The notes under the pieces: model-generated
Told to the model about the DNA's origin: nothing
Seen by the model: only the letters and a program-made list of their open reading frames with translations
Database searches by the model: none
Position numbers and translations under genes: made by a program
Shown: piece by piece, positions 1-64,000 of the stretch
How positions within the stretch are numbered: position 1 is the first letter of the stretch
Layout: each line of letters starts with the position of its first letter
Source of the DNA: Laetmonice hystrix
Lineage: Eukaryota
Assembly (NCBI GenBank): GCA_965235115.1
Contig: OZ249452.1
Span: 7,998,001-8,062,000 of the forward strand
Length of the DNA stretch: 64,000 bases
Direction of reading: 5' to 3'

Positions 1-190
1 GCCGACCTTTATGAGGTTGAGTTATAGTTTCAAAGGCAGGTTATGTAACCGTCGCCCTTTTATCCTGCGTCCAGGCAGTCATGTATTCCCTCACAAAGAG
101 TAAACTGTGTGGGCTAACATTATATATATACAGCGGCCTATGTACTGGAGACATCAGTTTCTCCTTTGCGCTTGTTCAGTTCAGACAGTT
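1..190 (+). repeat. Split direct repeat A1 (identical to 2883-3072)
   Basis: gccgacctttatgagg...gttcagacagtt occurs at 1-190 and 2883-3072 with no mismatch seen. It probably extends left of the window and contains a TATA-like tatatatatac at ~121-131. Confidence 0.95.
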
Positions 191-312
191 CTTATTTCTT
201 CGTACATGCGTTTGCCGGGTTGGGTCAGAATCAGACCGATTCTCCTGACACAAGATATAGAACAACATGTAGCCAGGTTATGTGTGACTAGGCGCAGCAG
301 AACGAAACCAAG

Positions 313-495
313 ATGTGTTTGACGGCACCTAGATGTCATGAGTGGCTAAGCAGCAGAGGAAAGTTCTGCCCGTATGGCAGAAAATGCAAGTTTCACCACC
401 CAAGATACAGGCGGCGGGACCCAAAATGCAAGGGCGCGGCTAAGATCCCCACGCCAAAAAACGGGAATGCAGGGTCCCGCTACATACCAATGTAG
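313..495 (+). CDS. Mini gag-like ORF, 60 aa, consisting mainly of a CCCH zinc finger and a basic tail
   Basis: ATG at 313 with in-frame TAG at 289-291 upstream. Peptide CHEWLSSRGKFCPYGRKCKFHH is C-x10-C-x5-C-x3-H. It overlaps the RT frame by 52 nt. Confidence 0.7.
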   Translation: MCLTAPRCHEWLSSRGKFCPYGRKCKFHHPRYRRRDPKCKGAAKIPTPKNGNAGSRYIPM

Positions 496-2087
496 ATGGG
501 GCCCTGATTTATGAAGCATGGGCCGAGGAACTCCCCGACGATGACCCAAAGCGTGATTATCTCCTCGAAGGAATCAAACATGGCTTCCATATCACAGACC
601 CAGCGGCAGTTAAAGACCGGGTCGAAGTCGCCAACTATCGGTCAGCGACCTGCGCGCGGAATGCAGGCAAGGTGGAGGCGCAGATCCTGGAGGAGGTTGC
701 CAACGGCAGGTATGGAATCGTGTCCGAGGCCCCAGCAATCGTGTCGGCTTTGGGGGCGATCGAGAAGCGGGATGGACGCGTACGGCTGATTCACGACTGC
801 AGTCGGCCGGCCGGCTCATCCCTCAACGCGTTTGCTTGGCATGATCGTTTCCAATACATGTCGCTGCAGGATGCCATCGATGTGATGCCGCGGGGAGCAT
901 ATCTGGCCAAAGTTGACCTGGCCAGCGCATACAGGTCAGTCAAGATTCACCCGTCCAATTGTGCAGCTACTGGTCTACAGTGGAAGTTTGCTGGTGATGA
1001 CGCTCCAACATACCTGGTAGACAAGCGTCTGCCCTTCGGAGCCAGGCGGTCACCGGAAATCTTCCATGAATTAGGCCAAGCAGTAAGGCGAATCATGGCG
1101 AGGAAAGGCTATGGTTCTATTATCGTATACTTGGACGATTTTCTTATTGTGTCACACAGTAAGGACGATTGCATGCGCACGCTCAACATGCTGATAAGAA
1201 CTCTTCGAAAGCTGGGGTTCGGCATAAACTATAACAAGGTGGACGGCCCACACCAGAAACTCACGTTCTTGGGCATAGTGCTCGACGCAGTCAATATGAC
1301 CATACAGCTCCCAGAAGAAAAGTGTGAAGACATCTTGTGGCATCTTAGACATGCGCGTCAAAAGCAGAAGATAAAGAAACGCGATCTACAATCCCTCGTC
1401 GGCAAGTTGAGCTGGGCCTGCCAATGTATTCAAGGGGGTCGAACGTTTATTCGCCGACTTATCGACCCAATAGCGCAGTTGAAATCACCCTGGCACCGTA
1501 CCCGTGTAACCAAAGACATGCAAAAAGATCTAGATTGGTGGATTGAGTTCATGGATGTGTTTAATGGTTGGACTCCAATGATTGACAACCGGCCAGTGCT
1601 CCCTGTATGGACAGATGCCTGTCTGCTAGCCGCGGGCGCAGTTTTTGGTACGGACTATGTATACACCCCATTTTGTAACTGGCCTGGTGCATCAGGTCTC
1701 CATATCAACCACAAGGAAACACTGGCGATTGAAACTGCGGCGTCACAGTGGGGACACAGATGGTCAAATCACCGCGTGTTCATATATTGTGATAACCAAG
1801 CTGCAGTTGGTATCATAAACAAGGGTAGCTGCAGAGACCCCTTTACAATGGACGCGCTGCGCAGGATCTTCTGGTGGTCAGCCAAGTTTAACTTTAAGAT
1901 AAAGGCCATTTACTATCCAGGCGAAATGAATGTGGTAGCAGACGCAGTATCAAGGTTACATGAACCGCGTGGGTATCAGCGACTCCTATCTGTTGTTGGA
2001 GGAAGGTTTATAGCAGCGGCGCAGTGTCAGGCTAATGAGCGCGTGAGTTACACAGTGTTAGAAGGCCTAAACTATCACCCAACTTAA
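444..2087 (+). CDS. Reverse transcriptase-RNase H (DIRS/Ngaro type), open from the stop at 441-443
   Basis: Motifs LLEGIKHGF, LIHDCSRP, AKVDLASAYRSV, LPFGARRSP, YLDD, LTFLG. RNase H acidic residues in TDAC, KETLA, CDNQ, ADAVSR. No stop over 547 codons. The track start at 672 is a GTG, so the frame is likely entered by frameshift. Confidence 0.95.
   Translation, partial: DPHAKKRECRVPLHTNVDGALIYEAWAEELPDDDPKRDYLLEGIKHGFHITDPAAVKDRVEVANYRSATCARNAGKVEAQILEEVANGRYGIVSEAPAIVSALGAIEKRDGRVRLIHDCSRPAGSSLNAFAWHDRFQYMSLQDAIDVMPRGAYLAKVDLASAYRSVKIHPSNCAATGLQWKFAGDDAPTYLVDKRLPFGARRSPEIFHELGQAVRRIMARKGYGSIIVYLDDFLIVSHSKDDCMRTLNMLIRTLRKLGFGINYNKVDGPHQKLTFLGIVLDAVNMTIQLPEEKCEDILWHLRHARQKQKIKKRDLQSLVGKLSWACQCIQGGRTFIRRLIDPIAQLKSPWHRTRVTKDMQKDLDWWIEFMDVFNGWTPMIDNRPVLPVWTDACLLAAGAVFGTDYVYTPFCNWPGASGLHINHKETLAIETAASQWGHRWSNHRVFIYCDNQAAVGIINKGSCRDPFTMDALRRIFWWSAKFNFKIKAIYYPGEMNVVADAVSRLHEPRGYQRLLSVVGGRFIAAAQCQANERVSYTVLEGLNYHPT
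456..506 (+). promoter_or_regulatory. -1 programmed ribosomal frameshift signal (slippery A AAA AAC plus downstream stem-loop)
   Basis: Heptamer A AAA AAC at 456-462 is in the ORF1 frame, followed by a 7-nt spacer and hairpin 470-506 (cagggtccc/ggggccctg and ctacat/atgtag). The -1 frame is the open RT frame. Confidence 0.75.
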
Positions 2088-2154
2088 ACCAAGCGGCTAC
2101 AGACTGTTACAGACTTAACATGCCTTCGTCAACCTACTCTCTACCTATGGGGTA

Positions 2155-2786
2155 TTGGGTACAGGCATGTCAATAACTCAGGGCTCAACCTTTTGCAAGC
2201 CTAAAGTAAGTGTTCATTGCGGGCACGTGAGCGTATTAACTTTGGTTAAATCAACTTTTGTGCTAGGGCGCGGTTTTGTCTTTGCGCTTGCTTTATGTCA
2301 TTTGTTTTCCAGTGGTAAGAGTCGTCTAAGACGACTAAGGTGTCAGCAGAACTCTTGTTTCACTTATGCTGGTGATGGTTATCAGCCATTTATATACGGC
2401 TTAGTTATCAGTCATTAACATGACTGGTGTGGCAACAGGCAACCTGGCCTAGTGTGTATTTGCGCGGGCATCAAGCTCAATTTAATATATCAGTCAGCGC
2501 ATGTGTGTTTTTATTTGCGTGGGCATCACGCCCCATCTTATTCAATGTCTTTTCTTGGCGCGGGCAGCGCACATATATATGTCGGGTTAGCGCGCTCACC
2601 ACGCCCAAGCTTACTCAATCAGCGCATGTGGTTATACCCGGTAGCGCGCGCATTGTGTTCCATTCGAGGCAAATGTTGTACCTGGGCAGGTCTTCAGCGC
2701 GCGTTAGTCCATGGAACTGTTCTTAGGAGTTTTTAGGTCGTAGTAATAAACTCCCGGTCTTCCCAAACCAGTGTTGAGAGTTTTAA
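2155..2786 (+). repeat. Split direct repeat B1
   Basis: 632 bp, identical to 3170-3801 except one substitution seen (gtgttcattgc vs gtgctcattgc). AATAAA lies near its 3' end. Confidence 0.95.
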
Positions 2787-2882
2787 GGGAAGCTAAAATA
2801 GGAGTTTAGCGTAGTTTAAAACTCGAGTCACCAAGCCTCCGCGCCAATACAGATGGTGCGATAAGATTATCCCCTTAATGGT

Positions 2883-3072
2883 GCCGACCTTTATGAGGTT
2901 GAGTTATAGTTTCAAAGGCAGGTTATGTAACCGTCGCCCTTTTATCCTGCGTCCAGGCAGTCATGTATTCCCTCACAAAGAGTAAACTGTGTGGGCTAAC
3001 ATTATATATATACAGCGGCCTATGTACTGGAGACATCAGTTTCTCCTTTGCGCTTGTTCAGTTCAGACAGTT
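2883..3072 (+). repeat. Split direct repeat A2
   Basis: Copy of 1-190 lying between B1 and B2. Confidence 0.95.
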
Positions 3073-3169
3073 TTTCCCACCCGCCCACCCGTTATACTTT
3101 CTTTTATAACCTGGTGTCCTGTTACCCTGTCTCACCAATTTTAGACTGGAAGAACAGCGTTTTGTTTTC

Positions 3170-3801
3170 TTGGGTACAGGCATGTCAATAACTCAGGGCT
3201 CAACCTTTTGCAAGCCTAAAGTAAGTGCTCATTGCGGGCACGTGAGCGTATTAACTTTGGTTAAATCAACTTTTGTGCTAGGGCGCGGTTTTGTCTTTGC
3301 GCTTGCTTTATGTCATTTGTTTTCCAGTGGTAAGAGTCGTCTAAGACGACTAAGGTGTCAGCAGAACTCTTGTTTCACTTATGCTGGTGATGGTTATCAG
3401 CCATTTATATACGGCTTAGTTATCAGTCATTAACATGACTGGTGTGGCAACAGGCAACCTGGCCTAGTGTGTATTTGCGCGGGCATCAAGCTCAATTTAA
3501 TATATCAGTCAGCGCATGTGTGTTTTTATTTGCGTGGGCATCACGCCCCATCTTATTCAATGTCTTTTCTTGGCGCGGGCAGCGCACATATATATGTCGG
3601 GTTAGCGCGCTCACCACGCCCAAGCTTACTCAATCAGCGCATGTGGTTATACCCGGTAGCGCGCGCATTGTGTTCCATTCGAGGCAAATGTTGTACCTGG
3701 GCAGGTCTTCAGCGCGCGTTAGTCCATGGAACTGTTCTTAGGAGTTTTTAGGTCGTAGTAATAAACTCCCGGTCTTCCCAAACCAGTGTTGAGAGTTTTA
3801 A
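3170..3801 (+). repeat. Split direct repeat B2, right end of the element
   Basis: Copy of 2155-2786 ending gagagttttaa, then AT-rich host sequence. Confidence 0.95.
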
Positions 3802-3927
3802 ATATAGAGAAGCCATTAATATACTGAAGTGAGTGAGTGGTTTTTAAGCAATAATCGCTGAGAGAATAAAGTTTTAAAAACTTGTCATCAGTCGTACTCC
3901 CTATGTACTCTACACTTACGTATAGTG

Positions 3928-4929
3928 TTATTTCTTACAAACTAAAAGTATGGCTCGAATTTCTCTCCGAAACGCCGGTCCACTAACACAGTACAGCACA
4001 AAATTAATGGCGTGATTTGAAGCTTCCAGGATATAAAGTATGACGTAGGCGATAAAAGGCACTGGGAAACCAGCTGTGGTCGTCAGGTGGCACACACCAA
4101 GAGGAACAGTTAGTACGGTATAGCTGACACTTAGAACAATCAATGTGTGTGTTAGGTGCAAGTTCCGCCCCGATATGGAGTCGGTAGAAACCGCGGAGTT
4201 TGACGCGGCTGTCCTGATCCTATTCTGTTTCCTCAGTTTATACATGAGATAAATGTTGCAGGAGCTAATGATAATAGCAGGTAGCAGTGCAAACACGAGA
4301 AGATCAACAATGTTCATTACAACGTTGAGCTGAATTTTGACGTACTTATCCATCCAGACACAGCCATCAGACTCGTTTAGTTCTACCATAGCGATGATGT
4401 AACTATTGCCGACCAACGACACCAGTGTTGTCACGCACACGACAACACAAGCACGGGTCTGACTTAGGAATAATTTGCCCCTTAATGGGAACCTCACAAC
4501 GAGAAACCGCTCAAATGTCACCGTCACAACAAGCCACGCGCTGAGACATCTTGAAAACGTTATGAAGTACTGAACCATCTTACAGGCCCAGTTTGAGCTC
4601 CCATGAATGTCGATTCCTGTCACCAACCAAACCCATCTTGCCGTCATACCGTTGCAAAGCAGGCAGATTGTATCCACGACGGCCAGACTTACCAAAAACA
4701 CAGATGTCGACGACTGTCGAAATTTCCTCCGTAAGAGAATGATCGCTGAGAACATGTTGCCGAAAATACCGAGTGTGAATATTATGGGCATCAAAACAAG
4801 AACGATGTAATCATCTACGGTGCTCGGTTTATGCCTATAATATATGGCGTCTCCTTCAAATCTGGGTGTAAACTCCGTCGTGAATTCAGTTTGTGTTGCA
4901 TTACGATTGGCAATGAACGCCACTGCCAT
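3928..4929 (-). CDS. Intronless class A (rhodopsin-like) GPCR, FMRFamide/TRH-receptor-like orphan type
   Basis: Seven hydrophobic segments, GN in TM1, LAVVD in TM2, C-K in TM3, ERF at the DRY position, NHAINFVLY at the NPxxY position. First ATG at 4929 (MAVAFIANRNAT, with an N-glycosylation sequon). Confidence 0.92.
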   Translation of the reverse strand: MAVAFIANRNATQTEFTTEFTPRFEGDAIYYRHKPSTVDDYIVLVLMPIIFTLGIFGNMFSAIILLRRKFRQSSTSVFLVSLAVVDTICLLCNGMTARWVWLVTGIDIHGSSNWACKMVQYFITFSRCLSAWLVVTVTFERFLVVRFPLRGKLFLSQTRACVVVCVTTLVSLVGNSYIIAMVELNESDGCVWMDKYVKIQLNVVMNIVDLLVFALLPAIIISSCNIYLMYKLRKQNRIRTAASNSAVSTDSISGRNLHLTHTLIVLSVSYTVLTVPLGVCHLTTTAGFPVPFIAYVILYILEASNHAINFVLYCVSGPAFRREIRAILLVCKK

Positions 4930-5989
4930 GGTGACACGTCCACAGCTCCGGTCCCAGCTCAGTACACGGCTACTTTGCAAACTGAAGTCTTCAGGTTCAG
5001 AAACATTGTTATGTTACAGTCAAGGCAGGGAACGGAATTATGTGTGAAGAGAGGCAAAGGTCCTGTGGTTGCGATTGTGAAATAGACCACACGGACTCCT
5101 TGAGAACGTTTGACCCTTGGATTATTATAAAACAAGAGAAGTTCTTATTTTTCCATAAAGCATTATCTAACGTTGGCAGACTTCCAGCATTATCAAGATT
5201 TAATTCTGATTGGATGCCAATCAGCGGAGAGCAGGTCAAATAGCTGATAAGTTCCCATTCTGTCTGATTTGTAATCACTTGGGAATAAAAGGTGGGGCTT
5301 GCTTCGCCGGCAGCGAAATGTTTTTTCATGCGATAGTCGCATTTGATGGACCTTATCGAGTCAAGCAATGGTTCATTATCCAAGCGATGACAGTATCTAT
5401 TGCAGCGATATCTATGCATAAGTTGAAGTGATACATTTTGCGAGATTTATACAATTGTCATTTAATCATACGAGAAGCAAAAATAAAATCGTGAAGCGAT
5501 GATAAACTGTCATGCGATTTCTGGCGATGTATTGAGCCCTTGGCCCTTAAACACGATTTTTACGGTCAAACGCCTTCTCATTGTCTACATTTATATGTTA
5601 ACTTGTTTTTTTTTATCTATACCTATAGTCTGTAGTTTGAAGAGTCCTTTCTAGTGTCTCTAATATACACAAAACCAGCTTTACATCTACCTTATATTTC
5701 CACTTTCAATATAGACCTCTAAGGCTAATTCAACTCAATGTTCAATATCCTATCTACACATCCTTTGTCGTTAACAACCGTCTTAACCGTGTAGGATTGC
5801 AGAAACATCTCTGTGGAACCCTTACCATTTTTCAAAAAGAGTAGGGTATTGCCTCCCGGTGGGAGGTTTCCTTCACACTTCATCGTCTTGACCACCCCCT
5901 CGTGACTCAGGGGGTGGGTGGTGGGTGGGGGTAGGTCTCTTACTGAATTGTTTTATATCGCCCTGAAAATGGCTAAATTTTTTCCCACA

Positions 5990-6499
5990 TGGCATGAACC
6001 CTCCAATTCACTCATTGTGTGTAGGTGATGCTCGGACACAAGCAACACGTGTGTCAGCTGCAAGTTACGCTGACATAAAGAGTCGGTAGAGTTTGACATT
6101 GTTGCCCTTACCTTATTCCGAGGGATCATGTAACTATTGATGACCACTGACAGTAGTGTTGTCACGCCAACAACAACGCAGCCATGAGCCCGGCTGAGGT
6201 ATAATTTGCCTTTTACTGGGAATCTTATAACGAAAACCCGCTGAACTGCCATAACAAGGCACGCACTGAGACATCTAGAAAACCGTGATGAAAACTGAAA
6301 CATTTTACACGCCCAGTTTGAGATTCCAATAATGGCGAACCCTGTCACTTGCCAACCCCACCTGCGGGCTGCTATACAGGCAGATCGTATCCACGAAAGT
6401 CAGACGAATCAAAAACACAGATGTCGATGACTGTCGAAATCTCTTCCTTAGAAGAAAGATCGCAGAGAACATGTTGCCGAAAATACCGAATGTGAACAT
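5990..6499 (-). pseudogene. GPCR pseudogene, paralog of the flanking receptors
   Basis: FTFGIFGNMFSAIFLLRKRFRQSSTSVFL, frameshift, then NWACKMFQFSSRFSRCLSACLVMAVQRVF...NSYMI joined directly to RNKVRATMSNSTDSL (TM5 region deleted). TM7 is absent. Confidence 0.85.
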
Positions 6500-7293
6500 G
6501 ATTGGTTGTTGTCTTCTTCCTTGCTTCTTTTCGGAGTCTGTGTGTAAAATGCAACATGCTTGACCACAACTGCTCGTCTCTATCTCTGATTGAGTACAGT
6601 ACTTCCAGACAATTAAAGTAATATCTGGCTGTCAACTTGACTCAGATTTCTGGGGCCCGTCTTACTAAGAATGTCACTCCCCAAATCAGGGACATCCCCA
6701 TATTGGGGACATCTCTCCAACACTGTTTCAATGGAGGGACCTTTTGGTATTACACCTCACAACGGGGATATCCCTGATCTGGGGATTTTAGTGGGGATTT
6801 TGCTGGATCACCGTTATTGAGATGGTCCCCTGGTTTCGCCAATACAGCTATTCTTCCCAATTGATCAGGGGTGCTAATGTATCAGTCTTTGCTGAAAACG
6901 TAGTATAATATAGTAGCAGTTCAGAAAGAATACTTGCTCAAACGTGAAGGTAGAGCACACAAGAAATGTAAGGAGGTTCCAGATCCATTGCTCGCTAATC
7001 TTTGTTTGCCATTACGCATGGGTCCATGAGAGTTCTTGAGATAACCTGTCTCATTTAATTAACTAAAAAATGTAATTGGGGAAAGTCGTGATAAATTACA
7101 TCAGAAGTGATTCAGACTCTGAAACAAGCTCATCTAACTTTGACAAACATTTTCTTCAGATTACAAACCGGATGTGTGCAATACGGCTGAGGGGACTTCA
7201 AACGGGCGATACGTAACCATGTTACCTGGGGTGCTTGAAAATCAATCTGAAAAAATCACAAATCCAATTGTTTAATGGAGGGACCTTAATTAA

Positions 7294-7639
7294 AGGGAAT
7301 AGAAAAGTTCCTCACTAACGTACCTTTGAACACCAGTGACACCATATAAAGTGTCTAAGGTCACACCAATAAGTGGAACACTGTCAACGGCGACTTTTTA
7401 AAAATACCGCCCGGGTCATTTGCTATTTCCCACGCGAGACAGCGGGAGCTATATCTATTAATAGATTGAGATAAGGGCCAAATAGGGTAAACAGACCGAC
7501 GAAGCCAGCGGGAGAATGTCTCTACATTTCGGTTGATTATTCCTTTATTAAAGATCAGATAATCACAGAATTGTAGGTAAGAACAAGCTTGTTCCTGCTG
7601 AACACCCTTATATTGATAGTTTGAACTTTTCTATTCCCT
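7294..7639. mobile_element. Non-autonomous Kolobok-type DNA transposon (MITE)
   Basis: 17-bp TIR AGGGAATAGAAAAGTTC / GAACTTTTCTATTCCCT, TTAA on both sides (7290-93, 7640-43), RR...YY termini. A second copy lies at 11496-11828. Confidence 0.85.
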
Positions 7640-7643
7640 TTAA

Positions 7644-8172
7644 AGGGAGTCGTAAAATTCTTTTTTTTTTCGATTTATGGCAGTCTTAGAAACATATGAT
7701 TCGCATACCTTGGACTCCCAGTAACATCATGTGAGACTGTTATGGCCCAGCGACCAGTATTTAGTAAGGAAAATATGCCAAATCTCTCGCAAATACGTAG
7801 CTCAGAATTAGCGAGCGGCCCACAGGATATTTGAGTTGGCCGTGGTCGGGCGATGATGAAGCGTGATCACGTGACTTCCGGGTGTACATGCGGTATTAAG
7901 GTCAACACTAGACTAGAGGGAGATTCTCTTCCACACCCGGAAGTCACGTGATCACGCGTCATCATCGCCCGACCGCGGCCAACTCAAATATCCTGTGGGC
8001 CGCTCGCTAATTCTGAGCTACGTATTTGCGAGAGATTTGGCATATTTTCCTTACTAAATACTGGTCGCTGGGCCATAACAGTCTCACATGATGTTACTGG
8101 GAGTCCAAGGTATGCAAATCATATGTTTCTAAGACTGCCATAAATCGAAAAAAATGAATTTTACGACTCCCT
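7644..8172. mobile_element. Fold-back Kolobok-type MITE with ~240-bp inverted arms
   Basis: 7644-7885 is a near-perfect reverse complement of 7933-8172, with a 47-bp spacer. TTAA flanks, AGGG...CCCT ends. Confidence 0.9.
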
Positions 8173-8952
8173 TTAACGACTATTGTCCGTATCGAAGTGA
8201 TCAGTGTGACTGATGGAGGTCAGTGAGTACGTGGGGAAAACACGAGCCTGAGAATACGTGCATGACAAATAAACCTTTTTATATAGTATTAGAAGGTCAA
8301 CAGGGAAAACCAAACTGAAACTTTGACCACTTAATCCTCGCGGCAGAGAACGATAATGATAGCAAAAAGGAGAACTATACTATTCGAACTAAATTTTAAT
8401 TGTTTTTATGCTTCTTTCAAATTTTCTATATGTTCCACGTCATTTACAGAACGTGTGTCAATGCCTGTTCACTACTTCGTTGACAAGCTCGTCATATTGA
8501 AGTTTCTATCTTGTGCGGTTGTTTATTTCTATGGTGCTTAGTATGCCTGTATGGGAACCCATAAATTTCTGCTTACAGATTGACGTAGCGTTGGCGTAAG
8601 AAGTAGAGTGCCCAGTCTCACAAACACTGGTCGAAATACCAAAGCCTTTGCTAACCCAGTCGCAGAGCACTGGGAAGGACCAGTCAGAAAATCATACTGG
8701 AATGATATATAGATCCATCTGTGTAATTTTACGGACAGCAAGGGGTCGTTCTGAAAAACTAATGGGACCACATGGAACGTGTCCATGTTCTTCTTCCGTA
8801 CCGTTGTACTCTCTCGCCCCCTTTTTTAACAGAACAATAAATGTTTACTTTCGTTTCTAAGAGAAAAACAAAACATTTGAATCTTTCGAATCTAATCGTA
8901 ATATAAAGAAGTGCGCAATGTTTCACGACAGACGAAGTTATGTGTTCAACGA

Positions 8953-9897
8953 TTATGCCTCATTAAGCACATATTTCTCTTTAGAAAACATTGCACGTAT
9001 TTCTCGCCGAAACGCTGGACTGCTAACACAGTACAGAACAAAATTGATGGCGTGATTTGAGGCTTCAAGGATGTAGCAAATGAGGTAGATGATGAAAAAT
9101 TCGTCTGACAAACTAACCGCTACAGCTAAATTGTGAATTCCAATGGGAAGAGTCAGCACAGTGTAAGTAATGCTCAGTGCGATCAACGTCTGTGTCAGGT
9201 GCAGGTCCCGCCCAGATAAAGAGTCCGTCACTGCGGAGTTTGACGTTGTTGCCATTAACTTCTTTCGTTTCCTTAGTTTATATACAAGATAAATGTTGCA
9301 GATGGTAATGATAATGGCAGGCAGTAGTGCAAAGATAACAAGGTCAACAATGTTCATCACAACGTTAAGGTGACTTACTATGTACTTTTCCTTCCAGTAG
9401 CATGTACCAGGGCTATAGAGTTCTACCATAGCGATCATGTAACTATTAACGACCAGTGACAGCAGTGTTGTCACGCCAACAACAACGCATCCATGAGCCC
9501 GGCTTATGAATAACTTGCCTTTAAATGGGAATCTTACAACGAGAAACCGCTGTACTGTCACTGCCACAACAAACCACGCACTAAGACATCTTGTAAACGT
9601 GATGACGTACTGCGACATCTTACACGCCCAGTTTGCGAATCCGGCAATGTCGAATCCTGTTACTATCCAAATCCACCTACCGGTCATCCCGTTGCTAAGC
9701 AGGCAAATCGTATCCGCAAAAGCCAGGCTTAGCAGAAACATGTAGGTGGATGACTGTCGAAACTTCTTCCTTAAAAGAACGATCGCTGAAAATGTGTTGC
9801 CGACAATGCCAAGCGTGAATATGATGGGCATGGATACAAGAATGATGCCATCCTCGACCGCGCTTGATTTAGACTCAGTCCTGTTTGATAAATCCAT
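8953..9897 (-). CDS. Intronless class A GPCR, paralog of 3928-4929
   Basis: 314 aa from ATG 9897, 7 TM segments, GN, LAFAD, WACK, QRF at the DRY position, NHAINFVLY. Confidence 0.92.
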   Translation of the reverse strand: MDLSNRTESKSSAVEDGIILVSMPIIFTLGIVGNTFSAIVLLRKKFRQSSTYMFLLSLAFADTICLLSNGMTGRWIWIVTGFDIAGFANWACKMSQYVITFTRCLSAWFVVAVTVQRFLVVRFPFKGKLFISRAHGCVVVGVTTLLSLVVNSYMIAMVELYSPGTCYWKEKYIVSHLNVVMNIVDLVIFALLPAIIITICNIYLVYKLRKRKKLMATTSNSAVTDSLSGRDLHLTQTLIALSITYTVLTLPIGIHNLAVAVSLSDEFFIIYLICYILEASNHAINFVLYCVSSPAFRREIRAMFSKEKYVLNEA

Positions 9898-10379
9898 CGT
9901 AGATTCCTTCGTGTATGCTCAATACTCCCGGATTGGTTGGTCCCGGCAACTTTGCCAATTGATGTAATCTGGGTTTGTTAGTTTGAGTTGAATTTCTCGT
10001 TTCCGGATGCATCAGATTGCATCTTGAAGTGTCTAATCAGTGTTTGCGAATGTGTCCTAGACTTCAACAGCTCTTGAGAATACTTCACACTTTGATCATA
10101 TAAAAAGTGCTTCAAGCTCCAAAAGTAGCCCTTTTTAACTTGGGTAAACGTCGAGCAATATCCGGTAGTTCATATTTTAATAAATCACGGAACAGGTGCT
10201 TGAAGCTCCTAAAGTATAGCCCTTTTGAACTTTGGTAAAGGTCGAGCAATATCCGGCAGTTCACAATTTACATGTGTCTAATACGTCTGAGAGAAGACCA
10301 TGATGGGTGCAACAGAAGCACGGTTGTTTAGTGCTCTGCTGAATTGATCCCCTGTCGAGAACTGTTGACCCTCTTCCTT

Positions 10380-10480
10380 GCGAGATGTACGCGAATTCCG
10401 AAAGTTCTTCCTCGAGAGAATGATCACCGCGAATGTGTTCCCAATAATCCAGAGGGGATGACGGAAATTGAAACAAAAAT
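10380..10480 (-). pseudogene. Short TM1 remnant of a fourth GPCR paralog
   Basis: Minus strand reads IFVSISVI / frameshift / PLWIIGNTFAVIILSRKNFRNSRTS, similar to TLGIVGNTFSAIVLLRKKFRQSST of the neighbouring receptor. Confidence 0.6.
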
Positions 10481-10749
10481 GACGTAAGAATCTACTGTTT
10501 CATTTCTTTGTGTAAAGTCCATCAGACGAAATGTCGCTTTGAATTCGGTGTTTGATGATGATTGGCTCAGATCGCCACTTCCGTGGTGATAGGACGACTG
10601 TTGACCTCCTTCTGAGGCACGCTGGCTCGCTACACCTCGCTTGCCGCATCAGCCTGCTCGACAACGCTCGTCAGTCAGGAGCGAAGCGGAGAGCTGACTA
10701 TAGGGCGAATTGTCTAAAACTAGTCCGACTGGTCTGTCAAATACCGGGC

Positions 10750-10848
10750 GTAAAACGCTGTGTCCATGTCGTGTTTGCTTGTGACCCCCTTGCCACTTAG
10801 GGATAAGGGTAGGGCGTAATCCCGGTGTGTGGTTTTCTCCTCTATCAT
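10750..10848. repeat. Dispersed repeat (SINE-tail-like), inverted copy at ~14752-14855
   Basis: cttgccacttagggataagggtagggcgtaatcccggtgtgtggttttctcctctatc matches the reverse complement of gatagaggagaaacctacacaccgggaatacgccctactcttatccctaagtggcaag. The SINE identity is a guess. Confidence 0.55.
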
Positions 10849-11331
10849 TTCCCCTTCGCCATCTGACAGAAGAAAACGAAAATTGATCCCTTCATGGAGA
10901 TGGCCAACAGTTGCTGACAGGACCGATCTCGTTGAGTGGTTTCGAAATCGCCCAGACTCAGAATAGATACATCGCCATCTCTTCACATGGCCTGAAACAC
11001 TAGTCTAGCTCCATGGTGCAGTGATCAGAATGAGTAGCCTACTGCTATCTATCAACGTCCATGTCCTTTCAACTCCTAAGGGCTCTTGCTTGTCTGCAAG
11101 CTTCCTGGAGATGTTCAACAGTTGCTGACAGAACCGATCTCGTCAAATCATTCAAGTGAAGATAAATGAGAAAAATCTGACAGTGACACACTGATATAAA
11201 TACTTGGGAGTAACACTGTTCCCAGCACTGAGATATGGTGGGCACACAAACCAGTTATGTAAAAACATAGGTGCAAAATTGCATTTGTTTTTCGGAATAA
11301 GATTTTTCATCTCAGAGAAACGGGCTATTAA

Positions 11332-11828
11332 AGGGAATAGAAAAGTTCCTCACTAACGTACCTTTAAACACCAGTAACACCATATAAAGTGTCTAAGGTC
11401 ACACCGATATTAAAGGGAATAGAAAAGTTCCTCACTAACGTACCTTTGAACACCAGTAACACCATATAAAGTGTCTAAGGTCACACCGATATTAAAGGGA
11501 ATAGAAAAGTTCCTCACTAACGTACCTTTGAACACCAGTAACACCATATAAAGTGTCTAAGGTCACACCCATAAGTGGAACACTGTCAACGGCGACTTTT
11601 TAAAAATACCGCCCGGGTCATTCGCTATTTCCCACGCGAGACAGCGGGAGCTATATCTATTAATAGATTGAGATAACGGCCAAATTGGGTAAACAAACCG
11701 ACGAAGCCAGCGGGAGAATGTCTCTACATTTCGGTTGATTATTCCTTTATTAAAGATCAGATAATCACAGAATTGTAGGTAAGAACAAGCTTGTTCATGC
11801 TGAACACCCTTATATTTGAACTTTTCTA
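11332..11828. mobile_element. Second copy of the 7294 MITE with triplicated 5' end and truncated 3' TIR
   Basis: AGGGAATAGAAAAG starts at 11332, 11414 and 11496 (82-bp period). The body matches 7294-7639 and stops at gaacttttcta, lacking the final TTCCCT. Confidence 0.85.
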
Positions 11829-12350
11829 CAAATCAGTACTCTGGCCACATTTTAACTATGGTACTGTCATCTAGACAAATGCGAATGTAACTAATCTGAC
11901 TAGACTTCAAACTCTTCAAAATTAGGCAAGAATAATCACCTGCAGCCCGTGTTTGACACCTTACCAGCTCCTGTTCCCAAGGACAGGTCTTCAGAACATG
12001 TATAGTATCATTAATAATCCCCACCGCACTATATTAAACGATACCTAGACCTTTCGACCAGGGCCCTGTTCACAAACAAAGTCAATTTTAATTGACTTGA
12101 AGTCAATTTTACTTGAATCTGATTGGTTAAAAATGGATTTCAAGTTAATTAAAATTGACTTGAGTTTGTTTGTGAACTGGGCCCAGGTCTATTATAACCA
12201 GGTCGGTAGTAAATAAGGAACTCGAACTTCCAAAACCGAAGACAGAATCACTTAGAAGAACAGTAGTCTATAGAGGAATTACAAAATGGAATTCTCTACG
12301 CTGGATCTAATCTGAGAAGCAGCAAATCGAAGGATCTTTTTAAGAAAAGC
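11829..12350 (+). mobile_element. 5'-truncated, decayed LINE (CR1/L2-group) RT C-terminus
   Basis: Translations SVLWPHFNYGTVI*TNANVTNLTRLQTLQN*ARIIT and LELPKPKTESLRRTVVYRGITKWNSL resemble the conserved 3' ORF2 motifs of CR1/L2-like LINEs. A repetitive tail follows to ~12630. Confidence 0.7.
12062..12183. mobile_element. Small PIF/Harbinger-like MITE inserted in the LINE
   Basis: GGCCCTGTTCACAAACAAAGTCAATTTTAATT ... AATTAAAATTGACTTGAGTTTGTTTGTGAACTGGGCC inverted ends with CAG duplicated on both sides. Confidence 0.7.
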
Positions 12351-13860
12351 CTGGTATCAATCACAACGATCTAGTAATTTTTCCCTGGGAAATACAATTT
12401 GTAAAGTGCACTTGTAAAGTGTAAACTTTTAATTATTCCCTGTAAAATACAACTTGTAAAGTGCAGTTGTAAAGTGCATTTGTAAAGTGTAAACTTGTAA
12501 TTATTCCCTGTAAAATACAACTTGTAACGTACCTGTACCAGATTGCGACACCCTGAAACTACATGTTAGAGTGGCAGTGTTTATATTCACTGAGTTGTCT
12601 ACCCCTTAGACCGAAATAAAAATTTAAAAAATCGTCTGACAACTGCCTTGAAAATCAACAATGATTTCCATTATTTTGGATTTGAATTCGGGGTTGATCC
12701 TCAGCAGCAGGATCATAAAGCGGTCAGTTGGGGAGGAAATTGGGGAAGATTTCACGGAAACCACAAAACTTGCATCAAGTGACTATTGACAAGTAATCAA
12801 GTAATCAAGTAATCGCACACAGTTCAAGGAGGCTGTTAACCCAAGGGTGAGGTGCGATTTGGGCCAACAAGTGCAGTCAGCCAAGTTGCACATTTGAATT
12901 CTCGACACTACAACTGACATAAAATATGATCATTGTGATTATCAAACTAATTCCGGTAAAATAAAGGAATAAAATTATTACAGCAGGTCACGTCTCTCTA
13001 AGTGCAATTAGTGTAACAGAAGCCAAACATTGATGGCGATTACACCAGATCAGCGCAAGGAAATCATGTTTTCAAACCATGAGACATTGTGGCTAAGTAA
13101 GATAAGCCAAGATAGGGCCGTGCCTGAATAATCAGGTGGGCCTAGTAAACTTTGTCCCGACAGAGCTACGCCCTTCGCACGCGATAACAAGGCGCACGTG
13201 AAATTAGCAAGTATGGCTTCGCTGAGACGAACAAACAGGTGCACGTTGGATTCTTTGCTCTGATGAGCCTCACCTATGTGACTGACCAACACTTATCAGC
13301 ACATAAGGTAAGGAATTATATTTATAAGGATTAATTTATCAATAATAGACGGTTATAATAGATGTGGTCTAAATAATATTAAGTATATTGACTTTTTTTA
13401 TGACATGTACATTAATGTGTTTTTACGTTGATGAAAACGAGGGATGGGCCTTGACGCTAGACACCATCCTCCGACCGCTAAGCTACTAGTAATACGAGGG
13501 GATTCGAAATATACAAATACTTTAATTTCATAGGGTGGGCTGGTATCCCCTCAATACAAATGTGTCTTGCCATAATAATGTGGAATAAAACCTTTGCAAA
13601 GTGCACCCGACACGACTCGAGTTACGGTGTATCACATTAGTCAACGTCATCAAGAGATAACAGAATGGTAGTACTAAAATGGGCATGCCAGTGTAAGTAA
13701 GCAGTAGTATTTATATTGACATAACAGTAAGACAAGCAAGGTATGCTCATAGGCCAGTCACTAATAAAAGTAAGTGTTTATAGGGCTACATTGTGGACCT
13801 AGTGTGAATGTTTATAGAACTCAGGGGCCATCAAATGCCCTAAGGTCAATATATAATAAA

Positions 13861-14480
13861 CCTCTCCAAAAAGTTATATTACACTTATTTCTGTTTAATT
13901 ATTTCTGTTTGATGTCGTTGTACAACTATGATGTATACCCTGGTAAAGAACATGAAATTGCGGAATGACACTCAAACGAAGCCAGTACGGTAAATCATGG
14001 TTTTACCGGGCCAGAAACCATTGTTTAAAGCAATAACACACTGAATCCATTACAATCCATGCAGGTATCTCCGTGCACATTTGGTGAAATTGACTCTCAG
14101 GAATTGTGTTCGGTGTATTTGTGGTGCTCATGGCGGCTAGACAACAAGTGAATAATTGCGTTGTGGTAAAACGGCAGCACACAACTGATTTCAGCTTTCC
14201 TCATTGTGCTTATAATGTCGTTTGTCTGGTTGGTAAAAACAGTTTAATTGAATGATTTTCTCCACAGCTGTTTTAGGAAGAATTTCGTGAAATTTGAAAA
14301 CGTGACCTTCATCTTTCTGCATCTCATGTTCAATGATTTCTGACCGTACTGGCTTCGTTTGGGTGTCATTTATTCCGCAATTTCATGTTCTTTACCACGG
14401 TATAGGAATCATAGTTGTACAGAGATATCAAACAGAAATAATTGAACAGAAATAATTGTAACCTTACTTTTTTTGAGAGG
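13861..14480. mobile_element. Fold-back MITE with ~140-bp imperfect inverted arms
   Basis: 13861-14000 (cctctc...gaagccagtacggt) is the reverse complement of ~14343-14480 (accgtactggcttc...gagagg). Confidence 0.7.
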
Positions 14481-15243
14481 TATAAATCTGCCGACGTTGG
14501 CAACAAACGTACTGTACTTGAAGTTAAGGCGGCCCAGTCTTCTTAAATCAATATTAAATCAATTAAATCAGTGACATTATCAGATAACCAGAATATATTC
14601 TGCAATCAACACCCCAGTAAATGATAAGCCGTTGTACATAGATCCGTTGTTATGCGACCTGTGCTTTTCTGCTATGGCAAAAGCTATGTCAAGAAGTAGT
14701 GGTGTGACGTTAATATGCGGTAGTAAGCTTTTCTCTCATATGGCAAAGGTGAGATGATAGAGGAGAAACCTACACACCGGGAATACGCCCTACTCTTATC
14801 CCTAAGTGGCAAGGGTGTTTACAAGCAAACACTACATGGACACAGCGTTATACGGTCAGCTATCCGCTTTTCAGATATGGATTGAGGAAAGTCTGGAATG
14901 GCATTTAATTATCTCTGCAGGTCACAAGGCAGGGAATCTACTTGAAATGGGGAATTATGATAAGCGTGTCTGGACAAAGACATAACATATGGGACGGTGG
15001 AAGGCTCCATTTGGAGGGGGGAGACGTTGACTTTTAAGGTATAACTTTAGAATCAAATAGTAACTAAATAAAGAGGCGCATTCAAAATGAAACAGAAATC
15101 AGTTAAACCATCTTTAGCATTGTTCCACGGTGTATCTTACGTAGGAGAGATCCCTGCAACCACAGTTTTTCAGTGCCTCCTCTGAATTTAGTTAGCATTG
15201 TATTTGATTGTTTATTCCAGACTGACCATAGGCCTAAACCACC

Positions 15244-18200
15244 ATGTTTCACATACACCTCGCCTGGCTGTTCTGCGGTAAGATTTCCGACTTAATAATG
15301 TATAGGCTTCTGTCAGTGTGACACAAGAGCCTTGTGCTCCAAGTACTGGCTTCCACTGCTGTTCTCATATTTAAATTTCATCAAATAATGTAATGGAATA
15401 AGAGAGTTTTGCGTCAAGTCCCTTCTTTTTTCTGGTTGTGGGGACCGGAGGACAAAAGCCCTTTTACCTGACGTGTTCTAGATCTAGACTCTATAGACCC
15501 TGTGTCTGCTCTGAAGAAGACCTGAGTTTCTATCTATTATACTGTATACATTTGCATTGTTATTGTCACACTGACGTCACACGTTTACGATCAATGTGTC
15601 TTGGATATAGGAATGTACATGTTGAAGGCCAGTTATATAACGTTATTGTCGTTGATAAAGTATTTCTTTCTGCTCATTAGTGTCCTTTGTGCTGGTATCT
15701 ACATGGGAACTATCGATTCACAAACCCGACGTGAATACGAGTAGCAATACAGGAACCCTCGTCCCGGAACAATATTTGCGCTATGATGCAAGTGGAAGTA
15801 CTACAAATCTGTCCAAATCTATCAAACATGAGGATACTAGTATGGAAAAGGAAGAGATTCTCACAACATCAAGAGTCCTGGTGGCAACAATAGCAGAGAG
15901 AAAACCAAAAAGATACAAACATCCAGCAGGAAAAAAAGTGCAATCCTTCCTGTCTAATAATACAGAGGAATCAAACGCATCAAATATAACAACACAAGAA
16001 ACAACTACATTTGATGGAGGCACAACGTCGTCAGAAGAAGAACAATATCAGTCAACAATAGATCCTGTAGAGATAACAAGCACTTTATTAGAAAGAACAT
16101 CAACAGAACAAGATGAAACACCGACTGAAGAAAATCCAGTAACTACCACATCATATCCAACGACACTTGAAGAAAGTACAACACCACAAGATGAAGAAAC
16201 TACAGCAGCAACAACGAAATATCAAACGACTATCCTAGATGGCGTCTCTACAGAGAAAACAGAGAACCCTACGACAACAGAGGGCGACGTTTTATCAACA
16301 TCGCTTCCTTTAGAGACAAGTACAATATTAGAAGACACATCAACAGTGCAGGATGTGGAAACTACTCCAGAAAAGCTAGCGTCATCGACATCAAATCCAA
16401 CGACAATTTCAGACGAAAAAACTACACAGGAAAGCCATGACACGTCGACAAAAGAAGAGACGACAAGCACTTCACTGGAAACCACGAGAGAGACAACAAG
16501 CGTGAACTTACAAACGACACAAGAAATACCAGATGAAGAAACAACATCTATATCAATGACAACAACTAAAACAACCTCCGAAACGAGTACATTAGAGGAA
16601 GGCACCACAGAGGAAGTAGAGATGACCACGAGAAGACAGGAAGAAATCGCCACAACATCAGTGCCTACAGAAAAGACAACAGGTATAACAGGAAAGACCA
16701 CTCCAGAAATAGAAGAATCGACAACGAATGAAGAACTGATCCCCACATCGAAGTCTGGTGAGACAAGCACAGCATTTGAAAGGACATCAACAATTCAAGA
16801 TGACCAAACAACATCAGTGCCGACGACATCGTATCAAACGAGTATATTGGATGAAGGCACCACGCCTAAAATAGGAGAAACTACGAGAGAGGAAGAGCTT
16901 TATCCAACATCAACTGCTGGAGAGACAATAAGAACCACATTGGAAGGGACGTCTACCTCGGAGGGCGAAGAAACAACGCCCGAGACAACCGAATACCCAA
17001 CGACAAGTAGAGAGAACCCCACGACGGCCGAGGAGCTGGTCTCAACACTAGAGCCGAAAGTGACAACAACATTGGAAAGCAAATTAACAACCATTGCTGA
17101 CAGAACAACTGTAGAAGAATCAACAACAACATATCCGACAACAATGGTGGAGCAAACGACCACACAACAAATAGAGGAATCTACAACAAATGAACTTGTC
17201 TCCACACCAGGGGATAAAGAGACTACGACATTGGAAAGTTCAATTACAACTGATCAAACAACTACAAAAGAACCGAAAGTAACGACAACAATGGGGGAAC
17301 AAACGACCACACAACAAATAGAGGAATCTACAACAAATAAACTTGTCTCCACACCAGGGGATAAAGAGACTACGACATTGGATATTTTAATTACAACTGA
17401 TCAAACAACTACAAAAGAACCAAAAGTAACGACAACAATGGAGGAACAAACGACCACACAAAAGATAGAAGAAACTACAACAAATGACCGTATCTCCACA
17501 CCAGGGGATAAAGAGACTACGACATTGGAAAGTTCAATTACAACTGGTCAAACAACTGCAAAAGAACCAAAAGTAACGACAACAATGGAGGAACAAACGA
17601 CCACACAACAAATAGAGGAATCTACAACAAATAAACTTGACTCCACACCAGGGGATAAAGAGACTACGACATTGGAAAGCAAATTAACAACCATTGCTGA
17701 CAGAACAACTGTAGAAGAATCAACAACAACATATTCGACAACAATGGTGGAGCAAACGACCACACAACAAATAGAGGAATCTACAACAAATAAACTTGTC
17801 TCCACACCAGGGGATAAAGAGACAACAACATTGGAAATTTTTATTACAACTGACCAAACAACTACAAAAGAACCGAAAGTAACGACAACAATGGAGGAAC
17901 AAACGACCACACAAAAGATACAAGAAACTACAACAAATGACCTTATCTCCACACCAGGGGACAAAGAGACTACGACATTGGAAAGTTCAATTACCACTGA
18001 TCAAACAACTACAACAGAACCAAAAGTAACGACAACAATGGAGTTACAAACGACCACACAACAAATAGAGCAAACTACAACCAATGAACTTGTCTTTACA
18101 TCACAAGCCACAGACGAGATGACCACACTATTTGATACGACATCAGCGACTCAAGATGAGGAAACAACATCCACTTCCGGATCGACGCCAACGCCACCTC

Positions 18201-21200
18201 CCGGATCTACAACACCAGCTCCGAAAAAACCGCCAGATCTCGGTTCGTACGATTTGCATTTAACAAAATTGCTTAGTTTGTTCAAACGAATGTGGTGGTA
18301 TTGCTGGTGAGTGGTTTTTTCACATTTACCAGCTGACAATTTTGATAAAAAAAATAATATGGATCGTGCAAAATGTTTTGCTTGCTAACAGAGGATGAGA
18401 CTGTTTTGTTGGAATCAAGTCTGCAATGGGAGGGCAACTTTACGGATGACCTGGCTGATAGCACTTCCGATGCATTCAAGACTCTGCAAAAAGAAGTCAA
18501 GGCAAACGTAAGAACAATAATACGTTACAGTCAGAATAACAAATTGTGTCTACTTCGCTGTATTCAACCGTTCGCATATAGTGTTGTAATTCTGGGAAGG
18601 GATCTATATATAAGAATGAAAACAAAGCATTGCCGTAGAACTGCACTGGCGCTGTTTGCAAATCGGTCATCGATTCGGACCGTATTGTAAAAAGATGCCA
18701 TCTCTTAGTTATGACAGTGTCATCATTATCATCATGGCTACGATTATTTTTAGTATCAAATATTCCCATCCGAGGTATTCATTTTACATGAATAATTATT
18801 CATTTTACATGAATAATTATTCATTTTACATGAATAATTAGTGGATGCAAGAAGATGTATCCTTAATATTATATGTAACTAGATTTCTCATACCTTTTGT
18901 CGATAAGGTGAAAGAAGTTTACAAAGATGTGGAAGGTTTTAACAAAGTGGAAGTCCACGCCTTCCTGAGGTGAGTTGCCTCACTACATATTGCTTTTCAT
19001 ATGTTTTAAAGCATTTTAAACCTTGAAAGACCGGCGGCCTTCCCCCTCTGATGAAGATTGGTCAAATTTGTTTACTAAATACAAGAGTCGACCCGAGTGT
19101 TTTAGGTCATTCAGGCTGTCCCTTATACATTTAAGCGGCAACCAATTTTACAGTGTACATGTTTAAGGTAGAATTGGTTGTAGTACTAATAGACAGAGGT
19201 ATACGATTATATTCCACCAAGTGTCTTCAAGATAAAGTCCCATTTTGAAATATCCTAAAAGGCATGAATTAGCCATTTCTTCTGGAGGGACAGTAATCAG
19301 TTCACCTTACCCAACGATTTCATTTGTACGAAGTATAACGTATACATATCAATAAAAAAGGAACGTAAATATACAAATCTTGGGCATAATTTCACTAGTG
19401 TCTTGCATAATTCTTGCTTTCAAACCCTGTGTTCATATTGTAGGATATCCCCCGATTCGTACCACATGATACCAGCCAAGTCGACCAATGAAATGATCGA
19501 GTCGGTGTATGACCTTGTGTTTGACCTCCGGGCGGCCTTGGTGGCGCCGGAGAGGCTGACCGCCCAGATCCGGAACGCTACGGTCGGATTATATGGAGTG
19601 GTCATCCAGGGTCAACCAGTTGACCCTGACCACGTTAACGACGTCATGGCGGACATGGAAGACGGTAAAGCTCTTCTAGATGTGATTTTAAGAAATAAGC
19701 AGTTTAGATAGATGGATTACTTTTGGAGAGAAATGAGCAGGGTCATGTCCAAAGATTTACAACAAAACCAAGTTAAAGCAGTTTGCCCTCAGTTTCCACC
19801 TTACTGGAACTTCAAAAGTGATACGTAAATAACAGCTTTGCTCAGGTCCCTGTCCCTCCGGGTATGGCATCGGTTACTTCCGGCCAGGGGTCACTTGAGC
19901 TTCCGGTAGGAGGCCCTTTGCCAGGGGTCCCTGTTATGGGAGATGGCTTTCGTCTGGACGGGTCTGATTTTTTTAAAAAATTTTATTTTTTGTTTCTGAC
20001 GTGCAGACTTGGAGGAGATCGGAGGGATTCGTGACACAGTTTGTCAGAACAGGACTCTGTGTGACCTCGATTACAGCTGTGAGCGTGACGACTCGGTCCC
20101 TGAGGGTGTAACGTGTAGTTACAAGTGTTATGGTTACCCGTGCGGCGAGGGTGCCCAGTGTTACATCACAGAAGGTCATGACGCAGCGTGTCGGTAAGTG
20201 CGCGCGCAACTCCTCAATGACGTGCTTCCTCCGCAGACGACATTATGTCACATTTTCAATAAATAGGGGATAACACATCTAAAAACTTCTCACTATATTT
20301 TGGGCATAATAAATATGCAGACGGCATTATGCCATGATCTGTGACACCAACGGTATCGCCATGTATGGAACAAAGTTAAAGAGAGAGATCTTATGTTGAT
20401 GATTCCCTCACTAATTAAGACATAGAATAATTGACGTTTTGTCGTTAGACTGTGTCATTATTTTACGTCATACGTCACACACTTTGACGTTGCGGGTAAG
20501 ATCACTGGGTTGTTTTTACGTCATACGTCACACACGTTGACGTTGCGTGTAAGATCACTGGGTTGTTTTTACGTCATACGTCACACACTTTGACGTTGCG
20601 TGTAAGATCACTTGGTTGATTTTACGTCATGCGTCACACAATTGACGTTGCGTGTAAGATTACTGGGTTGTTTTTTACCCGCCAGGTGTCTCTCCGGCAT
20701 GTTTGACGTATCCGGAAAGTGTGTCAACCAATGGGTGATCATCGGCCCCGTCATTGCTGCCATCGTCTTGATCATCATCATAATGGCAGCAGTCATCATC
20801 AGCGTCAAGGTCAAGCGAGCCCGCAAGGTCAAGGAAAGGTCCAACGAATTCTAGTAGGCATCAATTGTCTGTTCGTCTGTCTGCTTTTGAAGGGCAACAC
20901 TCGCCCTTCAAAGAGTGGGATATTTCTATCGTAAATCAAATGGGCAGACTACCGTACCAAGCACAATTTATTTTAAATATGTTTAACGAACATAACTAGC
21001 GTTCCATGTTACCCCCATCATGGCGACGACTGGATAAACTAGTTACTACGCATACTATAGAGTTACAAAAGATACATCACCTGCAGCGCCCTCTATTGGC
21101 ATTAAATGGCATCGTCTGTCAGCAATCCTTCTTTGTTTCCCGTGGGGACACTGGAGACAATAGATTCATTATCTACCATTTTTGATTTTCACAATGTTTT

Positions 21201-24200
21201 GGCCGTGAAGATAGCGACACTGCCTAAAACCACCACCTTTCACTCCCTCATCCTATGTATTGTTTGTATTTGGTAGCCTTGACGACTACAACGTACCCGA
21301 GATTACGCCGTCTGTGAGTCCATTCACACAGATCTACGACCAGGTGGAGGAGCAGGCGGCTAGGTCTGGTTTCTCTGGGCCCCTGGCAGAGGGAGGTGAC
21401 ATTGAGGGGGATGAGGTGAGTACAAGCAGGTGGACCGACAGGCGGCTAGGTCTGGTTTCTCTAGGCCCCTGGCAGAGGGGGGTGACATTGAGGGGGATGA
21501 GGTGAGTACAAACAGGTGGACCAACAGGCGGCTAGGTCTGGTTTCTCTGGGCCCCTGGCAGAGGGAGGTGACATTGAGGGGGATGAGGTGAGTACAAACA
21601 GGTGGACCAACAGGCGGCTAGGTCTGGTTTCTCTGGGCCCCTGGCAGAGGGAGGTGACATTGAGGGGGATGAGGTGAGTACAAACAGGTGGACCGACAGG
21701 CGGCTAGGTCTGGTTTCTCTGGGCCCCTGGCAGAGGGAGGTGACATTGAGGGGGATGAGGTCAGTACGAACAGGGTGTATTAAAATGATGGGGTGACCAA
21801 CTTCAGTTCCCTTTAGATTTGGCAAATTATTTGCGGCTGCCTTCAAATCATTACTCGTAAAGATGGTTAGAAAGTCAGCGAGGACTCGAAGTAGAAATAT
21901 CTGAATAATCTAATCTGATGCTAAGGTTACGGGCGAAAATGAGTTCTATACCGGAATAATAAATATTTGTGGAAATAATATATATATTTAGTTCCGACGG
22001 AATTTATGGGGAAAGTAGAAGTTCAAATAAAGTTGATAGATTCAATGTCCATTTCACTGCAGCAGTTAAGTAACAACATGAAAAATAATTGTTTAACTTG
22101 TATAAACGCCAATCTTGTATAGAAAATGTTGTGGACATACCCCTACCAAGTTCCTGTTTATTAACAAAGAGTCATATATACTGATATATTTACAGTCCAT
22201 ACGAACGCAAGTTGGGGGTAAAAGGACCAGCTTACCAAAATCGACGTACGATGAAATACCGGCGACATTTGTGGTAAGGGCCTTTTCAAATTAATCTACA
22301 ATACATTTCATGGGCCCTATTTTATGTACAGGGCGGATTATATTTTTTCTTTCCTTTTTCTTATTCTCCAAAAAAATGACCTTCGTATCCAATGGCCAAT
22401 TCGTAACTAAGGCAGAGGTTTGAATAAGGAAAGTCTCGCAACCTCTCGTGATACGCGTTATAACATGTGGTTTGTGTGGATACCTAGGACCCCCCACGGC
22501 GCACCAGCGATCTTCATGACTACGAAAACGTCACCGGGGAAGACCTGCAGAGGGAGTTTATAGACATTGCAGACAAAGTGGGTAGAATTATTTTATCACT
22601 TCTAGATAGTTGGTTAAAAACAATCAAAACAATCACAATCAAAACCTACCAACTTTTGATTCTTTTTAATTTGTATCATAGTTGGAGATTGTTGTGACTC
22701 AGTTCGGCTAGAATCTTTGGACGCCACTTTATAATCGTCTTTAAAGGGAATATCTCACGAATTCCAAGTCATACGTAGCGTTTCACACAAAAATATGTCT
22801 GCATTGGGGGTCTCCAATATGATCCAAAGCTCCCTTACCTTTCGATGTGAACTTTGCGGGTATTATGTAAAATACATTCAAAAAGTCGCCAAATATTAAT
22901 TCCGGTCACTGAAAATGACCTACTTAGCTTCCGAGACCTCGGTAGTTGTTTATTATATTCCTATGTACACTGCTATGCAAATTATTTGTACTAGCGAAAA
23001 TAGATTTCGAATCTACACCAAAAAACAACGTTCAAACGATTATTACTAGGGATAATTTTTACAGCTCTTCCTCAGAGGTGTTAGCAGAATCAATATGAAA
23101 AACATTCAGTGCCATAAAGTACGTCAGTGGTGAGGAAGTGAGCATTAATCTGAAAATTCCGGCCTATCCGCCGGGTGAGATGATCCCTTTAACATAGCAG
23201 CCAGACAAATGTGACCATTCGACGACAAATGGCATCCTGACTGAGATATCTTCACGGGGAAGCACCCTCTAGCTGACGTATGATTGACGTACTAGCGCCA
23301 ATAAGATCGTCGCAATCAGAGATCATATCGAGAGTGTCAATCTGTGGATATCTAGTGTAGTCATTCATCTCAAACATATCGTCATAGTGAAGGTGGGGTG
23401 TGATAATAGGACTATTGTCTATATCGAGGTGGAAGGTTACGGATTAGTTGTGAATGGCTGTCAGCAACGGTTGACCGTCTCTATGACAGGACTAAGGTAT
23501 TTTGTCCTATATTTCCCTACGTTCTTGTCAATGAAATGACAACAACTCAGCTAGGAAGTCAGTTTTCTGGGCGGTGGGGTGGGGTGCGAGGGGTCTTAAC
23601 GGAAGGGTTTCCTGTAATTCTGCCCTATGTCTTATGTTGTCCCCCAAAAAACATTATGTCCAGATAATTTCTCAAATATGTCATTTTGGCACAGATTTCC
23701 GAAGCGAGTGATCTTTCAATAGACCAAAATGCTTACAAGAGCCTCGATACAATCAGGCTCTGAAATTTAATGGTGTATGCTAGTTTTCTGAGATAATAAT
23801 GAAAAACACATTTTTCTCGCTAGGAGATGACTTCCGGTAGTTACATCGGGTCAGATAACGTTGATGCGACGCCACGACGTATAACGTCCGCAAGAGGGCG
23901 CCAAGCTCCAGTAAGAGACCTTTTGTCATCCACTGCTGTATTGAATATTTGCTTATATATTTATTTATTTTAATTGGGGGGGGGGGGGGGAAGGAGCGGC
24001 TCTAGAGTTGGGTTGGGTAACAATGGGGAGAGAAAAAGAGAAATTGTGTTTAGTTATAGACGATAGTTTTGTAAGAAAAATTCGCAACGCAACGAAAATA
24101 ACAATAAATTTGAAGAACACTGAAAGGGAAAATGCGCATCCTCTGTACTATATCGAGTATTAAAATAAAGTAGTCCTATGTTGACTATTATAAGGCGATA

Positions 24201-24386
24201 ACAAATATGAAATATTGCTATCCTCTAGAAATTTAAGGATACAAGTATATTTCTTGTGTTTTTCCAATATAGAGACATGGAAGTAGGCCTACATCGGATA
24301 GTGACATTTATGAGGATGTACAACCTGCAACTTCGATGTACCTCTCTACGGTTGTGGAGGACTATGACGACATTACCAACCTCTGA
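15244..24386 (+). CDS. Membrane mucin: signal peptide, Thr/Glu-rich repeats, SEA, EGF-like, TM, Tyr-motif-rich cytoplasmic tail (~1256 aa, 11 exons)
   Basis: Exons 15244-15277, 15681-18242, 18392-18507, 18908-18969, 19444-19664, 20007-20193, 20686-20853, 21277-21415, 22196-22273, 22488-22577, 24273-24386. All introns are GT-AG with matching phases, total 3771 nt. Kozak accaccATG, SEA-like FTDDLADSTSDAFKTLQKEV, Cys-rich EGF-like exon, TM WVIIGPVIAAIVLIIIIMAAVIISV. Confidence 0.8.
17048..18090 (+). repeat. Coding tandem repeat of the mucin (147-bp and 159-bp units)
   Basis: The ccagggga(t/c)aaagagac anchor occurs at 17207, 17354, 17501, 17648, 17807 and 17954 (spacings 147, 147, 147, 159, 147). 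Confidence 0.9.
20461..20678. repeat. 53-bp intronic minisatellite, ~4 copies
   Basis: The tttacgtcat(a/g)cgtcacac unit recurs at 53-bp spacing (acg at 20465, 20518, 20571, 20624). Confidence 0.9.
21353..21765. repeat. 86-bp tandem repeat, 5 copies, spanning an exon-intron junction
   Basis: caggcggctagg at 21353, 21439, 21525, 21611 and 21697. Confidence 0.95.
22745..23188. mobile_element. Kolobok-type MITE in the last mucin intron
   Basis: TTAA|AGGGAATATCTCAC ... GTGAGATGATCCCT|TTAA (2 mismatches in 14). Confidence 0.7.
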
Positions 24387-26068
24387 CGTCACCATCATTG
24401 AGACGTCACAACATAATGACGTCACCAGCATGACGTCAGATAGAAGGCGCATGGGGAAGGCTGTTTTTTTTCAGAATGGCAGAAGATTATATCGAGGACT
24501 ATTGCAATCTGTCAATTGGTGGACTCCTTTTAAAGAGGACGCCAATGACAAAAAATGTATACAACCTATTACAGTGTATTTTAACAATTATTTTGAACAA
24601 ATCACATGTCTATACGGTACGACCGTTAAAATATGTATAATATAATAAACAATTTACGAACTATTTCAAATCGCGTTGCAGTATTTCAGAAGCTAATATT
24701 GGTGTTAGATGATATGGTAGACATAAGAACTGAAACCAAAAAAATGCTAATTTTAGCATTGATGAAGTGCAAATTATAATTGAAGACATTTGTTTTAGAT
24801 AATCGACTTTTTATTATCATTTATGTCATCTCCTTTTTATCCAGCATGAACTGTTTTGTGTGTGGGGGTGTGGGGTGTGTGATGGTGTGTATGCTATATT
24901 ATGTGTGAATAAATATATTATAATTATAATAAAGATATTATATTTTTAATTTGGTCACGTGTAAAAGAACGCTATTTCCATGGTTCACGAAATTTCCACG
25001 ATATCTTAATTATTTGTTCCCCGGAACCTGAGAAAACCAAAAGTTACCAGAAATGTTGCGACAGTGTCTCAAGTCCCAGTGACGGCGGGCAATGCTACCA
25101 AGTGGCGCTGCCAGCTCTTGTCTGTTTTCGAAACTAAAGGGCTCCACGACAGATAGCCTGGTCTCCAGGTCTATATTGAATACGTATAGGCCCTGTATAT
25201 AGAGCCTGGTGAAGGCTAATCGAAGCGAGCATTGTGATTGGCCCATCGAAAACATGGACGCAAACGAGGTAGTTCCGTACCCTCCGTATTTCTCCAACAA
25301 GATACAGATATTTTCGTCAATCCCTTTAAAATGCAAGTGTTAAATGTCCTCGCTTTTCTGGATGTAAACATAGCGTCATCGGTCCCCACACCGCACACCT
25401 GCTACGGTCTGCATACGCATGGGCATGTAGGCCACTTCCGGCCACGCTCCAAGCAGAGGTCGGTCACTCTGTTAACACTGACCAACGGAACGGAAGTGGA
25501 AGTGCTTGGAGTTTAATCACTTCCGTTTCGCGGCTTTCTGACAGCCACCACCTGGCCTAACATAGCGGATGCGTCTGGTAGGCAGGGTACCAGGCTACAC
25601 TACAGCAACGCCTCCACAGATTGACAAACCCTTCAGACTTAGGCCTATTTCACTTAGGCAGCAGGGAGACATTTATTGAAGCAAAGACAGTACTTCTAGT
25701 TTGGAAATCAATGAAATCCTGAATTCATTGGTTGAAATGTCGCGCCATCTGGTGACTAATGGGGAAAATTGGACGCGGCTCCGAAGAGGCTGTGAATGCA
25801 ATGGAATATCAGTACGTTTGGCCCCGACATGTCTGTTGGAGCAGAGCTAGAGCACCCAGTATAAATCGACTAAGTCAACTTCCACGTTTCTGATAGCTAT
25901 ATCCGGTCCTAACCTAATATAGACCTGGTTTTGTACAATTCAGGTTTGAAATGTGGCCCAGATTGAAAGATAAGGGGCTTGACCACGATTATCTCTGACA
26001 TTTTGTCAGTTCACCGGAATCTTTAGTAACTTCTCTGAAAGTTCTTCCGTGAAACTTACACCTTTATA

Positions 26069-26921
26069 TCGGGTGGATAAAAAAAACGCTCCGAAGTTCA
26101 AACTTTAATATTTCAAAAACTATGCATTATAATTCAATAAAATGTCTCTTAATATCACTTCATGATATTATCTCTGGTATGTTAAAGTTTCAGCTCAATA
26201 GCTTTGACATTAATCGCGTGGCGCTAAAAACAAAAATCATTGTCTAAAAGCGTAATGCCGGAATTAGGTCAAATATCATGCCGCTGCCAGGTGTCCAAAT
26301 TGACACCTGTTTGATGCACCGCATTGTACGTTGGGTAAAAATATTTTCAATATTTAGTTTTTGCATGTTTTACAATATGTATAATGTTGTGAACCACTAG
26401 ATGTAATAAATTATGTGCTATTCCTAGTACTTCTAGAGAAACCCAGATGTTTAATTTGCCAAACCCTACAGAGAAACTTTAGCATTAGGACGATATGACT
26501 GTAACCGGAAGTTCAAGGGAAATCGTATCATTATCACGTTTAGCAACACGTTCAGAACGCTGCTTATTTCCCAATGTTGGGAAGATATTTCCCTATCAGA
26601 GATCAGGAAGTGCATTGGCGCATGGAAAAAGAGACCGAGAGCCGTAAGAAGTGAAAACGGGGGACCGATTGACCACCTACTCTAGTGTGAGGCCAGGGAC
26701 TCCGGTGCGAATACCACTCGCTTTAGCCCGGCATTGCGCTTTTGTACAATGATTTTTGTTTTTAGCGCTACGGAAATATTATCCAAGCTATCGAGTTGTA
26801 ACATTAACAACTAAGAGACAACATCATGAAGTGATAGTAAGAAAAATTTCATTGAATTACAATCATTACTTTTTGAAATATTGAAGTTTAAAGTTCGGGG
26901 CGTTTTTTTTTATCCACCCGA
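26069..26921. mobile_element. Non-autonomous Tc1/mariner element with ~200-bp imperfect TIRs and a transposase C-terminal remnant
   Basis: TA|TCGGGTGGATAAAAAAAAACG ... CGTTTTTTTTTATCCACCCGA|TA. Internal + strand peptide SQCWEDISLSEIRKCIGAWKKRPRAVRSENGGPIDHLL* at ~26569-26685. Confidence 0.8.
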
Positions 26922-27044
26922 TATATAGAATAATCCCAACATTTTAGTCTCATTTTGTCCACTAAATATGGAACATTAAAGAAAGAAAGAATGTTGTTTT
27001 CAGGATAGTGTTTGGTCGAATGTTTCCGAAGATTTCGCCGGGCC

Positions 27045-30000
27045 CTAGCGTCCGGAGGTCGTACTTTTGGCGAATCCTTGAGTTGCTTCGAAATATGACG
27101 GAGGGGGCGCGGTCTCCGTGTTTAAAGGGGTCGCGTGGGGGTCAGGGGCTCGCCAGTACGACTCGGCTGTACTGTAACCCGGCCGGAAGTCGGACATTGC
27201 GAACGGTTCACCGAGTCTGTCACCAGGGGGCGCGTACGGCGGCGGTTGGTCGCTTTCCGAAAGCGAGGCTGAAGGGTTTGGATTGGCTGGCGATGTTACC
27301 TCTGGAATGTACAGAAGATTACACGATATTTATTTCTACAAAAGAAGGCCTGAAACCTATGTAGGTAAAAGCTACTGATAATTGTAAAATGAATTAAATC
27401 TGTATTGTTTTCAAGAACTAACACGCCACCCGTGCTGAAATAGTCGACCCTTAACAAACGTCTAGATTTAGTCTGAGACATTAACAACGTAGACTTATTT
27501 TGTTATAATAATAAAGTTTTAAAGTGGCATGTTAAATTACACAAAAAGCTATATTTTATCATCGACAACACTATGATAAAATTCCATGTTTGAACGATGA
27601 ATGAAAGTATATCACTGGCCGTCCGGTTACCTTTCGGACCGACTTCTATCGTTCAAACATTACATTTTAACATGGTGTTGCTGAGGATAAAAGGTAACCT
27701 TTTGAGGAATTTAACATGCCGCTTTAATATCATTGTCTAGCCGTTCTTACGTGTTGATGGTGGCAACATGTGTCCTAGACCTTCAACGTTCAGCTCAGAT
27801 GGCGAAGGCCGATCATTGTCTGCAATAATACCATCTCGATTGTAATAGATTTTTTTTTAAATATTTTTATATTTTTCTACACAAAAGTAAATTCACATAC
27901 ATACAGGACTACCAGGACGATCCATATGTTTACAAAAGAAGACACATTTACGGGTACATATACGACAGCACACTTACTCTTACAATTTACGTATCAACAA
28001 AAAACATACATTTACAGGTACACACATACACATACACATGTATTTGACAGCACGCTCATTCCTTAACATTTATACAGTACATTTACATTTGTAATAAATG
28101 GTGATAATTTAACGGACAAGGTATAGCAGTTATTCTCAGCACCGTTTTAAGGCGAAGACGTGCACAATAATACTAACATTCATACATGCGGAAGGCGGGA
28201 AACATATCGCGTAGATATTCAAAATGAAAAGATATCATATTCATAACACTTGCCTTCTGTTGCGCGCTGAGCAGAGAGTCTTCGGAGGGATACGGCCGGG
28301 GCGGCCACCGCCGACTGTGTTCTGAGCCTGGTCTTTAGGACATGTTCTAAAGCACAAAAAGCGGAAGGCTAAACTTAATGCTTATTTTTACATATTTCTA
28401 ATTATGTATTCTAAAGAGATAATGGCTATACACACAGTTAGACGAAGAGGTAGATCTACTCTCCTTAGATTATTTTACAATATATTGGTTCTCTGTTTTA
28501 AAGTAATATTCTCGGGATATTTTGAACACTTTATCACGTTGTCCGCTTTGATTACAAGGTCTACGGCTACACCTTCTTGATGCGATCTCTGGACACTGAT
28601 TGCTAACATTCTGAATTCTTGACATTGTACGCAATCAGGTAGAAACATTAATCGTTTCAATCATTCAACGTAACATCGTTAGGTGGAAAAGCTGGTTCTA
28701 TGCCTCGTTCCTAATATAACATTCCGAATTCTTAGTACGTGAAACTTGTACGAACTGTAATAGATCCAGGTAAGGACTGTTGTTCCAACAGAAACTCCCA
28801 GAATAATCAGTGACCACGGTTGGATTGCATTTCCAACGCGTCTGTTCAAACATAAAAACAAAATTCAGCGCAATATAAGTGCAGTGCAACTAAAAGATGA
28901 TTAATAATACATCAACGAATAAGAAAGATAAAGAAAACGACTAGGGCCGTAAATCTTAATTAAGTCCATCGGTGAATTTTCTAAATTAGTCACCACGCCA
29001 CCGAAAATATCCATAACTTTTGCATCACACTATCATTTTAGAGGATTGAAACAATTCGAGATAAATTAATACTCGACCAGAGCCGCATAGCCAGGCTAAG
29101 CGGCCACTTCCGGTCTCTTTAAAAGAGAAACTCCGTGCCCCCGGACCTCCCTAAAATTTGCACCCCCCTTGATTTTACGGTACGGCCTGTATCTGTCTCT
29201 GTCTTGTTCTTTGTCTATCTATCTTTCTTTATCTGACTCTGTCTCTGTCTGTCTGTCCGTCTGTCTCTCTTTCTCTCATGTCCTGGTCGTCCTTACTTGG
29301 GCTGGCAGCAGAACTCGGCGTAGGAAGGTCCACAGCAGGCGGTGTAGGATGGCGGCTCGAACGCCATCGGGCAGACGAACACTCCCAACGTCATGTTCCC
29401 GTGATTCTCGTAGTTGACGCATGCGCCTTTGACTGCAACCGTTCACGTCATTATACATATTATCGCTCATGTGAGGAAAAANNNNNNNNNNNNNNNNNNN
29501 NNNNNNNNNNNNNNNNNNNNNNNNNNNNNNNNNNNNNNNNNNNNNNNNNNNNNNNNNNNNNNNNNNNNNNNNNNNNNNNNNNNNNNNNNNNNNNNNNNNN
29601 NNNNNNNNNNNNNNNNNNNNNNNNNNNNNNNNNNNNNNNNNNNNNNNNNNNNNNNNNNNNNNNNNNNNNNNNNNNNNNNNNNNNNNNNNNNNNNNNNNNN
29701 NNNNNNNNNNNNNNNNNNNNNNNNNNNNNNNNNNNNNNNNNNNNNNNNNNNNNNNNNNNNNNNNNNNNNAATATGTATTTANNNNNNNNNNNNNNNNNNN
29801 NNNNNNNNNNNNNNNNNNNNNNNNNNNNNNNNNNNNNNNNNNNNNNNNNNNNNNNNNNNNNNNNNNNNNNNNNNNNNNNNNNNNNNNNNNNNNNNNNNNN
29901 NNNNNNNNNNNNNNNNNNNNNNNNNNNNNNNNNNNNNNNNNNNNNNNNNNNNNNNNNATATACATGTATGTACTGGCAGGGCAGCTTACCTGATGGTGAG

Positions 30001-32349
30001 TACCGGTTGTAATAGATCGGAGACAGAGCATGGCGGTAGTACAGGGAGTAGTAGAAGCCATACACCATGCCGATATTTGGTGCCGTGTTCACCCTCCTGT
30101 AGCTTACGCCAGGATTGTAAGAACTGAAGAAAGATTGTAAAGATATATCGAGTGAGGACATTCATCGGAGAAAAATGTGAATATAGACTGTTGGTCCTGC
30201 TGTGATTATACAGGGAAATCTCAGAGACGTTCCTAGTTAATAACTTCATGTTCAGCTCTAAAAGAATGCAGGAACACCACTATAGTTAAAGGCTTGGGAT
30301 TCGTTAGTACCCGGTAACGTTGACCTCAGCTGACCCTGTTCCAGCTGGTTCAGGCCGGGCGGGGCTGCACTGAGCTAACCTTCACACTGGTACGGGGACG
30401 GCTTAAATAGTCGGGGCTGGTTTGGCTCAAGTCGGAGAACTGCCGTGACGTCACGGGTAAGAATATAGCCTACGGCCGTATCACTCCCACACGATAGCGT
30501 TACGAAAACGGAAGTCCTTCCACCGGACTATTCGGCAGCCTGCTGATATGTGCCGCCGGTCTTTAACAGATTCGGGGTGTTTGAACCGCCACCTATGGGC
30601 GAGCGATGGTACTTTAGGCCATAAAAGCCCCCACCGACTGAGATGTCAACGCGTGGCATTGTCACTGTGCGTGAATAGGATTGAGGATTTTTCTGTCGAT
30701 TCCCAAAAGTACTGTGAATCACGCTTTAAAATATTGCGATTAAAATCTGCATGGTGAACACTGGTTGCTATTAAAGGTCCCTATGGGCAGTGCAGGTCTA
30801 GGCAAGATATAAATATAGCATGTTGGTGACCTACATGTATGACGCAGAACGGGCCCTCGAGTGTGACAGCTTTGGTGAATATGACGGCGGTCGGTAGGTG
30901 TTGCCTTGGTACGTCCTTCCGTTAGGTGACTTACTGTAGGAGGCGCCTCGTGACCCCGAGGACCTGCTAGCTGACGACCTGCCAGAAGATCTGCCACCGC
31001 TGCGCCCCCTATCGTGGAGAAAGGAGACGTCACTAGATGGCGTACACGTATGAGCGAGGCCTACGGCTGTGTCGTAGTAGGGATTGTCATTACACAATAC
31101 GCATATTATCGCTCATGCGCGTGAGACTGCCAAGGCGTATATATACACTGGGGGATCCAGGGGGGCCCAAGGGGCCCGCCCCCTTAAATGTTCCTCCCTC
31201 CCTTTTTTAAGAAGATATGCATTATTCGGACCCTGAAACCAGGATTCCAACAAAATTCTCAACCTCCTATATTGTACGTGATAGTAACATCGGGCCCAAA
31301 AGGGCCTTCTCAGTCATCCAGGAGCAACATCACTGTCGGCCATGCAGCATTGAAATCGACCAAAGGGGAGCCCAAAATGGCCATAACCACAATAAAATCA
31401 TGCATGCAAATAATTTGTTTGTTACAAAATTGCTTTGAAAGTTGCTCTGGTTAAGAAACCTCCCTAAATTTGTCATCTCATTAAAGAGTACACGAAGAAC
31501 TTTGAAGACCAATAAAAATCTAGGTCAGAATCAGTATAGTTAATGTTGCAAGGGACCAGGCAAGGATCTGTCAACCTCAATTGAAATGTAAAACCGATAA
31601 CGTACCCACCGCCACGACCCCTGGCGTCGCCAGAATCTGAAAGAAGAATTAAAGAATTATTGCATAAACGCAGTTAGTTTAGTCCCAAAATTGTTGTTAA
31701 TTAAGCACTATATAGGCCTACATGTAATTAGATAATCTGCTATTTCGCCGTCAGACATCATACAATATAAGAATCTAGGATTGCAGTCACATGATCCATC
31801 CATACTCCAGCAGAATAACCACTGCCTTATAAAAACACATTGCGGCACCTGGGAAATCCTTGATCTCCCCAGAGTCGATAGTTGACCTTTTGGTGACTGG
31901 CCCACCCAGTGCAGGAGCATAGATGTCGGCTAGTTTCTGTTATATTCTGTGTGACCAGAAGAACGCTAGCGCCACTGCGCATGGGCATCAGGCGTAACTC
32001 AGTTCGCTTTCTTCCGAGAAGAAGTGACTGAAGTCAGGGAATAGCCGTGACGTCACGCGCAAGAAAAATATATAGCCTATTATCGCTCGGATGCAGCTAA
32101 ATCAACGGTATTTTGTAAGATTAGGCCTATAACCAAACAAGACTCTAGAGGTTATTTTTACTCTGTATTTTTTATACAGGTGCATGCTTGTCCGTTAGCG
32201 TCATGAACATGTCCAACTGAAGAAAGATAAAAGTTAATATTGAAAATATAGTCGATAGTCTTACCGAGGATCAACAGAATACCAATAACTAGAAAGATAA
32301 TCCGAAGGTTTTGTCCCAACAGACCCTCTCCAGTCAGTCGGGCTGCCAT
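27045..32349 (-). CDS. Shisa-like / STMC6-family single-pass membrane adaptor with PY motifs
   Basis: Phase-consistent exons 31008-30835, 30123-29990, 29432-29297 (CVNY...FVCP...CCGPSYAEFCC), 28841-28756 (TM), 28346-28254, 27301-27045 (PPPY, PPSY, stop). A probable signal-peptide exon is 32349-32265; its link to the next exon is uncertain. Confidence 0.78.
27523..27723. mobile_element. Kolobok-type MITE in a Shisa-like intron
   Basis: TTAA|AGTGGCATGTTAAATT ... AATTTAACATGCCGCT|TTAA. Confidence 0.75.
29482..29957. other. Assembly gap (N run with a 12-bp island at 29770-29781), intronic
   Basis: Ns in the sequence. The flanking Shisa-like exons join in phase across it. Confidence 0.95.
30472..30555. 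repeat. Short dispersed repeat, second copy at ~54610-54692
   Basis: cggccgtatcactcccaca...acgaaaacggaagtccttccacc..actattcggcagcc is present at both loci. Confidence 0.8.
31147..31385. mobile_element. Partial copy (inverted) of the CAGTGGGGGATCC MITE at 44558-44892
   Basis: actgggggatccagggggcccaagggg...cattattcggaccctgaaacc...cagtcatccaggagcaacat is the reverse complement of 44700-44892. Confidence 0.75.
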
Positions 32350-33182
32350 GTCTTCTCTTTCCACCCCGGTTGTGGCCTAGCAGTGAAGAATTCCTGGCCG
32401 GTTTATAATAATATTTCCGTATTTCCTGTGCGCCTAGCTACACGACTGGTGTCCAAATTTAGACTGTGGCAAATGAGAGCGTCATCCACAGTGGCAAAAC
32501 TAGGTCATCATTCAAACAACAGAAACAACCCGTGAACGCTACTTAAGTGACTGCCAAGGCAAAGCTTTAAACTCTTCACAGTATAGGCCTACAAGGATTA
32601 CCGTATGTGGTGATAAGCCTATACTTGGCACGCCCCTTGTGGTGATCAAATGTTCGTGCCAGTTGTTCACCCCGTAATCTTTTTAATAATACTACAAGAA
32701 CTATAAAGGCCCGGGCGTGTCCTGAGGTTGTGTCCAATGCGTCCTCAGCGACGAATAACGCACTGATGTTTCAGCCAGAACAACACTTTTCAAACTGTTT
32801 GAGACATGGTCGGTGCATGAGGGAATGGAGCAAAGTCATATGTGCCACGCAGAATATTCTGCATTCTGACACTGAGAGGTATAGCGATGTATAGTAGCCG
32901 TGAGTTGGCCTACAGTAGGCCTACAGTGTCACCTGGAAAACTGACGAACATGGCGAAGTCGTTCGTTCGAACTGTCCTCGAAAGGTGGCGCTGTAATGGC
33001 CGGATGCGGCGCTATGAATTCTCCTTTCAGTTGGAAACATTTGTTGTTGATCAAATAATGAACACGAGCTCAGGTATAAGTTTTTGTTAAACTAAATTTT
33101 TATTTCGACGTGTATCATGCCATTGGTCAGAATCAGATTGAAGGCAATATTGCTAAATCCATGAAGAGCAGAGAGGGCTGCG

Positions 33183-36100
33183 TTAAAGCGACACGTTCTC
33201 TGTTAGACCACGCTCGCAGCCACCTCGTACTATATTTGGTAGCACTGGTATCTTTGATTGTTGTTGTTCGCATCCAATCAGAAACGACCCAAGAGCTCCA
33301 AGAGTCCCGGCCATCGCGAGGATATGCAAATGATATTCTCGAGGCTGAAATATATGGAAAATTAGTTTTTTAACCGCTTAAGGCAAAAGAAATCACGGTT
33401 TGATCTGGTATGCGCGCGCCTGACTTTAGAAGCAGCTCACCAGTGCGTCACCGCGCACAACTTTTGAAAATGTTCTTCATATCAGAAACCGGAAGATATT
33501 TTTTATTACCTTTTCCCGTTTACTAATAAAAAGATCTTTTGCATTATAACTGCTTAGTCTATAACTGCTTAGACGTCTAATTTGCCGCAGACAGCACTTA
33601 CCGATTTATACAAATATAAGCTGCGCAAAATTTCAAATTCTTTCACAAAGAGATGCTGGGTAATGTCTGCTTCCACAAGAGTTCCCGTCAAAAACAGATG
33701 ACGTATCTGCTCATTGTGCATCACGTGATGCGCAATGCTCATTGCGTTTCCACAGATGGACTGGAGCAGAGTCCTTGCCAGGTCATCCTTCCTGACCTCC
33801 TCTGCAAGAGAGAAAACATGCTCGGAACAGAGGTGCAAGGAGTATGCACGGACTGGGGGGGGGGGGGCAAAGAGGTGGTCCTATATCATTTTAATACCAT
33901 CATCCAGAAGTTAAGGGGGGGGGGGGGGGTGCACCCCCAGAATTGCCACTTAAGTCAACATACCGGGAGGTTTTCCCTGTAGTTTTCCGAATGAATAGAT
34001 CACCAGCTCATCCTGAGTTCCCTGACTGTAGGCGTCCCCGTCCACGTCAGTACAGACGTCACAGACGCGCACGTTCATGGTATCTTCATCTCCAGTCTCT
34101 GCCAGAACGACCAGGTCCTCAAACGTCTGAATACAGCAGAGAATACCACATAAATCAAATCAAATAAGATAAATCAAAACATTAAAACAATTAATTATAC
34201 GTTGATTTTCTAAAAATTATCGCTACCTTTGCACCCGTTAGCAAACGTCCGAGGTCAACAAACGTCCGACCACCGTACTTAGTAACGTCGAGGATATCGA
34301 AGTGTCCATCCTCGTATACCTGAGGGATACAAACATACTCATTGATACTAACGTCAGAGATATTTTAAACACTTCATGAAGATTCCTTTCATGTCGGATC
34401 GTGCGAGTGAATATAGTTTTACGTCATATCAGGATCAGTTAGTCATCTTCAAAACCGGAAGTCTTAATTTAGGCATTTTCCGGCAACATACTTTTTTCTA
34501 ACATGAACTACGCATCGGCTCCTTTCAGAAAGGCATGTGGAAATTATTTTTTTGACACTCATTATTTGAGCGAAGTATCATGTCGGATGTGGAATGTTAA
34601 GATACAGTATCTAATCCCAGTATCTAATCCCACTTTTTGCTATCCTTAACAGGCAATAAATGGGAATAGAATAAAAAATGGAATATTGAAAATAACATCT
34701 AAATACGGAATTCTGGAAAAAAGTAGTCCCATTTCTCAGAAGGTATAGGCGGAAGGATAAAAGGGAAGCAACAGAAAAACCAACCTTCGCGAGTGTGAAT
34801 CTACCACCCATGATCCCTAAAATGAGTGGGTACTCCACTTTGGACAATCCTACCAGAGCCTCAAACTTCCCGGCAAGAGCATCCTGGCTGTAGCGCTCAT
34901 ACTCAGCTGCGTTTGAATCGTAGGATATCATCCGTGTGAACGGACCGTTGGCCAGTTCACTGTTTGTACTGACTACCGACTGACCTACCCGAATACCGGC
35001 CTGAATGCCACTCTCTGACGGTGTCAGACAGATCTCCGACACATCGCGTGTCTCCGTGAAGTATTGGAAGCCACGGATGAAGCACTGGACCTCGTTCACA
35101 CTCGAGCACCTGGCGGACGACAACGTGTTTAGAGAAGCAGAAGAGGACAGCAGTCGCGTGCACGATCTCGGATTCGAATTTCGGTTCAAATCATTTCAGC
35201 GTGCTGAACTGCCTTTCTGGCGTCTCATGTGAGCATGACTAGGNNNNNNNNNNNNNNNNNNNNNNNNNNNNNNNNNNNNNNNNNNNNNNNNNNNNNNNNN
35301 NNNNNNNNNNNNNNNNNNNNNNNNNNNNNNNNNNNNNNNNNNNNNNNNNNNNNNNNNNNNNNNNNNNNNNNNNNNNNNNNNNNNNNNNNNNNNNNNNNNN
35401 NNNNNNNNNNNNNNNNNNNNNNNNNNNNNNNNNNNNNNNNNNNNNNNNNNNNNNNNNNNNNNNNNNNNNNNNNNNNNNNNNNNNNNNNNNNNNNNNNNNN
35501 NNNNNNNNNNNNNNNNNNNNNNNAACAACCTTCAGTCACTGATGCCCTTCATGATTCGTGCGTCACGTACTCAAACAACCCCTATAGGAAAATCGGTCAA
35601 TGACGCTTTCAATGGTTGCGTACATACTGCACATTTAGTTCGGTGTTTATCCTATCCTGAAGCCCAGTGATCCGGATTCCTGTAGTGTGGATGATTGGAA
35701 CGGGAGTCAATGTCCTCCTGATGTACACATTGTCTCTGATGAAGATAACTGCTTCATCTATTTTGTCGGTGGGAAACGACGTGCTGTATAGATTTCCCGT
35801 TTGTGCCGGATTCGGTTCCAGTGCCGTGTTTTGCCATTCTTCCTTTGCCAAGTAAACCAGCTTTAACAAAGAGCCACCTGGATAAATTGGGGCAAAACAT
35901 CTCGGGTAGAATATTGTTATTTTGATATAAAGATATAGCATTGCGTACCTCTCCCCTCTCATTTACCCCAAGCAGACCCCCCCCCCTCCAATCACCCTTG
36001 ACAAAATGGATACAGAAGCGGCCTTGTCGTAGCTGCTCGCTGTGGGAAGCGGCCCCCACCGGAAGTATGTGATGCCCCAGCAGAACAAAGTTTTGAGAGA

Positions 36101-36468
36101 TTTAGAAAACCAGAGCAACAGGATTACAGTGAAGGGTAATGAATCAGCCCTAGATCTATTGGTAAGGTATAAAATTGTGCAATCCCTTTGTAATAATACG
36201 AATAGTAAAATATAAAAGGAGAGGACAGCCACAGTTAGATATCTCTATCTGTATAATTCCTGACACCAGCTATTCCCATCATGCATGCTATATATCATAT
36301 TACATATTTGGTTCGTTAAATCTGTATCTATAGATCTGTAGGAGGAGCACATTGAAACTGTTGACTTTGGCCGTCAGTCTGCTTACCAACATCCAGTGAA
36401 AATCCGTTAGATTTTGTGAGAAGCTCCATTGGCAGTTGTATTATTTGAATACTACTTTTGGCACTCAT
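33183..36468 (-). CDS. Divergent type II pantothenate kinase-like protein (~424 aa, 7 exons)
   Basis: Exons 36468-36387, 35877-35628, 35109-34785, 34319-34227, 34126-33964, 33801-33602, 33344-33183, all GT-AG and in phase (1275 nt). Motifs SLDVGGSLLKLVY, NEVQCFIRG, YPLILG, GGRTFVDLGRLLTG, TFEDLVVLAETGD, YSFG, KDDLARTLL, LGALG. Confidence 0.85.
35244..35523. other. Assembly gap, intronic
   Basis: N run inside PanK-like intron 2. Confidence 0.95.
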
Positions 36469-36556
36469 TTTGATTCTCAAATAGGAGAATTGCAGGAAGG
36501 GCGGACTATGAAAAAGAAAGAAACCCCTTTATAAGAAGACTAGAGTCTACACATGG

Positions 36557-37442
36557 CTAATATACATTTGATACCAATGCAGAGGTTATCTTCACTCTTC
36601 TGGTCGGGCTGATGTTGTACGAGTATGGTTGGCCGTAGTACCAGTAAATCAAAAGATATGATCCTAGGTATACTAATAGAACAGTGACATTGAATACTTT
36701 TAGGCCCTATATGTCTACAACCAATCAGAGGGCGATATATATTATGTGCTGAGAGGATTCTAAATATTCATCCTCGTATATTCTTGAAGGAACCATACTA
36801 AAATAGTTCCTGCTTGTTGCTAAGTAGCTGCGCGGTTTATCTGTTTGCGAAATGTCTACAAGTAAATATGTTCACTCCATTGGCTAACTGGTATAAAAGG
36901 TCGAAAATGTTATCATTTTCAGAGGAGAACAGTTCTCGATGGAAACCCCTCAATCTAGAGGGGTAGGCGGGAAGCAAAAAACCTAGTTAGGCCACTGCTT
37001 CTGTGAGCCTGTTGTAGGCCTACATACCTGATTTTTTACCTTGTAGCGTGTACGAAGTGCCGAGGAAGGCCGAATCCTTCGGGTATCTCTCAACGTTATG
37101 GAGAACTCCTATGTACGTTGTAGAATCCCAGCTGGGATAAGGTTTACGTCAAACAAACTTAAATATCTATATAGAACAACCTTAAAGGTAATGTCTGTTT
37201 CACCTCGTGCCGACCTCACAGTATCCCTTAATCTCTGGTCAAAAGCAGTGACCTCATAATCGTATACTGACCGTGCTTGAAACTATCAGGCGTTCTGGAA
37301 ACTAAACAAAATGATTGTGCCGCTAAACCCTCTACTGGCCTATAGTTGTGTTCTTATCGGAAAAAGCAGCACTATCAAGTATAGAATTGGCTACCTGACA
37401 TATATCCAAGAAGACGCCGTCGGTGTCACAGCCGTGCACCAA
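36557..37442 (-). CDS. Three putative exons of an unidentified protein (weakly F5/8 discoidin-like)
   Basis: Exons 37442-37395, 37131-37040 and 36663-36557 join in phase through GT-AG sites: WCTAVTPTASSWIYVSWDSTTYIGVLHNVERYPKDSAFLGTSYTLQGSYLLIYWYYGQPYSYNISPTRRVKITSALVSNVY*. No start codon was established. Confidence 0.35.
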
Positions 37443-39014
37443 CTAGGTAAGTACTTATTATCTGTAGGTAGGCCTACTACAAAGATGCTTACTTGGTATT
37501 TTCGAGAAGTTCATATGAGGACAGCTATGTTTGATATAATGGTGGTCACGTAGCTAAATGCATGTTCTCCCTCCGTGAAGTCAAGGCCGTATTATTTTCC
37601 GAGCATGCTCTTTAGAAAAATCAAAAACGATTTTTTTTGGGGTTTGCTTGTTTAATTTTTCTTTTGTGAGGGCGAGGATTGTCAATGTCATCTTTCCAGA
37701 GTTCACAAACTGGAACACTTCGAGCTTTATTGTAAGGTTTTATTTTTCCAGAACAAAACACTTGTATAATATATTGAAAATTACCATGAGTGTTCCCCTG
37801 TCGTTCTCTTCAAACTAAGAAAAATATCCACACCTGGTTCAAGGTGCCAGGGTCCCATTTTTCCGAAACTCAAGTTTTTGTTTAAACTCAAGTTTAATGC
37901 TCCTAATTGGTTTATCTAAGACAACTAGATAACCATAAGCGTTAAGCTCAAATTAAAGCAAAGTCTTAAGTTTTGAAAACTGCATGGTCTTGCCTCTGAC
38001 ATGTTCATGCATGGGAATCAGTATTTTCAGGGAATATTTCGAATATCTTATATAATATCAAACCTCCAAGGGGAAAAGATTAAATATATTAATGAGTTAC
38101 AATGAGTTAATGGGTTCAAAACTGCGATGCCCTTCTAAATGCCCAGATACACAGACCAATTTACGGCCGATTTTGAGCTACGGCCGATTTTTCTCCATAG
38201 TTTTCTCTATAGTCAAATGGGGCTGCATGCGTATGGGCCTTAAGACTGGAAAAAAGGGGGAAGTGGGTATTAGTGATGCGTACTATATATCATTTACAAT
38301 ACCGCATTACAAGCATGATACGAAGTATTTACATAGTCTTAATTACACACGAATTGACACTGACACGTTTTTTGTTTCTTTCTTCTCTTCTCTCCATGAA
38401 TTCAAGCTCGTGGCATTTAGTAAGAAAGCAGATCGGCTCACAATGAACTGCCTGGTTCCGATTTCCCTCACCAGATGTCGCCAACATTTAACTTACCTCC
38501 CGCTTCAAAGACATTATGTAAAAGTGAAAGTGAATTGGCAAAAATGTCTAAAATCAGCATTCTTAAAACACATTTGTATGAGTCCTTAACTATAGAATCT
38601 TGCCTCTAGTTATTTCATTTTGTGTATATTTACTTGCCAAATTTGTAGGGGAAAGAGGATATTTCCCATTGAATTGAAAAAGTCGATGGTCTTTTACCCA
38701 GTTAATTTTTTTTTGGTGATTAGTCACAGGAAAACGATGACATTTGTACCTAATTCGGGGTACAAGATAAACATCTTATCCATGATATGTTGGCCAACAA
38801 CCAGATAGTCACACAAGAGGTAGAAGTATGTTTCACTACTATCGTTTTTACCCTTCCTTTTAAATTATTTTTGCAGAATCATTATAAGATATATTTAGAA
38901 GAACGTACACAGTGACATAACAAATCCACACACCCAAACTAAATCTATCAACACTACATCTCACTCCTAGTCAATATCTAAACGTTCTTATAGCATAACT
39001 TGTCTGTGAAGGCA

Positions 39015-39100
39015 GACATACGTCACGTTGACATACGTCACGTTGACATACGTCACGTTGACATACGTCACGTTGACATACGTCACGTTGACATACGTCA
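39015..39100. repeat. 15-bp tandem repeat (gacatacgtcacgtt) x ~6
   Basis: Direct inspection. Confidence 0.9.
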
Positions 39101-39446
39101 CCTTTAACTCTCCCAAGGTACGGTGACGTACTTCAGAATAGAATAGAACATGGAGTTTGCTGATTCTTTAAAGCTTTTACTGACAAACTCTCAAGTAACC
39201 CCACTTTAGTCTTGTCAATTTTGTTTTTTTTTTGCTGTTTTGTTGGTTTTGTTGTTGTTGTTGTTATTTGTTGTTGTGTGTGTCTTTAAGCTAATAGACC
39301 AAAAGGGGTGTCCAATATTATATATAGGTCAAGTCAAGTATAACGTAGGCCTATTAAAAGCAAATTTGTGCCCCGCCCCTTTTAGACCCACAAGCTGCGC
39401 CAAAGTCCCCTAAAAAAACTTGAAACCTTGTGCCCCACGTCATCCG

Positions 39447-39670
39447 GATGTCCCTGTGAGTACGTCATGCGGATGTCCCTGTGAGTACGTCATGCGGATG
39501 TCCCTGTGAGTACGTCACATGGTACGTCATCGGATGCCTTTGTGAGTACGTCACATGGTACGTCATCGGATGTCTTTGTGAGTACGTCACATGGTACGCC
39601 ATCGGATGTTTTTTTTTTGAGTACGTCACATGGTACGTCATCGGATGTTTTTTTTTGAGTACGTCACATG
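39447..39670. repeat. Degenerate tandem repeat (gagtacgtcacatggtacgtcatcggatg)
   Basis: About 6 imperfect 24-40 bp units. Confidence 0.8.
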
Positions 39671-39889
39671 TGGTGTCGCATGGTTTTTTTCACGTCCACA
39701 ACTTTGAAACATTTGAAATTTCCACGGATCCAGTAGGTTCAAAATCCAGTACATGTATTTCGTTTAAATGCGTCTACATTTTTTCTTGAGCCTCGGCATC
39801 GAGGCAATGTTTTGAATTTTCGCCGGTCATCCTTGAGGTCCTAACTCTGTTGTATCCAGTCAGTAACAACGCCTCCTGGCGGTGAAAGC

Positions 39890-45795
<5,906 letters not shown>

Positions 45796-48587
45796 TTTAC
45801 CCCTTTGATTTTTCTCCGCCTTTGTGGTGTCCGACAATGTTTAAACGGGACCCGTAAGGAAATGGCTGGTAGAATTATACAAGCCGAACCCTTGCTGCGC
45901 TAGAGTGCGAATACTGAGTCCTCAGGAAATTGAATACACCAGGTAAAAACGCAGGTGATGCTGACTATAAATGTAGGCGACAGCTGCTGGTCCTAATGGC
46001 AAAGATGCGGTTCTGGAGCACCAAATGATGATGCTGGTCTCTAGCTGTCAGCGTTATAATTTCGGCTCTGTGCTTATTGAAACCGTTGTGCACGGTGTAC
46101 CCTGGTTACCATCCACCTACTACGTAAGGCAAGCACAGTTTGATCTCCCCAGCCCCCTCCCGCCTACCCCAAGCCCCTACCCCATCCTATACTAGGGAGG
46201 ATAGCCTTTTCCCGGCCTTTGCAAACAGCGCCATCTAGTGTCTGCACCTACACTGCCGACCATCGCACCTGTCAATGTTAAGCCATACGTCAAGGCCTGA
46301 ACTTCTCTTACGGAGAAACCCTACACGGCCTCCCTTGCCGTACAATTACATTTACCTTGACACCGGACAAATAATTAGGTCACACTCTCAGGTGCAACGG
46401 TGGAGAGGAGGGAGGAGGCTTAGCTGCAGCTGTTATTGGCAGATGAGAGAGATATTTAATGATTGTCTATTATGCTTCGAAGGGAATTGGATAGCGTTCT
46501 TGCAGATGGGTTGAAGTAGGCCTACTGGTTAGTTACTGATAGGAGGCATTTATAATAAACCTTTTGATCTGTAATCTATTCGTTGAGGGGGCCCTTCCTT
46601 AGAGAACGGATGACAGAATTGCGAGTGACAAGGAAATAGGAAATGTTATATTACAACTCTGTACAGTGGCGTAGGAAATGGGGGCCTAACAAATGTTAAA
46701 GGGGGACCAAGATTACTCCTTACACCCCCCCCCTCCTCCTCCCCCTCCAAACACCCACACCCACACCCACACCCACACCCACACCCACTCCCCACCTACA
46801 TTCTCCACCATCAGTATGCCTTCGTATACTGCCTTCATTCAAAGAACCTCATGCCTACAGATGAGACCGCCGGACAAACAGAAGATGTATATAGTCGACC
46901 GCATGCCAACCCCTACCATGCAGTCAGCTGGAAAATATCGACCGAGGTCTACGTGCTGGGGGCTATCTGTATACTTCATATAATAACGCCACCATAATCT
47001 CAAATTACAGTATTGGTGGGCCGTACACACGCTATAGATCAATTCCAGGTCTGCCAGCTTGTATAATCTGTTAATTAGCACTGCCGTCTACCATTGTACG
47101 TTATAGGCCTAGTTTATACAGTTTCTACATTAATAACCAGACGAATGACTAGTATTAGTATATTCAGTAAGTGTGGCATACAGTCATGTTGACTTTAACC
47201 GTAGAATTGATCAGATCTAAAAGCATAGTGTTTGATCGCTGTGCTGTGGTTTGCTTGAAGTAAACCTAATCTTTAAACAAAAGCGACGACAGACGTACAG
47301 GTCTTGTTGTCATAACAGACCAGTTCGATCTGTTCAGCTGTTTTGAATATCTATTTGTGGCAGGTAAACATGTAGGGGCCCCTATCGGACACGTATAAAT
47401 ATAAGTTGGTCTTTGTAAAAACCAATGTAAAGGGACAAAGCCTGTAATCTATATTAATATTGGCTGTGTGGGATATGTACAGGCAGATTATAATGTGGTG
47501 TTAGGTGGGGAGGTCAGACACATCCAAAAGCGATTTAGCTAGGACTTGCATTATTATGGCATGGATGCTTCGTTTGCAGGCACGACGGTAGGGGGCGCAC
47601 TATAAGCCGGGCCCCCGCAGGCCGCTCTGGGGGATTGCCTGATTACGTAAATGGCATACGCCCCCTCGTGGCCATAATGGGAACCAGATATATGGCAAGC
47701 GTGTCGTGCAGTAACTCGACAGGGAGTATGTAGTGCGGGACACAATCTACTTTGAAATGCCCAGAACGCAAGTTTGTCTTTTCCAATTAAGTAATTGGCA
47801 TTAACTGGAGAGGCCATTCATCCAATTACATAATTACGGGGCATTGTTGTAGTAACGGAGCGTCTAATATACAGGGTAGATATAGAATGCCCCACAGGGA
47901 AAATAAATTCTTGGGTTATTTTAAGATCATTAATTTTCTTTGAGTTTTATAGACCGGGGCTTGATTAATTATTTTGGCAAATCATTTGTGATTTACAAAG
48001 AGATATCAAGCTCATTAAATAAACCTCAAGTCAAGTTTTCTGAGACCCAAGGACAAGTTTATGGTATGCAAATTATTTCTGAACATGTTGGGCTGGTTTC
48101 TTTTCTTCTTCTTGATTGACTATAATAATAACTTTTGTGTAATTTACGGAATTTACTGCAACAAAAAACAGCGCAAATATTCGTTGATGACGAATATGTT
48201 GGACAAATAAGGAGCTGTCTATTAAAGGAAAGGAAACCCAAATCGAAAACAAACCCGTGTACAAGACGATCGTCTTTTACCGGGTTTTTTTCAATTCAAC
48301 TGAAAATATCTCATTTTTCGCGCAAATTTCGCAAAGATATATACCCAAAATGGCATACTAACTGGCAGCATTTTGAAGTTTAGAACTCCAACTATCATAA
48401 AGATGTGCTTTAATGCCGGTTTCAGAGGTGTTTTTACCTTCGCATTAAGTATACGTTTTTATACCGTCGAAAGCTAACATAATGTATAGGCCCTAAGTAC
48501 TTTCCTGATCTTGTCCCAGAACATGGAATGATCTATACTATAAAATGGCGTACAGTATAACATGTAAGGCCTGGGCCTCTACACATG

Positions 48588-48850
48588 CAAGGGCGGATCC
48601 AAAGCTGTTTCTTGACCGGTTTCCAAAATGGGCTTGCTTGGGAGGTTCCCTCAGAAAAAATGAAAAATTGGTGTGCTTTATTGCGTTTTAGGCAAGAAAA
48701 TTACCGAAAATCAGACTGAAAATGAATCCTGGAAAATGTAGGGGCCTACATTTTATTAAATAATTGTGTAAAGACATTCTTGTGGGGGGGGGGGGCTGAA
48801 CCTTTGTCCGGTTTCCGGAAAACGGTCGAAACCCTTTGGATCCGCCAGTG
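48588..48850. mobile_element. MITE with GGCGGATCC inverted ends
   Basis: caagggcggatccaaag ... ctttggatccgccagtg. Confidence 0.6.
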
Positions 48851-49846
48851 CTACAATACTACATTTTGATAATTTCCTTCACTGTATTTGTCGAATATTA
48901 ATCAAGTGTTGTCAATACACTAGAAAGACATAAGGTACTATGTCATGCTCAGTATTGGACACTATAAATGGTGATATAAAACATATGTACACATGTATAT
49001 CTCAGTTATACATACCTCGGTATTCTGACTTATCCGGGACTGAGCCTTCATCACACTGTGATCTCTAACCAAGACCCAAGTCACTTCAATCCGATCCTGA
49101 CGGTGTCGTTAGACAACTAAGCTCAAAGCCTGAACAACCTGTCCAACTCGTTCCCACTGATCGTTTAAACCATGGCCAATCCTACCTCGGGCCGGCGTCT
49201 CCTAGGCTTTGTTTTTATTTTCCCGTTGCTACGGGAGATGACCAACAGACGCTCGCCTCTAGTTGCGCCACTCTGTACATTACCATTAATCTTTATTTAT
49301 CCAGGACCGCATCAGCAAATGATTATCGACCTTAGACCCATCGCATCACTGCAAAAAGTCGAATACGTGTAAATATTATAATAATTCTGCTTATATATTT
49401 AACAGCGTCCATTCGGACTAGGCTTGACCTGCTGTAAAAATAGCAATATTCATAAGTCGCCATAAAAATATTGAGAATAAACATAATGCATAAACTCTTA
49501 CTAAAATAATATACAGAGATTTTACAAAAGGAAGGTGCATTGGGAGGTGTTTTCAAGCATATATAAACGTGTTTTTCCGCCTCATGGCTCAGATTCTGGG
49601 TGAACTGCTGACCCGTGTCGATCTAGCCTTTATTTTATCGATTTGTATGTCACGTGCAGCTGAGCAGGAACAAAGGGAACGCCTCACATCCGTTACACAC
49701 AGATATACAGTGGTTTATTTATAACAGCAATTATATATTATATTGTACTATATCGTTATATAAATGCAGTGATCACGGAGTGCCAGCCAAGGCTCAATTT
49801 TCTTCTTTTTTTTGTCACGGCGAATTGTGGGACCTATACGGAGCTC

Positions 49847-50178
49847 GGTTGGGGACATGAAGAAAAAAATTCGTATCGTGAAAAAAATATTGTGGAGATC
49901 TCGTTCGTTTCACGAAAAATAATTTGTGGAGGTCATATAATAACGACTTAGTGACGTCACTAAGTCATAATAACGAGTTAGTGACGTCACTAAGCGGTTA
50001 TTACGAGTTAATAACGTTTGTTTCGCGAAAAATTTGTGGAGATCTCCATAAATTTATTTTCACGAAACGGACGTAATTAACTCGTAATCACTTAGTGACG
50101 TCACAAAGTCGTAATAACGAGTTAATGACGTCACGAAGTCTTTTTTTTCATTATAAAATTTTTTTCATGTCCCCAACC
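49847..50178. mobile_element. Fold-back element rich in TGACGTCA palindromes
   Basis: GGTTGGGGACATGAA ... TTCATGTCCCCAACC ends, with internal inverted blocks carrying several tgacgtca. Confidence 0.65.
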
Positions 50179-52140
50179 AGGACCACCCACAGACACGGGG
50201 TAAAAATATTGTTACATATAAGGCGGCTATATACAAAAATGAATAGGCTATGGTTCTCTGCACGACTCGCTTTATATGTCAATATGTATCACATGGGCTG
50301 GTAGGTTGGATGGTTGATGGACTGGAGACACACGATTTCTTCCTTGGTAAGATGTAGACGGTAATGGTGGTAAATGTAGAATAGTAAATGTCCGTGAATA
50401 TTGTAAATGAGGTGAAAGTCACTGGTCCTGGTGAGAAAAGTTCTTGTAGTCAGAGATAGCTCTGCCGTAGAGTCCCATGGCTGACAAAGTGCTCAAGGCA
50501 CGTCTTTCTCCGGAGCACGGACTCCCTCGACTGACCAATGGTTGGTCATGTTACACTGCACACATGAAAATGTTACCAACCAATCAGTGGTCGGTTTATA
50601 AAATATAGATGACCAGACATGCTGGAGACAAGAAAAAAACAGTAAAGCAATAGAAGGTCTGGAGGCAGGAGCAGAATCTGGGTAGATTGCTGACCCGTCG
50701 CGATCTATCCTGGCATTTATTGATGTGTAGGTCGACCAGGTAAATTATTTAGCAACTTGTACTGCCACGGCGCCAACACTTGGTGGGCAAACACGCTATC
50801 ATGTATTTTTAAGCAACTATATTAACTATACTATTTCTAATAAAAAAAAAAGGATGTGGCTTGCAGAGCTTTGAAAATGGTCCAAAAATATAGACGTTTT
50901 TTCTAAGCGTGACCCCCCACCCTCTGCAGGGGCCATAAATCACGACCCAATGATCGGGGGAACGTATTTTGCAAATCCTCCTTAGAATGGTTGTTCTACA
51001 TTATGCTGTCTCTACTGTTTCCGCACACAACCTTAGCAACACTGGCAAAATGAAATCAATTTCATGAACAAATAAAAAAAAATTATAAAAAAAAGAAGCC
51101 AATTTCGGGAAAAGGAGGCAATTATAAAACCAATAGCAAATACTTCCTTTTCATATGGGGCTTGCATTTCTGCATGGAATCCTTGAATTTCTGCATGGAA
51201 TCCTCGTATAAAGTTTCGTACTCTCTATCTTTGTGTCGGAAGAACCTAGAATTCCCCCCGGTATTTTCTTTCATTCTATCTTCTGCCGATAGGTAGCTTT
51301 TACTACAAAATAAAGAAAAGTGTAGCAGTGGCAAGCTTAGAATAGTTCTGGCATAGTTAAAGAAAGAAATCATAATTTCTTACATTCATACGCCCAGTAA
51401 AGACGAAAGGTGAGCATTGGTTGCCACATCGGCCGACGATGGACAGGTGGGTGAAATACAGCGCCACCTCTTGATTTTGAGATGACTTTAAATGGCCGCG
51501 AGATTTCCCTTCTCCCATGGCACATACAGCGCCATCTCTTGAGAAAGGTGAACACTATTGTATTGAAGCCAGCTGAAAAGACCGGATCTGACATCTTCGA
51601 TGACGTCAGGACAAAGTGATAAAGTTCCTTTAAATTAAAGGTACTGTGTCATGGGCTATTATTGGACTGAATTAGATTCAACTGGCTATATCTTTAAAAT
51701 ATTGATAATTTTTCTCCGAAAACCAAATGTGATACCCATTGATATACAAGGAAAACCTATGACCACAAAGTGTCGTTTTAGGATTCAGGCCTTTCGTTCC
51801 ACTATTTTACGATAGGTGGCGCTGCATTTGCCGGTAATGGACCGCGAACCTTACAACCTCTCCCAGAAACTGGAGATAGCGCTGTATTCACCTTCGTCGT
51901 TTCTTGTCAATTAAATTCTGCCGAATGTTTTATACCCAAAGCTGGTTACCTCTACGACACATCGTTACACTTTAAGACTTATGTTACATATTATGTAACA
52001 TTGCTACACTTTTCTTTATTTTGGGTCTTCTACAGATGGCAGAGACCGAGCATAGTTTTCACCTTTCATTTCACAACCTTACCCGACGAATATTTACGTA
52101 CCAATATGTCGATACCTTCATACCCTAATATGGCATTCAA

Positions 52141-52860
52141 GCTCTCTCCCACAATAAACTCCGAAACTAAGAGGATGGCGAACATGTATACATGACACGT
52201 CGTAACCTTTCAGTACCATGGTCCACGCGAGAGTCACATACCAATACAATAGTTTGTCCCTCTCTCTCCCACAATAAACTCCCAAACTAAAGATACACAG
52301 AATTGTGAACATACATGACACGTCGTAACCTTTCAGTACCATGGTCCACGCGAGAGTCACATACCAATACAATAGTTTGTCCCTCTCTCTCCCACAATAA
52401 ACTCCCAAACTAAAGATACACAGGATTGTGGACAGACATGACATGTCGTAACCTTTCAGTACCATGGTCCACGCGAGAGTCACATACCAATACAATAGTT
52501 TGTCCCTCTCTCTCCCACAATAAACTCCCAAACTAAAGATACACAGAATTGTGAACAGACATGACATGTCGTAACCTTTCAGTACCATGGTCCACGCGAG
52601 AGTCACATACCAATACAATAGTTTGTCCCTCTCTCTCCCACAATAAACTCCCAAACTAAAGATACACAGAATTGTGAACATACATGACACGTCGTAACCT
52701 TTCAGTACCATGGTCCAGGCGAGAGTCACATACCAATACAATAGTTTGTCCCTCTCTCTCCCACAATAAACTCCCAAACTAAAGATACACAGAATTGTGA
52801 ACATACATGACACGTCGTAACCTTTCAGTACCATGGTCCAGGCGAGAGTCACGCCCCAAT
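52141..52860. repeat. 123-bp satellite, ~5.5 copies
   Basis: catgaca(c/t)gtcgtaacc at 52191, 52314, 52437, 52560, 52683 and 52806. Confidence 0.95.
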
Positions 52861-53073
52861 ACGATAGTTTGTAGTTTGTATGTCTGCCGTGAGAATACCA
52901 TCGTAGGATATCATAAACGGTTCATGAACCCCTCAAACTCCTGTTCTTTTACTCTTTTTGCCAAACCAGTTTGGTTTCAACAACCGTAAGACGTTCGGTT
53001 TAATAGGGTTAATGGGTTCGAGGTAACCCTAATGCCTACTTTATTAGGGAAACTGTGTTTTACGTAAGAATAA

Positions 53074-54174
53074 TTATAAGTGTGTTATATACGGTCCGTC
53101 ATGTCCGTCATCAGTCATTGCACGTGACAGGGCCTCAGCTTCAATGACAGCGATGGAGTCTCTGGTCGCGTCCCGCTGAGTTCTCCCCGGCCTAGCGTTG
53201 TACATGGAACACCGACATACTTCAACAAGCTTATCCCTGAACAACTTCCCGCTCAAAATGTAGAGTAGGAAGTTTATAGCGTGATTCAGCACCAGAATGA
53301 GACGCAATAAGTAGCTGCTAGTTTGACTGAGAAACTCTCTGTCCTTGCTGAAGAGCGAATCTAGCCACCACGTTAGGGTCAGCGGTAGTGACGTCACAAG
53401 GAACGTCACACTAACCAATAAAAGCATACCTGTCATTCGCCGCGCCTTGGTGGTAGCCAAAGCGGTCGGTGTGTTCTTTAGGATGCGTTGTAATTTGTCA
53501 TTCCGCCTTATTGCAACAAGTGTGATTATGTTACAAGTTAGGATTATAGTTGAAGGAACCACGCTATAGACCATCATCCAGAAAAACAAATAAAGCGACA
53601 CATAATGTCCTTCGCTAGAAAAATAACATATTTTTTCTGTCTCAACTTGCTGAAGTTCGTATGTAAAGAATACATGAGATTTCACGGCAGCCATGACGAT
53701 GACTATAAGAGCCATCCAGCGATATGTAACCCGTGAACTGCACAATATTTTGACCTTCAGGGGTTTTTTAACAGCTAGGAGTCGTTCTATGGTCACAGCT
53801 ACGATAAACCACGCACTTGTAGCAGGGGGTGCCCACGACAAGAAGGCCCAGACTTTGCAGATGGTGTTGGATACGAGATTTGGTTTAAATCCCAATATTA
53901 TATCAAAGCTCTCAAACGTGGGCCTCGCCGTCCAAACATAGATAGAGTCGGAGATATTCAGGGCGATCAAAAATGGAACTGGACCAAGAGTTTTCAACTT
54001 CACCAGAACAATGATGGCTAACATATTGCCTGTTGTCCCAAGAAAAGCAATCAGAATTGGTATAACACGATAGAGCAATTTGCCCTCAATCCTTCGCTCT
54101 GTAGGCTCCGAGGAATTGCTGAGTAGAGTAAGATTACTGGTCCAAGTCTCCGAGGTGAATGTCTCCTCCGTCAT
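53074..54174 (-). CDS. Intronless class A GPCR of the same broad family as the 4-10 kb cluster
   Basis: 366 aa from ATG 54174, N-terminal NLT/NSS sequons, GN, LNISD, CK, ERL at the DRY position, NHAINFLLY. Confidence 0.92.
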   Translation of the reverse strand: MTEETFTSETWTSNLTLLSNSSEPTERRIEGKLLYRVIPILIAFLGTTGNMLAIIVLVKLKTLGPVPFLIALNISDSIYVWTARPTFESFDIILGFKPNLVSNTICKVWAFLSWAPPATSAWFIVAVTIERLLAVKKPLKVKILCSSRVTYRWMALIVIVMAAVKSHVFFTYELQQVETEKICYFSSEGHYVSLYLFFWMMVYSVVPSTIILTCNIITLVAIRRNDKLQRILKNTPTALATTKARRMTGMLLLVSVTFLVTSLPLTLTWWLDSLFSKDREFLSQTSSYLLRLILVLNHAINFLLYILSGKLFRDKLVEVCRCSMYNARPGRTQRDATRDSIAVIEAEALSRAMTDDGHDGPYITHL

Positions 54175-56304
54175 GGTTAGGTCAAATTAGAATTGGTGAG
54201 TTATTGTGTTGACTCTCCTAGACAGGTTGGGGCCTGGCCCAACTTATCTTATGAACCCAAGGTAGGCTCTCTTGAGTCGAAACCCTCGAGGAGTGTGCAG
54301 CATTTCGTCAGAAACTGAGGACAAACTGACGTCATCTCCGACCTGTTTAGAGGAACCAATCAGGTATCTATACGTCTCTGTGAAGCTTCCTGATTGGCTA
54401 CGCTCTCTGGTCTCGGGTATATCCTGGTTTGAGTGGAGCGCTTCCGGTAGTCCATTGGGCGAACCCACCAACAGCACAGCAGGCACTCTGTGCCTAGGGA
54501 GTGGACAGTTTACGGTCTATGCTTCAAATTTAAGCAGGATCTGCTACGAGATGGCAGCACCAGTCACAGTGTATGGGGCTGAGGGCTCAAGTCAGATATA
54601 GAATCCCCCACGGCCGTATCACTCCCACATCATAGCATTACGAAAACGGAAGTCCTTCCACCGAACTATTCGGCAGCCTACTGACTTGTGCCGGGCTGAG
54701 TATCTGAACTACAACACAGCCTCCTTTAAAATGCTCCGTTAAATACCGGGGACCCTTTACGTGCCCGTTACAAAACACTAGTTAAAGGGAAGGGTTTTAG
54801 TGGGTGGGAATTTATTATGCAACGCAACATCCGGGTAACTGACTGTGCGCGGAGGATTTAATAACAAGCGGGACTTATTATGATGGGATGGGTACACAGA
54901 TGTGTAAATATGTGCATTGTGTGTCTAGATCAATCTTCACGAACACTTTACAAGACCTACAAAGTGGTCCATAAATAAATTAGAGCACACTGTCAGTTCT
55001 GTCTCTCCCCGCTAGGAGGCGTCGATAAAACACGTCCCGCTGTCCAGGGACCCACAATGGGCATGACAGCAGTGGTGAGTCGTTGCTAAGAAACGAGTTG
55101 CTTGTCTTGACATGGCAAGTCATGAAGGCTTCCTTTTACATGTCTGGGAGGGAATAAAACACCGGGGATGCGCTCTCGGCTATCAAGAACCCAAGGACAG
55201 GACAAGAGTTTGGGCCATCGGATTTTCTTCGGAGGCTTTGTAGGTGAAAAAATCTCAAATCGCTGCTAGGCCCCAGAGGGGGAAAGTGGGTAATTTGGAC
55301 CCCCTAAGAACAAATCACAATAACAGCTTAATTATTGACAATATTATTCTTGACTTTTACTAAAATGACACCTTCCAGGGGGTACATTATAAGCCTAAAA
55401 ATAGGCTGTAGGGGGGGAACGTGATTTTGAAATGTCGGGTTTCCCAATGGATGTTATCAGAAAAGTGTTTTAGAGAAAACAAAATGGATGATTCATGCTT
55501 GATTGATCTGCTCTGAAGCAGAGACAGAGTTATATTAAGGAATAACCTTCCTAGTAGAATCATGTAACAACAGAAATTGAGAGAGGAAAGTAGGGAATTG
55601 ACGAATGAAGAACGGCTCAGATTGTTGTTCTCCAAAGTCCTTACCGGACTCTACAGCTATGATGGAACTGCCAAAATCTAGGCTGACGATACTAGTATCT
55701 TATAACATATAGCAGTGCATTGGCCTATTGGTTGGTGAGAGCAGATCTTTTACTTTTTATAGACGAATAAACACAAAGATAAAGATATCAGATCAACATA
55801 TACGACCTCTCATGGCGCCATCTATCGTTATAAAAAAACATAGACGTAGATTATATAGTCAGTGTAGGTCTATGAAAAAAATAAGTCACACAATATGTGG
55901 ATGGGAAAATATTTGGTCTTAAAGTTGTATTTTTGGCCAAAAAGGGTCGGCCTCACCAAAGCATAACTCAGTCCTGACAAATAGCACCATTCCCAAACTT
56001 TGGTAGTTTGTAGAACTGATGTTGGTACACAACATAATCCAAGAAGTACTTTGGAGTCTCATTTGATTCCTCGAAGATTTTGCGATTGTGTTTTTTTTCA
56101 GTTTTTGGCCCCTCCTAGGTACATAAGGCCCCCTTCTAGCATGCCTTATTCCCTGTTTCCTTACTGTCTAGGTAGGGGAGAGTCACTCCAGAAAAAAATA
56201 GCACTTAATGCTACTAAAAGCCAATGATATGATATTGCCTGATAGTACGGGGGCGATTTGGTCTTGTCGAGAGATTTCCCTAAATCCATAAAGGTTCTGA
56301 TAGT

Positions 56305-56447
56305 TATACCTTTAGGGGTCTTTGTACCATGCCCTGCCCGCCTCATAAAAACCTTTAGGGGTATTTATACCATGCCCTGCCCACCTCATAAAAACCTTTA
56401 GGGGTATTTATACCATGCCCTGCCCACCTCATAAAAACCTTTAGGTG
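56305..56447. repeat. ~49-bp tandem repeat x3
   Basis: cctttagggg...ccatgccctgccc(g/a)cctcataaaaa is repeated. Confidence 0.8.
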
Positions 56448-59400
56448 TATTTAGACAAATTAGTGAATGTGAAGGCCTTACACATGCATAGTAGGCTACA
56501 CACAGGAGTTCAGCCAATTCGCGAGGGACGGGAGCATAGGCCTAATAGACATAGACGCACACGAAATGAGATTCGTGTATAGACTACGCCAATATTATAG
56601 GCTATAGCCTATAATATGGACTATAGTCCATAATTTTAATAGCCCTAGGCCTAAGCCCATGCTAAACTAACTCCAGCTTGTCTATACGGAGGGGTAGCCC
56701 TAGCCTAGGCTTAGGTACGCCTAGGCCCGGCCGCGAAATTTTTTTTCCCACATTAGTTCTGGACCCCCCATTATCATACAGCCAATCAGAAACAGGCACA
56801 CATATGGCTATGGAATACCGGCGACGACATGCGAGATGCGAGACAGTGTGTTTGGGTTAGGGTAAAGGTTAGGCCTAGGGTTACAGGCCCGTAGGCTGGG
56901 GGGGGTTACTTGGGTTACTCGTAACCTACCCGCAGAGCCAGCCAAGGTCCGCCTAGTCAAGATAAAAAGGTCTGCCCATGCAGGGGCGTGGATCCGATTT
57001 TTCATTTGGGGGAGGGGGCACAAATATGCCCCGCCAATTGAAAAGATGCATTGTTGTTAGGCCTCCAATATTTCATTTTTTTTTTTCTGGGGGAATATGT
57101 CCCGGACCCCAGATGCAGACCCCCCTAGCACGCCCATGTTCAATATGACCTGACCAGGGGCAGAACTGCACTGCCACTGGTATCTTAGAAGGGGCGAGAA
57201 CCACCCGGGGGGGGGGGAGGTTACTTCCTAATCCAATCTTCCTTGTATACTGTGCCTGAGTAATTGCTCTCAGATTTCTGAAACGGCCAAAATGCCCCCA
57301 GAATGCACCATTTATCTTCTAGTTTTAAAAAAAATTCCTTCCGGGGGGAGCATGCCCCCGGACCACCCTACAAACGCTTCGTGCCTAGGCCTATGGTGCT
57401 CCCTACAGTGGCTTTTGCTGCTGCATTTCACATTCTTAAACGTTGGAACCACTGGTATTGGAAACCAGTTTCAATATCAGTGCATGGTCAAGAAACAGCT
57501 CTGGATCCATCCCGTGCAAATTTATGGAACTCATTTCACTATAAGCAGTGCACCCCCCCCCTCTCGCCCCATGTGCCCTTTTCTCTCCCCCTCAAGTGTC
57601 TTTTTTTATTTTTATGAAAGATATTTAAAATTTAAATGTCCAATTGTCTAGGCCTATTATAGCCCTAAAGGCTGGTCTATATCGTGTATTTGGCACTGTA
57701 ATTTAATTTTTTTTCTGGGGGAGGGCCCCCCCCCCCTTCATGGCTTCGCGCCTTCGGCGCTCGCACCCATGGGGACATCCCCTTCACCAAATTCAATGGA
57801 TTCGCCCCTGACTGCCCCCACACTCAGACATTTCTAACTACGGCCCTGTTAATATGTGCATAGGTCTATAGGCCTATGCCACTTTTATTTGACTGTTTAG
57901 GCTATACTCACTGGGGGGGGGGGGAGAAAGTGCCCTTTTTCGATAGCACCCCCCCCCCCACCCCCCACCCCCGTTTTGAAAATCATGGATCCGCCCCTGA
58001 TACATAACCCACCCATTTTCAGACCAGCCTACGGGCCTGGGTTAGTGTTAGTTTTCATAGCCCAAAATTATTGTTAAATAGATGAGCAGTGGATCTTAAT
58101 GTGGGTGTCAATAAGAAACATTCACTGACACTGTTCGGTCCCATATCGCGAGCGATAGAGTCTGGCGTTCACTGATTGGCTAAAGCTAGAATGGGGTCCG
58201 GAACTAATGTGGGAAAAAAAATTTCGCGGCCCGGCCTGCTATAGTATAGAGGAGTCTAGATCTATTGGATCCTTGGCCAGAGGCGATTATTGGACCCTAG
58301 GTGTAGCAGCCTGTCGGTTGCTGTCCGACACACACTGCCGGGTACAACCAAACATAATGGAGATCAATCTGCAGTTTTTTGACGGTTTGTTTGTTTGTCT
58401 ATTTTAACATATTTTCATGAATTTGCCTCGGTGGGTCTCGAATGGTCTGAATGACGTCATGCCTGTATGACGTACAGAAGCCACTGATCAAAGACCGATG
58501 ATATAAACATTGGTAAACGCCACCTGTCAACGAAACGTTGAATTAATCGCGCTCAGCCCGACAGATGGCGCCATCTCTGCTTCAGCCACGGTAGCATGCA
58601 GCATGTGCACCTTTTGCGTCAAACCCGTAGTCAGTTTCGACCCGCCTATATTTCAGGAGAATAAGCGAAGAAGAGATCAAATCAAACTCTTGGAGAGCGA
58701 GTGGACTTTAGATAATTTTAGACAATAAAGGCAACTTGTCTTATGGCAATAGGCCTACCAGTTTCACTGCTCCAGGCTCGTCCTAGGCAACGTCAGGGGC
58801 ATAGCTTGTTTTACCGGAAGTAGGCAGGCCTATAGGAAATTGGTGCAATACATAGCCTACCAAGTCCACAGAAAAATGTGTCCAATACCGCAGGATTGGG
58901 CACGTTTTTTGCCAACTCTACCGGTTTGGGCGGTACAATAGCGTTTTTCAAGCTCTGATGCTGCCTATCGCATTAAAGGGTCGGATTACTCAAATATCTA
59001 CCGCTTTTGTCATTTTGTTCCACAGGCATAGCCTACTTCATGCAAAAGGTAAATAAATATGTTCAAAATTTGACTTTTTGACTGAACTTGATGCACATCG
59101 GCCTAGCTTGCTACACAGGCGAGAAAAAGATCTACCGCATTTTTTACTATGCTTAAAATTGTGACACACAAAACGTCTTCCCTAGCATTGTACCATTTTC
59201 ACATTTGGTTGTAAAACTATCCTTTTATGTTGCCCTTACATTAACCAATTCTCCCACTATTGTAACAATGTGATCAATTTTAGACAGGAAAACTAATATT
59301 TAAAAAACAACAATCATCGCAATGTCATTTTAACCGTATTTTATTTCTGGTTACACCTTTTTTTCCAACCGGCCTGACCACAAATTTACCACATGCAACA

Positions 59401-61109
59401 TGTTCTTCTTACGTCTCCTTTTACCTCTGTTATACGTGTATGAAGGAAAATGATCAGGACCAACACTTATTACCTTTCCTGTATTGTGATCTATACCTTC
59501 TATTCTATATCTTCACATTTTCTGGTTGTTATGTTATCAAGTTTTGTAGCACCCCACACCCTAATGGTTGAACAAAACTAAATTCCAGGTCGATCGTATT
59601 AACACAAGCTCCAGTGGAGGCTCTAGAAGTGCAAGGGGTGCACACCCCCTTCAGTTTTTTGGGTGTTCTATGACCCAAAGGTGGACCCTAATAAAGATGT
59701 TTTTTGCTTGTTCCACCATCCCCCAGACAAAAACCGGTAGGTAACACACACACCCCTCCTCCTTAAAAAAATTCTGGATCCGCCTCCACACACCACGCGG
59801 CAAGTTGTGGACATTCTTACGGTATAGTATCTTATATACGTGAGCTAACATTAGTCTTAGCAAGGTCACCCTCAATGATTTAACTGCTCTACAGCAATCT
59901 ATACATAAAATTACCACAGTGGCACTTGGTAATTTTAGAATGTCGCACAGTTATACAGAGTAGCACCTAAAGAGGCGTTTAGCGCGGTAATACCCCAAAA
60001 AAGTATTTTTTTGATGATTAACAATTTCATCAACATAAAAAGGCAAAAAAGGCATGATATACTAACTTTTGCAGACACAATCACCACTGCCTGAACAGCT
60101 CAGTTAGGCCCCGTCAAAGATAATTTGGGACATGTCCCATTCTATTTGATTTGAGCTGAACACTAGAAACAACACATTCTGATGATAAAATAACATGTCA
60201 CCTTTAATTATTTTTCCATAGCACACGGTCAAATCATCTCCGTCTAGATATTACTCACTCAGATCCGTAGCGGCCAGAAATTTTAACTCACACTTTGCAG
60301 TTGTAAAATTATAAACGTTCACTCCACACAAAAATGGAATCACCCTATCATGCACCCATTTCAAAGTCAAGTTCATACAACTCGATAAAACAAACAATTT
60401 TTATAAACCACCCTCACCGTATCTACAAGCTATAAAATTACCGACCAGTCGCTACATTTTTCTTGCACTAATACCGTTGACAAATTAAGTAGCACTGTCC
60501 AGTAAATTAGATACTACAAGATACTTCCGAAAAGCACCAATGAAATCGGTGTATAAGCTATATGCTTTAAATTCTAAATAGCCAAAGCTTATAATTAAAA
60601 GGCAGTTCAGTTTAGTTCTAGATAACCCTAAAGGGGTTTTATTTTCTATATAGAAATGCGGGCAATATGGCTCAATAATTTCATAAATCTTTTCTTAGGT
60701 ACTAAAGTAATATATATGTATACTAATAACCATTTACATCATTTAACAACAATACATTCACATGTATATGAAAGGTTTATATATACTCTACCACTAACCC
60801 CTCAGCTACATGGACCGAATTCGGAAGATCTGGCTTGTATAAATCGTCATACATCGAACTGCAGGACGTCACAGGAAATAGAACAACACATTAGGGAACT
60901 CAATTCTATAGTTATATAAAACTATATGTTTTCATGCATACAGAGCCTACATTACTGCCTGTGCCTTGCTGACTAGAATGAATGAATTCTAGATTATTGA
61001 GATATGTACATACAGTGTACATGGGCTCAAAACATACCAAGACATACCAAGCAGTGAATTCACTAATTTCATTGGTTGATGTATTGTAGTTCCAGGTTTT
61101 TATCACTTG

Positions 61110-61320
61110 TTTCGCTTTTAGTGAATTATGTGTAAAGACCGGTTTATAGTTCGTTTTTAGTGAATTATGTGTAAAGACCGGTTCATAGTTCCTTTTTAAT
61201 GACATATAAACCGGTCTTCTTATGTATAAAGACCAGTTTATAGTTCGTTTTTAGTGAAGTATGTGTAAAGACTGATTTATAGTTCGTTTTTAGTGAATTA
61301 TGTGTAAAGACCGGTTTATA
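61110..61320. repeat. ~39-bp tandem repeat x ~5
   Basis: atagttcgtttttagtgaattatgtgtaaagaccggttt is repeated with variants. Confidence 0.8.
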
Positions 61321-61984
61321 TGTCGTTTAACCTGCACCTGACTCAACCCCCACCCTGAATGTACGGTGCCTCAAAAGGTACAAACTGACGCAGATAATTT
61401 CTTTAGCTTAAGTCAATTTCCTTGCCTTTGTGGTGAAATTCTGTGCCTTCATAGAAACTTTCTCTTCTGATAATGCATATTTTCATATACATTTAATACC
61501 CCCTGGTACTTCAATGTTACAACCTTCGATCTAAGATACTAGGAGTATTTCAAGTAGGATTAACGGAAATATAGCATTGATTTGGCAGATCAAACCTTAG
61601 CAAGAACCAGTACCTGTACATGGATGAGATATATAGCAAATACCTTACAAAAGGTATGTCAACCAACAAAACCACAGGTAGAGATTTGTAAAAGACCATT
61701 AAAAATTTGAGCATTTTCATGCAACTATACGGTACCCATATCTATGAATACACATCAGGCCCATTGGGTTAACTTTTTACAATTAACTACACCATACTTG
61801 GTGCTGAATTTTAGTAACATTTTATATATTGTACACATTTATCGTACACAATGAAGATCTTCCTTAAAAGCCAAAATCAAATATACCGTTACAATGACAA
61901 AATTCATACAAAATTGTTGGTCTCCCATTGAACACCCCATATAGCGTATAAAACTCTGCTCCGTTTAAAAATGTCGGAAAATGG

Positions 61985-62149
61985 TTATAATTCATCGTGT
62001 TTGGGGCCGCTGAACTCGTCATGTGAAATAAATCCATCTCTATCCTTGTCTTCCTGTTGGAATATGTCGGTTACCATAGTGTTGTGCTCCTCGTCTGCGG
62101 TCGGGTCCATCTTGGCTGTTTTCTCCTGCTCGCGGATAAACTTGGAAAC
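61985..62149 (-). CDS. Last exon of an FKBP14/FKBP7-like ER-luminal peptidyl-prolyl isomerase (EF-hand plus HDEL)
   Basis: Acceptor ctcccag| then VSKFIREQEKTAKMDPTADEEHNTMVTDIFQQEDKDRDGFISHDEFSGPKHDEL*. Upstream exons were not found in the window. Confidence 0.85.
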   Translation of the reverse strand, partial: VSKFIREQEKTAKMDPTADEEHNTMVTDIFQQEDKDRDGFISHDEFSGPKHDEL

Positions 62150-62273
62150 CTGGGAGGGAGAAACATATTAAATTATTAATGGTGAGGAGACAGTGATAAG
62201 TCCTTGTATCTCATTTATAATAGTCCAGTTGTCTCCCGGGAGGGTGACTGAAAATCTAACACTCATTGAACTA

Positions 62274-62608
62274 CAGGGTGAGTAAAAAAAAAAACTACAA
62301 TGTATACACTCTCAAATAGGGTGATGAATCAGAGATTTTGCTAAATCTGGACAATGTAGTAATTGGTTCCGAAAGAGTAACTCTTGTGCTTCAATTTGGT
62401 AGTTGATCCACTCAGATGCGACCAGTAATAAAGAAATACTTGCCATTTTTCACAACCCCCTAAAATACCACTTACGCCAAGTGAGACTCGGCCTTTCCAA
62501 TTCAAACAAAGCATGATGGAAGTAATGAAATACATTGAAACAGACCATTGTCATGACTGTCAATTTTGTGAGTGTATACATTTTTGTAGTTTTATTTGAC
62601 TCACCCTG
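62274..62608. mobile_element. Tc1/mariner-type MITE
   Basis: TA|CAGGGTGAGT(A)AAA ... TTTGACTCACCCTG|TA. Another TACAGGGTG end starts near 63848 and runs off the window. Confidence 0.8.
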
Positions 62609-64000
62609 TAGATCAACAGGCGTGTGATGTTGACGGCTGAACTAGGAATCAGGTTTGTAAGGTACCGTCTTTTGATATTTTATTTATTTCAACTATACGA
62701 GAGTATTACCAATAAACAAGAGAATTCTACACTACAGATAAAATACTAATTTGGTTTTTTAAATCACACAATTCACAAAATGATTGGATAGATTATTTTA
62801 AAAGGTGATCTGATTCAAAATATTACCCTTTTGTAGAAAGTAAAACAACTCCAAAAGTAATAGAGATAAGATACACTTGTTTACTTGAATATTACCCGAA
62901 TATTATCTAAATCACAATCAGAAAATTCTGCCTCATGGACAAAAACCACACCAAGCTCGAGTCAAATCTCATGATAAAGTTAGGGTTAGATTTGGTTTGA
63001 TTTACACCACAGAAATAGTTCATAAGGTCATAAGGGGGTGGTACGTTTGATTGGTGGGAGTATCCGGACATAATACAGGGGTGGAGAGGAGGGGGTTAAC
63101 ACTGTACCCCTATCTTTAGCCACCCATTCAACCTCACCATCTTTGTATGTAATCAGGAAGGTGACGTGGTTCTATGACAAGACCTTTTTCAGAGGAAATG
63201 TCACAGAAGTGTGCATTTTGTAGACATTTAATGCCCAAAGATTACAGCTGCCATAAAGACAGAACAATGCAGCGCACGTCGTTGGCATTAAACGACGTTG
63301 CACTTTCACAAGCCCTGCCATTTTTTCCATTTTCTTTCAAACCATGATGGATGCTGCATAACCTCACTAATAACCCAAAAAAGCGTGCTCTTGGGTGTCG
63401 GGATATTTCAAGCAAATCAAAGGAGATCATTAAAATTATATATAAAACCCCTTTTTACGATCTTTACCTATCGCCTTTCTCCCGTTGGACTTTGTGTGTA
63501 TGTTTCTCAGAACGATTTTTCTCGGACACACCCATACGAAAAAAATATAAACGTATTAAAACATATGTATGTGCAACTCTTGAGGTGCACTTAGGACAAG
63601 GGCAGGGCATTGGCGCACGGGATGCTGTGGGTGTGGGTTTGGTTGTCGGTGTCGTTTCACTAAGACTGTACGAGCTCGTATATGGCCTTATAGCTCGTAA
63701 AGAAGCAAAAACTCGTACATTTTGCTATTATAATCTATAGAAAGTATGAGCTCGTGAAAAACGAGTGTTTAGTGAAATACGGAGGCAGGGCAATGGCGCA
63801 CGGGATGCTGTGGGTGTGGGTTTGGTTGTACGGTACTACGGGTACTCATACAGGGTGTATCAAAAAAATAAAAAAAAAGGAAAACAGATATAATTGTTCA
63901 ATATGTGAAGAATACATACTGTCATTTAATAAGGGGGCTGGCATAAGGACAAGATATCTGATCAGAATAGCTCCTGTTTTTATGATGAAGGCCAAAATCA

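Follow-up and report, generated by a model that had tools for sequence, protein, structure and literature searches.

The first 3,801 nucleotides of the window (the whole 64,000-nucleotide stretch of Laetmonice hystrix DNA that was analysed) carry a retroelement with the split direct repeats of Ngaro-like elements, A1 on the 5′ side and B1, A2 and B2 on the 3′ side (Table 1). A single copy of the element was present within the 64-kb window. The earlier note had described the A..B-A-B repeats as nearly identical, without mismatch over 190 bp and with one mismatch over 632 bp, and recomputing the alignments gave the same values. A1 matched A2 (2883–3072) at 190/190 positions, the identity ending abruptly at 190/191; B1 matched B2 at 631/632 positions, with T at 2213 and C at 3228 as the sole difference and an equally abrupt end at 2786/3801. 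Combined, 821 of the 822 repeat bases are identical. The 190 bp of A are an exact match as claimed, but not the whole repeat, as the window edge truncates A1. B1 directly adjoins A2 at 2786|2787, as in the full copies L097, L098 and L001 of related elements, and the full A repeat is therefore probably 2787–3072 (286 bp). With this length of A, the element would start about 96 bp to the left of position 1 and measure about 3.9 kb in total.

Table 1. Coordinates of the element's features within the window.
Feature	Position	Strand	Remarks
A1, 3′ part of 5′ split direct repeat	1–190	+	truncated by window edge; equals 2883–3072; TATA-like run TATATATATA at 121–130
5′ leader, A1 to ORF1	191–312	+	122 bp; comparable 128 bp in L002
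ORF1 (mini-gag)	313–495	+	60 aa; one CCCH zinc finger (C-x10-C-x5-C-x3-H) and basic tail
RT/RNase H frame	444–2087	+	546 codons, stop-free, overlaps ORF1; stop at 2085–2087; no ATG ahead of RT domain
Slippery heptamer A_AAA_AAC	456–462	+	−1 type, in ORF1 frame
Frameshift-stimulating hairpin (predicted)	465–510	+	conserved core arms 470–478 / 498–506; begins 7 nt past heptamer
Linker, RT stop to B1	2088–2154	+	67 bp; relatives have a ~1-kb YR ORF here
B1	2155–2786	+	AATAAA at 2745–2750, 36 nt ahead of B end
A2 (full-length A)	2787–3072	+	starts GGGAAGCTAAAA; 2883–3072 matched by A1 within the window
A2-B2 spacer (unique)	3073–3169	+	97 bp; opens with conserved C-rich motif CCCACCCGCCCAC at 3076–3088
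B2, element 3′ end	3170–3801	+	AATAAA at 3760–3765

The spacings given earlier, about 120 bp from A1 to a 60-codon CCCH ORF and 67 bp from the reverse transcriptase (RT) stop to B1, were measured at 122 bp (191–312) and 67 bp (2088–2154), respectively. Spacers between A2 and B2 are 60–130 bp long in the relatives, and the C-rich motif occupies the same place in the L001 family, in L086 and in an element nested in locus L096. In VIPER/SIRE, A2 and B2 are likewise separated, by ~30 bp (PMC6681497). No inverted repeat was found in 1–3801, and hence neither the inverted terminal repeats nor the internal complementary region of DIRS1-type elements. The repeats are split (A / B-A-B) and do not form two whole LTRs, and the element gave no rve/integrase match, that is, no DDE integrase as in the LTR retrotransposons (Gypsy/BEL/Copia). 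The LTR superfamily Troyka was considered and dropped, as it has true LTRs and different termini. A search of Rfam (E-value threshold) with 1–4200 found nothing.

Near-identical repeats at the edge of a window are a classic spot for assembly errors, and the A..B-A-B arrangement might come from mis-joined or collapsed repeats. However, diverged relatives in independent assemblies and in metagenomes show the same A1...B1-A2-spacer-B2 order, which in published descriptions also characterises Ngaro, PAT and VIPER, so that an artefact of this kind is extremely improbable.

Zinc-finger ORF, frameshift signal and RT/RNase H

Against Pfam, ORF1 gave only weak zf-CCCH matches, all under the curated cut-offs (E 1e-4 to 2e-3). 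In BLASTP with the gag of the related locus L002 it matched across the finger (E 9e-7), covering only residues ~377–397 of 425 aa, and tblastn with two gags found no gag beyond ORF1 and thus no full-length gag-like ORF. To judge from this match, what ORF1 retains of the relatives' ~400-aa gag is its C-terminal zinc finger; the 60-aa gag of the earlier note exists as an ORF, but it is just this end of the protein.

The slippery heptamer lies 11 codons ahead of the ORF1 stop in the window and immediately before it in L001, L093 and L094, and AAAAAAC was present at the equivalent frame and position in ~38 of the 95 related loci scanned. A_AAA_AAC is a highly shift-prone heptamer (PMC5009743). The predicted hairpin had a minimum free energy of −27.7 kcal/mol (z = −5.3), none of 200 shuffled sequences folding as well, and the consensus fold of four sequences contained 11 pairs, one of them kept through changes on both sides (CG/UA/GC). 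The preserved frameshift signal reported before was thus recovered, with A_AAA_AAC at 456–462 in the ORF1 frame ahead of a stable hairpin, and the sequence elements of a programmed −1 frameshift site are in place: a zero-frame heptamer, a 7-nt spacer (within the usual 5–9 nt), a stable hairpin and an RT in the −1 frame. We infer that RT/RNase H is expressed from ORF1 via this shift.

The RT-RNase H frame, whose stop-free course from 444 to 2085–2087 (546 codons) agreed with the previous reading, contains RT motif A at ~909, YLDD at 1128–1139 and RNase H (RH) at ~1596–1955, and matched Pfam RVT_1 with E 6.9e-14. An AlphaFold model of the RT protein (pLDDT 83.5) was matched by Foldseek to the RT-RNase H of MMLV, CaMV, HERV-K, Ty3 and HIV-1 (E 2e-20 to 1e-14 over 445–602 alignment columns). 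The 15-sequence alignment included the window protein, so that its invariant columns are present in the window by construction. The protein aligns end to end with the RTs of relatives that bear a tyrosine recombinase (YR). Neither Pfam nor the predicted fold revealed a domain beyond RT and RH, and the ORF ends ~45 aa past the last RNase H motif; no methyltransferase-like domain follows RNase H, in agreement with Ngaro and in contrast to DIRS1 and PAT.

In YR-bearing relatives the YR sits between the RT stop and B1, where the window has just 67 bp, and the YR that follows RT/RH in Ngaro elements is absent here. Two YR proteins encoded by related loci, used as tblastn queries against the whole 64-kb window, gave no match (best E 0.9), and Pfam found nothing in nine other ORFs of the element, including B-repeat and antisense ORFs. 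The absence of a tyrosine recombinase noted earlier was thereby confirmed, and the same tblastn search revealed no YR donor within the window.

Relatives and the clade without a recombinase

The window RT falls in a large Ngaro-type family of marine-invertebrate elements, most of whose loci have a YR directly downstream of the RT. The usual order is A1, gag (~400 aa with a C-terminal CCCH finger), RT/RH, YR, B1, A2, spacer, B2; the majority of the 92 related loci combined gag (~400 aa, CCCH), RT/RH and YR in this order with A1...B1-A2-spacer-B2 repeats and no methyltransferase. Gag, RT/RH, YR and split repeats without a methyltransferase constitute the structural definition of Ngaro (PMC4157794; PMC9210276). 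The assignment to Ngaro was made from this structure, the RT tree covering relatives within the family. Protein clusters of the relatives comprised 13–22 members on different large contigs, and scanning viral contigs (IMG/VR) with the RT alignment yielded no relatives. Several bacterial MAGs in public databases contain contigs of this family, as host contamination.

Within this family, the window and its mini-gag relatives formed one RT clade (support 100/98), with the YR-bearing P0019 and the gag-bearing P0028 outside. The mini layout (CCCH ORF1, A_AAA_AAC with hairpin, RT/RH, then B-A-B) recurs in at least four further samples, in relatives whose RTs are 57–77% identical. The closest relatives, P0001, P0002 and P0051 (74–77% identity), as well as P0019 and P0028, were assessed from gene calls; by these calls alone, P0001 and P0002 (74% identical) had no gag-sized or YR-sized ORF. 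Clade members with readable flanks had just a 43–60 aa zinc-finger gag remnant (43–46 aa in L001, L093 and L094), with the exception of L003, in which both ORF1 and the slippery site are gone, so that not every copy of the clade is functional. No YR was found between the RT stop and B1 in the window or in the L001, L003, L095, L097 and L098 copies, nor in L093 and L094 within their 330–420 bp of downstream flank.

Among clade members 61–72% of fourfold-degenerate sites differed at an amino-acid identity of 57–77%, and no stop codons were found; these differences were used in place of NG86 dS, which was not computable because synonymous sites were too near saturation. The B-end/A-start junction and AATAAA were conserved across the window, L001, L003 and L002, other non-coding DNA not being alignable, and AATAAA together with the B end ...GTTTTA was kept in L001, L097, L003 and L002. 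L001, L095, L097 and L098 have different flanks and precise ends (GGGCTGAAAC...GTGTTTTA) and hence represent at least four separate insertions of one member family; no target-site duplication was seen, as judged from L001 and L097, each intact at both ends.

These data bear on whether the window simply holds an ordinary Ngaro copy from which gag and YR were deleted once it had inserted and which is now inert. Full gag and YR are present in more distant relatives, the family contains many YR-deleted remnants (L015, L027, L037, L061 and L070 among them), and just one copy lies in the window. However, both losses and the ORF1 layout are common to the 100/98 clade from several samples, the ORFs are intact despite fourfold-degenerate sites near saturation, a mini-element family has inserted independently at least four times in another genome, and the window itself retains repeats identical at 821/822 bases and an intact frameshift signal. 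A one-off internal deletion is thus largely refuted and highly unlikely. The earlier view that the element is no random deletion relic held up on the same grounds (near-saturated fourfold sites, intact ORFs and a layout common to relatives from at least four samples), as did its description as a streamlined element that kept the RT without an integrase of its own, a layout found again in the 57–77% identical relatives of the single 100/98 clade.

It is likewise conceivable that a full-length master of the sub-family persists in every host genome and repeatedly gives rise to short-lived mini copies. Sampling per genome was tiny, and YR loss does recur in the wider family, L002, L005, L009 and L019 sitting in different clades. 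Nevertheless, ORF1 starts in the same way in L001, L093 and L094, with ME[LF]C... just ahead of the finger, even though their RTs are only 71–74% identical and their fourfold sites 65–67% different. Clade members with readable flanks contain neither a long gag nor their own YR, and the only YR lying within a member of the clade, in L096, is part of a foreign element that inserted separately and brings its own set of repeats. We therefore regard recurrent deletion as unlikely.

As the whole RT clade, in several genomes, has the mini design, we take it that this design is inherited and is not accidental or a one-off deletion. By the same comparisons the mini sublineage is persistent, its RT being kept under purifying selection and new insertions continuing, and it is derived from ordinary Ngaro elements, since sister lineages have a ~400-aa gag and a YR. 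The window copy itself was apparently inserted recently and is apparently working.

The YR ORF in L096 was considered as a candidate for the YR that the L001 family lacks and rejected: the 1.74-kb segment that carries it shows a separate set of a1...b1-a2-spacer-b2 repeats, a shared TCAT core marks its boundaries, and its YR is only ~30% identical to every YR of the family. A two-part system of RT-only and YR-only partners was downgraded as well, because the L096 YR is ~70–90 N-terminal residues shorter than its full-length homologues P0187 and P0188. The nested split-repeat element contains no RT at all; judged from its gene content, it must owe both its copying and its insertion to proteins of other origin, which makes action in trans plausible.

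Proposed mode of replication and comparison with known systems

Taken together, we consider it probable that the window holds a young, structurally intact Ngaro-type copy of a sublineage without YR, with a gag reduced to the CCCH finger and with integration by a YR acting in trans. Transcription would start inside A1 downstream of the TATA-like run and end at the AATAAA-defined end of B2. Translation would begin at the ORF1 ATG, and most ribosomes would stop after 60 aa, releasing a small, putatively nucleic-acid-binding zinc-finger peptide; some would slip by −1 on A_AAA_AAC before the hairpin, both signals being present, and produce a zinc-finger-RT/RNase H fusion. The fusion protein would reverse-transcribe the element's own RNA, and, by analogy with other split-direct-repeat elements, for which bridging by the internal junction is the established model, the B1-A2 junction may bridge the cDNA ends and generate a B|A junction. 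Integration would be performed by a tyrosine recombinase from co-resident YR-encoding elements; most likely, the element makes its own cDNA and is supplied with the recombinase in trans.

Alternatively, the cDNA, linear or circular, might enter the genome through host recombination or repair, or through an unrecognised activity of the zinc-finger-RT/RH protein. Integrase-less reverse-transcribing elements exist, namely hepadnaviruses and caulimoviruses; no clade member's own sequence showed a YR, and long persistence without one is compatible with such a route. However, the ends are precise and conserved (GGGCTG...GTTTTA), without target duplications or terminal deletions, which fits site-specific recombination and is not usually obtained by repair-mediated capture. 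Conservation of non-coding DNA is confined to the B|A junction region, as expected of a recombination site, and the RT protein has no extra domain. We consider this route rather unlikely; if it were the true one, the zinc-finger-RT/RNase H protein and the split repeats would suffice for spread, and the clade would represent a class of animal split-direct-repeat retroelements without an integrase.

The clade is a natural system for studying the recognition of the B|A junction by a YR. DIRS-order elements are defined by their tyrosine recombinase, and non-autonomous elements normally lose the polymerase first. This clade has lacked YR and the larger part of gag for so long that fourfold sites have come near saturation, and it has kept the polymerase, the reverse of the usual decay, which raises the question of which retroelement proteins must act on their own encoding RNA and which can be shared between elements. 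YR-based surveys (e.g., PMC4157794) would miss the clade. In the open-access literature we found no YR-less Ngaro or DIRS lineage; one may still be described, for example in Repbase.

The frameshift region resembles retroviral-type gag-pol −1 sites in its X_XXY_YYZ heptamer, 7-nt spacer, stable downstream hairpin and pol in the −1 frame, but the upstream gag has only 60 codons. A partially defective LTR retrotransposon that uses an autonomous partner is known from BARE2, which is gag-defective and parasitises BARE1. Like BARE2, the window element has kept part of its genes and would receive what is missing in trans from an autonomous family related to it; in contrast, BARE elements, which have true LTRs and a DDE integrase, are of another order, and the window element lacks an integrase and most of gag and has kept the polymerase. 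With Ngaro-like elements of the order DIRS it shares the split A1...B1-A2-B2 repeats with internal repeats at the 3′ side and an RT/RNase H without methyltransferase; its RT nests among elements with gag, RT/RH and YR, and its relatives inserted without target-site duplication. It differs from them in the absence of a YR ORF, the gag cut to a 60-aa CCCH peptide, the conserved A_AAA_AAC signal for a −1 frameshift that would lead to the RT, and a reduced state inherited by the whole clade. PAT-like and DIRS1-like elements are related retroelements with RT/RH and YR, and PAT further resembles the window element in its split direct repeats and, often, in a zinc-finger gag (PMC4157794). Both types have a methyltransferase-like domain, however, and the termini of DIRS1 are inverted repeats accompanied by an internal complementary region; the window element has none of these. 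SIRE of Trypanosoma cruzi, a non-autonomous derivative of VIPER, is a ~0.4-kb non-coding remnant consisting of A2, ~30 bp and B2 (PMC6681497). Like the window element, it stems from a split-direct-repeat YR retroelement, retains A2-spacer-B2, has no recombinase and would need helper proteins (PMC6681497); the window element, unlike SIRE, retains the full set of repeats and an intact RT/RNase H gene under selection.

Repeats and coding capacity of the window copy

The near-identical A..B-A-B repeats described in the earlier note were recovered: the A pair has no mismatch and the B pair differs at one base (2213/3228), with a sharp loss of identity at either end of both pairs. The spacings also agreed: the ATG follows A1 after 122 bp, and B1 follows the RT stop after 67 bp. 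The extent of A had to be corrected. As B1 directly adjoins A2 at 2786/2787, we read the true A as 2787-3072; A1 is truncated at the edge of the window, which should place the start of the element about 96 bp further left. Neither N runs within the element region nor a second copy elsewhere in the window were found. Because repeat pairs are near-identical at insertion according to the published replication model (PMC6681497), we regard the window insertion, with 821/822 identical repeat bases, as recent.

In both B copies an AATAAA motif, kept in relatives, ends 36 nt short of the B end, and each A copy contains a TATATATATA run; the two probably act as the element's poly(A) and promoter signals. 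Immediately 3' of A2 lies a C-rich motif, CCCACCC(G/T/A)CCCA, which is also present in the L001 family (L001:10846), in the nested element of locus L096 (L096:6413) and in locus L086 (L086:4352), and the 13-mers of the window and L096 do not differ. The motif is similar to GC and CACCC boxes, and the G3-N1 tracts of its opposite strand could form a G-quadruplex.

Both the 60-codon CCCH ORF and the stop-free RT-RNase H frame proposed from the sequence were present. Pfam matches of ORF1 were weak and under the curated cut-offs, and its similarity to the long gag is restricted to the C-terminal zinc finger. The RT frame has no ATG upstream of the RT domain and is shifted by -1 relative to ORF1. 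Within the overlap of the two frames, a slippery heptamer was found that counts as one of the most shift-prone known from animal systems (PMC5009743), followed after 7 nt by a hairpin (MFE -27.7 kcal/mol, z-score -5.3, 0/200 shuffles folding as well). Of 95 related loci scanned, about 38 have AAAAAAC at this position and in this frame, and the hairpin is retained in the four closest loci for which DNA was available, one pair being altered on both sides (CG/UA/GC) and three on one side. The RT protein matched Pfam RVT_1 (E 7e-14) and, weakly, RNase H models. Its AlphaFold model (pLDDT 83.5) matched full RT-RNase H structures of MMLV, CaMV, HERV-K, foamy virus, Ty3 and HIV-1 (E 2e-20 to 1e-14), and the protein has both YLDD and the acidic residues of RNase H. 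No extra domain was found in the protein; residues ~19 to ~518 align with RTs of YR-bearing relatives.

Elsewhere in the window, intronless GPCR ORFs of the rhodopsin family form a cluster that holds a truncated tandem duplicate; their best named relatives are in rotifers and nemerteans, so that a spiralian animal is the probable host. The 28-bp array accounts for a strong GC skew and a 375-aa 'ORF' at its position.

Features of the window and of the nested element in locus L096
Feature	Position	Remarks
A1	1-190	identical to A2
A2	2883-3072	part identical to A1
B1	2155-2786
B2	3170-3801
ORF1	313-495	frame 1; 60 aa, one CCCH finger
RT frame	444 to stop 2085-2087	frame 3; 546 open codons
Heptamer A_AAA_AAC	456-462	ORF1 frame
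AATAAA	2745-2750, 3760-3765
TATATATATA run	121-130, 3003-3012
C-rich motif	3076-3088
GPCR ORFs	3928-4980, 5953-6348, 8953-9897, 53074-54174	- strand
GPCR duplicate	4136-4788 vs 6038-6505	73-84% identity
Inverted repeat	7818-7885 / 7933-8000	68-nt arms, 97% complementary, separated by 47 nt; possibly MITE-like
Tandem array	17136-18095	147/453-bp; inside 876-aa ORF 15680-18310
Tandem array	21341-21774	86-bp unit x5
Tandem array	40759-42520	28-bp unit x63
Tandem array	52188-52872	123-bp unit x5.6
N runs	29482-29769, 29782-29957, 35244-35523	assembly gaps or masked stretches
Nested element	L096:4984-6739	1.74 kb
Nested a1, a2	L096:4984-5134, 6261-6411
Nested b1, b2	L096:6068-6272, 6535-6739
Nested ORF	L096:5106-6002

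Relationship to YR-bearing elements

The RT protein search returned more than 870 relatives (top identity 74%), largely from marine-invertebrate-associated samples, and DNA was obtained for 98 related loci, drawn from assemblies, from metagenomes and from eukaryotic contigs wrongly binned into bacterial MAGs. Locus L004 shows the full layout of long gag, RT/RH and a 354-aa ORF with HSFRRGGA...GDWRS...Y and a Phage_integrase match under the curated cut-off (E 8e-5). Using this YR as query, a YR was found directly 3' of RT in most loci with sufficient downstream sequence; with the 425-aa gag of locus L002 as query, gag was found directly 5' of RT in most loci. Loci with both ends (L044, L085) read A1, gag, RT/RH, YR, B1, A2, a spacer of ~60-130 bp and B2, with no methyltransferase domain and with internal repeats downstream of YR, which is how Ngaro is defined structurally in the literature (PMC4157794; PMC9210276). 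The family is placed as Ngaro-type by structure and linkage to YR-bearing relatives, not by a tree with curated reference sequences.

Contigs L004 and L085-L092 of this animal retrotransposon family were deposited within bacterial MAGs (Methylococcales, Sedimenticola, Flammeovirgaceae, 'bacterium Vin_4'), most likely through host-DNA contamination of symbiont or metagenome bins. Circular permutation or a tandem arrangement is seen in some contigs of YR-bearing relatives: L086 contains the B-A unit twice (3483-5490) plus identical contig ends, the ends of L037 are identical over 64 nt, and in the contig of protein P0019 gag lies 478 bp past YR. Either head-to-tail arrays or circular junction forms captured by sequencing could account for this.

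Probable inherited loss of the recombinase and of most of gag

The window element contains no recombinase, in line with the earlier note for the frames read there, and this absence is shared. Loci L001, L093 and L094 carry a short ORF1 of 43-46 aa starting ME[LF]C, plus the same heptamer and hairpin. No YR lies between the RT stop and B1 in L001, L003, L095, L097 and L098, nor within the 330-420 bp of downstream sequence of L093 and L094, a distance over which YR is normally already detectable (cf. L022, L051, L060); gene calls near the related proteins P0001 and P0002 included no gag-sized or YR-sized ORF. In an ML tree of 66 RTs, the window copy and these relatives formed one clade of 10 (support 100/98), supporting a streamlined element and not a random deletion relic. 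Its sister (82/82, moderate support) includes L002, with long gag and no YR, and P0019 (YR adjoining) and P0028 (gag, probable YR) lie outside the clade. The most economical reading is that YR was lost first and gag truncated afterwards, both prior to the diversification of the clade. Within it, fourfold-degenerate sites differ by 61-72% (saturation expectation ~75%), while proteins remain 57-77% identical and all ORFs are intact, the pattern that would be expected from long-term purifying selection on the RT. The window copy thus belongs to a sublineage of Ngaro-type retrotransposons that has a mini-gag and no YR, and of which no earlier report was found in the open-access literature searched.

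Mobilization and a proposed source of recombinase

Each protein cluster of the relatives comprises 13-22 distinct members, which lie on different large contigs. L001, L095, L097 and L098 are separate insertions in one assembly, with different flanks and mutually 93-95% identical. In L001 and L097 both ends are preserved; their termini are precise, GGGCTGAAAC...GTGTTTTA, and target-site duplications are absent. The 3' end of L098 is cut back by ~10 bp, and the first ~530 bp of L095 are missing. Between sub-families non-coding DNA is unalignable, save around the B-end/A-start junction with its conserved AATAAA ~36 nt before the B end, which sit where a recombination site and a poly(A) signal would be expected.

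Within an L001-family copy in L096, between the RT stop and B, we found a nested split-repeat element flanked by a shared TCAT core. It has no RT; its sole product is an N-terminally truncated YR (298 aa) retaining the catalytic R..K..HxxR..W..Y, and a protein cluster 94% identical to it has 9 members. This element must have moved via proteins made elsewhere. As its YR belongs to a different sub-group (~30% identical to the family's YRs) and is truncated, we do not claim it as donor.

The element combines complete split repeats and conserved termini with a zinc-finger ORF and an RT/RNase H that are both intact and a -1 frameshift signal that is conserved, and has no recombinase. Insertion by a recombinase-independent route seems improbable to us; precise ends without target duplications, the conserved junction and the RT-less nested element favour a recombinase acting in trans. 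Most likely, the element would make a zinc-finger-RT/RH fusion by which its own RNA is copied; the B1-A2 junction would then template the joining of cDNA ends, following the model put forward for Ngaro and PAT, and the recombinase of another element would insert the product.

What the first reader, a model, noticed from the sequence alone, without database searches (positions are those of the whole stretch)
441..506. Textbook -1 ribosomal frameshift fusing the CCCH finger to RT in a DIRS-type element
Seen: A AAA AAC (X XXY YYZ) lies exactly in the ORF1 frame, then a 7-nt spacer and a two-stem hairpin (9 bp with one G-U, plus 6 bp, ACCA loop). The -1 frame opens at 444 and has no ATG upstream of the conserved RT N-terminus (LLEGIKHGF). 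Established: this arrangement drives gag-pol fusion in retroviruses and Ty3/gypsy elements. I do not recall it being well characterised for YR retrotransposons. Inference: the product is a ~590-aa ZF-RT-RNH fusion plus excess free 60-aa finger peptide.
Basis: partly seen in the sequence, partly recalled or inferred. Interest (0 to 1): 0.75.

Follow-up and report, generated by a model that had tools for sequence, protein, structure and literature searches.

The report
Conserved -1 frameshift signal in retrotransposon
A compact mobile element in this animal genome carries a classic "slippery site plus hairpin" signal that lets ribosomes slip from a tiny zinc-finger gene into the reverse-transcriptase gene, and related elements keep the same signal, so it is probably real but of a well-known kind.

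Summary
A_AAA_AAC (456-462) lies in the phase of ORF1 (313-495). A 7-nt spacer follows, then a bulged hairpin at 470-506 (-27.7 kcal/mol, z -4.1). The RT/RNase H frame is -1, opens at 444, runs to 2087 and has no ATG before codon 139.

Comparative evidence supports programmed -1 ribosomal frameshifting:
- In 32 of 33 related loci with a CCCH-finger ORF1 and RT in the -1 frame, an in-phase AAAAAAN lies in the overlap.
- In two loci the overlap is exactly the heptamer.
- An A6 run is found at 30/30 of the first set of -1 junctions but at 1/25 in-frame-stop junctions and 0/6 +1 junctions.
- The window's own clade (L082, L083, L085; NJ bootstrap 93) keeps the 7-nt spacer and the same basal helix. 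One pair covaries C-G/U-A/G-C at wobble positions. z is -4.5 to -4.8.

- The family is Ngaro-like: split direct repeats, gag-RT/RNH-tyrosine recombinase, no methyltransferase.
- This clade has no recombinase, and its ORF1 is reduced to Met + finger + basic tail (42-60 aa).
- The hairpin is specific to this clade, not to the whole family.

Nothing has been shown at the protein level. I rate it a new member of a known kind, of moderate interest.

The parts
1..193 (+). A1 arm of the split direct repeats. It is probably cut by the left edge of the window; by comparison with A2 about 96 nt may be missing.
   Evidence: 99.5% identical to 2883-3075. In relative L083 A2 abuts B1, which suggests that 2787-2882 also belongs to A (inference).
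313..495 (+). ORF1: mini 'gag', made of Met + CCCH zinc finger + basic tail (60 aa, stop TAG 493-495).
   Evidence: Homologous to the C-terminal finger of the 340-460-aa ORF1 of relatives. The same mini layout is seen in L082, L083 and L085 (alignment A5).
456..462 (+). Slippery heptamer A_AAA_AAC in ORF1 phase; the proposed -1 shift site.
   Evidence: In-phase AAAAAAN at 32 of 33 homologous -1 junctions. An A6 run is present at 30/30 -1 junctions against 1/25 and 0/6 at the other junction types.
463..469 (+). 7-nt spacer between heptamer and hairpin.
   Evidence: The same 7-nt length is found in L082, L083 and L085.
470..506 (+). Bulged stem-loop, the proposed frameshift stimulator. Basal helix 470-479/497-506, apical helix 480-485/490-495, loop 486-489. 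The 3' arm lies on the conserved Gly-Ala-Leu codons of the RT frame.
   Evidence: z -4.09. The homologous helix in L082, L083 and L085 gives z -4.8, -4.5 and -4.7. 93% of cells are paired against 32-57% when slid, with one pair C-G/U-A/G-C.
444..2087 (+). RT/RNase H reading frame (-1 relative to ORF1). 547 open codons, no internal stop, no ATG before codon 139.
   Evidence: Pfam RVT_1 E 6.9e-14. RNase H-like hits are weak (PF17917 E 0.005). 942 relatives with E<=1e-10. The family profile matches retroelement RTs in the PDB.
2155..2786 (+). B1 arm of the split direct repeats.
   Evidence: 99.8% identical to 3170-3801.
2883..3075 (+). A2 arm of the split direct repeats (it may start at 2787).
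3170..3801 (+). B2 arm, the right end of the element. It is preceded by a 94-nt unique spacer (3076-3169).
   Evidence: A similar A2-to-B2 spacer is present in L001 (106 nt) and L083 (61 nt).

Best explanation
The window holds a compact, recombinase-less derivative of an Ngaro-like (order DIRS) retrotransposon. Its layout is A1 - mini ORF1 (CCCH finger) - RT/RNase H - B1 - A2 - B2.

Proposed mechanism: ribosomes start at the ORF1 ATG (313). Most terminate at 493-495, giving a 60-aa finger peptide. A fraction slips back one base by tandem tRNA slippage on A_AAA_AAC (456-462) while paused by the hairpin 7 nt downstream (470-506). These continue in the -1 frame and give a finger-RT/RNase H fusion of about 591 residues (50 + 541 codons).

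What is shown: the sequence anatomy, the thermodynamic excess of the hairpin, and conservation of the heptamer phase, the spacer and the helix in relatives.

What is inferred: that slippage actually occurs, its efficiency, that ATG 313 is used, and that the finger tethers the RT to the element's RNA.
For: 1. Anatomy is as described.
2. The heptamer is in phase at 29 of 30 homologous -1 junctions among the window and 73 other loci (L001-L081), and at 3 of 3 further clade members. The seventh base is C in 29 of 32.
3. The -1-frame stop lies 0-6 nt before the heptamer in 8 loci. The zero-frame stop lies directly after it in 7 loci, plus 3 of the 4 clade members. In L042 and L073 the overlap is the 7 nt of the heptamer. 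The shift can therefore only happen there.
4. An A6 run is tied to the frame layout: 30/30 against 1/25, 0/6 and 1/13.
5. Only 6 of 29 loci have any ATG in the RT frame upstream of the conserved N-terminus.
6. The hairpin is conserved in the window's clade at 58-62% RT identity. The spacer is 7 nt in all four members. The 11-bp helix is also predicted independently by RNAalifold. Covariation falls at third codon positions of both arms. z is -4.1 to -4.8 with 0/200 shuffles each.
7. A_AAA_AAC is listed among the most shift-prone heptamers for mammalian ribosomes (PMC5009743).
8. The RT/RNH frame is intact and the repeat arms are 99.5-99.8% identical, so the copy is young.
Against: - There is no expression, ribosome-profiling or peptide evidence.
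- Helix covariation rests on four sequences. Only one pair changes on both sides, and 49 of 500 shuffles reach the observed score.
- Outside this clade the region after the heptamer is not unusually structured (mean z about 0; KS p 0.06). The hairpin is therefore not a universal requirement.
- The 3' arm is also constrained by Gly-Ala-Leu coding.
- In copies from a related genome (P0127, P0134) the RT frame stays open upstream and contains an ATG, so some relatives might not need the shift.
- Use of ATG 313 is assumed.
- DNA of the closest relatives (74-77% identity) could not be read.
Confidence: 0.82

Rival explanations
1. Transcriptional slippage: the polymerase adds one A in the A6 run, so a minority of transcripts carry ORF1 and RT in one frame and no ribosomal slippage is needed.
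For: An uninterrupted A6 run is the invariant feature of all -1 junctions. L016 has an out-of-phase A7 run instead of the in-phase heptamer.
Against: - The phase of the run is fixed (X_XXY_YYZ) in 32 of 33 loci, and the seventh base is C in 29 of 32. Transcriptional slippage would constrain neither.
- The conserved 7-nt spacer and hairpin in the window's clade have no role in this model.
- Six A's is short for efficient slippage by cellular polymerases (general knowledge, not tested here).
Confidence: 0.05
2. Independent initiation: the RT frame is translated on its own, by reinitiation after the short ORF1, by a non-AUG start or by an internal entry site. The heptamer is then incidental.
For: ORF1 is only 42-60 codons long in this clade, and in three of the four members it stops directly after the heptamer. 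This layout is permissive for termination-reinitiation. P0127 and P0134 have an upstream ATG in the RT frame.
Against: - The window has no ATG, GTG or TTG in the RT frame between 444 and 672, and no ATG before codon 139. A start there would lose the conserved N-terminus.
- The RT-frame residues are conserved right up to the heptamer region (alignment A1).
- The model does not explain the heptamer phase or its link to the -1 layout, nor the full-length 340-460-codon ORF1 of most relatives, where reinitiation is implausible.
Confidence: 0.05
3. Splicing supplies an upstream ATG to the RT frame.
For: None found.
Against: No tool predicted an intron. Relatives from many sources keep the heptamer, and the overlap can be as short as 7 nt. 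The same family solves the junction by an in-frame leaky stop or a +1 site in other branches, which argues for translational recoding as the general strategy.
Confidence: 0.03
4. Fossil signal: the cassette worked in the ancestors, but this copy is silent or not translated from ATG 313, so nothing happens here today.
For: The copy has no recombinase and no capsid-like gag body. Its left end is cut by the window. No expression data exist.
Against: The RT/RNH frame of 547 codons is uninterrupted. The repeat arms are 99.5-99.8% identical. The mini ORF1, heptamer and hairpin are all intact and match clade members that diverged to about 60% identity. This reading concerns activity of this copy, not the nature of the signal.
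Confidence: 0.2

Closest known systems
Canonical eukaryotic -1 programmed ribosomal frameshift cassettes at gag-pol junctions of retroviruses and LTR retrotransposons (X_XXY_YYZ, short spacer, stem-loop or pseudoknot)
   Same: A heptamer of the most shift-prone class (PMC5009743). It lies in zero-frame phase, with a 7-nt spacer and a stable downstream stem-loop. The downstream polymerase ORF is in the -1 frame without its own start. A nucleic-acid-binding zinc finger sits just upstream of the junction.
   Different: The element class uses tyrosine-recombinase-type architecture with split direct repeats, and has no protease or DDE integrase. The upstream ORF in this clade is only 42-60 codons. 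The finger is CCCH rather than the CCHC box reported for retroviral and LTR-retrotransposon Gag proteins and some YR retrotransposons (PMC6681497). The stimulator is a plain bulged hairpin; with a 4-nt loop an H-type pseudoknot is not possible. In many relatives the zero-frame stop directly follows the heptamer.
Ngaro-like retrotransposons (order DIRS; A1-[ORFs]-B1A2B2, gag, RT/RNase H, tyrosine recombinase; PMC8547959, PMC3783388, PMC6681497)
   Same: The window, L001 and L083 have split direct repeats. RT/RNase H carries no methyltransferase. Most relatives encode gag - RT/RNH - a Cre-like tyrosine recombinase in that order.
   Different: The window, L083 and L001 lack the recombinase. The window's clade also lacks the gag body. 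A unique spacer of 61-106 nt sits between A2 and B2. Recoding signals at the ORF1/RT junction were not described in the papers I could search.
Truncated non-autonomous derivatives of YR retrotransposons (for example SIRE, derived from VIPER; PMC6681497)
   Same: A shortened derivative that keeps the terminal repeats of its parent family and presumably depends on functions supplied in trans.
   Different: This derivative keeps an intact RT/RNase H, a finger ORF and the recoding cassette. Its clade has stayed coding-competent down to about 58% RT identity.

Membership tests
-1 programmed ribosomal frameshift cassette | X_XXY_YYZ heptamer in the phase of the upstream ORF | tested here: met
   A_AAA_AAC at 456-462, with codons at 457 and 460 in the ORF1 frame.
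-1 programmed ribosomal frameshift cassette | Downstream ORF in the -1 frame, overlapping the upstream ORF and lacking its own start before conserved residues | tested here: met
   The frame is open 444-2087 and the overlap with ORF1 is 444-492. The first ATG is at codon 139.
-1 programmed ribosomal frameshift cassette | Stable RNA structure 5-9 nt downstream of the heptamer | tested here: met
   7-nt spacer; hairpin 470-506; -27.7 kcal/mol; z -4.09; 0/200 shuffles.
-1 programmed ribosomal frameshift cassette | Conservation of the shift site in relatives | tested here: met
   In phase in 32 of 33 relatives with the same layout. The overlap equals the heptamer in L042 and L073. An A6 run is present at 30/30 -1 junctions against 1/25 and 0/6 at the other types.
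-1 programmed ribosomal frameshift cassette | Conservation or covariation of the stimulatory structure | tested here: inconclusive
   Within the clade (4 sequences) 93% of cells are paired and one pair shows three Watson-Crick types, but 49 of 500 shuffles reach that score. The structure is not conserved outside the clade.
-1 programmed ribosomal frameshift cassette | Trans-frame protein product observed | not testable with these tools
Ngaro-like YR retrotransposon (order DIRS) | Encodes a tyrosine recombinase | tested here: not met
   No recombinase remnant in the window by tblastn with 14 family recombinases. The family's ORF3 profile matches Cre at E 1.6e-12, with invariant R, K, H, R, W and Y columns. 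Most relatives have it. This copy is therefore a derivative, not an autonomous member.
Ngaro-like YR retrotransposon (order DIRS) | Split direct repeats A1-[ORFs]-B1A2B2 | tested here: met
   1-193 = 2883-3075 and 2155-2786 = 3170-3801. A 94-nt spacer before B2 is a small departure from the scheme.
Ngaro-like YR retrotransposon (order DIRS) | RT plus RNase H without a methyltransferase domain | tested here: met
   RVT_1 E 6.9e-14. RNase H-like hits are weak in the window (E 0.005), but PF17917 is recorded for relatives. The ORF ends after the RNase H region, and no methyltransferase hit was found.
Ngaro-like YR retrotransposon (order DIRS) | RT groups with reference Ngaro elements in a phylogeny | not tested
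   No named reference Ngaro sequence came back from any search. Hits are unnamed or called 'hypothetical' or 'reverse transcriptase domain-containing'.
DIRS1-like elements in the strict sense | Inverted terminal repeats with an internal complementary region, and a methyltransferase domain | tested here: not met
   No inverted terminal repeats bound the element. No methyltransferase domain was found.

The most novel reading that the evidence does not exclude
The window belongs to an old, still coding-competent lineage of Ngaro-like derivatives that has shed both the capsid-like gag body and the tyrosine recombinase. It keeps only a CCCH finger, a -1 frameshift cassette and RT/RNase H.

This would be an RT-encoding 'half-autonomous' element. 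It must either borrow recombinase and gag from autonomous relatives or integrate by another route. The frameshift would set the ratio of free finger peptide to finger-RT fusion.

Around it, one retroelement family switches repeatedly between three recoding solutions at the same junction: the -1 heptamer, a leaky in-frame stop, and a +1 site of the TTT_CGT type.
Probability: 0.4. Interest if true: 0.65.

Novelty: new member of a known kind. Interest (0 to 1): 0.5.

Why it matters
How the polymerase of tyrosine-recombinase retrotransposons is expressed is barely described. My searches of about 8.4 million open papers and preprints found no slippery-site analysis for them, and a 2016 recoding review does not mention them in the part that is held.

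This locus and its relatives give a clear, comparatively supported answer for one large Ngaro-like family of uncertain hosts; several relatives sit in bacterial bins whose names suggest symbionts of marine invertebrates, which I take as host contamination (inference). The polymerase is made by recoding, here by a textbook -1 cassette. The mechanism itself is not new.

The wider pattern is useful natural material for people who study recoding signals and the reduction of retroelements. It includes three interchangeable recoding modes in one family and a minimal 'finger + RT' lineage with a conserved hairpin.

Tried and rejected
1. I first read ORF1 as a one-off 5' truncation of a 340-460-aa gag, because only the finger region matches relatives' gag. 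I rejected this after L082, L083 and L085 showed the same Met-finger-tail mini ORF1 in an exclusive clade.
2. Family-wide conservation of the hairpin was not found. z scores after the heptamer average about 0 across 29 loci. Only 6 of 29 fall within the lowest 3% of control positions. Dinucleotide-shuffle z is -0.8 to -2.6 for nine relatives.
3. DNA of the closest relatives (74-77% RT identity, ENA sample ERZ26222911) could not be obtained ('file too large'). The same happened for P0013. Only their proteins could be compared.
4. Rfam gave no match in 1-4000.
5. Literature: no paper describing frameshift sites in YR retrotransposons was found. A PubMed-id look-up of an older Ngaro paper was not held. 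One review search for stop-codon context was uninformative.
6. Pseudoknot prediction: no tool was available. The 4-nt loop in the window rules out a classical H-type pseudoknot through the loop.
8. The large representative-protein search, structure prediction and fold search were not used, because the family scans and the word search settled the protein identities.
Full report
**1. Observation**

- ORF1 runs from ATG 313 to TAG 493-495 (60 aa) and carries a CCCH finger. The Pfam CCCH matches have E 1e-4 to 2e-3 and lie below the gathering score.
- AAAAAAC lies at 456-462, with ORF1 codons AAA at 457 and AAC at 460. This is the X_XXY_YYZ phase.
- The -1 frame is closed by TAA at 441-443 and open from 444 to 2084.
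- In that frame the first ATG/GTG/TTG is at 672, and the first ATG is at 858, codon 139. The conserved RT N-terminus starts near 500.
- After a 7-nt spacer, RNAfold gives a bulged hairpin at 470-506: a 10-bp basal helix, a 6-bp apical helix, an ACCA loop and one bulged A.
- Its energy is -27.7 kcal/mol against -14.9 +/- 3.1 for dinucleotide shuffles (z -4.09, 0 of 200).
- AAAAAAC occurs once in the element and 37 times in the window on both strands. An in-phase copy in the 49-nt overlap is expected about 0.005 times.
- Rfam has no match.

**2. What the element is**

The 547-codon -1 frame is a reverse transcriptase (RVT_1 E 6.9e-14). It has a weak RNase H-like tail, and a profile of the family matches retroelement RTs among solved structures.

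The element is bounded by split direct repeats: 1-193 equals 2883-3075 (99.5%) and 2155-2786 equals 3170-3801 (99.8%). The next gene is a host GPCR on the minus strand. The host is therefore an animal; nothing suggests human sequence.

The protein word search found 942 relatives. I read DNA for L001, 80 metagenome loci L002-L081 and L082-L085.

Most complete relatives have three ORFs:
- a 340-460-aa ORF1 ending in the CCCH finger;
- RT/RNase H of about 540 aa;
- a third ORF of 330-370 aa.

A profile of 18 of these third ORFs matches Cre recombinase at E 1.6e-12, with invariant R, K, H, R, W and Y columns. With split direct repeats and no methyltransferase, this is the Ngaro-like architecture described in PMC8547959, PMC3783388 and PMC6681497. 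It is not the DIRS1 architecture in the strict sense.

**3. The junction across the family**

I classified 74 loci with a readable junction, including the window, by the frame of the finger ORF relative to RT:

| Junction type | Loci |
|---|---|
| RT in the -1 frame | 30 |
| Same frame, single stop between | 25 |
| RT in the +1 frame | 6 |
| Decayed or cut | 13 |

For the -1 loci:
- 29 of 30 have an in-phase AAAAAAN in the overlap.
- The three further clade members also have it, giving 32 of 33. The seventh base is C in 29 of 32.
- The only exception, L016, has an out-of-phase A7 run.
- The -1-frame stop lies 0-6 nt before the heptamer in eight loci, and the ORF1 stop lies directly after it in seven. 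In L042 and L073 the overlap is exactly the heptamer.
- An A6 run within 120 nt upstream of the conserved RT N-terminus occurs in 30/30 -1 loci, 1/25 in-frame-stop loci, 0/6 +1 loci and 1/13 unclear loci.
- Only 6 of 29 have any ATG in the RT frame before the conserved N-terminus.

This is strong comparative evidence that the heptamer is the site where the reading frame changes. A_AAA_AAC is listed among the most shift-prone heptamers for mammalian ribosomes (PMC5009743).

**4. The hairpin**

Across the 29 loci, the 75 nt after the heptamer are not unusually structured. Mean z is about 0. Only 6 of 29 fall within the lowest 3% of control positions in their own RT genes, with KS p 0.06. Nine relatives folded with dinucleotide shuffles give z +1.0 to -2.6. 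The hairpin is therefore not a family-wide feature.

The window's own clade behaves differently. L082, L083 and L085 are 58-62% identical to the window in RT. They form an exclusive group with it (NJ bootstrap 93/100), and L001 is sister at 99/100. In all four members:
- the heptamer is followed by a 7-nt spacer;
- a hairpin follows whose basal helix starts CAGGG and ends CCCUG (CCCUA in L085);
- z scores are -4.1, -4.8, -4.5 and -4.7, each with 0 of 200 shuffles as stable.

On the alignment, 93% of the cells of an 11-pair helix are paired, against 32-57% when the partner is slid by 1-3 columns. Three pairs change on one side only and stay paired. One pair is C-G, U-A and G-C in different members, and both of its columns are third codon positions in the RT frame. 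RNAalifold predicts the same helix independently.

With four sequences the shuffle control is not decisive (49 of 500). The 3' arm also sits on the conserved Gly-Ala-Leu codons. I therefore call the structure conserved and the covariation suggestive.

**5. ORF1 is a conserved mini gene, not an accident**

My first reading was that ORF1 is a truncated gag. That was wrong as a description of this copy alone. L082, L083 and L085 have the same layout: a Met directly before the finger, the CCCH finger, a basic tail, and the heptamer, in 42-46 codons (alignment A5).

L083 also has the same overall map as the window: A1, mini ORF1, RT/RNH, B1, A2, a short spacer and B2. It has no gag body and no recombinase. 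L001, the sister, has a full ORF1 but no recombinase.

Gene state in the window copy:
- RT/RNase H: no stops and no frameshifts.
- Mini ORF1: intact.
- Gag body and recombinase: absent as lineage-level losses (one loss each), not as scattered breaks.

I did not write out or build the joined sequence.

**6. Mechanism and rivals**

Best explanation (confidence 0.82 for the signal): tandem -1 slippage on the heptamer, stimulated in this clade by the hairpin.

- *Transcriptional slippage on the A run* does not explain the fixed phase, the conserved seventh base, or the conserved spacer and helix.
- *Reinitiation or internal initiation* lacks a start codon and does not explain the link between the A6 run and the frame layout. 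It is worth keeping in mind because ORF1 is so short, and because two copies in a related genome (P0127, P0134) have an upstream ATG in the RT frame that reads through the finger region in the wrong frame.
- *Splicing* has no support.
- *Whether this particular copy is expressed* is unknown.

**7. Comparison and novelty**

The cassette works like the gag-pol -1 signals of retroviruses and LTR retrotransposons. A 2003 survey cited in PMC5009743 found pol in the -1 frame in 28 of 51 animal LTR elements.

I found no description of such signals in tyrosine-recombinase retrotransposons. The held part of that review mentions neither DIRS nor tyrosine recombinases. Older subscription papers on Ngaro could not be read, so prior mention cannot be excluded.

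Verdict: a new member of a known kind, found in an unusual reduced element.

- I stopped and typed it into no sequence tool. I searched the literature only with the letters seen in my own loci, and I now rely on the paper that the search returned (PMC3498833).
- Scripts printed the ends of open frames for all loci, including decayed relatives. That amounts to showing where some of their RT frames are interrupted. I have not used, repeated or listed those positions.
Assembly gaps (744 N in the window) were left alone.

Noticed in passing
L003, L009, L012-L014, L020, L025, L026, L028, L030, L031, L033, L038, L041, L044-L046, L052, L053, L057, L064, L066, L075, L077, L079 (junction between ORF1 and RT): In 25 relatives the finger ORF and RT are in the same frame, separated by a single stop. 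The stop is TGA in 14 loci (followed by C in 11) and TAG in 11 loci (always followed by G), and never TAA. UGA is called the leakiest stop, and a 3' C is called especially important for readthrough, in PMC4132726. This looks like programmed readthrough. In the NJ tree these loci are interleaved with the -1 loci, so the two modes seem to have been exchanged several times.
   Followed up: partly
L022, L023, L032, L034, L036, L037 (end of ORF1): Six relatives form one clade and have RT in the +1 frame. They share an invariant CGT_TTT_CGT in ORF1 phase, encoding a Pro-Pro-Arg-Phe-Arg tail, 2-15 codons before the ORF1 stop. The TTT_CGT core is the same as the +1 shift-site class described for several RNA viruses of insects, plants and vertebrates in PMC3498833. 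I found no report of it for a retroelement.
   Followed up: partly
window 1-3801; L083 2351-6454; L001 1276-5123: The window's clade and its sister L001 lack the tyrosine recombinase that most relatives have. The clade also lacks the gag body. Even so, RT/RNH stays open (543-550 codons) at about 58-62% identity between members. The protein clusters of relatives have 13-22 members at 90% identity, which suggests multicopy families. How such elements integrate is unexplained.
   Followed up: partly
window 3076-3169; L001 4859-4964; L083 5846-5906: A unique spacer of 61-106 nt lies between A2 and B2 in all three elements. The simple A1-[ORFs]-B1A2B2 scheme does not include it.
   Followed up: no
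P0127, P0134 (ENA sample ERZ26222911; no DNA available): In copies from a related genome (74% RT identity) the RT frame stays open upstream of the Lys-Lys site. It reads through the finger region in the wrong frame and contains an ATG, so gene callers produced 513- and 590-aa proteins. Some copies might express RT without a shift, or this may be fortuitous.
   Followed up: partly
L016 around 1875: This is the only -1-type relative without the in-phase heptamer. It has a run of seven A's in a different phase. The cause could be a sequencing or indel difference, or a different slippage mode.
   Followed up: no
window 3928-4980 (-), 8953-9897 (-), 53074-54174 (-), and about 5950-6510: There is a cluster of intronless rhodopsin-type / Srw-like GPCR genes (Pfam 7tm_1 E 3e-16 to 5e-18). 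A diverged partial duplicate of the first gene lies about 1.7 kb away (76-84% repeats). The element sits just beyond the 3' end of the first gene.
   Followed up: partly
window 15680-18310 (+) and 40001-44000: An 876-codon ORF with no Pfam match lies in a strongly A-rich stretch (AT skew 0.51). A strongly C-rich stretch (GC skew -0.43 to -0.24) holds several overlapping ORFs. Both are probably low-complexity repeats rather than genes.
   Followed up: no
window 7818-8000: An inverted repeat with 68-nt arms, 97% complementary and 47 nt apart. It may be a small foldback or MITE-like element.
   Followed up: no
L007, L014: The ends of these metagenome contigs repeat each other exactly (105 and 123 nt; units of 4296 and 5439 bp). 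This is expected if assemblers close the split direct repeats into a circle. It gives unit lengths for complete three-ORF relatives, compared with 2882 bp from A1 to A2 in the window.
   Followed up: no
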